Assembly (NCBI GenBank): GCA_964509845.1
Contig: CAZDZG010000002.1
Coordinates: 1 to 44,468 of the forward strand
Reading direction: 5' to 3'
DNA from: Candidatus Hadarchaeota archaeon
Lineage (GTDB): Archaea; Hadarchaeota; Hadarchaeia; Hadarchaeales; WYZ-LMO6
DNA: 44,468 bases
Part shown: in pieces, positions 1-44,468 of the stretch
Numbering within the stretch: position 1 is the stretch's first letter
Layout: each line of letters opens with the position of its first letter
Program-made: the position numbers and the translations under genes
The notes under the pieces: model-generated
What the model was told of the DNA's origin: nothing
What the model saw: only the letters and a program-made list of their open reading frames with translations
Databases searched by the model: none

Positions 1-2
1 TG

Positions 3-362
3 AGGGAAAGGGATCCCGAGGTCTTCTGGAGGTACATGGGAAGGCTCCGGAAGGAGTTCGAGGAGGCCATGCTTTCCCTGGAGGGAGGGGAGCCGCGGGT
101 AGCCCCCTCCCCCGGGGGAGAGCTCTCCAGGTTTGAGGTTTACCAGAGGCTTGGAATCGAGAGTCCCTCGGAGAGAATCAGGCTGGCGAGGATCCTCTCC
201 TTCCTGGCCGGGGTGGATGAGTTCGGGCTGGAGGAGCTGGTGGGAAGAACCATGTTGAGGCCCGAGGAGGCCGAGGGATACCTGGACAGACTGGTGGGGG
301 GAGGGGTGCTGGAAAGGACCCCGGTCGGGACCTACCGGGTGAAGGTGAGATGCAGGCTCTGA
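3..362 (+). CDS. Hypothetical protein with C-terminal winged-helix-like region; probably 5'-truncated by the window edge
   Basis: Frame is open from base 3 (RERDPEVFWRYM...). The C-terminus (GLEELVGRTML..EAEGYLDRLVGGGVLER..GTYRV) looks like a wHTH. Overlaps the next gene's start. Confidence 0.55.
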   Translation, partial: RERDPEVFWRYMGRLRKEFEEAMLSLEGGEPRVAPSPGGELSRFEVYQRLGIESPSERIRLARILSFLAGVDEFGLEELVGRTMLRPEEAEGYLDRLVGGGVLERTPVGTYRVKVRCRL

Positions 363-1276
363 GGTGGCTGGAGGACTTCGGCATAGGGTCCTTCGAGCGC
401 AAGAAGCAGTCCTTCTTCAGGAGGTGGGGGTGGAAGTTCCATCCCTTCGCTCAGACGGATCCCCTGCCCCACCCCAGCCTCATGGTTCCCCACCAGCGGG
501 AGGAGGTCCTGAAGCTGGTGGACCTCATAAGGGAGGGGGATCTGGTGACCTTCGTGGTCTCGGGCCTGGGAATGGGGAAGACCACCCTCTGCAGGTACCT
601 CTCGGAGGTCCTGCCCCTGGAGGACCCCAACCTCCTTACGGTCTTCCTCCCGGCGCAGTCCGTTCAGACTCCGGAGCAGATGCTCAGGGTCCTCCTCAGC
701 AGGCTGGAGATAGAGCCGGGAGGGGACCTGACGGAGGAGTTTGAGAAGTTTTACAGGTGGCATCAGAGCTACCCCAACCTCAAGCTCGTCATCTTCGTGG
801 ACGAGTTCCCCGAGCTGGACGCCAGGGTGGCGGAGATGATAAGGGCCCTGGCCGACCTGAGGAACGTGAGCTGGGTCCTGAACGGCAGGAAGGAACAGAT
901 TTTGGAGTACCTGCGCGAGCACGTTCCCTCCCTGCTGAGCAGGAGGAGGTACATGCTGGAGATGAGGCCCCTCTCGCTGGAGGAGGTACGGGAGCTCCTC
1001 GTCCGGAGGATGGCCTGGGCCAGGGGAAATTCCCCGGCAAGGGGAGATCCCCTCCTCCCCTTCACCCCCTCCAGCCTGAGGAAGATTCATCGCCTTTCGG
1101 GGGGGATTCCCAGGGAGGTCCTAAAGCTGGCCAGCGAGGCCGTTTACGCGGCCGTTGAGAGGGGCGCTTCCAGGATCTCGGCCTCCCTCGTGGGCCCCCG
1201 GGTGGTGGGGATCCGGAGGCCCGGGAGGAAAAGGAGGAAGTCCGGAAGGAGGCGAACCAGGTCCGGCAAAGGATAA
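350..1276 (+). CDS. AAA+ ATPase, ExeA/GspA-like, with Arg/Lys-rich C-terminal tail
   Basis: Walker A SGLGMGKTT, Walker B LVIFVDE, lid motif SGGIPRE. Confidence 0.8.
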   Translation: MQALRWLEDFGIGSFERKKQSFFRRWGWKFHPFAQTDPLPHPSLMVPHQREEVLKLVDLIREGDLVTFVVSGLGMGKTTLCRYLSEVLPLEDPNLLTVFLPAQSVQTPEQMLRVLLSRLEIEPGGDLTEEFEKFYRWHQSYPNLKLVIFVDEFPELDARVAEMIRALADLRNVSWVLNGRKEQILEYLREHVPSLLSRRRYMLEMRPLSLEEVRELLVRRMAWARGNSPARGDPLLPFTPSSLRKIHRLSGGIPREVLKLASEAVYAAVERGASRISASLVGPRVVGIRRPGRKRRKSGRRRTRSGKG

Positions 1277-1301
1277 ACCCCTTTCCTCCCCCCCCTCTTT
1301 G

Positions 1302-1985
1302 ATGCTGCCCAAGTTCGATCTCCACGTCCACACCTTCTACTCCGACGGCTCCTCCTCCGTGGAGTCCGTGCTCGAGGAGGCCCAGCGGAAGAAACTGGAG
1401 GCGGTGGCCATCACGGATCACGGCCCCGGCCTCAGCGTGGGGGCGGAGGCCAGGAAGCTGCTCCAGCTCTTCCAGGAGGTGAAGAGGATGCGGGAGGAGA
1501 CGGGGTTCAGGATTCTGGGAGGGGTGGAGAGCAACATAAGCCCGGAGGGGGGGCTGGATCTGGAGGAGGGGGTGCTGAGGGAGCTGGATCTGGTGGTGGC
1601 GGGGATACACTACCTGCGCGCCAGGGACTGCAGGGTGCAGGCCGAGGAGTACCTGGAGGCGGTGAGGAGGGCCCTGCGCCCCCCTTCCTTCAGGATTCTG
1701 GCTCACCCCCTTTACTACAACAAATCCCTGCTTCCCTGGATTTCCAGGGAGGAGATGGAGGAGTTCGTGGAGGAGCTGGCGAACGCGGAGGTGGCGGTGG
1801 AGCTGAACTCGAAGTACCGGGCTCCGGACAGGGAATTCCTGCAGGAGTGCCTGAGGAGGGGAGTGAAGCTGAGCGTGGGGACGGATGCCCACCACCCCGC
1901 AGAGGTGGGGACGGTGGAATGGCAGCTTACCCTGCTCCGGAGGCTGGGGGCGAGGAGGGAGGATCTGATCCTGGACTTCCTCTGA
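1302..1985 (+). CDS. PHP-domain phosphoesterase
   Basis: Motifs DLHVHT..SDG, AITDH, GVE, ILAHP, GTDAH. Start set at ATG 1302 (the longer ORF overlaps the upstream gene). Confidence 0.88.
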   Translation: MLPKFDLHVHTFYSDGSSSVESVLEEAQRKKLEAVAITDHGPGLSVGAEARKLLQLFQEVKRMREETGFRILGGVESNISPEGGLDLEEGVLRELDLVVAGIHYLRARDCRVQAEEYLEAVRRALRPPSFRILAHPLYYNKSLLPWISREEMEEFVEELANAEVAVELNSKYRAPDREFLQECLRRGVKLSVGTDAHHPAEVGTVEWQLTLLRRLGARREDLILDFL

Positions 1986-2585
1986 TCAGGTCAGCCTGCG
2001 CTCCTCCACCCTCCCCCCCGGCTCAAGCTCGGTGAAGATCTGGGCGGTGAACCTGCTTATCTTCACATCCCTGCGGAGCCAGCAATCGGCCCCGAGCCCC
2101 GCTTTCATGCAGGTCTGGGAGAGGAATTCCTCCGCGTCCCAGTTCCACTCCACCGCCACCTGGGGGAGGAGGAGCCCGGAGAAGCCCCTCCACTCCACCA
2201 TCAGTCCGTCCCTCCCCACCTTCACCTGCTTGGGGTACTCCTTGGGATCCTTGACCTTTATGACCTCGGGAGGGCTGAGCACGCTGACCTCCACGATTAT
2301 CCCTCCCATCTCCTCTAGGGTGACGGGAGGGAACCTGGGATCGGAGGTGGCGGAGGAGATGGCGGCCTTAACCGTGGCCTCGGCCAGCGGGAGGTGGGGG
2401 AAGGGAAAACCTATGCAGCCGCGGAGCTCTCCCCCTTCCAGGAGGGTAACGAAGACCCCCCTTGGCTTCCTGAGCTCCTCGGGCACCTCCTCCTCCAGTA
2501 GCTCCCCCTCCCTCAGGTACTTCTCTATGCCCCTCCTGGCCAGTCTCACCAGCAGGGTTCCCTCCTCCAGGGTCAGGGGCCTCAG
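1986..2585 (-). CDS. AMMECR1-domain protein (AmmeMemoRadiSam protein A family)
   Basis: GVFVTL..GELRGCIG, DPRF, GLLLPQVA, CMKAG. The conserved N-terminus LTLEEG..LVRLAR lies upstream of GTG 2549, suggesting a CTG start at 2585. Confidence 0.9.
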   Translation of the reverse strand: MRPLTLEEGTLLVRLARRGIEKYLREGELLEEEVPEELRKPRGVFVTLLEGGELRGCIGFPFPHLPLAEATVKAAISSATSDPRFPPVTLEEMGGIIVEVSVLSPPEVIKVKDPKEYPKQVKVGRDGLMVEWRGFSGLLLPQVAVEWNWDAEEFLSQTCMKAGLGADCWLRRDVKISRFTAQIFTELEPGGRVEERRLT

Positions 2586-2589
2586 GCTC

Positions 2590-3069
2590 TCATCCCCCGC
2601 TTTCGGAGAGGGTTCTGAGGATGCCCTCCCAGTGCCTCCCCCTCCAATAAACCTTCCCGCACGTCGAGCACCTCCAGAAGGGCCCGCTGCTCCTGGCCAC
2701 CTTGGGGGGAAGGAGGTCCCTCACCTCCGCCACCTCCTTCCTCTCCAGCCTCCCGTTGCACAGGGGACACCTCGACCTCTCCGGATTTATCTCTATCCTC
2801 TCCCGGCATTCCACCGATACCTCCCTGAGCTGGGAGGAGATGGTGATTCCGCGTATAAGGAGGCTCCGGATGCCCTTTCGCAGGGCCTTCCGGTGAAGCT
2901 CCACGTCCCTGGTCAGCAGGATCCTGCCCTCCTCCTTCGCCTTCCCCAGGAGGTGGAGGTCCTCCTCCGGGCTCGGGGCCCTTAGCTCTCCCGCGTAGAC
3001 CACATCGTGGCCCGCCATGCGGAGCCACCTCGTGAGCTTGCCCAGCATCTGGTCGGCCAGGAACTTCAT
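2590..3069 (-). CDS. Mut7-C RNase domain (PIN-like + Zn ribbon, DUF82-type) protein
   Basis: FLADQMLGKL.RWLR..G.D, LLTRD, RCPLCNG...C..CGKVYW.G.HW. Confidence 0.9.
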   Translation of the reverse strand: MKFLADQMLGKLTRWLRMAGHDVVYAGELRAPSPEEDLHLLGKAKEEGRILLTRDVELHRKALRKGIRSLLIRGITISSQLREVSVECRERIEINPERSRCPLCNGRLERKEVAEVRDLLPPKVARSSGPFWRCSTCGKVYWRGRHWEGILRTLSESGG

Positions 3070-3130
3070 CCCCTTCTCTCGGCGGGGAAGGATTTTTCCC
3101 TTCAGTTCGGCGGTTCACGCTTTTGCCTCC

Positions 3131-3137
3131 TTATAAG
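3131..3137 (+). promoter_or_regulatory. Putative TATA box for the GGR-like/TFB transcript
   Basis: TTATAAG in the divergent intergenic region. Confidence 0.45.
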
Positions 3138-3235
3138 TCCCCTCGGGCGGAGAAGAGGTGGGACGCCCGGGATCGGCCGGTGAGGGGATCGCGGATCCCC
3201 CCGTCTGACCCCCCGGGAAGGCTGGCGGGTTGGAG

Positions 3236-4447
3236 ATGGTGGAGCACTACGACGTGGTGGTGGTGGGGGCGGGCCCGGCAGGGTGCTCGGCGGCCCGCAA
3301 GGCGGCGGAGGAGGGAGCCAAGGTTCTGATCGTGGAGCTCCAGCCCCAAGTGGGCGGGCCCACCAAGTCGGCGGTCTGGGTTCCGGACGGCTCCCTGAGG
3401 CCTGGATGGAGGGGAAGCGTGGTCTCAGAGGTGAATTCCCTCCGCCTCCATGCCAGGGGGGAGGACCTCTCCCTGCAGGCCGGGGGGGAGGTGGTGGACA
3501 GGCAGGTTCTGGACAAGCTGCTGGCGGCGGAGGCGGCGGAGGCCGGGGCGGAGCTGTGGTTGGGAAGTCCGGTGAGGGAGCTGGTGTGGGAAGGGGGGAG
3601 GGTGAGGGGGGTGGTGGTGGAGAGCGGCGGGTGGAGGGAGAGGGTGGAGAGCGAGGTGGTGATAGATGCCAGCGGGGGAGGATGGGAGGTCTCCGGGATC
3701 TTCCGCAGGAGCTCCGGGGGATGGAGGAGGGAGGAGATGGTGTTCCTGAGCCAGTACACGGTGGCCAACGCCTCCCCCGGCAGGGAGGTGGAGATATGGT
3801 TCAATTCCTACTTCGCCCCGGGAGGGAAGATCTGGATCCTCCCGCTGGGGGGAAGGTTCGCCCAGTTCGGCATAAGCGGGCTGAGGCTTCACCCCGATGC
3901 CGCCCTGGATGAGTTCTGGGGGGTGGAAAATCCCAAGAAGCTGGAGCGCGCCGTGCCCGTGGCCTCCTCCAGGAATCAGTTCCCCTTCTCGGATCCCCTG
4001 CTGCCCTCCTGCGGTGATGGGGTGATGGCGGTGGGAGGGGCGGCCTCCCAGACCAGGCTCTTTTCCAGCGGCCTGTTTCTGGCGCTGGAGTGCGGGGAGA
4101 TGGCCGGGGAGGCAGCGATCGACGGGATAACGGAGGGGGACACCAGCAGGGAGGGTCTCTCCCCTTACGAGCGAAGGTGGAAGGAGAGGTTCTTGGGGGA
4201 GCTCAGGGCGGAGAGGCTGATTTACCGCTCCCTCTGTTCGGCCTGGGACAGGAAGCTGGGCGAGCTCCTCTCGGCGGTCAGGGAGGATGCGGGGCTCCAG
4301 CGCCTGCTGGTCTCCCTTCTGAGGGAGGAGAGGGTGGGAGAGGTCCTGAGGGAAATGATGGGCAGGAGGGCGGTGAGGGAGGTGCTGGGGGAGGAGGTGG
4401 CCGAACGAGTCCGGGGCCTCCTGAGGGGGGAGGGGGTGGTGGGGTGA
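3236..4447 (+). CDS. Geranylgeranyl reductase family FAD-dependent oxidoreductase
   Basis: DVVVVGAGPAG FAD motif, DR..LDKLLA..A..AGAE, VIDASG, APGG..W..P. Confidence 0.8.
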   Translation: MVEHYDVVVVGAGPAGCSAARKAAEEGAKVLIVELQPQVGGPTKSAVWVPDGSLRPGWRGSVVSEVNSLRLHARGEDLSLQAGGEVVDRQVLDKLLAAEAAEAGAELWLGSPVRELVWEGGRVRGVVVESGGWRERVESEVVIDASGGGWEVSGIFRRSSGGWRREEMVFLSQYTVANASPGREVEIWFNSYFAPGGKIWILPLGGRFAQFGISGLRLHPDAALDEFWGVENPKKLERAVPVASSRNQFPFSDPLLPSCGDGVMAVGGAASQTRLFSSGLFLALECGEMAGEAAIDGITEGDTSREGLSPYERRWKERFLGELRAERLIYRSLCSAWDRKLGELLSAVREDAGLQRLLVSLLREERVGEVLREMMGRRAVREVLGEEVAERVRGLLRGEGVVG

Positions 4448-5307
4448 GGTGTCCCTCCTGCGGGAGTTCCAGGATCTTGGAGGACGGGATGAGGGGGGAG
4501 AGGATCTGCACCTCCTGCGGCCTGGTGGTGATGGAGCGCCTGGTCCATCCCAGCCTTCCCCGCTCGGAGGAGTCACCGGCCTTCTCGGAGCTGGACGAAT
4601 CCCTCCACGATTTGGGCCTGGGCACCACCTTCGGCCTGGGGAGGGACCTTTCCCCGGCCCAGAGAGCCCAGCTCAGAAGGATGCGCCTCCTCCAGCAGCG
4701 CTCCAGGGCCGTGAGGTGGCACGAGAAGAGCCTGAGGGAGGTCCTCCTGCAGGTGGAGAGGATGTGCGAGGACCTGCGTCTTCCCGCCGAGGTGAGGAGG
4801 GAGGTGGCCAGGCTGTACCGCCGGTGCAGGAAGGAGGGATTGACCAGGGGTCAGAAGTCCTGCCTGGTCTCGGCCTCCCTGGTCTTCGCCGTTTGCAGGA
4901 TGAGGGGAATTCCCAGGACGGAGGGGGAGGTGGCCAGGGTCCTGGTGGAGAGGGAAGGAATGGAGAAGGGGGAGGCCCAGCGGGGCCTCAGGAGGGTGAC
5001 GAAGATGCTGATGAGGAGGCTGGGTCTCAGGCTTCCCCCCACCTCCCCCCGCCTGTACGTGGACAGGTTCGCTTCGCAGCTCCAGCTTCCCTCCCAGGTG
5101 GTGAGGAGGGCCCACCAGCTCTGCGGGGAGCTGGGGGAGGAGGGGAGACCGGCCCCCCTGGTGGCGGCGGCCCTCCTCTACAATGCGGCCAGGGAGGAGG
5201 GGATCAGGCTTTCCCTGAGGAGGGTGGCGAGGGAGGTGGGAGTGGGAGTTTCCAGTCTCTGCAGGTTCTCCCTCAGACAGAGGGAAGCCATGAAACGGAA
5301 GGTATGA
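4444..5307 (+). CDS. tfb: Transcription initiation factor IIB (TFB), divergent paralog
   Basis: Zn ribbon CPSCG...CTSCG, LHD.GL.T linker and two cyclin repeats (YVDRFASQL). GTGA overlap with the upstream stop. Confidence 0.85.
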   Translation: MRCPSCGSSRILEDGMRGERICTSCGLVVMERLVHPSLPRSEESPAFSELDESLHDLGLGTTFGLGRDLSPAQRAQLRRMRLLQQRSRAVRWHEKSLREVLLQVERMCEDLRLPAEVRREVARLYRRCRKEGLTRGQKSCLVSASLVFAVCRMRGIPRTEGEVARVLVEREGMEKGEAQRGLRRVTKMLMRRLGLRLPPTSPRLYVDRFASQLQLPSQVVRRAHQLCGELGEEGRPAPLVAAALLYNAAREEGIRLSLRRVAREVGVGVSSLCRFSLRQREAMKRKV

Positions 5308-5830
5308 CGATTCTTCCCCTCCCCTTTCCCACCTCCCTGGTCTTGCCCCTCAGGTGAAGCAGACCGGTCAGAGCGGAGAGGCAGGCATCCAGCTCGTGCC
5401 TCCCTCCTCCCCCCTTCACCTCCCACCCTCTCCTGGCCAGCTGCCTCGCCCACTCCTCACGCCGGGAGGTGCCGAAGAGGATCTTGCCCGAGGTGAGGGG
5501 GTGAACCTCGATCACCCTCGTTCCCCCCTCCCTGAGTCTTCTGGCCAGCGAGATGGCCCTGAGGGTCAGGCAGCGCATTCCGGAGAAGAGGGGCGGAAAG
5601 ACCCTGAAGCCCATTCGGATGAGGGCCAGGTCCGAGGGGCGGAGGGAGCCGTTCCGGGGAAGGGAGAGGGGAGCATCCATGGCTACCAGTCCCACCCTTT
5701 CCCCCTCGCATACCCCCTCCACCTCCGAGTCCTCCCAGACCAGGAAGGTCCTCACGGTCTTCCCCTCCACCAGCGCCACACCGCTGGGATTCTGCGGCTT
5801 CCCTGCCAGGTCCAGACCCATCACCCTCAT
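5273..5830 (-). CDS. DUF429-type RNase H-fold predicted nuclease
   Basis: GLDLAG, MDAPLSLP, IEVHP, HELDA acidic motifs. Confidence 0.8.
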   Translation of the reverse strand: MRVMGLDLAGKPQNPSGVALVEGKTVRTFLVWEDSEVEGVCEGERVGLVAMDAPLSLPRNGSLRPSDLALIRMGFRVFPPLFSGMRCLTLRAISLARRLREGGTRVIEVHPLTSGKILFGTSRREEWARQLARRGWEVKGGGGRHELDACLSALTGLLHLRGKTREVGKGRGRIVIPSVSWLPSV

Positions 5831-7119
5831 GGGCGCCCACCGCTGAGCTCCCTCACCAGGGGCTTTGCCAGGTGTCTCCTGCAGCGGGGCGGGACCTCAA
5901 AGGTCCCCTCCCGCACTTCCCTCTCCACCCGGACGAGCTCGGGTTTCAGGTGGGGGAAGTGGGCCCCGCACCTCTTGCAGGAGTACCCTTTTCCTTTCCC
6001 CTCGGACTTCAGGCTCTTGAGGCAGTGCGGGCACCGGGGGTTCCTCCTTCTGAAGAGGGGGGCGAGCTCCAGGATGGAGAGCTTCTCTAAGTTGATGGTC
6101 CTGGGAATGCCGTTCTCCTCCCTCACCCCTCCGCAGACCCTCACGCGGTCCCCCGGTCTGAGGGCCCTCACCACTCGCCTGAAGCCCCGGGTGGGCTCGT
6201 AGGCGGCGCAGTCCACCCTTCCCGTCTCATCCTCCAGGGTGAAGATCACGTGACCCCCCGGGATGGTTCTGGGTCCAGCCACCACCCTTCCCTCCAGGAT
6301 CACGGAGGTGTAGGGCCTCACCTCCGAGATCCTGCACCTCCTCAGGTGCTCGTCCGTGCCCTGGTTGGTCTTGTAGATGACCACCCGCTCCACCGGCTCC
6401 AGCCTCCTCACCAGCTGGTGGGCCCTCAGCAGGACCTCGGGATCCTCCCCCCTTATTCCGTAAAGGACGGGACAGGGGGTGTGAGGGGTTATCCTGATCT
6501 CCCCGCTTTCCTCGTCCACGTTGTCGAAGGTGCGGGGGCGGGTGAGGAGATCCATCTCGAAGACGGAGGAGGGATCCACCCTCCTAGGCTTTCCCCAGTT
6601 CTCCGGGGTGCGGTAAGCGATGAGCTCGTACGTGCAGTCCCCTTCCAGCGTGTGTCCCACGGCGGCGAGAGCCCCTATGATTCCCCTCCCCTCCTTGAAC
6701 TTGTGGATCTCCGCCCCTATCTCGGCGGCCAGGGCCTCGGCCTCCTCCAGCTCCACCACCTCCTGAACGACCCTCCTGGTGTAGGCCTTCAGCTTCTCCG
6801 GGATCTCCGGGCGGGGATAGAACACCACCCCAGGGTTGGTGCCCTCCGCCTCCAGGTCGGCCAGGGAAAGGACGGTATCCAGCACCGTCTCCTTGACCGC
6901 CTCCACCTCATCCGGCGGTACCCTGAGCGTGAAGGCCACGGCGCAGTTTCCCCTGGTCTTGTGGGGCCACATGGGGTTCAGCCTTATCAGCTTGGGAAAG
7001 CCCTCCACCTTCGCCCCCCTCTCCCTGAGGCGGTCCAGGGCCACCGCTCCCACGTAGGTGGTGCACATCCTCCGCTTGGAGTCCGTGTCGTCTATTCCCA
7101 CGTGCAGGATCTCCATCAT
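5827..7119 (-). CDS. tiaS: tRNA(Ile2) 2-agmatinylcytidine synthetase
   Basis: HVGIDDTDS..MCTTY, LIRLNP..PHKTRGN, TNQGTD, OB fold AYEPT, C-terminal Zn ribbon, RRHLAKP. Confidence 0.95.
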   Translation of the reverse strand: MMEILHVGIDDTDSKRRMCTTYVGAVALDRLRERGAKVEGFPKLIRLNPMWPHKTRGNCAVAFTLRVPPDEVEAVKETVLDTVLSLADLEAEGTNPGVVFYPRPEIPEKLKAYTRRVVQEVVELEEAEALAAEIGAEIHKFKEGRGIIGALAAVGHTLEGDCTYELIAYRTPENWGKPRRVDPSSVFEMDLLTRPRTFDNVDEESGEIRITPHTPCPVLYGIRGEDPEVLLRAHQLVRRLEPVERVVIYKTNQGTDEHLRRCRISEVRPYTSVILEGRVVAGPRTIPGGHVIFTLEDETGRVDCAAYEPTRGFRRVVRALRPGDRVRVCGGVREENGIPRTINLEKLSILELAPLFRRRNPRCPHCLKSLKSEGKGKGYSCKRCGAHFPHLKPELVRVEREVREGTFEVPPRCRRHLAKPLVRELSGGRP

Positions 7120-7188
7120 CCTGGGTAGGTGCCTTCGGTACTTGGGAGTTGTGCACCCAATCCTTAATGGAGGGTTAAGGAAAGGATA

Positions 7189-9024
7189 TTGATCATGGAC
7201 CCGTGGGAGAGGTTCGAGCGGGAGGTGGTGGGGAGCCTGGAGGAGGGACTCCGGTCCCTGGGATGGGAGCCGCCGCGCGGGGTGGGGGAGACCCTCTCCC
7301 AGCCCCCCGATCCCAGCCTGGGGGACCTGAGCTCCACCCTCTGCCTGGAGCTCTCCCGGAGGCTGGGAAGGCCCCCCCAGGAGGTGGCTGAGGAGCTCCT
7401 GGGGAAGGTGAGGGTGGGGGGGCTTGTGGAGAGGGTGGAGGCCGTGAGGGGCTACCTCAACTTCTTCCTCAATCTCCCCTCCTTCTCCGCCCTGACGCTG
7501 GGTGAGATCGAGAGGAAGGGGGAGAGGTACGGAAGGGGGGAGGAGGGGAAAGGGAAGAAGGTGATCATAGAGCACACCAGCGTGAATCCCACGAAGCCCC
7601 TGCACATTGGCCACGGGAGGAACGCGGTCCTGGGGGACGCCATGGCCAGGCTGCTGAGGGAGAGGGGATACAGGGTGGAGGTGCACAACTACATAGACGA
7701 CCTGGGCAGGCAGATGGCGGAGACACTGGTGGCCCTTTCCGAGCTGGGAGGGAAGGCGGAAGGAAAGTTCGACCACTGGCTGGGCAAGCTGTATGCGGAC
7801 TTCCACCGAAGACTGGAGGAAAAGCCTGAGCTGGAGCGGAAGGTACAGGAGGTGCTGCGGGAGCTGGAGAAGGGGGAAGGGGTGGCGGATAGGGCCAGGA
7901 GGGTGGCGGAGAGGTGCGTGAGGGCCAACCTCCGGACCACGGACAGGCTGGGCATTTCCTATGATTTGCTGGTGTGGGAGAGCGACCTGGTCCGCTCAGG
8001 GGTCCTGCAGGAGGCCCTGGAGAAGCTCAAGCGCACCCCCTACTTGGTGAGGGGGGAGGGGGAAAAGGAGGGAACCTGGATCCTCCGGCCCCCCGGGGAA
8101 GAGGAGAAAGTTCTGATAAGGTCGGATGGGACGGCGGTCTACACCGCCAGGGATATCGCCTATCAGCTCTGGAAGTTCGGATGCACGGAGGCCTCCCCCG
8201 GCTTCAGGTTCCACTCCCTGAGGAGGGACGGCACCAGGACCTACACCACCTGCGAGGGGGGAAGGAGGATGAAGAGGTTCGGACATGCCGATGTGGTCAT
8301 CAACGTGGTGGGGGCGGAGCAGAAGTTCCCGCAGCGGGTGGTCTTCACCTCCCTGAGGCTGCTCGGCCTGGAGAGGCAGTTCGAGAACTCCCATCACCTG
8401 GCCTACGAGCACGTGCGCCTTCCGGAGGAGAGGTTCTCTGGGAGGAAGGGAACCTGGATGGGCTTCACCGTGGACGAGGTGCTGGACGAGGCGGTATCCA
8501 GGGTGAGGGAGCTGGTGGAGAGGAGATCGGTGGGGGGAAGGGTGGGGGAGGAGGTGCCGGAGAAGGTGGGGGTGGGGGCGGTGAGGTTCGCCCTCCTCAG
8601 CACCTCCCCCGAGAAGGAGATCATCTTCAGGTGGGAGGAGGTCCTGGATTTCGAGAGGAACAGCGGGCCGGCCATCCAGTACTCCTATGCCAGGGCCTGC
8701 AGCATCCTGAGGAAGGCGGGGCGGCGGCGGATCAGGTCCGTTCCTCCCTCCTTCAAGCTTGGGGAGGAAAGGGAGCTGATCAAGCACCTGGCCCGGTATC
8801 CCAGAACGGTGCGCCTGGCGGGGGAAAGGAGGCAGCCCAACCTGCTGGCGAGATACGCGGCCGAGCTCTCCCTCCTCTTCAACAAGTTCTACGAGGTGGC
8901 GCCGGTACTGGAGGCCGAGACGGAGGAGCTCCGGATCTCCCGCCTCAGGCTGGTGAGGGCCACCAAGCTTGTGATGGGAAGCGCCATGCGCCTGCTCGGG
9001 ATCCCCATCCTGCGGAGGATGTGA
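7189..9024 (+). CDS. argS: Arginine--tRNA ligase (archaeal type)
   Basis: EHTSVNPTKPLHIGH.RN (HIGH), FSGRKG, Y.YARA.SIL, C-terminal RM. Start at TTG 7189 or ATG 7195. Confidence 0.97.
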   Translation: MIMDPWERFEREVVGSLEEGLRSLGWEPPRGVGETLSQPPDPSLGDLSSTLCLELSRRLGRPPQEVAEELLGKVRVGGLVERVEAVRGYLNFFLNLPSFSALTLGEIERKGERYGRGEEGKGKKVIIEHTSVNPTKPLHIGHGRNAVLGDAMARLLRERGYRVEVHNYIDDLGRQMAETLVALSELGGKAEGKFDHWLGKLYADFHRRLEEKPELERKVQEVLRELEKGEGVADRARRVAERCVRANLRTTDRLGISYDLLVWESDLVRSGVLQEALEKLKRTPYLVRGEGEKEGTWILRPPGEEEKVLIRSDGTAVYTARDIAYQLWKFGCTEASPGFRFHSLRRDGTRTYTTCEGGRRMKRFGHADVVINVVGAEQKFPQRVVFTSLRLLGLERQFENSHHLAYEHVRLPEERFSGRKGTWMGFTVDEVLDEAVSRVRELVERRSVGGRVGEEVPEKVGVGAVRFALLSTSPEKEIIFRWEEVLDFERNSGPAIQYSYARACSILRKAGRRRIRSVPPSFKLGEERELIKHLARYPRTVRLAGERRQPNLLARYAAELSLLFNKFYEVAPVLEAETEELRISRLRLVRATKLVMGSAMRLLGIPILRRM

Positions 9025-9093
9025 GGCATAACTTCGGGTCCCCTCTCTCCGTGGGCCCAAGCCTTAAGAAAAGGCCCGGAGGAGGAGGGGGAG

Positions 9094-9318
9094 ATGGGAG
9101 TAAGGATCTGGAGGGAGAAGGTGGAGGGGGAGAGGCTGTTTCTTCCCCCCGCCGTGAGGAGGATCCTGCCGGAGGAGGTGAAGGTGCTGAGTTCCAACCC
9201 GCTGGTGGTGCTTTCTCCCGCCTGGATGGACCTAAGGGAGGTGGAGAGGCACCTCCTCCACATGCTGCTGGAGCTGAGGAAGAGGCTGAACGGAGCCTCC
9301 ACCTACATCACGCACTAG
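9094..9318 (+). CDS. Small hypothetical protein, possibly an AbrB/SpoVT-like DNA-binding fold
   Basis: Strong RBS (GGAGGAGGGGGAG) and own intergenic space. The pattern KV.G.RL.LP..VR..L...V.V resembles swapped-hairpin domains. Confidence 0.5.
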   Translation: MGVRIWREKVEGERLFLPPAVRRILPEEVKVLSSNPLVVLSPAWMDLREVERHLLHMLLELRKRLNGASTYITH

Positions 9319-9333
9319 CCCCTTTGGGGAAGA

Positions 9334-9341
9334 TTTTTATA
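9334..9341 (+). promoter_or_regulatory. TATA box (with purine-rich BRE) of the atwA operon
   Basis: GGGAAGA-TTTTTATA about 22 nt upstream of ATG 9363, consistent with a leaderless or short-leader mRNA. Confidence 0.65.
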
Positions 9342-9362
9342 CCGTACATGAAAAAAGGAAGG

Positions 9363-10982
9363 ATGCCTGAGGACTTCCTGATCGTAAGGGATCTCACCAA
9401 GGAGTTTATCCCCGGCCTACCCGTCGTGAGGAACATCTCCTTCACCCTGCAAGAGGCCAAGACCTTTGGACTGCTGGGAAAAAGCGGGCAGGGGAAGTCC
9501 GTGATCATGCAGGCCATCCGCGGGGTTCCCGAGTACGAGCCCACCACCGGGGAAATCATCTTCAGGGTGGCCTACTGCCCCAGCTGCCACTGGGTGGAGT
9601 ATCCCTCCAAGGCCGGGGAGTCCTGTCCCAAGTGCTCCACCAGGATGGAGTTCAGGGAGGTGAACTACTGGGAAGAGCTGCACAAGCAGAGCCTCATAGG
9701 CAAGTCCATTCACGACAGGATGGCCATCATGCCCCAGCGCGGCTTCTCCCTTTACAGCGAGTTCCCGGCCGTGGAGAACATAAGGAGGGTGCTGCTGAGC
9801 ATAGGGTATCCCGAGGCGGAGGTGGACTTGAGGGCGGTGGAGCTCCTCTCGAGCGTGAGGCTCCAGCACAGGCTCCTGCACCTGGGCAGGGACCTGTCGG
9901 GAGGGGAGAAGCAGAGGGTTATCTTCGCCATGTGCCTTGCTAGGAATCCCCTGCTCTTCCTGGCGGATGAGCCCACCGGGACCCTGGATCCCATAACCAG
10001 CGTGGTGGTGTCGGACGTGATAAAGGAAGCCGTGGAGAGGGACAGGATCTCCCTTCTCCTCACCTCCCACTGGCCGGAGGCCATCAAGATGCTCACGGAG
10101 GAAGCCATCCTCATCGAGAACGGCGAGATGGTCATGAAGGGGAAGTCGGAGGATGTTTACCATGCCTTCATGGAGAAGGTGGAGAAGCTTGAGGTTCAGA
10201 GGTTCAAGGGAACCAACCCCATAGTGAAGTGCGAGGGGGTGAGGAAGTGGTACTACACCTTCGACAGGGGACTGGTAAAGGCGGTGGACGGGGTGGACCT
10301 GGAGATATACGAGGGGGAGGTCTTCGGAATAGTGGGCCTGAGCGGGAGCGGGAAGACCACGCTGGCCCACATGATCATGGGGATCAAGCCCGTGACCCAG
10401 GGGAAGATCTCGGTCAGGATAGGGGAGGAGTGGGTAGACATGGGCATTCCGGGTCCAGACGAGAGGGGGAGGGCCACCGTGCACATGGACATCCTGCATC
10501 AGGAGTACACTCTGCACGCCGGAAGGATCATCCTGGAGAACCTCATAGGGGTGGTGACCGAGCCCCTGCCGGAGGAGGTGAAAACCCAGCGGGCCTACGA
10601 GGTGCTGAGGGCGGTGAACTTCACGGACCCGGAGATAGATTACCTCCTCTACAAGTTCCCGGACCAGCTCAGCGAGGGGGAGAGGCACAGGGTCTGCATA
10701 GCCAGGTCCCTCATGAAGAAGCCCAAGCTGGTTCTCCTGGATGAGCCCACCGGGACGGCGGATCCCATCACCAGGGTGGAGATAGCCAAGAGCATAAGGA
10801 GTGCCAGGGACTCCTTGAACCAGACCTACCTCATCATAAGCCACGATATAGACTTCATGAAGCTCGCCTGCGACAGGGTGGCCTACATGAGACACGGGAA
10901 GATACTTGCCATAGGGGATCCGGACGAGATAATAGAAATGATGGTGAGGACGGAGAGGGAGGCCCTCCAGAAGGGGGGATGA
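9363..10982 (+). CDS. atwA: Methyl-coenzyme M reductase system component A2 (dual ABC ATPase with Zn motif)
   Basis: Two NBDs (GKSGQGKS/LSGGEKQR and GLSGSGKT/LSEGERHR), A2-specific insert CPSCHWVE...CPKC, DEPTGTLDP, TSHWPE, EWVDM..PG..ERGRA, LHQEY. No membrane domain. Confidence 0.92.
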   Translation: MPEDFLIVRDLTKEFIPGLPVVRNISFTLQEAKTFGLLGKSGQGKSVIMQAIRGVPEYEPTTGEIIFRVAYCPSCHWVEYPSKAGESCPKCSTRMEFREVNYWEELHKQSLIGKSIHDRMAIMPQRGFSLYSEFPAVENIRRVLLSIGYPEAEVDLRAVELLSSVRLQHRLLHLGRDLSGGEKQRVIFAMCLARNPLLFLADEPTGTLDPITSVVVSDVIKEAVERDRISLLLTSHWPEAIKMLTEEAILIENGEMVMKGKSEDVYHAFMEKVEKLEVQRFKGTNPIVKCEGVRKWYYTFDRGLVKAVDGVDLEIYEGEVFGIVGLSGSGKTTLAHMIMGIKPVTQGKISVRIGEEWVDMGIPGPDERGRATVHMDILHQEYTLHAGRIILENLIGVVTEPLPEEVKTQRAYEVLRAVNFTDPEIDYLLYKFPDQLSEGERHRVCIARSLMKKPKLVLLDEPTGTADPITRVEIAKSIRSARDSLNQTYLIISHDIDFMKLACDRVAYMRHGKILAIGDPDEIIEMMVRTEREALQKGG

Positions 10983-11824
10983 TGGTGTACGACGAGGCCC
11001 TCACGGAGGAGATAAAGCGGCTGGCGATCTCCCTCGGGGCGGACAAGGTGGGGGTGGGAGAGGCCGACAGGGCGGACAAGACCCCCATGTTCTTCGCCTC
11101 CCCCTACTCCTTCATCAAGGATGCCAAGGCCGTGGTCTCCTTCTGCATCAGGTACCCGGAGGGGGCCCTTTCCTTTTCCAAGGAGGACTTCTTCGTCCTT
11201 CTCTCCTCTTTCGCCTCCGTAAGGGAGGCCCTGCTGAGGAAGCTCAACGAGATAGGCCTCGCCCTGGCCAGGGAGCTGGAGAAAAAGGGATACAGGGCGG
11301 TTCCGCTGGAGGCCAACCTGCCCGTGGATGAGAGAAGGTGGGTGAGCTGCCTGCTCTCGCACAGGTATCTGGCCCAGATCTCTGGTCTGGGGGATATAGG
11401 CGCCAACAACATGCTCCTCACCCCGGAGTGGGGGCCCAGGGTGGAGCTGGGGAGCGTGATCACGAACGCTCCCCTGAGGCCCGACGGGCCCAAGCTGGCG
11501 GGCAAGATATACGAGGAGACCTGCAAGACCTGCTTCAAGTGCGTGGAGGCCTGTCCCACCCAGGCCCTGAGCAGGGAGAAGGTGCCCCCCTACAACTTCG
11601 AGCTCAACCGCTGCCTCTGGGCAACGCAGGGATGGCTGATGCTGTCCAAGATCGAGATCCCGCCCGAGGAGTGGGTGGCCGCCAGGCCCACCGCCATGAT
11701 CCTGTTGCCCAAGTACACCGCCAAGTACCCGTTCATCAAGGTGTACCAGGAGTGGCAGAAGAGGAAGATGGACTTCCCCTGCTGCATAGAGTGCACGCTG
11801 GCCTGTCCGGTGGGGAGGAAGTGA
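10979..11824 (+). CDS. QueG/reductive-dehalogenase-like 4Fe-4S (probable cobalamin-binding) protein
   Basis: GAD.VGV, SHR..A...GLG.IG.N..LLTPEWGPRV.LGSVITN, CxxCxxCxxxCP and C-terminal C..CxxCxxxCP. ATGA-coupled to atwA. Confidence 0.8.
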   Translation: MMVYDEALTEEIKRLAISLGADKVGVGEADRADKTPMFFASPYSFIKDAKAVVSFCIRYPEGALSFSKEDFFVLLSSFASVREALLRKLNEIGLALARELEKKGYRAVPLEANLPVDERRWVSCLLSHRYLAQISGLGDIGANNMLLTPEWGPRVELGSVITNAPLRPDGPKLAGKIYEETCKTCFKCVEACPTQALSREKVPPYNFELNRCLWATQGWLMLSKIEIPPEEWVAARPTAMILLPKYTAKYPFIKVYQEWQKRKMDFPCCIECTLACPVGRK

Positions 11825-11825
11825 G

Positions 11826-12068
11826 GTGAGGCTCCTAGAGTGCACTGCCTGTGGCTGGAAGGGAGGGGAAGGGGAAACGGTGAAGGTCTACGTTTGTCCC
11901 GACTGCGGCACGGGGCACCTGAAGCTTTTCCGCCTTCTCAAACGGAGGGATGGAAGGCTGCAGTGTCCCAAGTGCACCTGGATAGGGACCCCGGAAGAGG
12001 CGGTCAGCGAGCCCGAGTGCCCGAAGTGCGGCAATCCCTACCTGAGGGAAGAACCCGTGGCGCCCTAG
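11826..12068 (+). CDS. 80-aa protein with four CxxC motifs (tandem duplicated Zn-ribbon/rubredoxin-like units)
   Basis: CTAC, CPDC, CPKC, CPKC. Follows the previous stop by 1 nt. Confidence 0.75.
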   Translation: MRLLECTACGWKGGEGETVKVYVCPDCGTGHLKLFRLLKRRDGRLQCPKCTWIGTPEEAVSEPECPKCGNPYLREEPVAP

Positions 12069-12084
12069 GAGGGCCCTTCGGTTA

Positions 12085-13311
12085 TCAGAGGGCCTGGGCC
12101 ACCAGCTCCGTCAGGTCGTAGACCTTGAGCGGCAGCTGGGAGGCTTCCACGGCATCGCTCAGGTTTCTGCGGCAGAAGGGGCAGGTGGATACGATGGCTT
12201 GGGCCCCCGTTTCCTGGGCCTCCTTCAGCCTTTCCGTGGCGGTCCAGATGGCCCACTCGGGATAGGCCGACTTGACCCCTCCCCCCGCCCCGCAGCACCA
12301 GGAGAGCTCCCTGTTGCGGGGCATCTCCGTGAACTTCAGCTGGGGAAGGGCCTTCAGCACGTTTCTCGGGGGCTCGAAGACCTTTTCCTTCTCAAGCTCG
12401 GAAAGGTAGATGGAAACGTGCCTGCCCGAGTGACAGGGATCGTGATAGGTCACGTGCAGGGGCAAGGGGTTGGAGAACCTTATCTTTCCCTCCTGGAGCA
12501 GGGAATTGAGGAGCTCCGCCGTGGTGAGGATCTCGAAGTCGGGCTTTATCCCGAACATGTTGGGATAATCGAGCTTGAGGGTCTTGTAGCACCCGGCGCA
12601 GGAGGTGATGACCCTCTCGGCCCCCGCATCCCTTAGGACGTCCACGTTGTGCCTGGCCATCTCTTCCGCCAGCTTCCTCTGCCCCGTTCGCAGCAGGGGG
12701 GAACCACAGCACCACTCCTCTTCCCCCAGCAGCCCGAACTCCATTCCCAGCTTTTCAAGGATCTTCACGGTGGCCCGGGCTATCGCCTGCTGCCTGTAGG
12801 AGGCGGTGCATCCCACGAAGTAAATGGTCTTGGCTTTCCTCGGGTACCTGCTCCCGTTGGCCCAGGCGGTGCGGTTCTGGGGGGGCTCGTGATAGGGGTT
12901 GTGGTTGAGCCTGATGCTTTCTCCGTATCTGGTGTGGGCGGGCAGGGGCCCCCAGCCTATCTCCACCAGGTAGGCCCGCAGGTCCTCCATGATCTTCACC
13001 GTATCCTCGGCCCTGTATCCCAGGCCCGAGTGATCCTTGCAGTTGACCGAGCAGGAGCCGCAGAGGGTGCAGGCGTAGACCACGTCCAGCAAGCCCTTGG
13101 TGGGCGTGACGATGATGTCTTCGTTCAGTCCCCTGACCAGCTCCATCTTGCCGTAGGAGTAGAAGGCCTCGTGCCCGAAGTAGGTACCGCTGGGACAGTT
13201 GTTCATTACCTTGCCAAGCTTGTGATAGTCCCCCACCGTACAGGCCCTGCAATGAGCGCAAAGATAGCTCAACTTATGCCATTTCTTGATCGTTTCCGTT
13301 TTGGGAGGCAC
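12085..13311 (-). CDS. (Fe-S)-binding protein with two CCG domains (HdrD/GlpC/GlcF-like), copy 1
   Basis: CAHCRAC..CP, CTLCGSCSVNC, YFVGC, WCCGSP, SCAGC, YHDPCH, WCCGAGGG, TCPFC. Start inferred at GTG 13311, about 22 nt past a TATA box. Confidence 0.85.
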   Translation of the reverse strand: MPPKTETIKKWHKLSYLCAHCRACTVGDYHKLGKVMNNCPSGTYFGHEAFYSYGKMELVRGLNEDIIVTPTKGLLDVVYACTLCGSCSVNCKDHSGLGYRAEDTVKIMEDLRAYLVEIGWGPLPAHTRYGESIRLNHNPYHEPPQNRTAWANGSRYPRKAKTIYFVGCTASYRQQAIARATVKILEKLGMEFGLLGEEEWCCGSPLLRTGQRKLAEEMARHNVDVLRDAGAERVITSCAGCYKTLKLDYPNMFGIKPDFEILTTAELLNSLLQEGKIRFSNPLPLHVTYHDPCHSGRHVSIYLSELEKEKVFEPPRNVLKALPQLKFTEMPRNRELSWCCGAGGGVKSAYPEWAIWTATERLKEAQETGAQAIVSTCPFCRRNLSDAVEASQLPLKVYDLTELVAQAL

Positions 13312-13332
13312 AAAGATAGAAGGGGTATCCTC

Positions 13333-13340
13333 TTTATAAG
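13333..13340 (-). promoter_or_regulatory. TATA box for the CCG Fe-S gene
   Basis: CTTATAAA on the minus strand in an AT-rich divergent spacer. Confidence 0.6.
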
Positions 13341-13426
13341 TATTTCGCCTTAGTGCTTCGGTATCCTCACTAAGAGGAAAATTATTTCGGCTGTTTGAGG
13401 ACAAAGAGGAAAAGACCTTCGATAAA

Positions 13427-13434
13427 TTTATAAA
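13427..13434 (+). promoter_or_regulatory. TATA box for the hypothetical/FAD-oxidoreductase/CoA-transferase operon
   Basis: Consensus TTTATAAA, followed by RBS GAGGAGG and ATG 13456. Confidence 0.7.
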
Positions 13435-13455
13435 GGCAGGGAGAAAAAGAGGAGG

Positions 13456-14142
13456 ATGCCCTTAAGCGAGAAGGAACTGCTCGAAGAGATAGAGCGAAGG
13501 GCCATAGACAACAAGGAGAAAGCCGTTCAGGTTCGCGCCGGAAAGCTCTCCGGTGACACCGTGGTTTATATCGCCTTTACCCCCTACCTCCCCTGCCTCA
13601 TAAGGACAGGGGCGGCCGAGGCCAGGACCCTCTTCGGGATGAAGGCGGAAATAGCCTCCCTCGTGCTGAACGAGGACAACGAAGTCATCTTTTCCTACCT
13701 CATAAGGCTCGACGAGGGCTACGTCACCGATTACCAGAGGCTGGATCTGAACCTGACCCACCCCACCACCGGAGTTCCGCTGAGGGAGGCGATAAAGGGG
13801 AAGAGCGTTTACTGGAAGAACCCCACCGGTCCGGCCTTTGCGGCGGAGATCGTGGATCCCATCAGGAAGGACAAAAGCTATAAGCTGTTTACCGGAGTGG
13901 GTTATCTGAAGGACTTCGAGGAGGGCATGGCCATACCGGACGAGAACCTGGATGCCAAGTGCGCCCTCAACTACGACCTTCTGGAAGTGAGGAAGCGGGC
14001 GGCCATCTATCCCATGCCCCCCACCATGAGGGGATTCCTGCTCATGGGAAGGGCGGACTTCACGGACTGGCTCAGGGAGATCCTCGGAGGGGAGGACCTC
14101 CTTCCCCTCATCCCGACCCTCAAGGAGAGGATGGGGAGGTAG
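13456..14142 (+). CDS. Hypothetical protein (228 aa), first gene of the operon
   Basis: Good promoter and RBS, protein-like composition, 1-nt gap to the next gene. No family recognised. Confidence 0.8.
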   Translation: MPLSEKELLEEIERRAIDNKEKAVQVRAGKLSGDTVVYIAFTPYLPCLIRTGAAEARTLFGMKAEIASLVLNEDNEVIFSYLIRLDEGYVTDYQRLDLNLTHPTTGVPLREAIKGKSVYWKNPTGPAFAAEIVDPIRKDKSYKLFTGVGYLKDFEEGMAIPDENLDAKCALNYDLLEVRKRAAIYPMPPTMRGFLLMGRADFTDWLREILGGEDLLPLIPTLKERMGR

Positions 14143-14143
14143 C

Positions 14144-15616
14144 ATGGAAGCGGTTCCCAAGGACAGAATCCTGGCGCTTCTCCAGGACATAGTGGGGCCG
14201 GAGCACGCCACGGCCGATCCTGCCCTGCTCCTTCCCTACTCCAGGGACCAGCACTGGCCCATAGCCGGCATGCACATGCCGGACTACGTGGTGAGGCCCA
14301 AGACGGTGGAGGAAGTCCAGAAGATCCTGCGCCTGGCCAACAGGTACAGGATACCCGTGATTCCCGTGAGCAGCAACACCAACATCCGCGGCCTCACGAT
14401 TCCCCACCACGGGGGAATCATCCTGGACCTGAAGAGGATGGATTACCTGGAAATAGACCCGAAGAACAGGGCGGCCATCATAGGTCCAGGGGTGAGCTGT
14501 GCCAAGCTGGCGGATGAGGCCGAGAAGTACGGGCTGCGGCCGGTCATCCCGGGTGCTCCCTCCACGGTGAACATGCTCTCCAACTGCCTGCTCAGAGGGG
14601 TCTCCAACATAGGTCCCAGGTACGGGCACACGGGGGACCAGGTGCTGGGCATGGAGGTGGTCCTGCCCACGGGGGAGATCCTCTACACGGGGGCCATGGC
14701 CTTCCCCAACGTGGGCCCCTACTTCAGGTACTTCGGTCCCGACTTCGCCGGTCTCTTCCAGGGCCAGCCCGGAATCATGGGGGTGGTGACTAAGATGGCG
14801 GTCAGGCTCTATCCCCTGCCGGAGCGTCAGGAGATGTTCATGTGCGGCTTCAAGCAGAGGCCGGGGGAGCCGGAGGAGGGTCCCCTGCGCAGGGCGATGG
14901 CCTTCATGCACGATCTCATGCTCCACGATCCGCCGGTCATAACCTTCGGGGTCATTCTCCACTGGGTGGCGGCAGCCATCACCATGGTGGAGAAGCGAGA
15001 GGACATAGATGCCTTCAAGGGAACGCTGGGTGACTGGGTGGTGCTGGGCTCCATCGAGGGCTCCAGGGACTTCGTGAAGTACGCCAGGTCGGTGGTGGAG
15101 AAGGAAATCAAGAAGCACTGGGATAACATAGACGAGGGCAGGGAGGTGGTGCTCATGTCCAAGATGCTCAGGGATGAGCTGAAGGCCGCCCGCAGGATCT
15201 TCAGGTGGTTCAGGCTGGGGAACTACTACGCCCTGGCCTGGTGGGGTCCCCTGGACAGGTTCGACAAGTACTACTTCGAGGCCCTCAAGGTCTGGAGGGA
15301 ACTGGGGATCACGGAGGAGCTCTCCATCGTGGGCATCCCGGCCTATCCGTACGTGGGGCAGCTGACCTACTACGAGTTCGACAGCTTCTGGGACGCCACG
15401 GATCCGGAGAACACGGAAAGGATCAAGAAGTTCACGGAGATCATGTACCAGAAGATGATCGACCTGGGGATCTACTGCTGGTTCAGGCCCTACCCCGGGG
15501 TCTACGAGAGCACCATCCCCAGGCTGAAGGGGTGCCTGGGAGAGTTCTGGTACAGGATCAAGAAGCTCCTGGATCCGAACAACATCATGAACCCCGGCAA
15601 GGTTTTCCCCGAGTAA
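14144..15616 (+). CDS. FAD-binding oxidoreductase, VAO/PCMH/GlcD superfamily, copy 1
   Basis: PDYVVRP.TVEEVQ.IL, GGIILDLKRM, GMEVVLPTGEIL.TG, G.MGVVTK, LDPNNIMNPGK. Confidence 0.88.
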   Translation: MEAVPKDRILALLQDIVGPEHATADPALLLPYSRDQHWPIAGMHMPDYVVRPKTVEEVQKILRLANRYRIPVIPVSSNTNIRGLTIPHHGGIILDLKRMDYLEIDPKNRAAIIGPGVSCAKLADEAEKYGLRPVIPGAPSTVNMLSNCLLRGVSNIGPRYGHTGDQVLGMEVVLPTGEILYTGAMAFPNVGPYFRYFGPDFAGLFQGQPGIMGVVTKMAVRLYPLPERQEMFMCGFKQRPGEPEEGPLRRAMAFMHDLMLHDPPVITFGVILHWVAAAITMVEKREDIDAFKGTLGDWVVLGSIEGSRDFVKYARSVVEKEIKKHWDNIDEGREVVLMSKMLRDELKAARRIFRWFRLGNYYALAWWGPLDRFDKYYFEALKVWRELGITEELSIVGIPAYPYVGQLTYYEFDSFWDATDPENTERIKKFTEIMYQKMIDLGIYCWFRPYPGVYESTIPRLKGCLGEFWYRIKKLLDPNNIMNPGKVFPE

Positions 15617-15620
15617 CCCG

Positions 15621-16661
15621 GTGTCCGGATTGAAAGAGCCAGACAAGCTGATGACGGCCAAGGAGGCCATCAAGAAGTTTGTGAGGGATGGTTGCAGCCT
15701 GACCCTGGCCAACTTCGCCACCTCCGAGCCCTTCGCCCTGGTCCACGAGGTGATAAGGCAGAGGAAGAGGAATCTTTACCTCATCAAGTCCTCCGGCTTC
15801 ATGGCCTCGGACCAGCTCCTGGCCGCGGGCTGCCTGAAGAGGATCCTCACCTCCTGGCACCTCCGCATGTCCCCCACCTCCTACTACTCCCCCATCGACA
15901 AGCTGCTCAAGGAGAAGAAGGTGGAGGTGGAGGATTACACCAACTGGACGGTGGCCGCCAGGCTGCTGGCCGGGGCCTGGGGACTCCCCTTCTTCCCCGT
16001 CAGGGATTCCCTCCTCCTGACCGACATAGCGAGGATAAGGAGCTTCGAGGGGGAGAACAAGCTGAAGGTGATAGAGAACCCCTTCAGGCCGGGGGAGAGG
16101 GTGGTGCTGGTTCCGCCCCTGAACCCCGACGTGGCGCTGATCCACGCCCAGCGTGCCGACGTGCACGGCAACGTCCAGCTCTGGGGCCCGCTGGGGGACA
16201 CGGTTTACGCGGCCCTGGCCAGCAAGGTGATCATCGCCAGCGTGGAGGAGATCGTGGAGGAGGAGAACATAAGGAGGTCTCCCTTCCTCACCATCCTTCC
16301 GGACTTCAGGGTGAACGCGCTGGTCCACGAGGAGTGGGGCGCCCATCCCATGGAATGCCTGGGATACTACGACATGGATGAGCCTTTCCTCCTCATCTGG
16401 TATGCCCTCCTGACCAGGAAGATGATGGAGAGCTTCATGGACGAGTGGATCTTCGGGGTGGAGAACCGGAGGGAGTACATAGAGCACTACATAGAGAGGT
16501 TCGGAATAGAGAAGCTCAACAGCCTGAGGGCCAAGAAATACCTGTCGGACACCGTTAACCTGGGTTCCACCTTCGAGGGGGACATGAAGAGGTGGGGGAT
16601 AGAGTGGAGCATCTTCGACCAGCCCATCTCCGAGATGGTGGAGTGGGAGGTGGAGGGTTGA
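15621..16661 (+). CDS. CoA-transferase family I subunit A (glutaconate CoA-transferase GctA-like)
   Basis: KLMT..EAI..FVRDG, AGAWGLPF.P, NPF, PDVALIHAQRAD..GN, GAHP....GYY. Confidence 0.88.
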   Translation: MSGLKEPDKLMTAKEAIKKFVRDGCSLTLANFATSEPFALVHEVIRQRKRNLYLIKSSGFMASDQLLAAGCLKRILTSWHLRMSPTSYYSPIDKLLKEKKVEVEDYTNWTVAARLLAGAWGLPFFPVRDSLLLTDIARIRSFEGENKLKVIENPFRPGERVVLVPPLNPDVALIHAQRADVHGNVQLWGPLGDTVYAALASKVIIASVEEIVEEENIRRSPFLTILPDFRVNALVHEEWGAHPMECLGYYDMDEPFLLIWYALLTRKMMESFMDEWIFGVENRREYIEHYIERFGIEKLNSLRAKKYLSDTVNLGSTFEGDMKRWGIEWSIFDQPISEMVEWEVEG

Positions 16662-17608
16662 AGATAAGGATCACTCCCTTGGAGATGATGGCCTATTCCC
16701 TGGCCAGGGAGCTCAGGGACGGGGAGATAGCCTTCGTGGGACAGGGGCACCCCATCGTGGCGGCCTGTCTGGCCAAGAAGTTCTTCGCCCCCAACCTGAA
16801 GATCCTGATGGAGGGGGGGATCTACGGCTCGGACCCCTACCGCCCCCCCTGGCACATCGCCGATCTGACGGCCAGCAGGGGATGCCGCATGCTCACGGAC
16901 TTCGCAGGGGTCTTCCTTGGCATTCTCTCCAGGGGCTTCGTGGACGTGGGAATCCTGGGGTGCTCCCAGGTGGACAAGTACGGAAACATCAACACCACCG
17001 TGGTGGGGGACTACTTCAATCCCGTCCTGAGGCTTCCCGGGAGCGGGGGAGCCCATGAGGTGGGGGCCTTCGCCAAGAGGCTTCTCATCACCCTGGCGGG
17101 GGGAAGGTTCGTGGAAAAGCTGGATTACGTGACCACTCCGGGCTGGCTGGATGGGGGGGACTCCAGGAGGAGGGCGGGGCTGCCGGGGGGACCTGAGGTC
17201 CTCATCACCAAGAAGGGGATCTTCAGGTTCCACCCCGAGACCAAGGAGATGTACCTGGACGCCAGGTATCCCTGGGTCTCGGTGGAGGAGATAAAGAAGG
17301 ACGTGCCCTGGGATCTCAAGCTGGCGGAGGATGGGGTGAAGGTGGCCCCCCTTCCCACCCCGGAGCAGCTCAGGTTCATCAGGGAGTTCTCCCCCCTGAC
17401 CGCCCTCAGGAGGGACTACTACGTTATGGAGAAGCTCACGGAGAGGCACTGGATGCTGGAGCCCTCCGACGAGCCCCTCCTCACCAGGATAGTAGAGATA
17501 AGGGACGAGGAAAGGGAGGCCATAAAGAGGAGGATTGAGGAGAAGAGGAGGGCCAGGGGCAGCTTCTTCAAGAAGGAGATCGAGAGGTGGAGGGCCTCAG
17601 GCCAGTAG
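16658..17608 (+). CDS. CoA-transferase family I subunit B (GctB-like)
   Basis: LAREL.DG...FVG.G.P, APNL.IL.EGG (catalytic Glu), QVDKYGNINTT, RLPGSGG, FVEKLDY.T.PG. TTGA overlap with subunit A. Confidence 0.88.
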   Translation: MKIRITPLEMMAYSLARELRDGEIAFVGQGHPIVAACLAKKFFAPNLKILMEGGIYGSDPYRPPWHIADLTASRGCRMLTDFAGVFLGILSRGFVDVGILGCSQVDKYGNINTTVVGDYFNPVLRLPGSGGAHEVGAFAKRLLITLAGGRFVEKLDYVTTPGWLDGGDSRRRAGLPGGPEVLITKKGIFRFHPETKEMYLDARYPWVSVEEIKKDVPWDLKLAEDGVKVAPLPTPEQLRFIREFSPLTALRRDYYVMEKLTERHWMLEPSDEPLLTRIVEIRDEEREAIKRRIEEKRRARGSFFKKEIERWRASGQ

Positions 17609-19453
17609 CTCCTCCAGCCCCAGCTCCCTGACCTTCTCCCTGGTGGGTATGCCGTTCCTGTCCCACCCCACCATCTCGTAGTAGGCGTCCAGCATCTCCT
17701 CAAAGGTCTTCCGGTCCAGCACCTGTCCCTGCGAGAAGCCGTCGGGGAGGGGCTCGGTGAAGAACCTGTCGGGCAGGGTATCGTCCTTCCGGCTTATCCC
17801 CTCCCTTACGTTGAAGAGCCTCTGGAGGGTCCAGATTCTCTCCCCCAGCCGGTCCACCCCGGCGGCATCCATCTCCCATCCCGTGACGGCGGAGAGGGAG
17901 GAGGCCATGAGCTCGGGGGTGAAGACTATGCCCGCGAAGAACTTGCAGAGCACGGCCGACTCCACCACCGTGTACCTCCTCTCCAGCGCCACCTCGGCCT
18001 TGACCTTTTCCCGGTCCAGGGCCTGCGGATCCATGGGGGAGTCCACCGGATACATCCAGGTCATGGTCCCTATGTCCAGGTATAGCATGCCCGTGGTGAT
18101 GTGGCATCCCCCCCTGTTGCCCAGGGCGTAGGTGAGGGCCATCCCCTTCATCGCCCTGGGCTCATACCCCGCGTACTCCAGCCCCTTGGTCTGCATGGCG
18201 TACCTCTCCGCCCCCCTTCCCAGCCTCTGGGCCGCCCTCCGGGTTCCCTCGGCCAGCAGGTCCCCTATCCCCCTCCTCTCCCCGATCCTCTTTACCAGCT
18301 CCACCATGGTCTCCCTGTTGCCCCAGCTGAGGTCCAGCCCGTCCGCCTCCTCCTTCCGCAGGATTCCCTTCTCGTAGCACTCCATGGCGAAGGAGATGGC
18401 CCTCCCGCAGCTTATCCCGTCCATCCCGTACTCGTTCACCAGCTGGTGGCAGACCGCCACGGTCTCCAGGTCGGAGTTGCCGCATCCCGCCCCGAAGGTG
18501 TTGACGTGTTCGTACTCCGGGCCCCACACCACCATTCCCCGGTACGGGCCCGATCTCACCACCGAGACCCTTCCGCAGGCTATGGGGCATCCGAAGCATC
18601 CCACCCTCTTCACCAGGAGGGTCCTGGAGAGGGTGGGGCCGGAGAGCTTCTCCCACTCCTCGAACCAGCCGCTCTGGAAGTTCCTGGTGGGGAAGGCGGC
18701 TATGCCGCTGGTGAAGGAGGTCATGGCATCCGTTCCGTAGAGGTGGAGGGAGCGCACGAAGGGCTCGGACTTCCAGATCTCGTACATCCTCCCCACCAGC
18801 TCGGAGACCCTTTCGGGGTCCGCCACCTCCACCCCCCCGTGCCCCCTCACCGCCACCGCCTTCAGCCTTTTCGAGCCCATCACCGCCCCCGCCCCCGCCC
18901 TCCCCGCCGCCCTCCCCTCATCGTTGATGATGGAGGCGAACCTGACCAGCCTCTCCCCCGCCGGGCCTATGGCCGCCACCCTCACCTCCTGGTCCCCCAG
19001 CTCCTCCCTTATCCTGTGCTGGGCCTGGCTGGTGGTGGTCCCCCACAGGTGATCGGCGGGCCTCAGCTCCACGAAGTCGTCGTCTATCCAGAGGTAGACG
19101 GGTCGGGGGGAGACCCCCTCCACGATCAGCACGTCGTAGCCCGCGAACTTCAGCTCCGGCCCCCAGTGGCCGGCCGAGCTGGACCAGCCCAGGATGGAGG
19201 TGAGGGGGGACTTGAAGACCACCACGTACCTGCCGGTGGGTATCCTGGTGCCGGTGAGGGGTCCCGTGCAGAAGAAGAGCTTGTTGGCCTCCCCCAGCGG
19301 GTCCGCCCCCGGCGGCACCTCCCTGTACAGGAGGTAGCTCCCCAGCCCCACCCCTCCCAGGAACTTCCTGGCCAGCTCCGGGGGAAGGCCCTCCTTCCTT
19401 ATCCTCCCGGTGGTGAGGTCGACCCTCAGAATCTTCCCGGCGTACCCCTTCAT
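17597..19453 (-). CDS. aor: Aldehyde:ferredoxin oxidoreductase family (tungstopterin) catalytic subunit
   Basis: GY.GKILRVDL, KSPLT, IGPAGE.LV.FA.I, GR.G.GAVMGSK.LKA, CFGCPIAC, GPEYE, RGGCH, DD.LP.RF, GWD..GIP. Confidence 0.93.
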   Translation of the reverse strand: MKGYAGKILRVDLTTGRIRKEGLPPELARKFLGGVGLGSYLLYREVPPGADPLGEANKLFFCTGPLTGTRIPTGRYVVVFKSPLTSILGWSSSAGHWGPELKFAGYDVLIVEGVSPRPVYLWIDDDFVELRPADHLWGTTTSQAQHRIREELGDQEVRVAAIGPAGERLVRFASIINDEGRAAGRAGAGAVMGSKRLKAVAVRGHGGVEVADPERVSELVGRMYEIWKSEPFVRSLHLYGTDAMTSFTSGIAAFPTRNFQSGWFEEWEKLSGPTLSRTLLVKRVGCFGCPIACGRVSVVRSGPYRGMVVWGPEYEHVNTFGAGCGNSDLETVAVCHQLVNEYGMDGISCGRAISFAMECYEKGILRKEEADGLDLSWGNRETMVELVKRIGERRGIGDLLAEGTRRAAQRLGRGAERYAMQTKGLEYAGYEPRAMKGMALTYALGNRGGCHITTGMLYLDIGTMTWMYPVDSPMDPQALDREKVKAEVALERRYTVVESAVLCKFFAGIVFTPELMASSLSAVTGWEMDAAGVDRLGERIWTLQRLFNVREGISRKDDTLPDRFFTEPLPDGFSQGQVLDRKTFEEMLDAYYEMVGWDRNGIPTREKVRELGLEELLA

Positions 19454-19944
19454 TTTCCGACTCCCAGCGCCTCCCCGGAGAGGGAGAGGGCCTCCAGAAG
19501 CTTTCTCCCGGCGGAGATCCTGTTTCTCAGGCTGGAGACCTCGGAGGTGACCAGCTCCAGGGCGTCGGTTGGACAGGCCTTGACGCACTCCGGATCCCCG
19601 TCGCAGAGATCGCACATCATCACCACGTGGCTCTCCTCATCCAGCACGATGGCCCCGAAGGGGCAGACGTTCAGGCACCAGGTGCAGCCTATGCACTTCT
19701 GCGGGTTCACCCTTATCCTGTGCTTCTCGTCCACCTCCAGCGCCCCCTCGGGACAGGAGCTCACACAGGGGGGCTTTTCGCAGAACTGGCAGCTCAGGGG
19801 CAGGAAGAAATAAGGGGGGACGAAGGTGACCCTGATGAGGGATTTCTTGGGGTTGTATCCCTTCTTCTTGGCCTCGGCACAGGCCAGTTCGCACGTTCTG
19901 CAGCCCGTGCACTTCTCCAGGTCCACCTTCAGGTACCTGCGCAT
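19450..19944 (-). CDS. 4Fe-4S polyferredoxin subunit (AorA/DmsB/CooF-like), partner of AOR
   Basis: Four Cys groups: CTGCRTCELAC, CQFCEKPPCVSSCP, CIGCTWCLNVCP, CDLC..C...CP. ATGA overlap with aor. Confidence 0.9.
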   Translation of the reverse strand: MRRYLKVDLEKCTGCRTCELACAEAKKKGYNPKKSLIRVTFVPPYFFLPLSCQFCEKPPCVSSCPEGALEVDEKHRIRVNPQKCIGCTWCLNVCPFGAIVLDEESHVVMMCDLCDGDPECVKACPTDALELVTSEVSSLRNRISAGRKLLEALSLSGEALGVGK

Positions 19945-19974
19945 TTTGACGTTTTGGCACCGGGGCTAAAAAGG

Positions 19975-21711
19975 CTATCCGTTCGGGCCGGGGCCAAGCT
20001 CGGAGAGGAACTCCACCCCCGGCAGCTCCATGAAGCTCCTCACCACCTCCTCCGGGCTCCCCTCCTTCACCACCTTCCCCTCCCACATCAGCAGGGACCG
20101 GTGGGAGATTTCCCTCACGAAGTCCAGGTGGTGACTCACCACCACCATGGTCAGGCCCAGCTCCCGGTTGAGGAGCTTCAGCGTGTTGGTGATTCCCCGA
20201 AGGGTTAGGGGGTCCAGGTCACCGAAGGGCTCGTCCAGGAAGAGGATGGCGGGGCGGAAGAGGAGCTCTAGGGCTATGGCCAGCCTTATCCTCTCCCCCC
20301 AGGAAAGCTCGAAGGTCTTCCTGTCCACCACCTCCTCCGGGAGCTGGCAGAGCTTCAGCGCGGGCTTTATCACCTTGGAGACGGCCTCCCAGGGGGCCAC
20401 GGGAAAGAGCTCCTTCACCAGCTCCCTGTCCAGACCGAGCTCCTCCAGTCTGGCCTCCGCCTCCCTCTCCGGGTAATCGGAGAGCCTGTAGAGGGCATCC
20501 ACCACCTCCTCCCTGAGCCCCAGCTCCTTTGCCCTTCGCTTGGCGTGGGCCAGGGCCCTCTCCCCCTTTACCCCCAGCCTGGCCATGGCCATCTCCCTGA
20601 CCGAGGCGTGGTAGGGGAGGTCGAGCTCCTGATGGATCCTGCCTATCCTCCTCCTCACCTCCATGGCCCGGTAGCTGAGTCTGGTTATGTTCACCGTCCT
20701 CCCCTCCATCCGGTACAGGACCTCCCCCTCGTCGGGCAGCTCCAGGCCCGAGAGGAGCCTGAGGAGAACGGTCTTGCCCACCCCGGAGGGACCCACGATG
20801 GAGAGGATCTCCCCCTTCCTCACGTCGAAGCTGACCCCCTTCAGCTCGAAGGTCTCCTTGAGGACCTCGGCGTAGTACTTCTTCCTCAGGTTCCTGACCC
20901 TCAGGAGGATTCCCCGCCTGGGAGGGGAGAGGGGAAGGGGGGGCTCCAGTCCGGAGAGGAAGTGGGAGATCACCTCCTTGGGAGGCCCTATCTCCACCAC
21001 CCTTCTCTCCAGCCACATCACCCTGTCGGAGAGGGCCAGGAGGAGGGAGGGCAGATGGGAGGCCACCAGCACCGAGATCCCCAGCTCCTCCCTGAGCCTC
21101 CTTATCTCTTCCACCGCCTGCTTTTTGGTGGCGGGGCAGGTCATGGTGACGGGTTCGTCCAGGAGGAGCAGCAGGGGCCTCTCCCCCAGGGCCAGCTGTC
21201 TGGCCAGCACCAGCCTCTGCTTCTCCCCCCCGCTGAGGGTGAAGGCCGGATGATTCTCCTTGTGAAGGAGGCCCACCGCCCCCAGGATCTCCCTGGCCCT
21301 CTCCCTGAGCCTGGCGAAGTCCTCGGAGTCCTCGGGGGGGAGGGGGAAGGACTCGTCCCCCGTCTCCAGGGCCTGGAGCCTCCTCATCACGTTCTCCAGC
21401 ACCGTCCCCTGCCAGAGCCCGAAGGAGCGCTGCAGGTGGATGGCCGTAAGCCCCCTGAGCCTCAGGTAGTCCTCGGGAGGGGAGGAGGGGGTGAGGACCA
21501 GCCTCCCCAGCCTCACCTCCCCCTTCTCAAAGGGGAGGGAACCCCTGAGGATGCGGATCAGGGTGCTCTTTCCTCCCCCGCTCCTGCCTATGATGCCCAG
21601 GATCTCCCCCTTCCCCAGCTCGAAGGAGACCTCCTCCAGGGCCTCCACCCTCCCCCCTCCCTCCAGCGAGTAGCCCTTGCAGAGACCCCTCACGCTGAGA
21701 AGGGGCTCCAT
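19975..21711 (-). CDS. Component A2-like dual ABC ATPase lacking the Zn motif (second AtwA paralog)
   Basis: GRSGGGKST/LSGGEKQR and GPSGVGKT/LSWGERIR, AIHLQRSFGLW, DEP.TM.CP.TK. No permease gene. Divergent from the mmp operon. Confidence 0.8.
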   Translation of the reverse strand: MEPLLSVRGLCKGYSLEGGGRVEALEEVSFELGKGEILGIIGRSGGGKSTLIRILRGSLPFEKGEVRLGRLVLTPSSPPEDYLRLRGLTAIHLQRSFGLWQGTVLENVMRRLQALETGDESFPLPPEDSEDFARLRERAREILGAVGLLHKENHPAFTLSGGEKQRLVLARQLALGERPLLLLLDEPVTMTCPATKKQAVEEIRRLREELGISVLVASHLPSLLLALSDRVMWLERRVVEIGPPKEVISHFLSGLEPPLPLSPPRRGILLRVRNLRKKYYAEVLKETFELKGVSFDVRKGEILSIVGPSGVGKTVLLRLLSGLELPDEGEVLYRMEGRTVNITRLSYRAMEVRRRIGRIHQELDLPYHASVREMAMARLGVKGERALAHAKRRAKELGLREEVVDALYRLSDYPEREAEARLEELGLDRELVKELFPVAPWEAVSKVIKPALKLCQLPEEVVDRKTFELSWGERIRLAIALELLFRPAILFLDEPFGDLDPLTLRGITNTLKLLNRELGLTMVVVSHHLDFVREISHRSLLMWEGKVVKEGSPEEVVRSFMELPGVEFLSELGPGPNG

Positions 21712-21764
21712 CTTACTAGAGAACTCGATGGGGCTAAAAGGGAGGCCCCACCCAGGAGTAGGAG

Positions 21765-23078
21765 GTGGTGAAGGAAGGAGTGGTCATCGTCTCCCCCGAG
21801 GTGTACTCCTACGGGGCCATGCTGATAGGGGGAGTTCTGAGGGAGGAGGGGTACAGGGTGAGGGTGAAGAGGGGGCTGGAGGGGATGGAGGGGGAGAGGT
21901 GGGTGGGGCTAAGTCTGACCTCCCTCTCCCACCTCAGGGAGGCCAGGAGGATCCTGCCCGCCCTCAAGAGCAGGGGGGCGAAGGTGGTGGTGGGGGGATC
22001 CATCACCCAGGTCCCCGAGCTGGTGCTGCGCCTGCTCCCGGAGGTGGATGCGGTGGTGGTGGGAGAAGGTGAGGAAACGGCCCCGGAGGTCTTCGAGGCC
22101 CTACGGGAGGGGAGGGAGCTGGAGGGGATCAGGGGGTTGGCCTTCCGCCGGGGGGAGGAGGAGGTGAAGACCCCACCGAGGGATCCTCCCCGCCTGGAGG
22201 GCAGGCCCCTCCCGGAGATACCGCCCGACGTCTGGAGGCAGGACATAAGGGGGGCCCAGGTCTACCTGGAGACCCACCGGGGATGCAGGGGCGGATGCGG
22301 CTTCTGCCAGGTCCCCTGCTTCTTCGGGAGGAGGGTTAGGTCCAGGCCGGTGGAGGAGATCGTGGAGGAGGTCAAGGCCTTCCTGGCGAAGGGGGTTCGC
22401 AGGTTCTCCCTCTTCGGGGGCACCTCCACCCATTACGGTGGGGACTTCGTGGAGCTGCTGGAAAGGGTGAGCGAGGTGGTGGGGCCTAGGAACCTCTCCG
22501 TTCCCGATCTGAGGGTGGATGAGGTGGAGGAGGAGGTGCTGGAGGCCCTCCGGAAGTACACCATAGGCTTCGTGATCTTCGGGATAGAGTCGGGCAGCGA
22601 AAGGATGTTAAGGAGGATGGGGAAGGGAATTACGGCGGAGGAGATAAGGGAAGGGGTGGAGAAGGCGAAGGAGGCGGGACTGGAGGTGGGAGGGGCCTTC
22701 ATCGTGGGTTATCCCGGGGAGACGGAGGAGGATTATGAGGAGACCAGGAGGATGGTGGAGGAGCTGATGCTGGATGAGTACACCATAAGCCTGGCGGATC
22801 CCCTGCCCGGCACCCCCCTGGCCGAGCAGGTCCTCCTCCTCCCGGAGGAGGAGAATCCCGTCTTCCAGAGGGAGGAAAGGGGAAGGGGGAAGAGGCTTGG
22901 CCTGACGGTGGCGGAAAGCAGGGCCCTTGACCTCATGCTGACCGCCGCCTGCGCCCGCTCCAGGCCCATTCCCCTCACCGACTCCTTCTACAGGAGGCTG
23001 GTGGAGGAGGTGAGGAGGCAGGGGGAGGAGATAAGGGCCAACACCAGGGACCTCAAGAGGTGCCTGGCGGGAAGATGA
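21765..23078 (+). CDS. Cobalamin-dependent radical SAM enzyme, probable MCR glutamine C-methyltransferase (QCMT/MgmA-like)
   Basis: N-terminal B12 domain (SPEVYSYGAMLIGGVL; VVVGEGE), IRGA.VY.ETHRGCRGGCGFCQVP (CxxxCxxC), PDLRVD, FGIESGS. Directly upstream of mmp3. Confidence 0.72.
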   Translation: MVKEGVVIVSPEVYSYGAMLIGGVLREEGYRVRVKRGLEGMEGERWVGLSLTSLSHLREARRILPALKSRGAKVVVGGSITQVPELVLRLLPEVDAVVVGEGEETAPEVFEALREGRELEGIRGLAFRRGEEEVKTPPRDPPRLEGRPLPEIPPDVWRQDIRGAQVYLETHRGCRGGCGFCQVPCFFGRRVRSRPVEEIVEEVKAFLAKGVRRFSLFGGTSTHYGGDFVELLERVSEVVGPRNLSVPDLRVDEVEEEVLEALRKYTIGFVIFGIESGSERMLRRMGKGITAEEIREGVEKAKEAGLEVGGAFIVGYPGETEEDYEETRRMVEELMLDEYTISLADPLPGTPLAEQVLLLPEEENPVFQREERGRGKRLGLTVAESRALDLMLTAACARSRPIPLTDSFYRRLVEEVRRQGEEIRANTRDLKRCLAGR

Positions 23079-24589
23079 TCAGGGTTCTCATCAACGGCCA
23101 GGGGAGGGAGTGCCAGCCCGACCTTCCGGTTCTGGAGGTCCTCAGGCGGGCCGGCGTCCTCCACCGCCCCGACTGCAAGATCCTGGTGACTAGGAGGAAG
23201 GGGGAGGAGGAACCGAAGGAGTACCTGATGGAAACCACCAAGGGAAGCCTCGTCTTCAGGGTGGAGGAGGGGGCGCTGGGCTGGTGGAGGGAGAACTTCC
23301 GCCTCTTCCAGGGAAAAGAAATGTGGTGGGAGACGGCACAGGCGGTGGTCTTCGGGCCCGTGGACCTCAGAGGAAGGGGACTGGTTCCGGGGAAGGGAAG
23401 GAGGAGGCTGGAGGAGGGGGAGCTCTTCCTGGGCTTCGGGGGCTTCGATCCCTCCCAGGCCTTCCTCGGTCTGGCCAGGAGGCCCCACGAGGGAGTGTAC
23501 GGGATACCGGAGGGATTCGTGCTGGGAGAGGTGGTGAGGGGCGAGCACGTGCTGGACGGGCTGGGGAGGGGGGACCAGCTCCTCTCCGTCTCCCCCCTGG
23601 TCAGGGAGAGGAGGGAAACGGTGAGGGGCAACCCGGCCTTCCTGAGGGTGGAGGAGGGAATGGAGATCTTCACCTTCGTGGAGGTGAACCTCCTCCCGGA
23701 GGCCGTGAGGGGGGCGGAGCACCTGCTGGGGGTCCTCAGGGAGGGGGTCTTCAGGGTGGATTGGGAGGGTTCCTCCTTCCTCTCCATGGAGGGGGTGCCC
23801 GTGGACGGCCTTCCCCCCGAGAACACCGTCATGAGGTTCAGGGGGGCCGTGACCGTCAGGAACGCCGGGAAGAGGGCGGGGGCCCTTTACCTCTACCGTA
23901 GGGATGCCCCGCCCTCCCCCCATCACAGCGTGGTGGGAAGGGTGGGCAGGGGGGAGGAGCTGCTCGACCACGCCTGCCGGGGGGAGAGGTTGCTCGTCCG
24001 GACCGTCCCGCGCAGGCTGGTGGTGGTGGGGATGACGCAGGGGGAGGCCTCCCGTCTGCTGGGGGAGGAGGGGATAAGGCACGTGAGGGTGGGGGATGAG
24101 AGGGACGAGGCGCTCATCATAGAGCAGAGGCCGGAGTTCAGCCTGGAGGTCAAGCGGGAAGGCGTGGTGGCCACCCTGGGGGTGGATCCGGTGCACGTGG
24201 TGAGGATAAGGCTGTGGGAGGACAGGGCCCCCAGGAGCGTGGCCCACTTCCGGGCGCTGGCGGAGATGGTGACCTCCCCGGTGGGGAAGCTGAGCATCAT
24301 AGCCCGCACGGAGGAGGTGGTCCTCCTCTCCAGCGTGAGGGGGAGGACCTTCAGGCCCGTTTCCCCCGAGAACGTGGCGGAGGGGGAGGTGGAGGAGGGA
24401 GTGCTTGGCATCACCAATTCCTTTCGCAGGCTGACGGGTCTGGCTGGGGTCAGGCTCAAGCCCAGCAGGAGCTTCGGCCCCACCGGAGAGGCTTTAGAGG
24501 CCACCAACCTGATAGGAAGGGTAATCGCGGGAATGGAGGCCCTGAGGAACGGAAAGGAGGGTGATGTGATATACGTGATGGAGGAGTGA
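23075..24589 (+). CDS. mmp3: Methanogenesis marker protein 3 (cyclophilin-like, MCR activation complex)
   Basis: FGP, GGFDP, VTVRN.G...G.LYLYR.D...S..HSVVG.V, EQ.PE, AP.SV.HFR, PEN, GITN..R...G..GVRL....FGPTGE....TN..G. Confidence 0.9.
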   Translation: MIRVLINGQGRECQPDLPVLEVLRRAGVLHRPDCKILVTRRKGEEEPKEYLMETTKGSLVFRVEEGALGWWRENFRLFQGKEMWWETAQAVVFGPVDLRGRGLVPGKGRRRLEEGELFLGFGGFDPSQAFLGLARRPHEGVYGIPEGFVLGEVVRGEHVLDGLGRGDQLLSVSPLVRERRETVRGNPAFLRVEEGMEIFTFVEVNLLPEAVRGAEHLLGVLREGVFRVDWEGSSFLSMEGVPVDGLPPENTVMRFRGAVTVRNAGKRAGALYLYRRDAPPSPHHSVVGRVGRGEELLDHACRGERLLVRTVPRRLVVVGMTQGEASRLLGEEGIRHVRVGDERDEALIIEQRPEFSLEVKREGVVATLGVDPVHVVRIRLWEDRAPRSVAHFRALAEMVTSPVGKLSIIARTEEVVLLSSVRGRTFRPVSPENVAEGEVEEGVLGITNSFRRLTGLAGVRLKPSRSFGPTGEALEATNLIGRVIAGMEALRNGKEGDVIYVMEE

Positions 24590-25002
24590 AGGAGGTAAGG
24601 CTGCTGGTGCTCTCCCCCTCTTCTCCCCTCAGCCCCGGGGCCCTTTACCGCCACCTGGTGAGGGAGGGGTTCAGGCTTAGGATGAAGGAGACCTGCTTCG
24701 GGCTGGTGGTGGAGGGGGAGAGGGAGGAGGTGGAGAGGGCCGTCAGGAAGGCCAGGGAGCTGGACCCCTTCGGAATCTTCTCGAAGCCCAGGGCCTATCC
24801 GCCTGGGGACCCCCGGATATGCAGGGCCTCCAGGGGAGGAGGTCCCAGGATGGGCTTCTGCTTCCTGGACTACGAGGTGGAGAAGCTTCCCCTCCTCTCC
24901 GAGGCCCTGAGGGAGCCGGGGGAGGAAAGGGAGGAGGAGGGGAGGAGGAGAAGGCTGGAGGTGCGGGAGCTCAGGGAGATCCTGAAGGAGGAGCTGGCTT
25001 GA
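24586..25002 (+). CDS. mmp6: Methanogenesis marker protein 6
   Basis: KETCFG...EG, F.K.R.YPPGDPR.CRA.RGGGPR.GF. Confidence 0.92.
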   Translation: MKEVRLLVLSPSSPLSPGALYRHLVREGFRLRMKETCFGLVVEGEREEVERAVRKARELDPFGIFSKPRAYPPGDPRICRASRGGGPRMGFCFLDYEVEKLPLLSEALREPGEEREEEGRRRRLEVRELREILKEELA

Positions 25003-25436
25003 GGGTTTTCATCTTCCCGCCCAACAGCCTGATCCTGCACGAGCTGGTGGAGAGGTTCGGCCACACCCCCCTCTCGCTGGGCAGGGCGATGGGAGAGAGG
25101 GTGAGGGATCCTGGTCTGGACAATCCTCCCCTGAACCTGACGGAGGAGGACCTGGTCAGGGGGCTCAAGTACGTCTCCATAGAGGCCCCCTCGGGCGTCA
25201 GGGGGAGGATGGGGGTGCTGGGCCCTATGGTGGAGCAGGCGGAGGCGGCCGTGGTGGTGAGGAACGCCGATTACGCCTTCGGTTGCTCGGGCTGCGCCAG
25301 GGCCAACCTCCAGGTCCTGTATCTGCTCAGGAGGAGGGGAATCCCGGTGCTGGAGGTGGAGTACCCGAGGGACAGGGAGGAGGCGAGGAGGATGGTTAGG
25401 AGGATAGCGGAGTTCCTGAGGGGGTTGGGGAAGTGA
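24999..25436 (+). CDS. mmp5: Methanogenesis marker protein 5
   Basis: VFIFPPNSLIL..LVERFGH.PL, PP.N.TEED...GLKY...E.PSGVRGRM, FGC.GCAR.N. TTG start overlapping the mmp6 stop. Confidence 0.93.
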   Translation: MRVFIFPPNSLILHELVERFGHTPLSLGRAMGERVRDPGLDNPPLNLTEEDLVRGLKYVSIEAPSGVRGRMGVLGPMVEQAEAAVVVRNADYAFGCSGCARANLQVLYLLRRRGIPVLEVEYPRDREEARRMVRRIAEFLRGLGK

Positions 25437-26650
25437 CCAGGATAGCCCAGCTCTCCTGCGGGACGGAGTGGAGCGGGATCCAGGCCATGCTGGAGAGGGC
25501 GGCGGCCATGGTGGGGGCGGAGCTCTTCTTCCCCGAGGTGTCGCTCGAGGACATAGACCGGGCGGTGGAGGAGGTGGGGCTGGAGGTGCAGAGCCCCAAC
25601 CTCCGCCTCATGCTCGCCAGGGCGAAGGCCCTGGCCGACGGGGTTCCCGCGGATGGTGCCCTCATCCTCACCTGCTTCAGGTGCGCGGAGGGGGTGCTGG
25701 CCAAGCAGGCGGTGAGGAGGTACCTGCAGGAGAGGACCAACCTCCCCCTGGTCATGTACTCCTTCACCGAGAGGCCCAAGCTGGGGGAGCTCCTCATCAG
25801 GATGGAGGCCCTGGTCACGCTGGCGGAGAGGAAGGCCCTGCTTGCCAGGGAGAGGCAGGAGGGGCTGACCCTGGGCATAGACTCCGGCTCCTCCACCACC
25901 AAGGCCGTGGTGATGAGGGACAACGAGATCATAGGGACGGGCTGGGCACCCACCACGGAGGTGGTGGAGGCGGCGGAGAGGGTGAAGAGGGAGGCCCTGA
26001 GGCAGGCCGGGGTAAAGGAGGAGGAGATAGAGGGGGTGGGGGTCACGGGATACGGGAGATACCTGCTGGGGGAGGTGATGAAGGCGGACCTGGTCCAGGA
26101 GGAGCTGACGGTGGTTTCCAAGGGGACGGCCTTCCTGGCCGGGGTGCAGAGGGGTGAGGCCACGGTGATAGACATAGGGGGGCTGGACAACAAGGTGATG
26201 ACCCTCCTCAACGGCATCCCCGACAGCTTCAGCATGGGGGGGATCTGCGCGGGCTCCTCCGGGAGGTTCCTGGAGCTGGCGGCGGCCAGGCTGGGGGTGG
26301 ATGTGGTCACGCTGGGGAAGCTGGCCCTGCAGGGGGATCCCGAGAGGGTGAGGATGGACAGCTACTGCGCCATCTTCGGGATCCAGGACCTGGTCTCCGG
26401 GCTTGCCAGCGGCAGTTCCAGGGAGGACATAGCGGCGGCGGCCTGCAGGAGCGTGGCCAGGCAGGTTTTCGAGACCCAGCTGCAGGAGATAGACCTCAGG
26501 CTTCCCGTCATAGAGGTGGGGGGAACGGCCCTGGTGGAGGGGCTGGTGAAGGAGATGAGGGAGATCCTGAAGGTGGACATAAGGGTGCCGAAGTTCCCGC
26601 AGTTCGGGGGGGCGGTGGGGGCGGCCCTCCTGGTCTCAGGGAGAAGATGA
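25433..26650 (+). CDS. mmp15: Methanogenesis marker protein 15 (BadF/BcrAD-type Fe-S ATPase/activase)
   Basis: IAQLSCGTE.SGIQ, CFRCAEG, YSFTER, RMEAL, GIDSGSSTTKAVV, DIGG.DNK, MGGICAG.SGRFLE, SYC..FGIQDLV. Confidence 0.94.
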   Translation: MTRIAQLSCGTEWSGIQAMLERAAAMVGAELFFPEVSLEDIDRAVEEVGLEVQSPNLRLMLARAKALADGVPADGALILTCFRCAEGVLAKQAVRRYLQERTNLPLVMYSFTERPKLGELLIRMEALVTLAERKALLARERQEGLTLGIDSGSSTTKAVVMRDNEIIGTGWAPTTEVVEAAERVKREALRQAGVKEEEIEGVGVTGYGRYLLGEVMKADLVQEELTVVSKGTAFLAGVQRGEATVIDIGGLDNKVMTLLNGIPDSFSMGGICAGSSGRFLELAAARLGVDVVTLGKLALQGDPERVRMDSYCAIFGIQDLVSGLASGSSREDIAAAACRSVARQVFETQLQEIDLRLPVIEVGGTALVEGLVKEMREILKVDIRVPKFPQFGGAVGAALLVSGRR

Positions 26651-27324
26651 GCGAGAAGGTCTTTGCGGAATCCCTGGATCCCTCCTACCAGCACGGCTAC
26701 GGGGTCCTCATGGCCAAGGTGATAGCGGAGCACGCCCTCTCCGACCTGGGCCTGGGGGGGGCGGTGGAGGAGATGAGGATCCTGGTGGACATCGGGAAGC
26801 CCCTGTTCGCCGTCAGGGTGAGGTTGGGTCCTTCCCTGCCTCCCGTGAGGGTGAAGGACTGCGCCAGGGTGCAGGAGGCCCAGGATGGCGTACACGTCTA
26901 CCTGCTGGACGAGACGCACGCCCCCTCCCTGGCCAGGATCCTGAGGGAGAGGTTCGGGGGGAAGCTGGAGCAGCTGGACCGGTGGGAGGTGGTGGTCCCC
27001 GCCGGGGAGGCGAGGGCGGGGGAGCTGGAGGAGATGGTGGTGAGCAGGCCCTCCGAAACCCTGCTCGACAGACTGCTGGATGCCGTGCAGAGGGTGATAC
27101 CGGTGGGCTTCAGGGTGGGGTACTCGGAGAGGACGGGGAACTCCCTCCTGTTGGTGGCGAGCGAGAACCCGATCAGGGAGGAGTGGGTGGAGGAGGTGAA
27201 GGAGGCCCTCCGCAGGCCCCCCTCCCCCATTCCCCCCGAGAGGATGGAGGCAATAAGGAGGAGGGTGGAGAAGGCCGAGGTGGAGGCGAAGTTCAAGGAA
27301 GGGGCCATGCCTTTCAAGTGGTAG
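26647..27324 (+). CDS. mmp17: Methanogenesis marker protein 17
   Basis: AL.DL.LG..V..., DET.AP.L...L...FG...EQ.DR.E, RV.P.GFRV, VASE. Position between mmp15 and mmp7. Confidence 0.82.
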   Translation: MSEKVFAESLDPSYQHGYGVLMAKVIAEHALSDLGLGGAVEEMRILVDIGKPLFAVRVRLGPSLPPVRVKDCARVQEAQDGVHVYLLDETHAPSLARILRERFGGKLEQLDRWEVVVPAGEARAGELEEMVVSRPSETLLDRLLDAVQRVIPVGFRVGYSERTGNSLLLVASENPIREEWVEEVKEALRRPPSPIPPERMEAIRRRVEKAEVEAKFKEGAMPFKW

Positions 27325-27325
27325 C

Positions 27326-28267
27326 TTGCCCGGCTTCCTCTTCGAGGGGGGAGGGTACCGGCACCAGGAGATGCTCGAGCTGGTGGAGGACCTGGGAGGG
27401 GCCATCCTGCAGGTCAGGCTGGTGGGCTCGGAGGTCACCATCACCTTCTCCGTTCCCGGGGAGGACGTGTGGGCGGTGGAGGAGCTGGCCCGGGACCTGC
27501 AGGGGAGGTTGAGGAGGCTCCCCCTGCTGGGTTCGGAGATAGCGGTGGTTTCCCCCACCATCACCCGCCACCACCTCCCCCACCCCCTCTGTGACGTGGC
27601 GGAGTACCTGCGCAGAGAGGGGGCCAAGACCAACATGATAGGCCTGGCCAGGGGACCGGGGCAGAGGATCTGCCAGATCAGCGAGGAGGAGAGGAGGCTG
27701 ATAGAGGAGCACGACGCGGCCGTCTTCGTGCTGGGGAACTTCGAGCACTGCTTAAGGGAGCACAAGTGGAGGCTCTTCAAGGATCTCTCCGTCCCGGTGG
27801 TGGTGACGGGTGGCCCCGAGCTCCCCTCCCTCCCCCACGCCTTCGCCTACATCTCCGGAATGGGGAGGCTGCCCTACCGGGCCAGGACCTTCACGGAGAT
27901 AGGAAAGCTGGAGGAGGTGGCCAGGGCGGTGGAGAGGGCGCTGGAGGAGAGGAGGAGGAAACTGGAGCAGGATCCCCCCCTCCTCTCCCCGCTCGTGCTC
28001 AAGGCGGAAATAGAGCGAAAGCTAGGGGAGGTCCTGAGGGGAGGGGCCCCCTTCCCCGTGACCCCGCAGCTTAGGGGGGTGAGGGTGAAGCTTCCCTTCT
28101 CCCGGTTCGCGGAGAGGCTGGCGGAGCTGGAGGTGGCGGGCCACAGGCTCGGGGAGATAGCGGAGATACGCAGGTCGGTGATGAGGGATTACATCCTGGT
28201 CCACCTCCTCCCCCTCTCCAGGGTGGGGGCGGGTCCGGGGTTAATAAGAGGGGCCGTCCAGGGTTGA
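27326..28267 (+). CDS. mmp7: Methanogenesis marker protein 7
   Basis: FEGG.YR..E..ELVEDLGG.ILQ, PL.GSEIAVVSPT..RHHLPH..CD.AEYLRR.GAKTNMIGLARG.G, EHD.AVF.LG.F..C, RVKLP. Confidence 0.93.
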   Translation: MPGFLFEGGGYRHQEMLELVEDLGGAILQVRLVGSEVTITFSVPGEDVWAVEELARDLQGRLRRLPLLGSEIAVVSPTITRHHLPHPLCDVAEYLRREGAKTNMIGLARGPGQRICQISEEERRLIEEHDAAVFVLGNFEHCLREHKWRLFKDLSVPVVVTGGPELPSLPHAFAYISGMGRLPYRARTFTEIGKLEEVARAVERALEERRRKLEQDPPLLSPLVLKAEIERKLGEVLRGGAPFPVTPQLRGVRVKLPFSRFAERLAELEVAGHRLGEIAEIRRSVMRDYILVHLLPLSRVGAGPGLIRGAVQG

Positions 28268-28635
28268 AGGTGGAGGAGGAAAGGCCCGAGGTGGAGGTCT
28301 TCCCCTACAGGCTTCCCAGCGATGAGACGGTCTCCAGGTTTCTCACCCTCCTCAGGGAGATGGGAGGGGTGTGCAGGGTGATGATGCTGGGCCCCTCCAT
28401 TTCCTACCGCAAGGTCATCAGGGTGGGAGAGAAGCCGATAACCCTGTACATACAGGTGGGAAAGTTCTGGGTGGAGATGGAGAGCCTGGAGCGGCTGGAG
28501 GACCTGAAGAGGATCTGCCAGCAGGTCTTCCCCTACGGCTTCGAGCTGAGGGTGGGGAGGTTCGGCCTCGCGAAAGAGGCCCTGAGCGGGAGGAGGATGG
28601 TGCTCAGGATGGACACGCTGGAGGGTGAGGGGTGA
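28264..28635 (+). CDS. mcrD: Methyl-coenzyme M reductase operon protein D (short form)
   Basis: EV.P.RL...ET...L, RV...GPS, RKVI.V......L..QVG, IC...FP.G.....GRF. Immediately upstream of mcrC. Confidence 0.78.
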   Translation: MKVEEERPEVEVFPYRLPSDETVSRFLTLLREMGGVCRVMMLGPSISYRKVIRVGEKPITLYIQVGKFWVEMESLERLEDLKRICQQVFPYGFELRVGRFGLAKEALSGRRMVLRMDTLEGEG

Positions 28636-29273
28636 GGATAGGGAGGAAGTGGAGGGTGGTGGACTGCAGGGAGACGGCCGGGCTGGGGCTGGGGGGAGGG
28701 CTGGCCCAGCGCGGGACGCTGGCCGAGGCCGCCGAGCCCGACCTCATCGTCCTCTCCATGGGTCCCAGCCCCAGGCACATCACCAAGCCCGTCTGCGAGA
28801 TCACCTACGGCCTGAGGGAGGCGGGCTTCAACGTCAGCGTGTTGGTCCTGAAGGCCGGCATAGGCCCTCCCGAGGAGCTCATGGACCAGGTGGTGGGGGC
28901 GGCCTACTCCAGCCTCTCCCCGGAGGAGGAACAGCAGATCCGCAGGCACAAGCTCGCCCTCATCCACGTGGGGAACGTTCCCAGGCACTTCATCCCCAAG
29001 GTGAAGGTCTTCCTGAGGAACGTGGAGATCCCCGCCATCGTGGTCTCCCAGGCCCCCGTGACCCTCCAGGACTTCGCGGCGGAGGGAATAAGGACCAGCG
29101 AGTTCGAGCCGGAGGTTCCCGAGACCAAGGGAATGGTGGTGGAGGTGGTCACGGGGGTGATAAGGGGACAGTCCTGCCCCCAGGACAAGCTGGACGAGAT
29201 CGTGGGCAAGGTAAGGTACTGGATGGAGAGGGTGAAGGATGGACAGGCATGTCTGGGAAGTGGCCAAGGCTAG
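28632..29273 (+). CDS. mcrC: Methyl-coenzyme M reductase operon protein C
   Basis: IGR...VVDCRE..GLG.GGGLAQRGT.AE, M.P..RHITKPVCEITY.LR, SVLVL.AG.G, H.GNV..H...K, Q.PV...DFA..G, GV.RG..CP. Confidence 0.95.
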   Translation: MRIGRKWRVVDCRETAGLGLGGGLAQRGTLAEAAEPDLIVLSMGPSPRHITKPVCEITYGLREAGFNVSVLVLKAGIGPPEELMDQVVGAAYSSLSPEEEQQIRRHKLALIHVGNVPRHFIPKVKVFLRNVEIPAIVVSQAPVTLQDFAAEGIRTSEFEPEVPETKGMVVEVVTGVIRGQSCPQDKLDEIVGKVRYWMERVKDGQACLGSGQG

Positions 29274-30084
29274 GGTGGTGGTGGAGGGGGGAAGGGTGGT
29301 GGAGGTGGGGGAGCCCCTCACCGAGTTCTGTCCCGTGCTGGAGGCCCTCACCGGGGAGGGGAAGAGGACCAGGGAGGGGGTGAGGGAATCCATGGAGAGG
29401 AGGATAGAGCTGCTGGGCCTCTGCACCCCGAGAAGGGTCCTGGAGGTGGAGGGGATGGGGGTGGGCTTCGGGGCCTCCGAGTGCCTGGCCACGGCCCTGG
29501 AGAGGGGGGTGGTGGAGACCACGGTGACGGTTTGCGAGGGGGCGGGGACGGTGCTCACGGACAGGCCCGAGCTGGTTCAGGGGATAGGGATGGCGATGAG
29601 CGCCCTCCTGGAGACCAGCCCCATCCCGGAGGTGATCAGAAGGCTGCAGGAAAGGGGGGCGGTGGTCCTGGACCCCTCCACGGCCAGGATGGACCAGGTG
29701 GAGGGGGTGAGGAGGGCCCTGTCCATGGGTTACCGCAGGGTGGGGGTGACGGTCACGGGTCCCGAGGCCCCCTTGATAGAGGAGCTCAGGGAGCTGGAGG
29801 GGAGGGAGGGGGCCACCCTCCTCCTCATCGTGGTCCACACCACGGGGGTGGGGGAGGAGTTCCTTCCCTTCCTGCGCAGGGCGGACATGGTCCATGCCTG
29901 CGCCTCCAGGGTGGTCAGGGAGGGGCTGGCCCCGCTGGCCAGGGCCTCCTTCGGCAGGAGCATACCCGTGTACGCCCTGACGGAGCTGGGGGAGAGGGTG
30001 CTGAGGATGCAGGAGGAAAAGGTCAGGAGGGAGGAGAGGGGGGTGAGGGTGGAAGTCCCCCGTCCCCCCCACCCCCTGCGCTGA
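29239..30084 (+). CDS. mmp8: Methanogenesis marker protein 8 (DUF2099 family)
   Basis: D.H.....KARVV...G.V.EVGEP....CP, FG.SE, VCEGAGTV....PELVQGIG..MS.L..TSPI, DQ..G, VHTTG, CAS. Confidence 0.88.
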   Translation: MDRHVWEVAKARVVVEGGRVVEVGEPLTEFCPVLEALTGEGKRTREGVRESMERRIELLGLCTPRRVLEVEGMGVGFGASECLATALERGVVETTVTVCEGAGTVLTDRPELVQGIGMAMSALLETSPIPEVIRRLQERGAVVLDPSTARMDQVEGVRRALSMGYRRVGVTVTGPEAPLIEELRELEGREGATLLLIVVHTTGVGEEFLPFLRRADMVHACASRVVREGLAPLARASFGRSIPVYALTELGERVLRMQEEKVRREERGVRVEVPRPPHPLR

Positions 30085-30087
30085 ACC

Positions 30088-30660
30088 ATGGAGCTGGGGG
30101 AGGGCGTTTACCTGGTGAAGCCGGGGAGGGTGATCTACGATGAGGCCTCCGTGCTTTACGCCTCCTCCTCCGTGGTGCTGATCGAGGACGGGGAGCTCAT
30201 CCTGGTGGACACCGCCCTGGAGGAGGACTGGCCCCTGATCGAGGAGGGAATAAGGAGGGCGGGATTCAGGCCCTCCCAGGTGGGGGTGGTGGTGAACACC
30301 CACCTCCACCCCGATCACACGGGTTGCAACCACAGGTTCGAGGCCAGGCGCTACGCCCATCCGCTGGAGATAAGGAGGGTGGGAACGGAGGGCTATCTCC
30401 CCTGTCCCGCCAGGCTCTCGGAGAGGGTCTGGGTGATGGAGACCCCGGGACACGTGGAGGGACATCTCTCGGTGGTCTGCGGGGGGGTGGTGGTGGCCGG
30501 CGATGCCATTCCCACCAGGAGGCACTACGAAGAGGGGATCATCCCCAGGATTCACACGGACGCCGGCAAGGCCAGGGAGAGCATGAGAAGGATAGCGGAG
30601 GTGGCGGAGGTCATCGTTCCCGGTCACGATCTTCCCTTCCGCGTGAGGAGGAGAGCGTGA
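30088..30660 (+). CDS. Metallo-beta-lactamase fold hydrolase
   Basis: ILVDT, NTHLHPDHTG, TPGH, AGDA, PGHD. Confidence 0.9.
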   Translation: MELGEGVYLVKPGRVIYDEASVLYASSSVVLIEDGELILVDTALEEDWPLIEEGIRRAGFRPSQVGVVVNTHLHPDHTGCNHRFEARRYAHPLEIRRVGTEGYLPCPARLSERVWVMETPGHVEGHLSVVCGGVVVAGDAIPTRRHYEEGIIPRIHTDAGKARESMRRIAEVAEVIVPGHDLPFRVRRRA

Positions 30661-31785
30661 AGGGCTTCTCCACCAAGGCGGTGCACGGGGGGGAGGAACC
30701 CTGCCCCGTCACCGGCTCCCACGCCGTCCCCCTCTACCAGACCTCCACCTTCGTCCTGGGGAAGGAGCTTCCCCCCAGGTACGTTTACACCAGGCATGGG
30801 AACCCCACCCAGGAGGTGCTGGAGAAAAAGGTGGCCCTGCTGGAGGGAGGGGAGGCGGCCCTGGCCACGGCCTCAGGGATGGCGGCCATCCTCACCTCCG
30901 TGCTCACCCTGGCGGGGAAGGGGGAGAAGGTGGCCTTTTCCGCGGCGGTCTACGGTGGCACCTACAGCCTGGCCAGGAACCTCCTGCCGAGGCTGGGGAT
31001 GGAGGTCATGATGTTCGATCCCAGGAGCAGGGAGGAGGTGGAGGAGGTACTCAGGAGGGGGGCGAGGGTCCTCCTGCTGGAAACCCCCACCAACCCCACC
31101 CTGGACGTGGTGGACCTCGGGGAGGTCTGCGACCTGGCGGAGGAGAGGGGGGCGAGGGTGATCGTGGACAACACCCTCATGACCCCTTACTACCAGAGGC
31201 CGCTGGAGCTGGGGGCGGAGGTGGTGGTGCACAGCGCCACCAAGTACCTTTGCGGCCACGGGGACGCGCTGGGAGGGGTGGTGGTGGGTAAGGAGGAGTT
31301 CATCTCCGAGGCCAGGAGGGTAATGGTCCTGACCGGTGGGTCCATCAGCCCCTTCAACGCCTGGCTCATCGTCAGGGGCATCAAAACCCTTCCCCTCAGG
31401 ATGGAGAGGCACAGCCAGAACGCCCTCAGGGTGGCGGAGTTCCTCCGTTCCCATCCCAGGGTTAAGGGGGTGAGGTACCCTGGTCTCCCCGACCATCCCC
31501 AGCATGAGCTGGCCAGGAGGCAGATGAGGGGGTTCGGGGGGATGGTTTCCTTCGAGCTGGGAGGAAGGGAGGAGGCTTACAGGATGATGGGGGGGCTGAG
31601 GCTGATCAGGTGCGCGGTAAGCCTGGGAGACGTGTGCTCCCTCATCGAACACCCCTTCACCATGACCCATCGCTCCCTCCCCGAGGAGGAGAGGGAGAGG
31701 CGAGGGACTGGTGAGGCTCTCGGTGGGGGTGGAGGATGCGGAAGATATAATAGAAGATCTGGGGAGAGCGTTAGATGCCCTCTGA
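30657..31785 (+). pseudogene. Cys/Met metabolism PLP enzyme (methionine gamma-lyase/cystathionine gamma-synthase family), frameshifted near 31701
   Basis: PLYQTSTF, YTR.GNPT, ASGMAAI, ETPTNP, DNT, HSATKY (PLP lysine), SLG...SL.EHP..MTH. The conserved tail GLVRLSVGVEDAEDIIEDL is in the +1 frame (31702-31785). Could be a real lesion or an assembly error. Confidence 0.8.
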
Positions 31786-33229
31786 GGACATGGACAGGAT
31801 CTTCCATCCCCGGGGGGTGGCGGTGGTTGGGGCCTCCCCCAACCCCTCCAAGTTCGGTTTCATCTTCTACTACGGCCTGAAGAACTCGGGGGCCCCGGTC
31901 TACCCCGTGAACCCCAACGAGAGGGAGGTCCTGGGGGACAGGTGCTATCCCACGGTGGACGCCATCCCGTACGAGGTGGACTACGCCGTGATCTCCATCC
32001 CAGCCCCCTCCGTTCCCAAGGTGATAGAGGACTGCGGGCGAAAGGGGGTGAAGGCGGTGAGCATCTACACCGCGGGCTACGGGGAGGAGGGGACGGAGGA
32101 GGGGAGGAGGAGGGAGAGGGAGCTGGCGGAGACGGCCAGGAGGAGCGGGGTGAGGGTGATAGGCCCCAACTGCATAGGGATTTACTGTCCCAAGGGGAGG
32201 CTCTCCTTCTTCGCCGGCCTTCCCCTGGTGGAGGGGGAGGTGGCCTTCCTCTCCCAGAGCGGAGGACATGCGGAGGAGCTGGCCTACAAGGCGGAGAACT
32301 GGGGGATCAGGTTCAGCAAGATCGTGAGCTTCGGGAACGCCTGCGACGTGACCCCTGAGGAGCTGCTCGAGTACCTGGGGGAGGATCCTGACACGAAGAT
32401 CATAGGGATGTACGTGGAGGGCTCGAGGGACGGGAGGAGGTTCTTCGAGGTCCTGCGAAGGGTGGCGGCCAGGAAGCCCGTGGTGGTCTGGAAGGGAGGG
32501 GAGACGGAGGCTGGGGCGAGGGCGGTGGCCTCTCACACGGGCTCCCTGGCCGGCTCCGTCCAGGTGTGGAGGGCGGCCCTGAGGCAGGCGGGGGCCATCC
32601 AGGTGGAGGACTTCGAGGAGATGGCGGACGTCCTTCACGCCCTGAGCCGTTTGCCCCTCCCCCGGGGAAGGAGGGTGGCCGTGGTGGGGGCGGGAGGGGG
32701 GGCGGGGGTGGCCTCCACGGATGCCTGCGAGAAGAACGGCCTAAGGGTGGCCCCCCTGTCCGAGGAGACCGTGAGGAGGCTGGAGGAGGTGGTTCCCACC
32801 CCCGGGACCTCCGTGAGGAACCCCGTGGACCTCTCCTACTTCGCGCTCTTCGACTTCTCCCTGATGGGGAGGTGCGTGGAGATCCTGGCCTCCGACCCTG
32901 GGGTGGATGCCATCATCGCCCACGTGAGCCACCTGGACATGATGATGAAGGCCCTCCCCACCAGCCCCGAGGAGGAGGTGCTGCACGTCATGGCGAGGGT
33001 GAAGGAGAGGATGAGGGCCTTCCCTGAGAAGCCCCTGGCCCTGGTGCTGGCCCTGGAGTCGGACTTCGAGATCCAGAAGAGGAAGGTTGAGATGAGGGGG
33101 AAACTGGTCAGGGAGGGCTTCTGCGTTTTCCCCACCACCGCCAGGGCGGCCAGGGCCCTCTCCCACCTGGCCTTCCTGAGGGAATTCAGGGAGAGGAGGG
33201 CTAGAGCGGAGGCTTCCCAGGGTTCATGA
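31775..33229 (+). CDS. ADP-forming acyl-CoA synthetase (ACD) alpha-subunit family, copy 1
   Basis: F.PR.VAVVGAS, YPVNP, GPNCIG, SQSGG, S.GN..D, SHTGSLAG (phospho-His), NPVD. No ATP-grasp domain. Confidence 0.88.
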   Translation: MPSEDMDRIFHPRGVAVVGASPNPSKFGFIFYYGLKNSGAPVYPVNPNEREVLGDRCYPTVDAIPYEVDYAVISIPAPSVPKVIEDCGRKGVKAVSIYTAGYGEEGTEEGRRRERELAETARRSGVRVIGPNCIGIYCPKGRLSFFAGLPLVEGEVAFLSQSGGHAEELAYKAENWGIRFSKIVSFGNACDVTPEELLEYLGEDPDTKIIGMYVEGSRDGRRFFEVLRRVAARKPVVVWKGGETEAGARAVASHTGSLAGSVQVWRAALRQAGAIQVEDFEEMADVLHALSRLPLPRGRRVAVVGAGGGAGVASTDACEKNGLRVAPLSEETVRRLEEVVPTPGTSVRNPVDLSYFALFDFSLMGRCVEILASDPGVDAIIAHVSHLDMMMKALPTSPEEEVLHVMARVKERMRAFPEKPLALVLALESDFEIQKRKVEMRGKLVREGFCVFPTTARAARALSHLAFLREFRERRARAEASQGS

Positions 33230-34631
33230 GGTGGAGGGGATCCACCAGATCCTTCAGGGCCCTCCACAGCCTCCCGTACTCCCCCAGCCTCCTGCTGTCC
33301 ACCACGCCGGGGAAAGGCCTGAACCAGCCGTAGATCCCCACCTTCAGCAGGGCCTTCATGATCTCCCGGTGCAGCCTCCTCATCTTCCTGACCTGCTCGG
33401 GGTCCCCGGCGTCCCAGAGGATGCAGGGATCGTTGTAGGCCAGCTGTCCGTGGAAGGGGGCCACGGGAACGGCCTCGTAGTGGAACTCGTCGAAGCCGTA
33501 CCTGAAGCTTATCTCCCTGCAGACCCGGTAGTACTCCGGGGCCAGCTTCATGATCCCGTAGAAGGAGCAGCCGTAGAGGTTACCCTTCTTCCACCCCCTC
33601 ACGCTGGTCCTCTCCCAGATCTCGTCCTTCACCATTTCCTCCTCCACCTCGGGCGGGAGGGGAAGGAGGGTTCCCCCGTTCTCCTCCACGATCCTCCTCA
33701 TCCTCTGCTCGTCCCTTTCCGCCCTCTCCCTGTCCCCCGCCACGTAAAGCCACATGGTGAAGAGGTCCTCCTCCCCCAGAGCCTCGGTGAGGCCCTCCAG
33801 CCTTCCCCCCCTGGTCAGGGTTCGCAAGGAGGAGGGGGTGAAGGTCATGGTCCAGCAGGCCTCCACCACGTCCCTCACCGTGAGCTCGATGGCCGGTCTG
33901 ACCATGGATTCGTAGTTCGGGAAGGAGGCCATGAAGGGCTTGATCACCTCGGGCATGGGGTAGAGCCTTATCGTCCCCTTGGTGATCACCCCCATGGTCC
34001 CCGGGTTGGCCTGGAAGAGCTTGCAGAGGTCGGGGCCGTTGACCAGGTTGCAGTAGGGTAGGGGGCGGGAGGTGGGGGTGTTGAGGGATCCCGTGCGGAG
34101 CAGGCGCCCGTCGGGAAGGACCACCTCTATGGAGATGAGGTGATCGGTCCCGTACCTGGTGGCGGGCCCGTAGATCCCCCTGAGCATGTAGTTGGCCAGC
34201 ACGGAGGCGGTGGAGGGGGCCCAGGGGGTGATCACCCTCAGCCCCGTCTTCCTCACCTCGTTCACCAGCTGTCCGAAGCTTACCCCCGGCTCTATGGTGG
34301 CCGTCATCATCTCCTCGTTGATCTCCAGGATGCGGTTCATCCTCCTGAGGTCCAGGAGGATCCCGCCCCTGCTGGGGATGCACAGTCCCTTCCTGTTGAT
34401 CCCGGAGGCCAGCGGGACCACCGGGATCCTGTACCGGTAGGCCAGCCTGAGGACCCTCCGCACCTCCTCGGTGGAGCCGGGCCTGACCACCAGGTCGGGG
34501 CGGTGGGGGGGAACCAGGAAGAACTGGTCGTCCCTCTCGAAGGGCACCAGGTCGGAGGGATCGGAGGATACATTCTCCTTCCCCACCACCTCCGCCAGCT
34601 TCCTCTCCACCTCCCTGAGCCTGGCCCTCAT
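33201..34631 (-). CDS. FAD-binding oxidoreductase, VAO/PCMH/GlcD superfamily, copy 2
   Basis: PDLVVRP.STEEV, GGILLDL.RMN.I, EVVLPDG.LLRTG, GTMGVITK, DP...MNPGK. Confidence 0.88.
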   Translation of the reverse strand: MRARLREVERKLAEVVGKENVSSDPSDLVPFERDDQFFLVPPHRPDLVVRPGSTEEVRRVLRLAYRYRIPVVPLASGINRKGLCIPSRGGILLDLRRMNRILEINEEMMTATIEPGVSFGQLVNEVRKTGLRVITPWAPSTASVLANYMLRGIYGPATRYGTDHLISIEVVLPDGRLLRTGSLNTPTSRPLPYCNLVNGPDLCKLFQANPGTMGVITKGTIRLYPMPEVIKPFMASFPNYESMVRPAIELTVRDVVEACWTMTFTPSSLRTLTRGGRLEGLTEALGEEDLFTMWLYVAGDRERAERDEQRMRRIVEENGGTLLPLPPEVEEEMVKDEIWERTSVRGWKKGNLYGCSFYGIMKLAPEYYRVCREISFRYGFDEFHYEAVPVAPFHGQLAYNDPCILWDAGDPEQVRKMRRLHREIMKALLKVGIYGWFRPFPGVVDSRRLGEYGRLWRALKDLVDPLHLMNPGKPPL

Positions 34632-35776
34632 GCCAGCGCCACCTCCAGCAGCTCGCTCAGGTCCCTCACCTCCACCTTCCCCCGGCCGGCATCGCCCAGG
34701 TTACGCTTGCAGAAGGGACAGGTGGAGACCAGGACCTCCGCCCCCGTTCCCCCCGCCTCCTCCAGGCGCCTGGTGGCCGACCAGAGGGCGAAGTCCGGGA
34801 AGGCCGCCTTCACCCCGCTCCCCGCCCCGCAGCACCAGGAGTTCTCCCTGGACCTCCTCATCTCCACGAATCCCTCCCCGTACATCCTCCTCAGGAGCTC
34901 CCGCGGTGGATCATAAACTCCCATCCCCCTCCCCAGGTGGCAGGGATCGTGGTAGGTGACCCTCCTGCCGTCCCCCTTCAGTTCCCTTCCCGAGAGGATC
35001 CGGAGGAAGTACTGGCTGGTGTGGAGGAGCTCCAGCCCCAGCTCCCTCCCGAGCAGCCTGGGGTAGTCCCTGGAGAAGGTTCGGTAGCAGCCGGCGCAGG
35101 AGAAGACCACCGTCCTCGCCCCGGCCCGGTGCAGGACCTCCAGGTTGTGCCTGGCCAGCTCCCTGGCCAGCCTCCTCTGCCCGGTGCGGAGGAGGGGGGA
35201 GCCGCAGCACCACTCCTCCTCCAGCACGGTGAACTCCACCCCGGAGCGCCGCAGCACCTCCGCCGTGGACCTGGCTATCTCCCGCTGGCGGTAGGAGGAG
35301 GTGCAGCCCACGAAGTACACGATCTCCGCCCTCTCCGGGAGCTCCCCTTCCAGCCAGGCAGTTCTTTCCTCGTGCCTCTCCCGGTACGGGTTGTGGTTCC
35401 TCCTGATGCTCTCGGCGTAGGCCTTCTGCTCCGGCAGCGGCCCGTATCCCCGCTCCACCAGCCTGGCCTTCAGCTCCTCGAAGAGCTCCACGTGTTCCAC
35501 CCTGAGCCCCGTCAGATCCTTGCACTGCTGGTGGCAGGCCCCGCACCCCAGGTCGCTGAAGAAGATCTGGAGGGTCCGGGGGGTGGGCCTGAGCTCCCCG
35601 GAGAGGAGGGCCCTGGCCAGCTCCATCTTCCCCGCGGCCGAGAAGGATTCGAAGCCGAAGTAGGCGTAGGTGGGGCAGATCGGGAGCCACTCGTCCAGGG
35701 CGTGCCAGTCGGCGAAGTTGCAGAGGTGGCAGTGAAGACAGTGGTAGAGCTCCCTCAGGAGCCCCTCCACCTTCAT
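34628..35776 (-). CDS. (Fe-S)-binding protein with two CCG domains (HdrD/GlpC/GlcF-like), copy 2
   Basis: CLHCHLC..CP, DLGCGACHQQC, YFVGC, WCCGSP, SCAGC, YHDPCH, WCCGAG, TCPFC. ATGA-coupled to the FAD enzyme. Confidence 0.9.
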   Translation of the reverse strand: MKVEGLLRELYHCLHCHLCNFADWHALDEWLPICPTYAYFGFESFSAAGKMELARALLSGELRPTPRTLQIFFSDLGCGACHQQCKDLTGLRVEHVELFEELKARLVERGYGPLPEQKAYAESIRRNHNPYRERHEERTAWLEGELPERAEIVYFVGCTSSYRQREIARSTAEVLRRSGVEFTVLEEEWCCGSPLLRTGQRRLARELARHNLEVLHRAGARTVVFSCAGCYRTFSRDYPRLLGRELGLELLHTSQYFLRILSGRELKGDGRRVTYHDPCHLGRGMGVYDPPRELLRRMYGEGFVEMRRSRENSWCCGAGSGVKAAFPDFALWSATRRLEEAGGTGAEVLVSTCPFCKRNLGDAGRGKVEVRDLSELLEVALA

Positions 35777-35796
35777 CGACCTCCTTCCCTCCCTTC

Positions 35797-35810
35797 CCTT
35801 AAAAAGTTTT
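35797..35810 (-). promoter_or_regulatory. TATA-like element for the CCG2/FAD2 operon
   Basis: AAAACTTTTTAAG on the minus strand about 22 nt upstream of ATG 35776, followed by RBS GGAGG. Confidence 0.5.
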
Positions 35811-35950
35811 GGCGGGAGAAGGAGTTTTCACGCAAGGGATGGAACCGAGCTTATTTTGTACTTTGAGGAAGATTTCTTCTCCCTTAGAGGCCGGGCCCCG
35901 GTCGCGGGGCGGACCCTCTATCTTTATCGGGGAACGGGGCATTTTCTTCG

Positions 35951-36427
35951 ATGGAGGAGGTAAGGGTTGAGCCCCTCCGTCCCTCCGATGCCCCGGAGAT
36001 AGAGAGGCTTTTCAGGGAGGTCTGGCCCCGGGCCAGGGAGTACCCGGAGGAGTGGAGGAGGAAGAGGACCCTCCCTAGGGAAAAGATTTTAGAGGAGATG
36101 GAGAAGGGAATCTACTATTTCGGGGTAAAAAAGGAGGGGAGGCTGGTGGGAGTGTACAAGGCGGTCCCCCGGGGCGAGGAGGTGTGGGGGGAGCACCAGA
36201 CGGTGGCCCCGGAGTGGAGGGGGAAGGGGCTGGCCCTGGCCATGTACCGGCAGCTGCTGGAGTTCGCCAGGGAGAAGGGATTCAAGAGGGTGGTGGTGAA
36301 CATCCTCCCCCAGCAGGAGGCGAGCCTGAGGTGCGTGCAGAGGCTGGGCTTCAGGAAGAGGGGGGAGCCCTGGGAGCAGTGCAGGGGAATGTGGGTCCAG
36401 ACCTACGAGAAGGAGGTGGAGGGCTGA
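35951..36427 (+). CDS. GNAT family N-acetyltransferase
   Basis: V.PEWRGKGLA acetyl-CoA-binding motif, A...G, S....RLGF. Confidence 0.85.
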   Translation: MEEVRVEPLRPSDAPEIERLFREVWPRAREYPEEWRRKRTLPREKILEEMEKGIYYFGVKKEGRLVGVYKAVPRGEEVWGEHQTVAPEWRGKGLALAMYRQLLEFAREKGFKRVVVNILPQQEASLRCVQRLGFRKRGEPWEQCRGMWVQTYEKEVEG

Positions 36428-36972
36428 GGGGAAAGGGGCTGAAGGATCTCTTCTCCATGCAGGAGGGGGAAGCGGGCTTCCTGGAGGAGCTGAGGGGGGA
36501 GGTGGGGGATCAGGAGCCGGAGGTCTGCTTCCAGTGCATGAGGTGCACCAGCGGGTGCGACGCCTTCAGGTTCCGGCCCTCCTTCAGGCCCCACCAGCTG
36601 GTGGGCTTCGCCAGGCTGGGGCTCAGGGAGAGGATGGTGGGAACGGAGGTGATCTGGAGCTGCACCACCTGCCATTACTGCAGGGAGGTCTGCCCCCAGC
36701 GGGTGGCCCCGGTGGAGGTGGTGAAGGCTGCCAGAAGGGTGGCCGTGAGGGAGGGGAGGACGGTGGAGGGGCACAGGAGGATAGCGGGCTACCTGGTGCA
36801 GACGGGACACCTGGTCCCGGTGAACGACACGGTGAGGGGGCAGAGGGAGAGGCTGGGTCTGCCGGGCAACCCCCCCACCACTCATGCCTTCCCGGAGGCC
36901 CTGGAGGAGGTGAGGAGGCTGGTGGGACGCACGGGCTTCGCGAGGCTGCTGGGGGTGGAGAGGGATGGCTGA
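36424..36972 (+). CDS. hdrC: Heterodisulfide reductase subunit C, copy 1
   Basis: CFQCMRCTSGC, IWSCTTCHYCREVCP, TGH.VP, R..LGLP..PPTTH. Start at CTG 36424 (RBS-backed) or ATG 36457. Confidence 0.9.
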   Translation: MRGKGLKDLFSMQEGEAGFLEELRGEVGDQEPEVCFQCMRCTSGCDAFRFRPSFRPHQLVGFARLGLRERMVGTEVIWSCTTCHYCREVCPQRVAPVEVVKAARRVAVREGRTVEGHRRIAGYLVQTGHLVPVNDTVRGQRERLGLPGNPPTTHAFPEALEEVRRLVGRTGFARLLGVERDG

Positions 36973-37846
36973 GTATGCCTTCTACCTGGGGTGCATCACC
37001 CCCAACCGGTACCCGGGGATAGAGGCGGCCACCAGGAAGGTTTTTTCCAGGCTGGGGATGGAGCTGAGGGACCTGGAGGGGGCCTCCTGCTGCCCCGCCC
37101 CCGGGGTGGTGGGCTCCTTCGATGCCCTCACCTGGCTCGTGCTGGGGGCCCGCAACCTCTCGCTGGCCGAGGAGAGGGGGCTGGACGTGCTGACGGTATG
37201 CAACGGCTGCTTCGAGACCCTCTTCGAGGTGAACAGGCTGCTGAGGGAGGATGCGGGGCTCAGGGAGAGGGTCAACGGCCTCCTGGCGGAGGTGGGGAGG
37301 AGGTACCTGGGAAGGGTGGAGGTCCATCACTTCACCAAGGTGCTGCACGACTACGGGGTGGAGGAGCTGAGGAGGAGGGTGGTGAGGCCCCTGCCCCTGA
37401 GGGTGGCGGTGCACTACGGCTGTCACCTGCTTCGCCCCTCGGAGAAGAAGGGACTGGACAATCCGCTGGCCCCAAGGCTGGTGGACGAGCTGGTGGAGGC
37501 GCTGGGGTGCGAGAGCGTGGACTACCCCAGCAAGCTCATGTGCTGCGGGGCGGGGGGAGGGGTGAGATCGGCCTTCCTGAAGTACTCGCTGGAGTTCACC
37601 CGGAAGAAACTCCGGGAGCTCGGGGAGAGGGGGGTGGACTGTCTGGTGGACGTGTGCTCCTTCTGCCACCTCCAGTTCGACAGGGGACAGAGAGAGATAG
37701 AGGAGCTCTTCGGGGAGACCTTCGGGATGCCGGTGGTGCACTATTCCCAGCTCCTGGGTCTGGCCCTGGGCTTCTCCCCCTCGGAGCTCGGCTTTGACCT
37801 CCACGCCGTTTCCTGCGAGCCCCTCCTGAAGAAGCTGGGTTTCTAG
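36965..37846 (+). CDS. hdrB: Heterodisulfide reductase subunit B, copy 1 (canonical motifs)
   Basis: YLGC..P.RYPGIE, ASCCPAPGV, ARNL, CNGC, HYGCH.L.P, CCGAGGGVRS, CSFCHLQFDRGQ. Confidence 0.95.
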   Translation: MAEYAFYLGCITPNRYPGIEAATRKVFSRLGMELRDLEGASCCPAPGVVGSFDALTWLVLGARNLSLAEERGLDVLTVCNGCFETLFEVNRLLREDAGLRERVNGLLAEVGRRYLGRVEVHHFTKVLHDYGVEELRRRVVRPLPLRVAVHYGCHLLRPSEKKGLDNPLAPRLVDELVEALGCESVDYPSKLMCCGAGGGVRSAFLKYSLEFTRKKLRELGERGVDCLVDVCSFCHLQFDRGQREIEELFGETFGMPVVHYSQLLGLALGFSPSELGFDLHAVSCEPLLKKLGF

Positions 37847-37881
37847 AAAAATTTTTAGAGAGGGGAGGGGGGAGGGGAAAG

Positions 37882-39075
37882 ATGCGAAGGGTAGCGGTGG
37901 TGGGGATAGGGCACACCAAGTTCGGGAAGTGGGAGAACCGGACGGCGGTGGAGCTCTTCGCCGAGGCCGCCACCCAGGCCATGCAGGATGCCGGAGTGGA
38001 GGGAAAGGAGATAGAGGCCCTCTTCGTGGGCTCGGCCCTGGGAGACTTTGGGGAGGGACAGGCCATGATTCAGACCCAATGCCGGGCGGAGCTGGGGCTG
38101 GGGCTCATCCCCTCCACCAGGTTAGAGGGTGCCTGCGCCTCCTCCACCGTGGCGATCAGGAATGCGTACCTGTGGGTGGCCTCGGGGGAGTGCGATGTGG
38201 TGCTGGCGGGGGGGACGGAGAGGGTGCTTCCCATGGGCACGCCGCTGGCCACCAGGACCTTCGCCATGGCCATGCATGCTTACTACGAGGTCCCCGCGGG
38301 CCTGACCTTCCCAGGGGTCTTCGCCCTGGTGGCCAGGCTTTACTCCAGGGTCTACGGAATACCGCTGGAGAGGCTGAGGGAGCAGATGGCCCACGTGTCG
38401 ATCCAGAACCACAGGCACGGGGCCAGGAACCCCCTGGCCCAGTTCTACGGGAAGTACGAGAACCTGAAGGTGGAGGACGTGCTGAACTCCAGGATGGTCT
38501 GCGATCCCCTCACCCTCCTGGACTGCTGCCCCTTCACGGACGGCGCCGCCGCCGTCGTGCTGTGCGCCGAGGAGAAGGCCAGAAAGTACACCGATACCCC
38601 CATCTACATCCTGGGGACGGGGCAGGGCACGGGAGGGCCGATGGGACTCTTTGAGGAGGAGCTGGTGAAGCCCCCCTCCCGGGTGGCCTCGGCCAGGATG
38701 GCCTTCAAGAAGGCCGGCCTGGAGCCCAAGGACATCCAGGTGCTGGAGCTGCACGACTGCTTCACCTCGGCGGAGCTCGTGGCCCTGGAGGCCATGGGCT
38801 TCTTCCCGGAGGGGAAGGCTGGCGAGGCGGTGGAAGACGGGCAGACCGAGATAGGGGGCAAGATCCCCACCAACATGTCCGGGGGGCTGATAGGGAAGGG
38901 ACATCCCATCGGGGCCACCGGGGCCTCGCAGGTCTGCATGATCGTCCAGCAGATGAGGGGGGAGGCGCCCAAGGGGAACCAGGTGGATCCCGTTCCCGAG
39001 TTCGGGATGGTGGACACCATGGGAGGAGCCTACGGCACCCTCTGCCACCTCATCCTGGGGAGGGTGAAAGGGTGA
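37882..39075 (+). CDS. Thiolase (archaeal/SCP2-type acetyl-CoA acyltransferase)
   Basis: EGACASS (active Cys), NP.AQ, DCCP..DGAAA, ELHDCF, GGL..KGHPIGATG. Confidence 0.92.
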   Translation: MRRVAVVGIGHTKFGKWENRTAVELFAEAATQAMQDAGVEGKEIEALFVGSALGDFGEGQAMIQTQCRAELGLGLIPSTRLEGACASSTVAIRNAYLWVASGECDVVLAGGTERVLPMGTPLATRTFAMAMHAYYEVPAGLTFPGVFALVARLYSRVYGIPLERLREQMAHVSIQNHRHGARNPLAQFYGKYENLKVEDVLNSRMVCDPLTLLDCCPFTDGAAAVVLCAEEKARKYTDTPIYILGTGQGTGGPMGLFEEELVKPPSRVASARMAFKKAGLEPKDIQVLELHDCFTSAELVALEAMGFFPEGKAGEAVEDGQTEIGGKIPTNMSGGLIGKGHPIGATGASQVCMIVQQMRGEAPKGNQVDPVPEFGMVDTMGGAYGTLCHLILGRVKG

Positions 39076-39470
39076 GCAAGGCCCTGTGGACGGCGGAGTA
39101 CGAGGAGGAGCTGAGGAAGGGAAGGCTGCTGGGGGTGAGGTGCAGGAAGTGCGGGACCGTCACCTGCCCCCCTCTGGCCACCTGTAGGAAGTGCGGGGGG
39201 AGGGAGCTGGAGAGGGTGGAGCTGAGCGGGAGGGGGGAGCTCATGACCTTCACCGTGGTGAGGGTCCCGCCCGAGGGCATGGAGGGACCCTATGCCGTGG
39301 GCCTGATCAGGACGGACGAGGGGCCCTGGGTGATGGGGAGGCTGGAGCTCCCGGAGGGGGCGGGGCAGGAAATGCTGGGGAAGAGGTTCAGGCTGGCGGG
39401 GGTCTTCGTCTGGTCCGACAAGTACTCCGCGGGGGAGAGGGTGGCTCCCGTCTTCAGGCCGGAGCCCTGA
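39072..39470 (+). CDS. DUF35 Zn-ribbon + OB-fold protein (thiolase partner)
   Basis: C..CG....PP...C..CG, G.L.TFTVV, PY.VG. GTGA-coupled to the thiolase. Confidence 0.9.
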   Translation: MSKALWTAEYEEELRKGRLLGVRCRKCGTVTCPPLATCRKCGGRELERVELSGRGELMTFTVVRVPPEGMEGPYAVGLIRTDEGPWVMGRLELPEGAGQEMLGKRFRLAGVFVWSDKYSAGERVAPVFRPEP

Positions 39471-39517
39471 CTGCGATAAGGTTAAATAGGGTTTGAGAGT
39501 AGTAGGTCGGTTCAAAA

Positions 39518-40042
39518 ATGGTGGGGATAACCGACCAGCTGAGAGCCACCAAACCCCAGCCCGAGCTGGTTGACAGGTTCTACGGGGCGGTGGAGAAGTT
39601 CAGGCTGGAGAATCCCTTCCACTGCTTCCAGTGCTTCAAGTGCACCAGCGGCTGCACCTCCTTCAGGCTCACGGAGATCATGCCCCACGCCTTCGTGAAC
39701 TTCGTGAGGCTGGGCTTCGTGGAGGACATGATGAGGTCGGAGCTCCTCTGGGCCTGCTGCCAGTGCCTGAAGTGCAAGGAGAGGTGCCCGCAGGACGTGG
39801 CCCCCGTGGACGTGATCTTCCTCCTGAGGAGGATGACGGTGAGCTCGGGCTCGGAGATCCCCGAGGACCTCTCCAAGATCATCATGAACGTGACCGAGAC
39901 GGGCTTCATCCAGGGGATCCAGACGGTGAAGGTGGGGGAGGGCTCCCTGGACAGGGAGAAGCTCGGCCTCCCCCCGCTGGAGATCCCGGACCTCGACAGG
40001 TTCAGGTCCGTCCTCATGAAGGCCATGGAGGAGACGGAATGA
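39518..40042 (+). CDS. hdrC: Heterodisulfide reductase subunit C-like, copy 2
   Basis: CFQCFKCTSGC, LWACCQCLKCKERCPQ, RE.LGLP. Upstream TTAAATA element. Confidence 0.85.
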   Translation: MVGITDQLRATKPQPELVDRFYGAVEKFRLENPFHCFQCFKCTSGCTSFRLTEIMPHAFVNFVRLGFVEDMMRSELLWACCQCLKCKERCPQDVAPVDVIFLLRRMTVSSGSEIPEDLSKIIMNVTETGFIQGIQTVKVGEGSLDREKLGLPPLEIPDLDRFRSVLMKAMEETE

Positions 40043-40908
40043 GGGTGGCGATCTTCCCCGGCTGCGTGGCGGCCACGGAACAGTACGCCTGCGAGCTCTC
40101 CTTCCGGGAGGTGCTGAGGGAGCTGGGGGTGGAGGTGGTGGAGGTCCGGGGCTTCTCCTGCTGCGGCTGGCCCCTGCAGAACGTGGGGACGGTGAGCTGG
40201 GTTTACCTGGCGGCCCGCAACCTGGCCCTGGCGGCGGAGCAGGGGGTCCCGCTGGTCACCCTGTGCAACGTTTGCAACCGCCTCTTCTACGAGGCCAGGG
40301 CCCTGCTGGCCGGGAGCGCCGAGCTGAGGGAGAAGGTTTCTTCCCTCCTGAGGGAGGAGGGGAGGGGGCAGCCCGATGGGGTGGAGATCCTTCACCCGCT
40401 GGAGCTCTTCCACGACAGGATAGGGGTGGAGGAGATAAGGAAGAGGGTGAGGAAGCCCCTGAAGGGGCTGAAGCTGGCCGCCCACACCGGATGCCAGGCC
40501 ATCAGGCCCAGGAAGCTCAGGAGCATAGACGACCCCGAGCACCCGCAGAAACTCGTGAGGCTGGTGGAGGCCCTGGGGGCCCAGAGCCCCCACTACCCGG
40601 AGGCCCTGGACTGCTGCGGGGCCTACCTCTTCTACACCAGGAAGGACGCCTCCCTAACCCTGGCCGGGGAGAAGGTGGAGGCCGTTCAGAACTGGGGATA
40701 CGACGGGCTGGTGACCGTGTGCTCCAGCGGGCACAGGATGCTGGACGGGAGGCAGGACGCCGCGGCCACCACCATCGGGAAGCCCCTGAGCCTCCCCGTG
40801 GTCTACTACACCCAGCTCCTGGGCCTGGCCCTGGGCCTGGAGCCGGAGAGGCTCGGTCTCCAGCTCAACCGAAGTCCCGTGCGGAAGCTTCTGGAGAAGC
40901 TGGGCTGA
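40039..40908 (+). CDS. hdrB: Heterodisulfide reductase subunit B-like, copy 2 (divergent)
   Basis: FPGC, SCCG, ARNLA.A, CNVC, HTGCQ.IRP, CCG, CSSGH (Cys missing), YYTQLLGLALG. Confidence 0.82.
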   Translation: MRVAIFPGCVAATEQYACELSFREVLRELGVEVVEVRGFSCCGWPLQNVGTVSWVYLAARNLALAAEQGVPLVTLCNVCNRLFYEARALLAGSAELREKVSSLLREEGRGQPDGVEILHPLELFHDRIGVEEIRKRVRKPLKGLKLAAHTGCQAIRPRKLRSIDDPEHPQKLVRLVEALGAQSPHYPEALDCCGAYLFYTRKDASLTLAGEKVEAVQNWGYDGLVTVCSSGHRMLDGRQDAAATTIGKPLSLPVVYYTQLLGLALGLEPERLGLQLNRSPVRKLLEKLG

Positions 40909-40921
40909 GCGGGGGAGGACC

Positions 40922-42394
40922 ACGGACCCGCGGGAGCTGGACGGTCTCTTCTGCCCCAGGAGCGTGGCCCTGGTGGGGGCCTCCTCCGATCCCTCCTCAG
41001 GGGGATACGCCTATGCGGCTCACCTCCTTCAGGACTTCAAGGGGAGGTTCTACTTCGTGAATCCCAGGACGAAGGAGGTGCTGGGGGTCAGGACCTACCC
41101 CAGCCTCCTCGACGTCCCGGGGGAGGTGGACTACGTGATATGCTGCCTCCCCGCCGGGCGGGTTCTCCCCCTGCTGGAGGAGTGCAGGCAGAAGGGCGTG
41201 AAGCTCATCCACCTCTTCACGGCCAGGATGGCGGAGACGGGGAAGGAGGAGGGGGAGAGACTGGAGAGGGAGGTGGTGGAGGGGGCCAGGAGGCTGGGCC
41301 TCAGGGTGCTTGGACCCAACTGCATGGGTCTGTACAATCCGGAGGTGGGCCTGACCTATGGCTACCACTTCCCCCTGGAGCCCGGCCCGGTGGGGGGGAT
41401 CTTCCAGAGCGGGGGCCTCTCCACCGACTTCGTGCACTACGGCTCCCTCAGGGGGCTGAGGTTCAGCAGGGTGGTGAGCTATGGGAACGGAAGGGACTTG
41501 GACGAGGCGGAGCTCCTCCGGTACTTCGGCTGGCACCCCTCCACCCGGGTGGTGGCCATGTACGTGGAGGGGGTGAGGGACGGGAGGAGGTTCGCGGAGG
41601 CCCTGAGGGAGGTGGCGGCCAGGAAGCCCGTGGTGGTGCTGAAGGGGGGAAGGGGGAGGACGGGGGAGAGGGCCGTCCGCTCCCACACCGCCTCCGTGGC
41701 GGGGAGAAGGGAGGTCTGGAGGGGGGTGCTCAGGTGGGCGGGGGCCGTGGAGGTGGAGACCTTCGAGGAGCTCCTGGATCAGGTCGTGGCCTTCACCTTC
41801 CTTCCCCCCTGCGCCGGAAGGAGGGTGGCGGTCCTGGGGGGAGGAGGGGGAAAGAGCGTCCTCTCGGCCGACGTGTGGGAGGAGGAGGGGTTCGAGCTCC
41901 CCGACCTTTCCCCCTCCCTCAGGGAAAGGCTCAGGGAGAGGTGCCCTGGCGAGTGGGACTGGGTGGGGAATCCCGTGGATTTCTCCATCCTGCAGGAGCG
42001 CCCCATGATGCCGGAGGAGTGGCTGGAGCTCATGGAGGAAAGCGGGGACTTCGATTTTTTCGTCTTCAACCTCACCGAGGACGATCCCCTTCCCGGGGAG
42101 GTGTGGAGGTTCTGGATGGAGGAGCAGGTCAACGGTCTCCTCAGGTTCAGGGGCAGGGGGAGGCCCCTGCTGGCGGTGGTCCCCTCCGCCGGGCTGGACG
42201 CAGGGAAGCTCTCGGAGTGGAGGTGGGGGGACATAGGGGAGCTCAGGAGGAGGATGGTGGAGGGGGGAGTACCGGTCTTCCCCTCCCCCGAGAGGGCGGC
42301 CAGGGCCCTGAGGAGGTTCGTGGATTACTGGGAGAGGAGGTTCAGACGGGAAACCGCTTGGGTCAGGCCCCCTTCCTGCTCTTCAGGTAGTTGA
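40922..42394 (+). CDS. ADP-forming acyl-CoA synthetase (ACD) alpha-subunit family, copy 2
   Basis: LDGLF.PRSVALVGAS, VNP, GPNCMG, QSGG, SYGN..D, SHTASVAG, NPVD. The conserved N-terminus needs a start upstream of GTG 40964; ACG 40922 follows GGAGG. Confidence 0.85.
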   Translation, partial: TDPRELDGLFCPRSVALVGASSDPSSGGYAYAAHLLQDFKGRFYFVNPRTKEVLGVRTYPSLLDVPGEVDYVICCLPAGRVLPLLEECRQKGVKLIHLFTARMAETGKEEGERLEREVVEGARRLGLRVLGPNCMGLYNPEVGLTYGYHFPLEPGPVGGIFQSGGLSTDFVHYGSLRGLRFSRVVSYGNGRDLDEAELLRYFGWHPSTRVVAMYVEGVRDGRRFAEALREVAARKPVVVLKGGRGRTGERAVRSHTASVAGRREVWRGVLRWAGAVEVETFEELLDQVVAFTFLPPCAGRRVAVLGGGGGKSVLSADVWEEEGFELPDLSPSLRERLRERCPGEWDWVGNPVDFSILQERPMMPEEWLELMEESGDFDFFVFNLTEDDPLPGEVWRFWMEEQVNGLLRFRGRGRPLLAVVPSAGLDAGKLSEWRWGDIGELRRRMVEGGVPVFPSPERAARALRRFVDYWERRFRRETAWVRPPSCSSGS

Positions 42395-43337
42395 TGAGGG
42401 CGGGAAGCACCTGGTAAAGGTCCCCCACGATTCCGTAGTCCGCCACCTTGAAGATGGGGGCGTCGGGGTCCTTGTTGATGGCCACGATGAGCTTGGAGTC
42501 CCTCATCCCCGCCAGGTGCTGGACCTGGCCCGAGATGCCCACGGCCATGTACATCTTGGGCTTCACCTTGTGCCCCGAGAGCCCCACCCAGTGATCCTCC
42601 GGCAGCCACTTCAGGTCGGCGGCTATGGGTCTGGAGCATCCCAGCGTGGCCCCTATCAGGCTCGCCAGCTCCTCCAGCAGCTTCAGGTCCTCCTTCTTCC
42701 TGAAGCCCCTGCCGCAGGAGGTGATGAGCTCCGCATCCTCTATCCTTATTCCCTTCACCTCCTTCGCTTTCAGCTCCAGGACCTTCTTCTCCACCGGCGG
42801 GATCTCGACCTTCACCTCCACCACCTCCCCCTTCCTGGACTCGTCCTTCGGGGGCTTCTCGAAGGTCCTGGGGGGAACGGTGGCGATCTGGGGCTTCGTC
42901 TTGGAGAACTCGGTGGCCACCACCATGGCGGAGATGGCAGGGCGCTCCGCCACCAGGATCCCCTTCTCCTTGTCTATCCTGAGGTTGGTGGCCCCGGCCG
43001 CGCATCCGGCGTTGAGCCTGGTGGCCAGCCTCGGGGCGGTCTCCCTCCCCCTCTTGGTGCCCCCTATCAGCAGGACCTCGGGCTTCGCCTCCTCCACCAC
43101 CCTGAGGAGGGCCTCGGTGTAGGTCTCCGGGAAGAAGGTGGAGAGGGAGGGGTGGTCCACCACGTAGACCACGTCGGCCCCGTAGGAGATGAGCTCTCCT
43201 TCCTTGCCCTTCACCCCGCTCCCCAGGAGGGCGGCGGCGAGCTTGGTCCCGAGGTCGTTGGCCAGCTCCCTCCCCTTGCCCAGGAGTTCCGCCGTTACCT
43301 CCAGGTTCTCGGAGAAGACCAGGACGGTCATCCTCAC
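42363..43337 (-). CDS. etfA: Electron transfer flavoprotein subunit alpha (FixB/EtfA)
   Basis: I.DA..I...GRG, LA..IGA.LGCSRP, VGLSG..VKP..Y.A.GISG..QH.AG, AINKD..APIF...DYGIVGD. Confidence 0.95.
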
Positions 43338-44128
43338 ACCTTCAGCACTCCCTCCTTGACCAGGGCCTTCACCAGCTCCTCCACCTGCTGGGAGACCTCC
43401 CCCTCCTTGAAGATGATGTTCTTCCTCCCCATCACGGGGGCCTCGGCCTTCATCACCTGGATGGCCGACCCGGCGAGCCCCACCTCCTCCTTGCTAAGGC
43501 CCAGCTCCGCGGCCCCCCAGGTGTCCACCTTCTTCTTGGAGGCGGCCATGATCTTCGGGAGGGTGGCGAACCTGGGCTCGTTGATCTCCTTGGTGACCGT
43601 CACCACGGCCGGCAGCCTGCCCTCCACCACCTCGTATCCCTCCTCCAGATCCCTCTCCACCACGATCTTGCCGTTCTCGATGGAGACGATCTTCCTGACG
43701 TAGGTGAGCTGGGGGAGGTTCAGCAGGGCGGCCAGCCTGGGCCCCACCATCCCGGAGTACCCGTCCATGCTGGCCTCGGCCGTCAGGACCAGGTCCACGT
43801 TCCCTATCTTCCTGATGGCCGCCGCCAGCACCCTGGCGGTGGCGAGGGTATCGGAGTTCTCGAAGGCTGGGTCGCTGAGCAGGTAGGCGTTGTCTATCCC
43901 CATGGCCAGGGCTTCCCTGAGGGCCCTCATGGCGTCCTGGGGCCCCATGCTGATGACGAAGGTTTCGGCCCCGTACTTCTCCTTGAGCCTGATGGCCTCC
44001 TCGATGGCGTTCTTGTCGAAATCGCTTATCTTCCTGGAAACGCCGTCCGTGATAAGGAGCCTGGTGCTGGGATCCACCTTGAGCTCGGCGGGATCAAAGA
44101 CCTGTTTGATGCACACCACGATGCGCAT
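43334..44128 (-). CDS. etfB: Electron transfer flavoprotein subunit beta (FixA/EtfB)
   Basis: IVVCIKQV.D, D.NAIEEA.RLKE, MGP, ALAMG.D, DTLATA, INEPR. Start at ATG 44128. Confidence 0.95.
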   Translation of the reverse strand: MRIVVCIKQVFDPAELKVDPSTRLLITDGVSRKISDFDKNAIEEAIRLKEKYGAETFVISMGPQDAMRALREALAMGIDNAYLLSDPAFENSDTLATARVLAAAIRKIGNVDLVLTAEASMDGYSGMVGPRLAALLNLPQLTYVRKIVSIENGKIVVERDLEEGYEVVEGRLPAVVTVTKEINEPRFATLPKIMAASKKKVDTWGAAELGLSKEEVGLAGSAIQVMKAEAPVMGRKNIIFKEGEVSQQVEELVKALVKEGVLKV

Positions 44129-44148
44129 CGCCTTTTTCAACTTTTCCC

Positions 44149-44164
44149 CTATAAAAGATTTTTT
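44149..44164 (-). promoter_or_regulatory. TATA box with A-rich BRE for etfBA
   Basis: AAAAAATCTTTTATAG on the minus strand, ending about 20 nt upstream of ATG 44128. Confidence 0.65.
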
Positions 44165-44468
44165 GTCCCGGTAGGGGTGCCTGCCGGAGCTGACGCTCGG
44201 CATGGCTGATCTCTCGCGCACGGAGACCGTATTCATGAGGTAGAGAACACCCGAGATCTCCCAGAAGCACGAAGTGATAGGCTGACGTCACCGCTGTGGT
44301 TGCCTCCCTGCCGGAGGAGGCCACCCGGTACGGAGGACTTGCTAAGGGTTTAACGAAAATTTTCACCTCTCCAGAACCCGGAGCCGTATCAACAGCTGAA
44401 AGCGGCCTTGGTTTAGTGCTTCGCTGATGCTGGTCGGCGTCCTCAGCTTTCCGGCTCCGGAGAGTCCA

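Follow-up and report, generated by a model that had tools for sequence, protein, structure and literature searches.

The 12.3-kb interval at positions 9363-21711 (both strands) of the window, i.e., of the whole stretch of 44,468 nucleotides that was analysed, is best read as an assembly, peculiar to one family, of four transcription units beside the ACR maturation operon of what is called a small Hadarchaeales alkane oxidiser, and not as one pathway operon. Judged from sequence comparisons, a flavoprotein and its CCG-domain Fe-S partner (the FAD/CCG pair) are a good candidate for a step specific to ACR. As no other part of the block follows the alkane-oxidising archaea from phylum to phylum, the pair is also a testable candidate for the step after alkane activation. 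The earlier note had proposed that the block encodes a complete route from alkyl-CoM to acyl-CoA. All genes named for it are present at the coordinates given, as checked with Pfam and NCBIfam, and the thiolase and ETF genes that had been reported downstream are indeed present. A single block carrying the whole route as a conserved unit is not supported, because the CoA-transferase and the AOR lack an ACR pattern and the pieces are scattered in another ACR-bearing Hadarchaeales genome (G048); the full route via the block is unproven. The features are:

9363-10982, plus strand: atwA1, component A2, a double ABC ATPase with zinc motif (TIGR03269, 650 bits versus a cut-off of 517)
10979-11824, plus strand: RDH/QueG-like small Fe-S protein, overlapping the atwA1 stop by 4 nt (sub-threshold matches to TIGR02486, 57.7 versus 160, and TIGR00276, 51.9 versus 200)
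11826-12068, plus strand: Zn-ribbon protein of 80 aa (zinc-ribbon Pfam matches sub-threshold only)
12085-13404, minus strand: CCG1, HdrD/TfrB-like, 4Fe-4S dicluster and two CCG domains (PF02754, 134.7 bits in 2 stretches; PF13183); start codon uncertain
13405-13455, no strand: divergent intergenic region between CCG1 and unk228, TATA-like box TTTATAAA, GGAGG ahead of the unk228 start; putative promoter
13456-14142, plus strand: unk228, 228 aa, stop 1 nt ahead of the FAD1 start
14144-15616, plus strand: FAD1, FAD_binding_4 flavoprotein of the VAO/PCMH superfamily (PF01565, 98.2 bits)
15621-16661, plus strand: CoA-transferase subunit A, GctA-like (PF01144, 86.8 bits; PDB 1poi_A, E 3.6e-46)
16658-17608, plus strand: CoA-transferase subunit B, GctB-like (PF01144, 79.3 bits; PDB 1poi_B, E 3.1e-48); TTG start overlapping the subunit A stop
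17597-19453, minus strand: AorB, tungsten-type aldehyde:ferredoxin oxidoreductase (AFOR_C 463 bits, AFOR_N 269 bits)
19450-19944, minus strand: AorA-like electron-transfer subunit, 4x[4Fe-4S] (Fer4 families; PDB 9mqx_E, E 7.8e-31, and 8c0z_C)
19975-21711, minus strand: A2 homolog, second double-ABC ATPase, lacking the zinc motif (TIGR03269, 270.6 bits versus the cut-off of 517)
21765-30084, plus strand: MCR/ACR maturation/activation operon (QCMT, Mmp3, Mmp6, Mmp5, Mmp15, Mmp17, McrC, McrD, Mmp8)
33201-34631, minus strand: FAD2, second flavoprotein of the FAD1 clade (Pfam, NCBIfam, tree)
34628-35776, minus strand: CCG2, 4-nt overlap with FAD2, the pair spanning 33201-35776 (Pfam, NCBIfam)
37882-44236, no strand: beta-oxidation context by Pfam, with thiolase (37882-39075), DUF35, an HdrC/B-like pair, an ADP-forming acyl-CoA synthetase, and ETF alpha and beta (42363-44236)

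Gene spacing and strands divide the interval into at least four transcription units, and therefore it is not one operon. The first comprises atwA1 and the genes for the RDH-like and Zn-ribbon proteins (plus strand), the second CCG1 (minus strand), the third unk228, FAD1 and both CoA-transferase subunits (plus strand; the first three genes separated by 1 nt and 4 nt, the two subunit genes overlapping by 4 nt), and the fourth is headed by the A2 homolog, followed by AorA and AorB (minus strand; a gap of 30 nt, then a 4-nt overlap). The block abuts the maturation operon, with the A2 homolog divergent from QCMT at a distance of 53 nt. The operon was identified by NCBIfam (TIGR04014, 527 bits; TIGR03268, 03272, 03271, 03286, 03291 and 03275 exceed their cut-offs) and, for MCR_C and MCR_D, by Pfam.

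The presence of an ACR, which the earlier note had asked to be checked, was borne out by the genome: contig C51 carries acrB and acrG, and two N-terminal acrA fragments of 62 residues are found at the ends of contigs C15 and C51. The comparison comprised 61 genomes, namely, the window's own, five others of its family and 55 from outside the family. Five of the 61 have mcrA matches (four of five family members and one of the 55 others); the remaining 54 outside genomes have none, the exception being G048. These relatives are not independent samples, because the family is one clade and G048 a single extra point. The 12.3-kb block is collinear in four of four genomes of the same genus, at 80-89% nucleotide identity, and within the genus collinearity covers 35 kb, with ArgRS at one end and the HdrB-like gene at the other. 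The order is preserved in the sister genus, though in pieces, so that the expected synteny holds in the family and not in G048, where the pieces lie on separate contigs and the CoA-transferase, the RDH-like protein and unk228 have no match in the genome. In ACR-lacking relatives no orthologs of the flavoprotein, unk228, the CCG partner or the A2 homolog were found, whereas the CoA-transferase, the AOR and the RDH-like protein show no link to ACR. Of the findings that the earlier note had listed as contrary to its proposal (no acr/mcr genes in a near-complete genome, orthologs common in ACR-lacking relatives, activity on 2-hydroxyacids or aromatics but not on alkyl-CoM), none was made in full.

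The claim of two atwA genes holds for one of them. The protein encoded by atwA1 is MCR/ACR component A2, with CxxC motifs at residues 72 and 88 and two Walker A motifs. In contrast, the translation of 19975-21711 contains no CxxC motif and, as its score is also below the cut-off, the second ATPase is a homolog and not a demonstrated A2. It is present in seven of the 61 genomes, i.e., the window's, the five others of the family, and G048, where it lies about 3 kb from QCMT. It could be argued that its unit with AorA and AorB uses electrons of very low potential from aldehyde oxidation together with ATP hydrolysis for the reductive activation of ACR (Ni2+ to Ni1+), and not for bulk carbon flux. 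The tight spacing of the three genes next to the divergent QCMT-Mmp-McrC operon, the preservation of this arrangement in all four same-genus genomes and the sister genus, and the restricted distribution of the homolog, again near QCMT in G048, are in favour of this idea, which could hold side by side with the other readings. F430 requires a reductant at -600 to -700 mV, according to the relevant section of a preprint (bioRxiv 10.64898/2026.03.18.712670), in which a zinc-motif-less A2 homolog serves merely as an outgroup. However, the closest match to AorB in G048 is no ortholog (46% identity), and the G048 contig stops inside the A2-homolog gene, so that the genes downstream are out of view. 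We regard this function as very unlikely.

The evidence for the preferred reading comes mainly from the flavoproteins. In a database search with FAD1, 8000 candidates sharing most words were scored, and the best 120 of 2261 matches were listed. Among these 120, the best named matches beyond close relatives are from Methanoliparum, Methanolliviera, Syntrophoarchaeum, five Helarchaeota, one Promethearchaeota and one Halobacteriota, and the matches within the clade reach at least 281 bits, while the next full-length match outside it has 213 bits. The related rows form one clade with a support of 99 (FastTree, 122 rows; IQ-TREE quick, 85 rows), which contains FAD1 and FAD2, together with the orthologs of FAD2 from genomes G005 and G048, and none of 14 paralogs from eight ACR-lacking Hadarchaeales genomes (IQ-TREE quick, 85 rows). 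Thus, with the link to ACR read from the lineage names of the 10 named among 39 database rows, the clade was shown to occur in putatively ACR-bearing lineages of three phyla. The best 120 of 2261 matches include no named protein from Ethanoperedens, Argoarchaeum, Alkanophaga, Polytropus or ACR-bearing Bathyarchaeia. The sister group of FAD1 is formed by Methanoliparia rows (support 99), which echoes the placement of Hadarchaeota ACRs beside those of Bathyarchaeia and Methanoliparia in the pertinent part of a published study (PMC11297162). D-LDH and p-cresol methylhydroxylase are equally good matches to the profile of the clade (E 2.2e-50 and 6.4e-50, respectively). Among the 39 sequences R448 is invariant, no His column past residue 240 exceeds 36% and no Glu is invariant. 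The clade thus differs from typical D-2-hydroxyacid dehydrogenases by lacking their conserved His/His/Glu metal site. The sharing of the clade by independent ACR lineages and the absence of this site favour the idea of the earlier note for this step, the part of the proposed route that is supported across lineages, in contrast to the AOR and CoA-transferase steps. However, as all these lineages also have beta-oxidation, the link could reflect that pathway instead.

CCG partners adjoin both clade flavoproteins in the window, and the CCG2/FAD2 pair is also adjacent in G048 (contig C62). CCG1 orthologs (79-85% identity) are confined to the family. Full-length CCG matches in ACR-lacking genomes have at most 36% identity, versus 42-51% for the partners in ACR-bearing genomes. 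The pairs could instead be of the "HdrD-GlcD" type, interconverting CoM-SH plus CoB-SH and CoM-S-S-CoB with a small organic substrate or acceptor, and thus recycle ACR cofactors outside the carbon path, a possible but rather doubtful function. The best NCBIfam match of CCG1 and CCG2 is indeed the thiol:fumarate reductase subunit TfrB (208 and 196 bits), each protein contains two CCG motifs (residues 232 and 370 in CCG1), and the PDB matches are HdrB chains, yet the TfrB scores are below the cut-off of 385 bits. The relevant passages on hdrD-glcD pairs of Verstraetearchaeota, and on seven pairs in an ACR-bearing Archaeoglobi genome, propose CoM-SH/CoB-SH redox chemistry, not a conversion of alkyl-CoM (PMC6783470; bioRxiv 10.1101/390617). 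However, the named GlcD-like protein P0131 of Verstraetearchaeota falls outside the FAD clade in both trees, and the missing His/His/Glu site argues against a D-lactate/glycolate dehydrogenase of known kind. Methanogens and methanotrophs also need heterodisulfide turnover, yet the clade contains no named methanogen or ANME protein (10 of 39 rows named; best 120 of 2261 matches).

VAO-superfamily enzymes such as cytokinin dehydrogenase abstract a hydride by the flavin next to a heteroatom. By analogy, the FAD/CCG pair may be an ACR-specific dehydrogenase of the alkyl-S-CoM thioether: the flavin would abstract a hydride from C1, water addition would lead via a thiohemiacetal to a fatty aldehyde and HS-CoM, and the electrons would leave via the [4Fe-4S] and CCG clusters. 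In the window's family, the neighbouring AorAB might oxidise the aldehyde to the acid, which could be activated by the GctAB-like transferase or, equally well, by one of the genome's four FadD-type ligases, so that the transferase would not be needed. For this mechanism, from alkyl-S-CoM through the aldehyde to the activated acid, there is about one chance in three.

The enzymes of the later steps could also serve ordinary fermentation of organic acids, amino acids and aldehydes, together with the flavoprotein, and have come to lie near ACR activation genes by chance in one family. The closest solved relative of the CoA-transferase is glutaconate CoA-transferase, and a Glu of subunit B aligns with that in the VESG motif of 1poi_B. 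Its relatives occur in Jordarchaeum, Lokiarchaeota, Bathyarchaeota, Methanomethylicia, Desulfosporosinus and others with smoothly falling scores, which suggests a broad GctAB-like family without an ACR pattern. AorB closely matches 9mqx_D (E 5.8e-150) and 1aor (E 1.7e-145). Of the 55 genomes that do not belong to the window's family (54 lack an mcrA match), 49 contain members of the AOR family, with up to nine matches per genome, and only a family-specific ortholog holds the position in the block; AOR as such shows no link to ACR. An AOR step has already been proposed in print, and Aor genes were merely moderately expressed in Alkanophaga cultures, according to the relevant parts of these reports (PMC10811742, PMC10322722; PMC10322722 for expression). 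The mainly bacterial look-alikes of the RDH-like protein and the loss of the arrangement in G048 also fit an incidental neighbourhood. However, among the 61 genomes orthologs of the block genes are limited to the ACR-bearing family (the A2 homolog also in G048), the 35 kb are collinear within the genus, and the FAD clade tracks ACR lineages across phyla, and thus an incidental neighbourhood seems unlikely.

For the missing step, an unrelated multi-copy family of 490-540 aa, encoded directly after acrG and beside genes for SCP2, AOR, FadD and acyl-CoA dehydrogenase, is just as good a candidate. If it converted alkyl-CoM, the flavoprotein of the block would act further downstream in the pathway. 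Five copies are present in the window's genome (on C51 after acrG, C52, C31, C26 and C7). The family is present in the six genomes of the window's family, with 5-8 matches each, and in ACR-bearing G048, i.e., in seven of 61, and in none of the other 54. On C26 and in G001 it adjoins an SCP2 protein and a divergent AOR near acrA, on C31 it is preceded by an AMP-binding ligase, and on C7 it is flanked by two acyl-CoA dehydrogenases. However, it has no match in Pfam, NCBIfam or PDB, its AF2 model is unusable (pLDDT 37), and its distribution is known from the 61 genomes, within Hadarchaeales, alone. Its role as the alkyl-CoM-converting enzyme appears improbable.

The RDH-like protein shows no link to ACR either, as judged from its distribution: orthologs are confined to the family, 12 ACR-lacking genomes contain homologs of 31-38% identity, and the atlas look-alikes are broad. 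Its PDB matches are restricted to residues 126-213. For unk228, there is no match in Pfam or NCBIfam, and a fold comparison of its AF2 model (pLDDT 83) with the PDB gave no match at E<=0.001. It is present in six of the 61 genomes, all of the window's family, and a database of 5.8 billion sequences contains thirteen such proteins. The translation of the Zn-ribbon protein contains four CxxC-type pairs.

In alkane oxidation based on alkyl-CoM reductase (ACR), a single step lacks an assignment, namely how archaea convert alkyl-CoM to acyl-CoA; papers from as recently as late 2024 describe it as unknown. An earlier note had read the 12.3-kb block between two atwA genes (9363-21711) as a candidate for a complete route for this step. 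The present analysis partly supports a narrower version, in which the 12-kb proposal is reduced to a two-gene candidate, a flavoprotein (FAD1) and a CCG Fe-S protein (CCG1), with a paralogous pair (FAD2/CCG2) in the same window. The gene map was derived from Pfam and NCBIfam scans of the window, which is contig C2 (positions 1-44468) and has a G+C content of 59-68%; the genome (G000) comprises 1.09 Mb in 87 contigs and is estimated to be 92% complete.

Genes of the block and its surroundings, with window coordinates
7189-9024: ArgRS
9363-10982, plus strand: atwA1, component A2
10979-11824, plus strand: small Fe-S protein with a QueG/RDH-like segment (RDH-like protein)
11826-12068, plus strand: Zn-ribbon protein
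12085-13404, minus strand: CCG1, HdrD/TfrB-like
13456-14142, plus strand: unk228, a protein of 228 aa
14144-15616, plus strand: FAD1, FAD_binding_4 flavoprotein
15621-16661, plus strand: CoA-transferase subunit A
16658-17608, plus strand: CoA-transferase subunit B
17597-19453, minus strand: AOR (AorB)
19450-19944, minus strand: poly-ferredoxin subunit (AorA)
19975-21711, minus strand: second double-ABC ATPase (A2 homolog)
21765-30084: MCR/ACR maturation operon (QCMT, Mmp3, Mmp6, Mmp5, Mmp15, Mmp17, McrC, McrD, Mmp8)
33201-35776, minus strand: second CCG/FAD pair (CCG2/FAD2)
Downstream in the window: ADP-forming acyl-CoA synthetase, thiolase and DUF35, another acyl-CoA synthetase, ETF

The gene content was as claimed, apart from the second atwA, which is only a homolog of component A2, and strands and spacing divide the block into four units. 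These are atwA1 with the RDH-like and Zn-ribbon proteins (plus strand), CCG1 alone (minus strand), unk228, FAD1 and both CoA-transferase subunits (plus strand, with gaps of 1 and 4 nt followed by a 4-nt overlap), and the A2 homolog with AorA and AorB (minus strand). The unk228 unit is preceded by 51 nt that contain a TATA-like box, and the block directly adjoins the MCR/ACR maturation operon. In that operon, no convincing gene was recognized between McrD and Mmp8 (28636-29238), the 252-aa ORF at 28625-29383, rich in Arg, Gly and Pro, looks spurious, and no window ORF matched a marker-7 (Mmp7) model in the scans run. No tRNA genes were found in the window, and a search for RNA sequencing runs containing the stretch 12085-21711 yielded none. 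Two HdrC-like/HdrB-like pairs (36184-37846 and 39518-40908) flank the thiolase and DUF35 genes near ETF, and look like ETF-linked Fe-S oxidoreductases of beta-oxidation.

The proposal presupposed an ACR in the genome, and ACR genes were indeed found. Contig C51 carries acrB and acrG, and a tblastn search with the AcrA of a relative matched residues 1-62 of that protein at two contig ends (C15:2-187 and C51:2-187). As these N-terminal fragments lie at contig ends and acrA is present in close relatives, the gene has been broken by the assembly and is not absent, which also explains why the McrA Pfam models had no match in the G000 assembly. The same gene is cut at contig ends in related genomes (G001:C4, G002:C20, G005:C38 and C13). 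Among the 61 genomes of the order Hadarchaeales, McrA was detected in four of the five other members of the window's family (f1) and in one of the 55 others, G048; members of f1 usually have two acrA copies. G001, a near-closed relative, has acrA followed by a 206-aa ORF, acrB, acrG and a 541-aa ORF, and the second acrA lies elsewhere in the genome. The ORF of about 200 aa between acrA and acrB is conserved and has no Pfam match, and a paralog with 56% identity follows the second acrA (loci G000 C51:3980-4597 and C76:1696-2253, G001 L034:902-1519). The maturation operon is headed by the MCR glutamine C-methyltransferase QCMT (21765-23078; TIGR04014, 527 bits). Since the only MCR-type genes found are acr-like, its presence implies formation of 2-methylglutamine on an ACR, too.

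The block is collinear, with 80-89% nucleotide identity, in all four genomes of the same genus, and in G001 collinearity extends over everything from ArgRS up to the last HdrB-like gene; the sister genus has kept the order of the block across three contigs. Scans of contigs retrieved four loci in genomes and two in metagenomes, all from close relatives. Outside f1 the picture is different. Counts within Hadarchaeales come from related genomes and are not independent samples. The protein unk228 occurs in only six of the 61 genomes, all of f1, and orthologs of FAD1 (at least 85% identity), CCG1 (79-85%), CoA-transferase subunit A, the AOR and the RDH-like protein are likewise confined to f1. Other genomes contain paralogs of FAD1 with at most 48% identity, and the best full-length identity to CCG1 in ACR-lacking genomes is 36%. 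Homologs of CoA-transferase subunit A (32-44%) and of the RDH-like protein (31-38%) are present in 10 and 12 ACR-lacking genomes, respectively, and the AOR family is found in 55 of the 61 genomes, with up to nine matches in ACR-lacking ones. The other ACR-bearing genome, G048 (79% complete), has atwA1 beside acrA, the A2 homolog near QCMT (about 3 kb), and CCG2-FAD2 by themselves on a contig; unk228, the CoA-transferase and the RDH-like protein had no match in this assembly. As the arrangement is kept in f1 and differs in G048, the block as a unit is specific to one family, and the idea that the whole route forms one conserved cluster was not borne out in G048, the other ACR-bearing lineage compared. 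The best-supported view is that units related to ACR and to lipids are gathered around the activation operon in a family-specific way. Relatives of unk228 and FAD1 at 63-71% identity share longest-contig sizes (21685, 20316 and 21230), which suggests that these two genes stay together in a more distant lineage.

Several enzymes of the proposed route could be classified. The CoA-transferase belongs to family I, glutaconate CoA-transferase type (PF01144, 86.8 and 79.3 bits), and matches GctAB (1poi) with E-values of 3.6e-46 and 3.1e-48. The Glu of 'MEGG' in subunit B, which we take to be the catalytic residue, lies opposite the Glu of 'VESG' in 1poi_B. The subunits are longer (346 and 316 aa) than the GctAB chains (317 and 260 aa). 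The genome also encodes five acyl-CoA dehydrogenases and four AMP-forming ligases, and because of the latter the transferase would not be required. The AOR (AFOR_N 269 bits, AFOR_C 463 bits) and its adjacent poly-ferredoxin subunit have the features of an aldehyde:ferredoxin oxidoreductase with predicted tungsten; they match both chains of two-subunit tungsten AORs (9mqx D/E, 8c0z AorB/AorA) and also 1aor. Unlike in the 9mqx and 8c0z systems, there is no adjacent gene for an FAD/NAD subunit, and an ATPase gene heads the unit. An AOR for this step is already a published suggestion, made for Ethanoperedens and a cultured Hadarchaeon and doubted for Alkanophaga (PMC10811742, PMC10322722). The relatives of the AOR and of the CoA-transferase, the latter taxonomically broad, show no ACR pattern, and the earlier link of these two steps to ACR was not borne out. 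Nor could the RDH-like protein be upheld as an epoxyqueuosine reductase or reductive dehalogenase, because its scores (57.7 versus 160 and 51.9 versus 200 bits) are below the cut-offs and only about 80-90 residues match. The AF2 model of unk228 (pLDDT 83) had no PDB match at E<=0.001, and the Atlas yielded no usable match; sterol-carrier-like and other best fold matches had TM values of 0.26-0.38 and were not used.

Of the two ATPases that had been taken for component A2, atwA1 is a true one (TIGR03269, 650 bits versus a cut-off of 517), with both nucleotide-binding domains, two Walker A motifs, two signature motifs and CxxC pairs at residues 72 and 88. The second also has both domains, but scores only 270.6 bits against the same cut-off, has only three Cys and no CxxC, and is 28-31% identical to atwA1. 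It fits the component A2 homolog without zinc-binding motif described in bioRxiv 10.64898/2026.03.18.712670 and differs from it in heading a unit with AorA and AorB. It was matched in seven of the 61 genomes, and outside f1 only in G048. It is possible that the AorAB unit together with the A2 homolog feeds ACR activation, for which the shared unit and this distribution would speak.

A different picture was obtained for the flavoprotein. FAD1 was searched against 5.8 billion proteins, and the best 120 of 2261 matches were examined: close relatives came first, followed by full-length matches with 36-49% identity. The named ones among the matches listed are from Ca. Methanoliparum thermophilum, Ca. 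Methanolliviera, Ca. Syntrophoarchaeum, five Helarchaeota, one Promethearchaeota and one Halobacteriota. Within these best 120 the lowest named member of this group scored 281 bits and the next full-length match outside it 213 bits; below the group, the list continued with proteins from Bathyarchaeaceae, Deltaproteobacteria and others that carry a glycolate oxidase annotation. The group was recovered as a clade with support 99 in both trees (FastTree with 122 sequences, IQ-TREE with 85), and 10 of its 39 database sequences are named. FAD2 of the window and its orthologs in G005 and G048 fall inside the clade, while none of the 14 paralogs from eight ACR-lacking Hadarchaeales genomes does, and a Verstraetearchaeota GlcD-like representative is outside in both trees. 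The smaller tree omitted a truncated 234-aa ORF of G048, the FAD matches of G016, G051 and G054 (the genus of G013; 37-40% identity to FAD1) and several further matches of G017, G023 and G025 (all at most 37%), and kept a sample of 22 generic database matches. CCG paralogs with 42-51% identity adjoin the clade flavoproteins in ACR-bearing genomes. The sister group of FAD1 consists of Methanoliparia sequences, which parallels the published placement of ACRs: those of Hadarchaeota near Bathyarchaeia and Methanoliparia (PMC11297162), and those of Helarchaeota with Methanoliparia (PMC9118554). In the best-supported picture, the FAD/CCG pair is the only element of the block that is tied to multi-carbon ACR lineages across phyla.

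FAD1 is a member of the VAO/PCMH superfamily (PF01565, 98.2 bits versus a cut-off of 26.4), but with 106 versus 568 bits for the GlcD equivalog TIGR00387 it does not classify as a D-2-hydroxyacid dehydrogenase. As a single sequence it matched PDB chains over the FAD domain only, and the C-terminal half had no PDB chain match. A profile of the clade matched about equally well, over the full length, mouse D-lactate dehydrogenase LDHD (8jdc, E 2.2e-50) and p-cresol methylhydroxylase PCMH (1dii/1wve, 6.4e-50). The metal site of LDHD presumably consists of two His and one Glu, and these align with the consensus residues f, e and R, of which f and e are not conserved and R is an invariant Arg, in stretches where the confidence of the alignment is moderate to low. 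In keeping with such a site, a second deposited PDB chain has Ala in place of one of the two His. Independently of this alignment, in the 39 clade sequences no column after residue 240 has an invariant Glu, and His reaches at most 36%. The clade, unlike LDHD, therefore lacks a conserved His/His/Glu, the label 'GlcD' is not earned, and a plain lactate or glycolate dehydrogenase appears a weaker reading of FAD1. R448, an invariant Arg of the clade, aligns with a Tyr-Arg pair near the C-terminus of PCMH, to which we ascribe an active-site role. FAD1 shares FAD_binding_4 with LDHD and PCMH, but it is paired with an HdrD-like protein and not, as PCMH, with a cytochrome c subunit. A comparison of MAFFT columns between the clade and generic GlcD-like matches did not reveal a clear triad in the one or the other, and it was dropped in favour of the alignment of the clade profile to PDB chains and the conservation within the clade.

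CCG1 resembles HdrD, TfrB and GlcF in having an N-terminal 4Fe-4S dicluster domain (PF13183, 29 bits) and two CCG domains (PF02754 in two stretches, 134.7 bits; motifs at residues 232 and 370), which places it by domains in the HdrD/TfrB type. The best family, TfrB, scored 208 bits against a cut-off of 385, every equivalog cut-off was missed, and the PDB matches are HdrB, so that no family was assigned. Unlike HdrD and TfrB, it has neither HdrE nor TfrA as neighbor, but a VAO-type flavoprotein. The same two-gene pairing, in several copies per genome, is known as 'hdrD-glcD' from uncultured MCR/ACR archaea, and PMC6783470 and bioRxiv 10.1101/390617 treat these pairs as heterodisulfide/thiol modules. 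The main rival explanation is that the FAD/CCG pair handles thiol/heterodisulfide redox reactions. This was the only reading met within the literature searched, where no paper tied a GlcD-like flavoprotein to the conversion of alkyl-CoM; GlcD, HdrD, lactate and Aor do not occur in the main text of PMC11297162, the paper on the hexadecane culture. What sets the pair in the window apart is the clade of its flavoprotein, in which every named member is from a multi-carbon alkane lineage.

Judged from sequence, the most likely role of the FAD/CCG pair would be the oxidation of the alkyl-CoM thioether to aldehyde and HS-CoM, with about one chance in three. The VAO-superfamily flavoprotein would oxidize C1 of the alkyl thioether, the resulting thiohemiacetal would decay to fatty aldehyde and HS-CoM, and the electrons would leave via the HdrD-like subunit; the subsequent steps could be taken by AorAB and by a ligase or the transferase. 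The more far-reaching version, that FAD1/CCG1, perhaps with unk228, is an alkyl-CoM dehydrogenase and that its clade travelled with the ACR genes between Hadarchaeota, Methanoliparia, Syntrophoarchaeum and Helarchaeota, is somewhat less probable and has to be called doubtful. The candidate combines a phyletic signature across three phyla, which the AOR and CoA-transferase parts of the route lack, with an active site unlike that of known 2-hydroxyacid dehydrogenases, and it lends itself to expression and to assays on synthetic alkyl-CoM.

A competing candidate is a family of 490-540 aa encoded directly after acrG, of which the genome has five copies (loci L002 and L057-L060).

Copies of the acrG-linked family in G000
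C51:280-1791
C52:190-1695
C31:11226-12329
C26:13007-14476
C7:16408-17874

It is possible that this family performs the missing chemistry. It is present in seven of the 61 genomes, namely f1, with 5-8 matches per genome, and the ACR-bearing G048; the remaining 54 genomes gave no match. Nothing similar to it was found in Pfam, NCBIfam or the PDB, and the AF2 model of the family (pLDDT 37) is unusable. Two further AOR-family genes, each with an SCP2 (sterol-carrier) protein nearby, are encoded on C26 (L057:4445-8579) and C21 (L061:3939-7660) of G000, and on C1 of G001 (L033:2403-6469); one such AOR/SCP2 pair lies beside a copy of the acrG-linked family, a few genes from the second acrA. On C7 of G000, about 2 kb from another copy, a paralog of the RDH/QueG-like protein with 33% identity (L058:7910-9031) is located between two acyl-CoA dehydrogenase genes.

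Follow-up and report, generated by a model that had tools for sequence, protein, structure and literature searches.

A lineage-typical cassette of MCR-helper genes containing mcrD and mcrC in ACR-bearing Hadarchaeales

In canonical methanogens mcrD precedes mcrC within mcrBDCGA (PMC9081873, PMC9584954). McrC of M. maripaludis is encoded in this operon while its partners carry scattered locus tags, and it works in trans (PMC9584954). The solved activation complex consists of McrC, Mmp7, Mmp17, Mmp3, A2 and DUF2098; in M. maripaludis, its three [8Fe-9S-C] clusters are held by C12, H49, C55 and H118 of McrC and by H84, C90 and C143 of Mmp7 (PMC12176620). An activation operon of M. acetivorans unites A2 with Mmp5, Mmp6, Mmp17, Mmp7, Mmp3 and Mmp15, and an N-terminal CxxC-x12-CxxC zinc motif sets A2 apart from related ABC ATPases (preprint 10.64898/2026.03.18.712670). 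In Methanomassiliicoccales the arrangement is mcrB(D)GA ... A2-mcrC-mmp3-6-5-15-17-7 (PMC4153887 and the locus survey below). Active ACR has not yet been produced heterologously, the obstacle being the missing partners for activation, F430 insertion and modification (reviews PMC9118554, PMC9081873).

The window analysed here is a stretch of 44,468 nucleotides from a Candidatus Hadarchaeota archaeon (GCA_964509845.1 CAZDZG010000002.1:1-44468), an ACR-bearing Hadarchaeales MAG (G000) whose host is an alkane-oxidising, thermophilic hot-spring archaeon. Ten back-to-back genes occupy 8.3 kb of its plus strand (21765-30084; ORF list) in the order mgmA-type, mmp3, mmp6, mmp5, mmp15, mmp17, mmp7, mcrD, mcrC, mmp8 (NCBIfam naming; Table 1), where an initial annotation of the DNA had placed a radical SAM gene and nine mmp and mcr genes. 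A TIGRFAM check upholds these identities: nine of the ten proteins exceed the curated NCBIfam cut-offs, McrD being the exception, Pfam profiles agree with the names, and chance matches can be excluded at the E-values obtained (1e-18 to 1e-191). All frames are intact with a coding-type GC3 of 0.87-0.92. Six of the nine junctions are 4-nt overlaps (GTGA, TTGA, GTGA, ATGA, TTGA, GTGA), and mgmA/mmp3 provides a seventh (ATGA) when ATG 23075 is taken as the start of mmp3, a choice compatible with the HMM alignment; counted in this way, the NTGA coupling described initially holds at seven of nine junctions. The remaining two are mmp17/mmp7, whose 1-nt gap is the largest in the operon, and mcrC/mmp8, with a 35-nt overlap. 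From these overlaps, the ten genes are most likely read as one transcript.

Table 1. Features of the window discussed in the text (NCBIfam values are bit score / curated cut-off).
Feature	Position	Strand	NCBIfam	Remarks
Component A2 (AtwA)	9363..10982	+	TIGR03269 649.7 / 517	outside the operon, 10.8 kb upstream
A2-like double-ABC ATPase	19975..21711	-	TIGR03269 270.6 / 517 (below)	divergent from the operon, 53 bp upstream
Divergent intergenic region	21712..21764	.		53 bp; presumed bidirectional promoter
MgmA/QCMT-type B12-dependent radical SAM C-methyltransferase	21765..23078	+	TIGR04014 527.4 / 360	
Mmp3	23075..24589	+	TIGR03268 406.2 / 234	first possible start GTG 23060
Mmp6 (DUF2102)	24586..25002	+	TIGR03272 127.2 / 126	PF09875
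Mmp5 (DUF2112)	24999..25436	+	TIGR03271 207.1 / 140	start TTG 24999
Mmp15	25433..26650	+	TIGR03286 634.3 / 456	BcrAD/BadFG-type ATPase domain
Mmp17 (DUF2113)	26647..27324	+	TIGR03291 123.7 / 67	
Mmp7 (McrC-like)	27326..28267	+	TIGR03274 368.8 / 349	8s7v_H, E 5.4e-75
McrD	28264..28635	+	TIGR03260 65.6 / 100 (below)	compact 123-aa form; PF02505 67.9 / 25
McrC	28632..29273	+	TIGR03264 259.4 / 213.5	8s7v_I, E 1.2e-65
Mmp8 (DUF2099)	29239..30084	+	TIGR03275 270.5 / 233	start ATG 29239
MBL-fold hydrolase, possible eleventh gene	30088..30660	+		3 nt past mmp8; metallo-beta-lactamase-fold matches weak

As in the M. acetivorans operon, which is tied to F430 reductive activation, the same six mmp families stand together. 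In contrast to it, A2 proper lies at a distance, the ATPase gene opposite the operon is a zinc-motif-less paralogue, the set is extended by mgmA, mcrD, mcrC, mmp8 and perhaps the MBL-fold gene, and the client would be ACR. McrC, Mmp7, Mmp17 and Mmp3 match the chains of the solved M. maripaludis complex (8s7v/9h1l) with E-values of 1e-65 to 1e-75, and the genes dispersed in that organism form one operon here. Methanomassiliicoccales likewise keep mcrC with mmp genes outside the reductase operon and have an identical mmp3-6-5-15-17-7 order, whereas their cluster opens with an A2 that has the zinc motif, followed by mcrC; mcrD accompanies mcrBGA, mmp8 and mgmA are missing, and some 4 kb separate the cluster from the reductase genes. 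In Bathyarchaeota BA2 (L023) the nine genes mmp3-6-5-15-17-7-mcrD-mcrC-mmp8 follow in the same order with 42-70% identity, but the 5' end is without mgmA or an A2-like gene; a single acrA (C13:135690-137363), an A2-like gene and A2 are all found no more than about 25 kb from the operon. The order mcrD-mcrC is that of mcrBDCGA, with mmp7 and mmp8 as flanking genes instead of mcrB and mcrG. Of the earlier proposal that the pair had been moved into the mmp operon, the data support the conserved order and the position away from the reductase, but not a direction of change. The consolidated ACR maturation and activation cassette is a variant of known MCR-helper clusters, and one that is typical of its lineage.

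The MgmA homologue, named by its TIGR04014 match as an MCR glutamine C-methyltransferase (QCMT), combines B12-binding (PF02310) and Radical_SAM (PF04055) domains in Pfam and carries the cluster motif CRGGCGFC (CxxxCxxC type) from residue 174. The TIGR03271 match of Mmp5 starts at residue 62 of the longer ORF, and the start chosen for mmp8 follows from position 1 of the TIGR03275 profile aligning at residue 4. The ATPase domain of Mmp15 resembles 2-hydroxyacyl-CoA dehydratase activators (PDB matches 4eht_A and 1hux_A), with C272 and C312 aligned to C127 and C166 of 1hux_A, which we take to be cluster-binding residues. McrD, short of its NCBIfam cut-off and above its Pfam threshold, spans profile positions 1-110 of 150 and matches the solved chains 8gf5_X (E 2.5e-14) and 8w33_A (E 3.2e-9); on 8gf5_X the alignment begins at residue 32, omits 77-90 and stops at 147 of 193. 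All seven L-cluster ligands are identical in the alignment (McrC C12, H49, C55, H119; Mmp7 H83, C89, C142), those of McrC are invariant among 24 diverse McrC sequences, and McrC, Mmp7, Mmp17 and Mmp3 all exceed their NCBIfam cut-offs. A NifB-type core gene at C1:67392-68204 scores 332 bits, slightly below the cut-off of 344. The initial list of complex members agrees with the published one for McrC, Mmp3, Mmp7, Mmp17 and A2; Mmp6 is nowhere mentioned in the main text of PMC12176620.

Component A2 itself is encoded in the same window and starts at ATG 9363 or 9348; besides a pair of Walker A motifs it carries the zinc motif, as CPSC-x12-CPKC. The ATPase facing the operon also finds component A2 among its best matches (top PDB chain the A2 of 8s7v/9h1l, 197.8 bits) and has two Walker A motifs, but it contains only three cysteines and no CxxC...CxxC zinc motif was found in it. 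It is A2-like, as initially described, but a paralogue and not component A2 itself. The same paralogue stands head-to-head with the operon in L020, L022 and G001. In two unrelated lineages, a zinc-motif-less A2 paralogue shows synteny with mmp genes.

McrC was found in six of 41 Hadarchaeales genomes, namely the host and all five others of its family (other families 0/35), and McrA in the same five relatives (again 0/35 elsewhere). G001 (L103), L020 and L022 have all ten genes together with the A2-like gene, and the L019 and L021 loci, cut at contig ends, are consistent with the same layout; as L019-L022 are probably some of G001-G005, this evidence covers the window and no more than five further genomes. 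An MBL-fold homologue directly follows mmp8 in L019, L020, L022 and L103 and lies 4.4 kb downstream in BA2. The layout is the rule in the host's family and not unique to the host. A wider survey took the 80 McrC loci closest to the query, out of 572 confirmed, plus the window; with a reach of 10 kb within the contig and weak McrD matches missed, it returned the layout at 6 of 81 loci. The gene order that the initial annotation wished to see compared is in the minority overall and is shared by a family and by BA2. Parts of the arrangement are also seen in Methanoliparia, Helarchaeota, Methanomethylicia and Methanomassiliicoccales, such as A2-mmp7-mcrD-mcrC in Methanolliviera, mcrD-mcrC alone in Helarchaeota and mcrD-mcrC-mmp5 facing the rest of the set in Methanomethylicia.

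These partial versions bear on the possibility that the block consists of two or more transcription units (for instance mgmA; mmp3-mmp17; mmp7-mmp8) that are adjacent by descent without functional coupling. Methanolliviera, Helarchaeota and Methanomethylicia split the set at mmp17/mmp7 and mcrC/mmp8, the two junctions that are not of the NTGA type. All gaps, on the other hand, are at most 1 nt, and the order persists in the family despite protein divergence of 55-95% and is kept in BA2 as well, which makes separate units unlikely.

The reductase is encoded elsewhere. As noted initially, mcrA, mcrB and mcrG are missing from the window; contig C51 of the host assembly (87 contigs, 92% complete, contamination estimate 0.12%) carries, in order, an SCP2-like gene, acrB, acrG, a gene for a 524-aa protein (X524) and the 5' end of acrA. 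There mcrB (2588-3967) is directly followed by mcrG, with neither mcrD nor mcrC between them, and the first 25 codons of mcrA stand at the contig end. McrA gave no match in the host assembly; this absence is an assembly artefact, the acrA copies having been lost at contig ends. No intact mcrBDCGA was found in the genome, whose single McrC is the window copy; the relatives with McrC likewise have one each. Same-genus relatives yield at least two McrA matches of about 510-520 bits (cut-off 768), and their locus acrA-Y203-acrB-acrG-X524-acrA matches the published layout in which two acrA share an operon with acrB and acrG (PMC11297162); ACR clade assignments of named relatives are those of PMC10811742 and PMC11297162. 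C51 and the relatives together point to ACR as the client, in line with the suggested service to a separate divergent reductase.

A canonical methane-forming MCR as the client, instead of an alkane-activating ACR, would agree with the origin of the helper families, all defined in methanogens, and with the McrG score above cut-off (280 / 172). Yet McrB (415 / 516) and the relatives' McrA fall below their equivalog cut-offs, the signature HWGGAH(R/K) is found in 16 of 17 ACR-type and 0 of 4 MCR-type alpha subunits, and the formation of alkyl-CoM has been published for cultures of the family (PMC10811742, PMC11297162). The window context is moreover beta-oxidation-like, with AOR, CoA-transferase, thiolase, ADP-forming acyl-CoA synthetase, EtfAB and HdrD-like proteins as acyl-CoA and electron-transfer neighbours, in agreement with the acyl-CoA metabolism noted initially. 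A methane-forming client is thus very unlikely. The operon could also be a relic of lost methanogenesis that serves no reductase, as the assembly is without a McrA match and neither Mmp10 nor the YcaO marker was found in it. This is extremely improbable given the intact frames with their GC3 and conserved ligand residues, mcrB, mcrG and the mcrA 5' end on C51, a presence that tracks ACR exactly in the 41 relatives searched, and the activation of hexadecane through ACR by cultured relatives (PMC10811742). Finally, a mis-binned contig derived from another organism in the sample, such as a Bathyarchaeon or methanogen, is conceivable for so fragmented a MAG, public bins including McrC contigs of this kind (loci with bacterial titles), but can be set aside with near certainty, since the GC of 0.65-0.66 is that of the remaining genome, a same-genus genome assembled into 4 contigs carries the same block on one of 440 kb, the window also holds the housekeeping genes ArgRS and TiaS, and estimated contamination is low.

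Taken as a whole, the locus is very probably a consolidated maturation and activation operon that unites nearly all helper genes of the host and whose products act in trans on an ACR encoded elsewhere. The MgmA-type B12/radical-SAM methyltransferase would modify the alpha subunit and McrD would serve as F430-insertion chaperone, while McrC, Mmp7, Mmp17 and Mmp3 would form the electron wire of the activation complex with its three [8Fe-9S-C] clusters, supplied by Mmp15 as a putative ATP-driven, activase-type electron injector; Mmp5, Mmp6 and Mmp8 would be three further markers of unassigned role. These proteins would act on the ACR from acrA-SCP2-acrB-acrG-X524-acrA with component A2, and perhaps also the zinc-motif-less paralogue, as partner, so that one helper set may serve two or three AcrA paralogues with common AcrB and AcrG. 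A physical complex with ACR is predicted, as is an ATP-dependent step that reduces the nickel of ACR from Ni(II) to Ni(I).

Two trees, one of 81 McrC rows and one of 19 hand-picked Mmp7 rows, both quick searches with SH-aLRT support only, place the loci of Hadarchaeales, BA2, Methanolliviera and the Helarchaeota type in one clade (SH-aLRT 98 and 97), so that BA2 groups with the window in both; AcrA shows the same grouping (PMC10811742). All 11 members of this ACR-linked McrC clade have a McrD match directly upstream of McrC. The cassette was probably shared horizontally, the block spreading together with ACR.

The role of the MgmA homologue is uncertain because the canonical target glutamine, Gln403 of the M. 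thermolithotrophicus alpha subunit (PMC13469106) and position alpha400 in M. marburgensis (PMC9118554), is a histidine in most of the AcrA sequences examined. The counterpart of residue 403 of 5n1q_A in same-genus AcrA is His412, and histidine occupies the site in 5/5 sequences of the genus and in 16 of 17 site-covering ACR-type alpha subunits, a comparison based on the relatives' AcrA as the host's own acrA is not assembled. A bolder and rather doubtful reading would have the block as a portable 'starter kit' for ACR that passed from one phylum to another along with long-chain-type ACR, the MgmA homologue C-alpha-methylating the histidine that replaces Gln400 (HWGGAH[R/K]) instead of forming 2-methylglutamine and the zinc-motif-less paralogue acting as a second, ACR-linked remodelling ATPase. 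If true, His C-alpha-methylation would be a post-translational modification so far undescribed.

The findings on this family raise the questions of whether the helper genes travelled horizontally with ACR, what an MgmA enzyme does when its target glutamine is a histidine, and whether the zinc-motif-less A2 paralogue takes part in activation. The operon represents a defined candidate helper set for one ACR type, 8.3 kb long, from a thermophile and with A2 nearby, and its genes give a concrete set of constructs for co-expression work and for imaging an ACR activation complex by cryo-EM.

The reading of the initial annotation, in which mcrD and mcrC belong to an activation operon and the reductase genes lie apart from it, is essentially right; the latter are found on another contig of the same genome, C51. 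The ten consecutive activation and maturation genes it had claimed are confirmed as written by the list of open reading frames, with ten consecutive plus-strand frames, and by NCBIfam and Pfam, which agree on the names of all ten proteins. When scored with the methanogenesis-marker HMMs, nine of the ten are above the curated NCBIfam cut-off. McrD, the sole weak call, falls below it but passes the Pfam threshold (67.9 against 25 bits); two McrD chains of known structure also match it (E 2.5e-14 and 3.2e-9), and it is a compact form of 123 aa. Six junctions of the operon are 4-nt NTGA overlaps, as is a seventh if mmp3 starts at ATG 23075; of the remaining two, one has a gap of 1 nt and the other overlaps by 35 nt. 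The GC3 of the ten frames (0.87-0.92) is similar to that of the rest of the window's genes. The public sequencing runs listed for this stretch are two DNA runs from hot-spring metagenomes, with no RNA run among them.

Features of the window and of the reductase contig C51 (L003), with NCBIfam bits / curated cut-off where scored
Feature	Position	Strand	Score or remark
Component A2 (AtwA)	~9363-10982	+	649.7 bits
281-aa gene	10979-11824	+	
Acyl-CoA/electron-transfer genes	12085-13404		
A2-like ATPase	19975-21711	-	270.6 / 517
Ten-gene operon	21765-30084	+	
MgmA (MCR glutamine C-methyltransferase)	operon gene 1	+	TIGR04014 527 / 360
Mmp3	operon gene 2	+	406 / 234
Mmp6	operon gene 3	+	127 / 126
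Mmp5	operon gene 4	+	207 / 140; true start TTG 24999
Mmp15	operon gene 5	+	634 / 456
Mmp17	operon gene 6	+	124 / 67
Mmp7	operon gene 7	+	369 / 349
McrD	operon gene 8	+	65.6 / 100 (below cut-off)
McrC	operon gene 9	+	259 / 213.5
Mmp8	operon gene 10	+	270.5 / 233
MBL-fold gene	30088-30660	+	
PLP enzyme	~30657-31880	+	
Acyl-CoA/electron-transfer genes	34628-35776, 36965-37846, 39631-40908		
X524	C51, L003:229-1803	-	524 aa; no family match
mcrG	C51	same as Y203	280 bits
mcrB	C51	same as Y203	415 / 516 (below cut-off)
Y203	C51, L003:3977-4588	-	203 aa; one strand with mcrB, mcrG, X524
acrA, 5' end	end of C51	same as Y203	open frame running off the contig

The separate encoding of the reductase is borne out by C51 (4640 bp), which carries mcrB, mcrG and the 5' end of acrA, the gene for the alpha subunit of an alkyl-CoM reductase (ACR). 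No mcrD or mcrC lies between mcrB and mcrG on this contig, and a single McrC was found in the whole genome (1.09 Mb, 87 contigs, 92% complete). Judging by the source names of homologues, the genome belongs to Hadarchaeales. A search of this assembly for McrA gave no match, which is read as a loss at contig ends and not as true absence: the final residues of the open frame at the end of C51 match the N-terminus of McrA from the same genus. In relatives (loci L099, L100 and L102) the cluster has the order acrA-Y203-acrB-acrG-X524-acrA(-Y203), with two alpha subunits of about 85% identity, one beta and one gamma gene, and a single gamma gene per genome, in agreement with the published description of the group (PMC11297162). 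As the acrA paralogues are near-identical, contigs break at acrA in the window's genome, and both of its copies are truncated there.

To compare gene orders, 24 diverse McrC were aligned, the best 80 of 572 confirmed McrC loci were taken with 10-kb flanks, and homologues of the window's proteins were located by tblastn. The immediate neighbours of McrC in the resulting 81 rows (window included) are most often A2 and Mmp3 (31), followed by none detected (16), the canonical McrD and McrG (11), McrD and Mmp8 (6), McrD and none (5), McrD and Mmp5 (4), A2 and none (3), none and Mmp3 (3), and none and Mmp5 (2). The order singled out by the initial annotation is thus found in only six of these rows, but the layout is the norm for its Hadarchaeales family and recurs in Bathyarchaeota BA2; the McrD/Mmp8 class consists of the window, four Hadarchaeales loci and BA2. 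The complete order together with an A2-like gene is present in L020, L022 and genome G001, while in L021 the ten genes are all there but the contig truncates the first and the last of them, and L019 begins in mcrD. As the four loci L019-L022 probably coincide with some of the five relatives sampled as genomes, the family counts for no more than five genomes besides that of the window. In a search of 41 Hadarchaeales genomes, McrC was found in the window's own and in all five family relatives, and in none of the 35 from other families; McrA was likewise found in five of the five relatives and in 0/35 of the others.

In BA2 the operon comprises nine genes from mmp3 to mmp8 and lacks mgmA. The arrangement is more compact than in the window, with the operon, an X524 homologue, a single acrA, the A2-like gene and the true A2 within about 25 kb (G044:C13, ~122-145 kb). 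Other lineages differ further: Methanolliviera has A2-mmp7-mcrD-mcrC, Helarchaeota have mcrD-mcrC by themselves or beside mmp15-17-7, Methanomethylicia have mcrD-mcrC-mmp5 opposite A2-like-mmp7-17-6-3, and Methanomassiliicoccales have A2-mcrC-mmp3-6-5-15-17-7 next to mcrB(D)GA, an arrangement first noted in PMC4153887. All parts of the operon belong to known families, and similar consolidations have been published for Methanomassiliicoccales and M. acetivorans. The literature searched gave no account of mcrD-mcrC-mmp8 being united with the mmp operon in Hadarchaeota or BA2; lists of these genes or of their synteny may exist in the supplements to PMC11297162, PMC10811742 and PMC9635834.

Two further observations concern the surroundings of these operons. 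Two genes follow on the 3' side of mmp8, one encoding an MBL-fold protein and the other a PLP enzyme from the cystathionine gamma-synthase / methionine gamma-lyase family. The MBL gene also stands directly after mmp8 in L019, L020, L022 and L103 (the G001 locus); the PLP gene directly follows it in L019, L020 and L103 but is some 5.6 kb more distant in L022, and BA2 has homologues of both (57-58% identity) a few kb beyond the 3' end of its operon. Separately, seven public records titled as gut bacteria (L042, L043, L045, L046, L080, L087 and L091; Dialister, Prevotella, Bacteroides, Faecalibacterium, Ruminococcus, Lachnospiraceae and Firmicutes 'cleanbin' isolates) carry A2-mcrC-mmp operons of the Methanomassiliicoccales type and are probably mis-binned archaeal contigs.

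The A2-like ATPase described as divergent from the operon is indeed encoded 53 bp from mgmA, and its best matches are A2 proteins, including the A2 chain of 8s7v/9h1l as the best PDB match (197.8 bits). It is not component A2 itself: its NCBIfam score is below the A2 cut-off, and with two Walker A motifs and only three cysteines it lacks the CxxC-x12-CxxC zinc motif, which sets A2 apart from related ABC ATPases (preprint 10.64898/2026.03.18.712670). According to the same preprint, a homologue devoid of the motif is present in many archaea. A whole-genome search located the true A2, with the motif CPSC-x12-CPKC, elsewhere in the window. Within 10 kb of McrC in the best 80 of the 572 loci there are 47 A2-type genes; the zinc motif is present in 36, eight are motif-less and closest to the window's A2-like protein (two Hadarchaeales and six Methanomethylicia loci), and three are unclassified, being truncated or merged regions. 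Each of the four genomes searched whole (a Methanosuratincola, two Hadarchaeales and BA2) has one zinc-motif A2 and one motif-less A2-like gene. The 281-aa gene begins with a 4-nt overlap of the stop of the true A2, and its product has a reductive-dehalogenase/QueG-like iron-sulfur domain with E-values of 1.6e-15 and 5.6e-14, far below the cut-offs in score; this product may act together with A2 in electron transfer.

A quick maximum-likelihood tree of McrC places Hadarchaeales, BA2, two Methanolliviera and three Helarchaeota-type loci in one ACR-linked clade of 11 rows (SH-aLRT 98), and mcrD is directly upstream of mcrC in all 11. The same grouping is recovered for Mmp7 (SH-aLRT 97) in a tree of 19 rows (18 hand-picked loci and the window) under a simpler model. 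The clade spans four distant lineages, and the AcrA grouping reported in PMC10811742 is the same. This shared grouping makes it likely that the helper genes were transferred together with ACR.

McrC, Mmp7, Mmp17 and Mmp3 form an ATP-dependent activation complex with A2, in which three [8Fe-9S-C] clusters are held by C12, H49, C55 and H118 of McrC and H84, (C90) and C143 of Mmp7 (PMC12176620). All seven of these ligands are kept in the window's proteins, and a NifB-type core gene is present in the genome (332 bits). Mmp15 aligns with solved activators of 2-hydroxyacyl-CoA dehydratases over a region spanning C127 and C166 of 1hux, which we take to bind the bridging [4Fe-4S] cluster; this analogy suggests that Mmp15 is an ATP-driven electron injector. 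McrD has been proposed as a chaperone for F430 insertion (PMC10288656; quoted in PMC12176620). As McrC works in trans (PMC9584954), a single helper set could serve several AcrA paralogues. The acyl-CoA metabolism noted nearby was also found, as acyl-CoA and electron-transfer genes in the window. At the positions in the table and in neighbouring genes this set is dense, with at least four HdrD-like CCG-domain proteins, two GlcD-like FAD proteins, EtfAB, CoA-transferase subunits, an aldehyde:ferredoxin oxidoreductase, a thiolase with a DUF35-type OB protein and two ADP-forming acyl-CoA synthetase subunits.

The reductase cluster also encodes two companions. X524 might be taken for an extremely divergent McrA, which is ruled out as it has no Pfam or NCBIfam match even at E 10 and the real mcrA start comes after it. 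Its predicted structure is very confident (pLDDT 94.4). A Foldseek comparison with the PDB yielded no match to it (best E 0.21), and the SCP2-like rows that VIA-align gives are weak (Z 5.0-3.7); the 34 proteins found of this conserved family have source names solely from Hadarchaeales and BA2. Y203 follows each acrA (second copy L101:6465-7046, L102:1568-2149), and the C-terminal ~120 residues of its model (pLDDT 83.6) have the SCP2 lipid-carrier fold. Foldseek gives 44 PDB matches at E <= 0.001, led by 4uei (E 3.8e-7, TM 0.71 normalised to the target); among them are SCP2 with bound palmitate and alkyl-binding domains from alkylsulfatases. Pfam reaches no better than E 0.07. A complex prediction of AcrA with Y203 (scores 0.00, 0.57 and 0.00) speaks neither for nor against binding. 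Both companions are also found beside the ACR cluster of Archaeoglobi JdFR-42. Y203 and X524 may have a role in the handling of long hydrophobic substrates, and the modelled fold makes Y203 a candidate that may carry alkanes or alkyl chains for a long-chain ACR. No paper pairing a sterol carrier protein with an alkyl-coenzyme M reductase was found in the literature searched.

The first gene of the operon can be assigned with confidence to the MgmA/QCMT family. MgmA acts on Gln403 of McrA from M. thermolithotrophicus (PMC13469106), a position numbered alpha400 in M. marburgensis (PMC9118554); its counterpart in the alignment with the same-genus AcrA is His412. AcrA sequences at this site were taken from relatives (L004/L101, L099, L100, L102, L111-L119, L124 and L033). 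HWGGAH(R/K) replaces HFGGSQR in 16 of the 17 ACR-type alpha subunits covering the site, ACR-type being judged by a sub-cut-off HMM score or similarity to the query and not by a tree: five of five in the same genus, two of two of Cerberiarchaeum type, three of three in Helarchaeota LW55_61, three of four in the genome of L026, and one each in BA2, Methanolliviera ACR and Archaeoglobi JdFR-42. The Gln is kept in all four MCR-type sequences examined. The substitution was already noted in PMC9118554; a discussion linking MgmA to it was not found in the main texts of the literature searched. In the close relatives, every alpha subunit copy examined has the His, yet the first gene of the helper operon encodes a bona fide MgmA. 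Two Helarchaeota-type loci also have an mgmA homologue, at about 4 kb from mcrDC. As QCMT reportedly accepts many side chains when it C-alpha-methylates peptides (PMC13469106), C-alpha-methylhistidine in AcrA is a reasonable prediction by analogy. Mmp10 and the YcaO marker were searched for in the 92%-complete assembly and not found.

In practical terms, the operon is of value as a defined set of genes for activating ACR. It also raises two questions, namely what the target of MgmA is and which role the zinc-less A2 paralogue plays.
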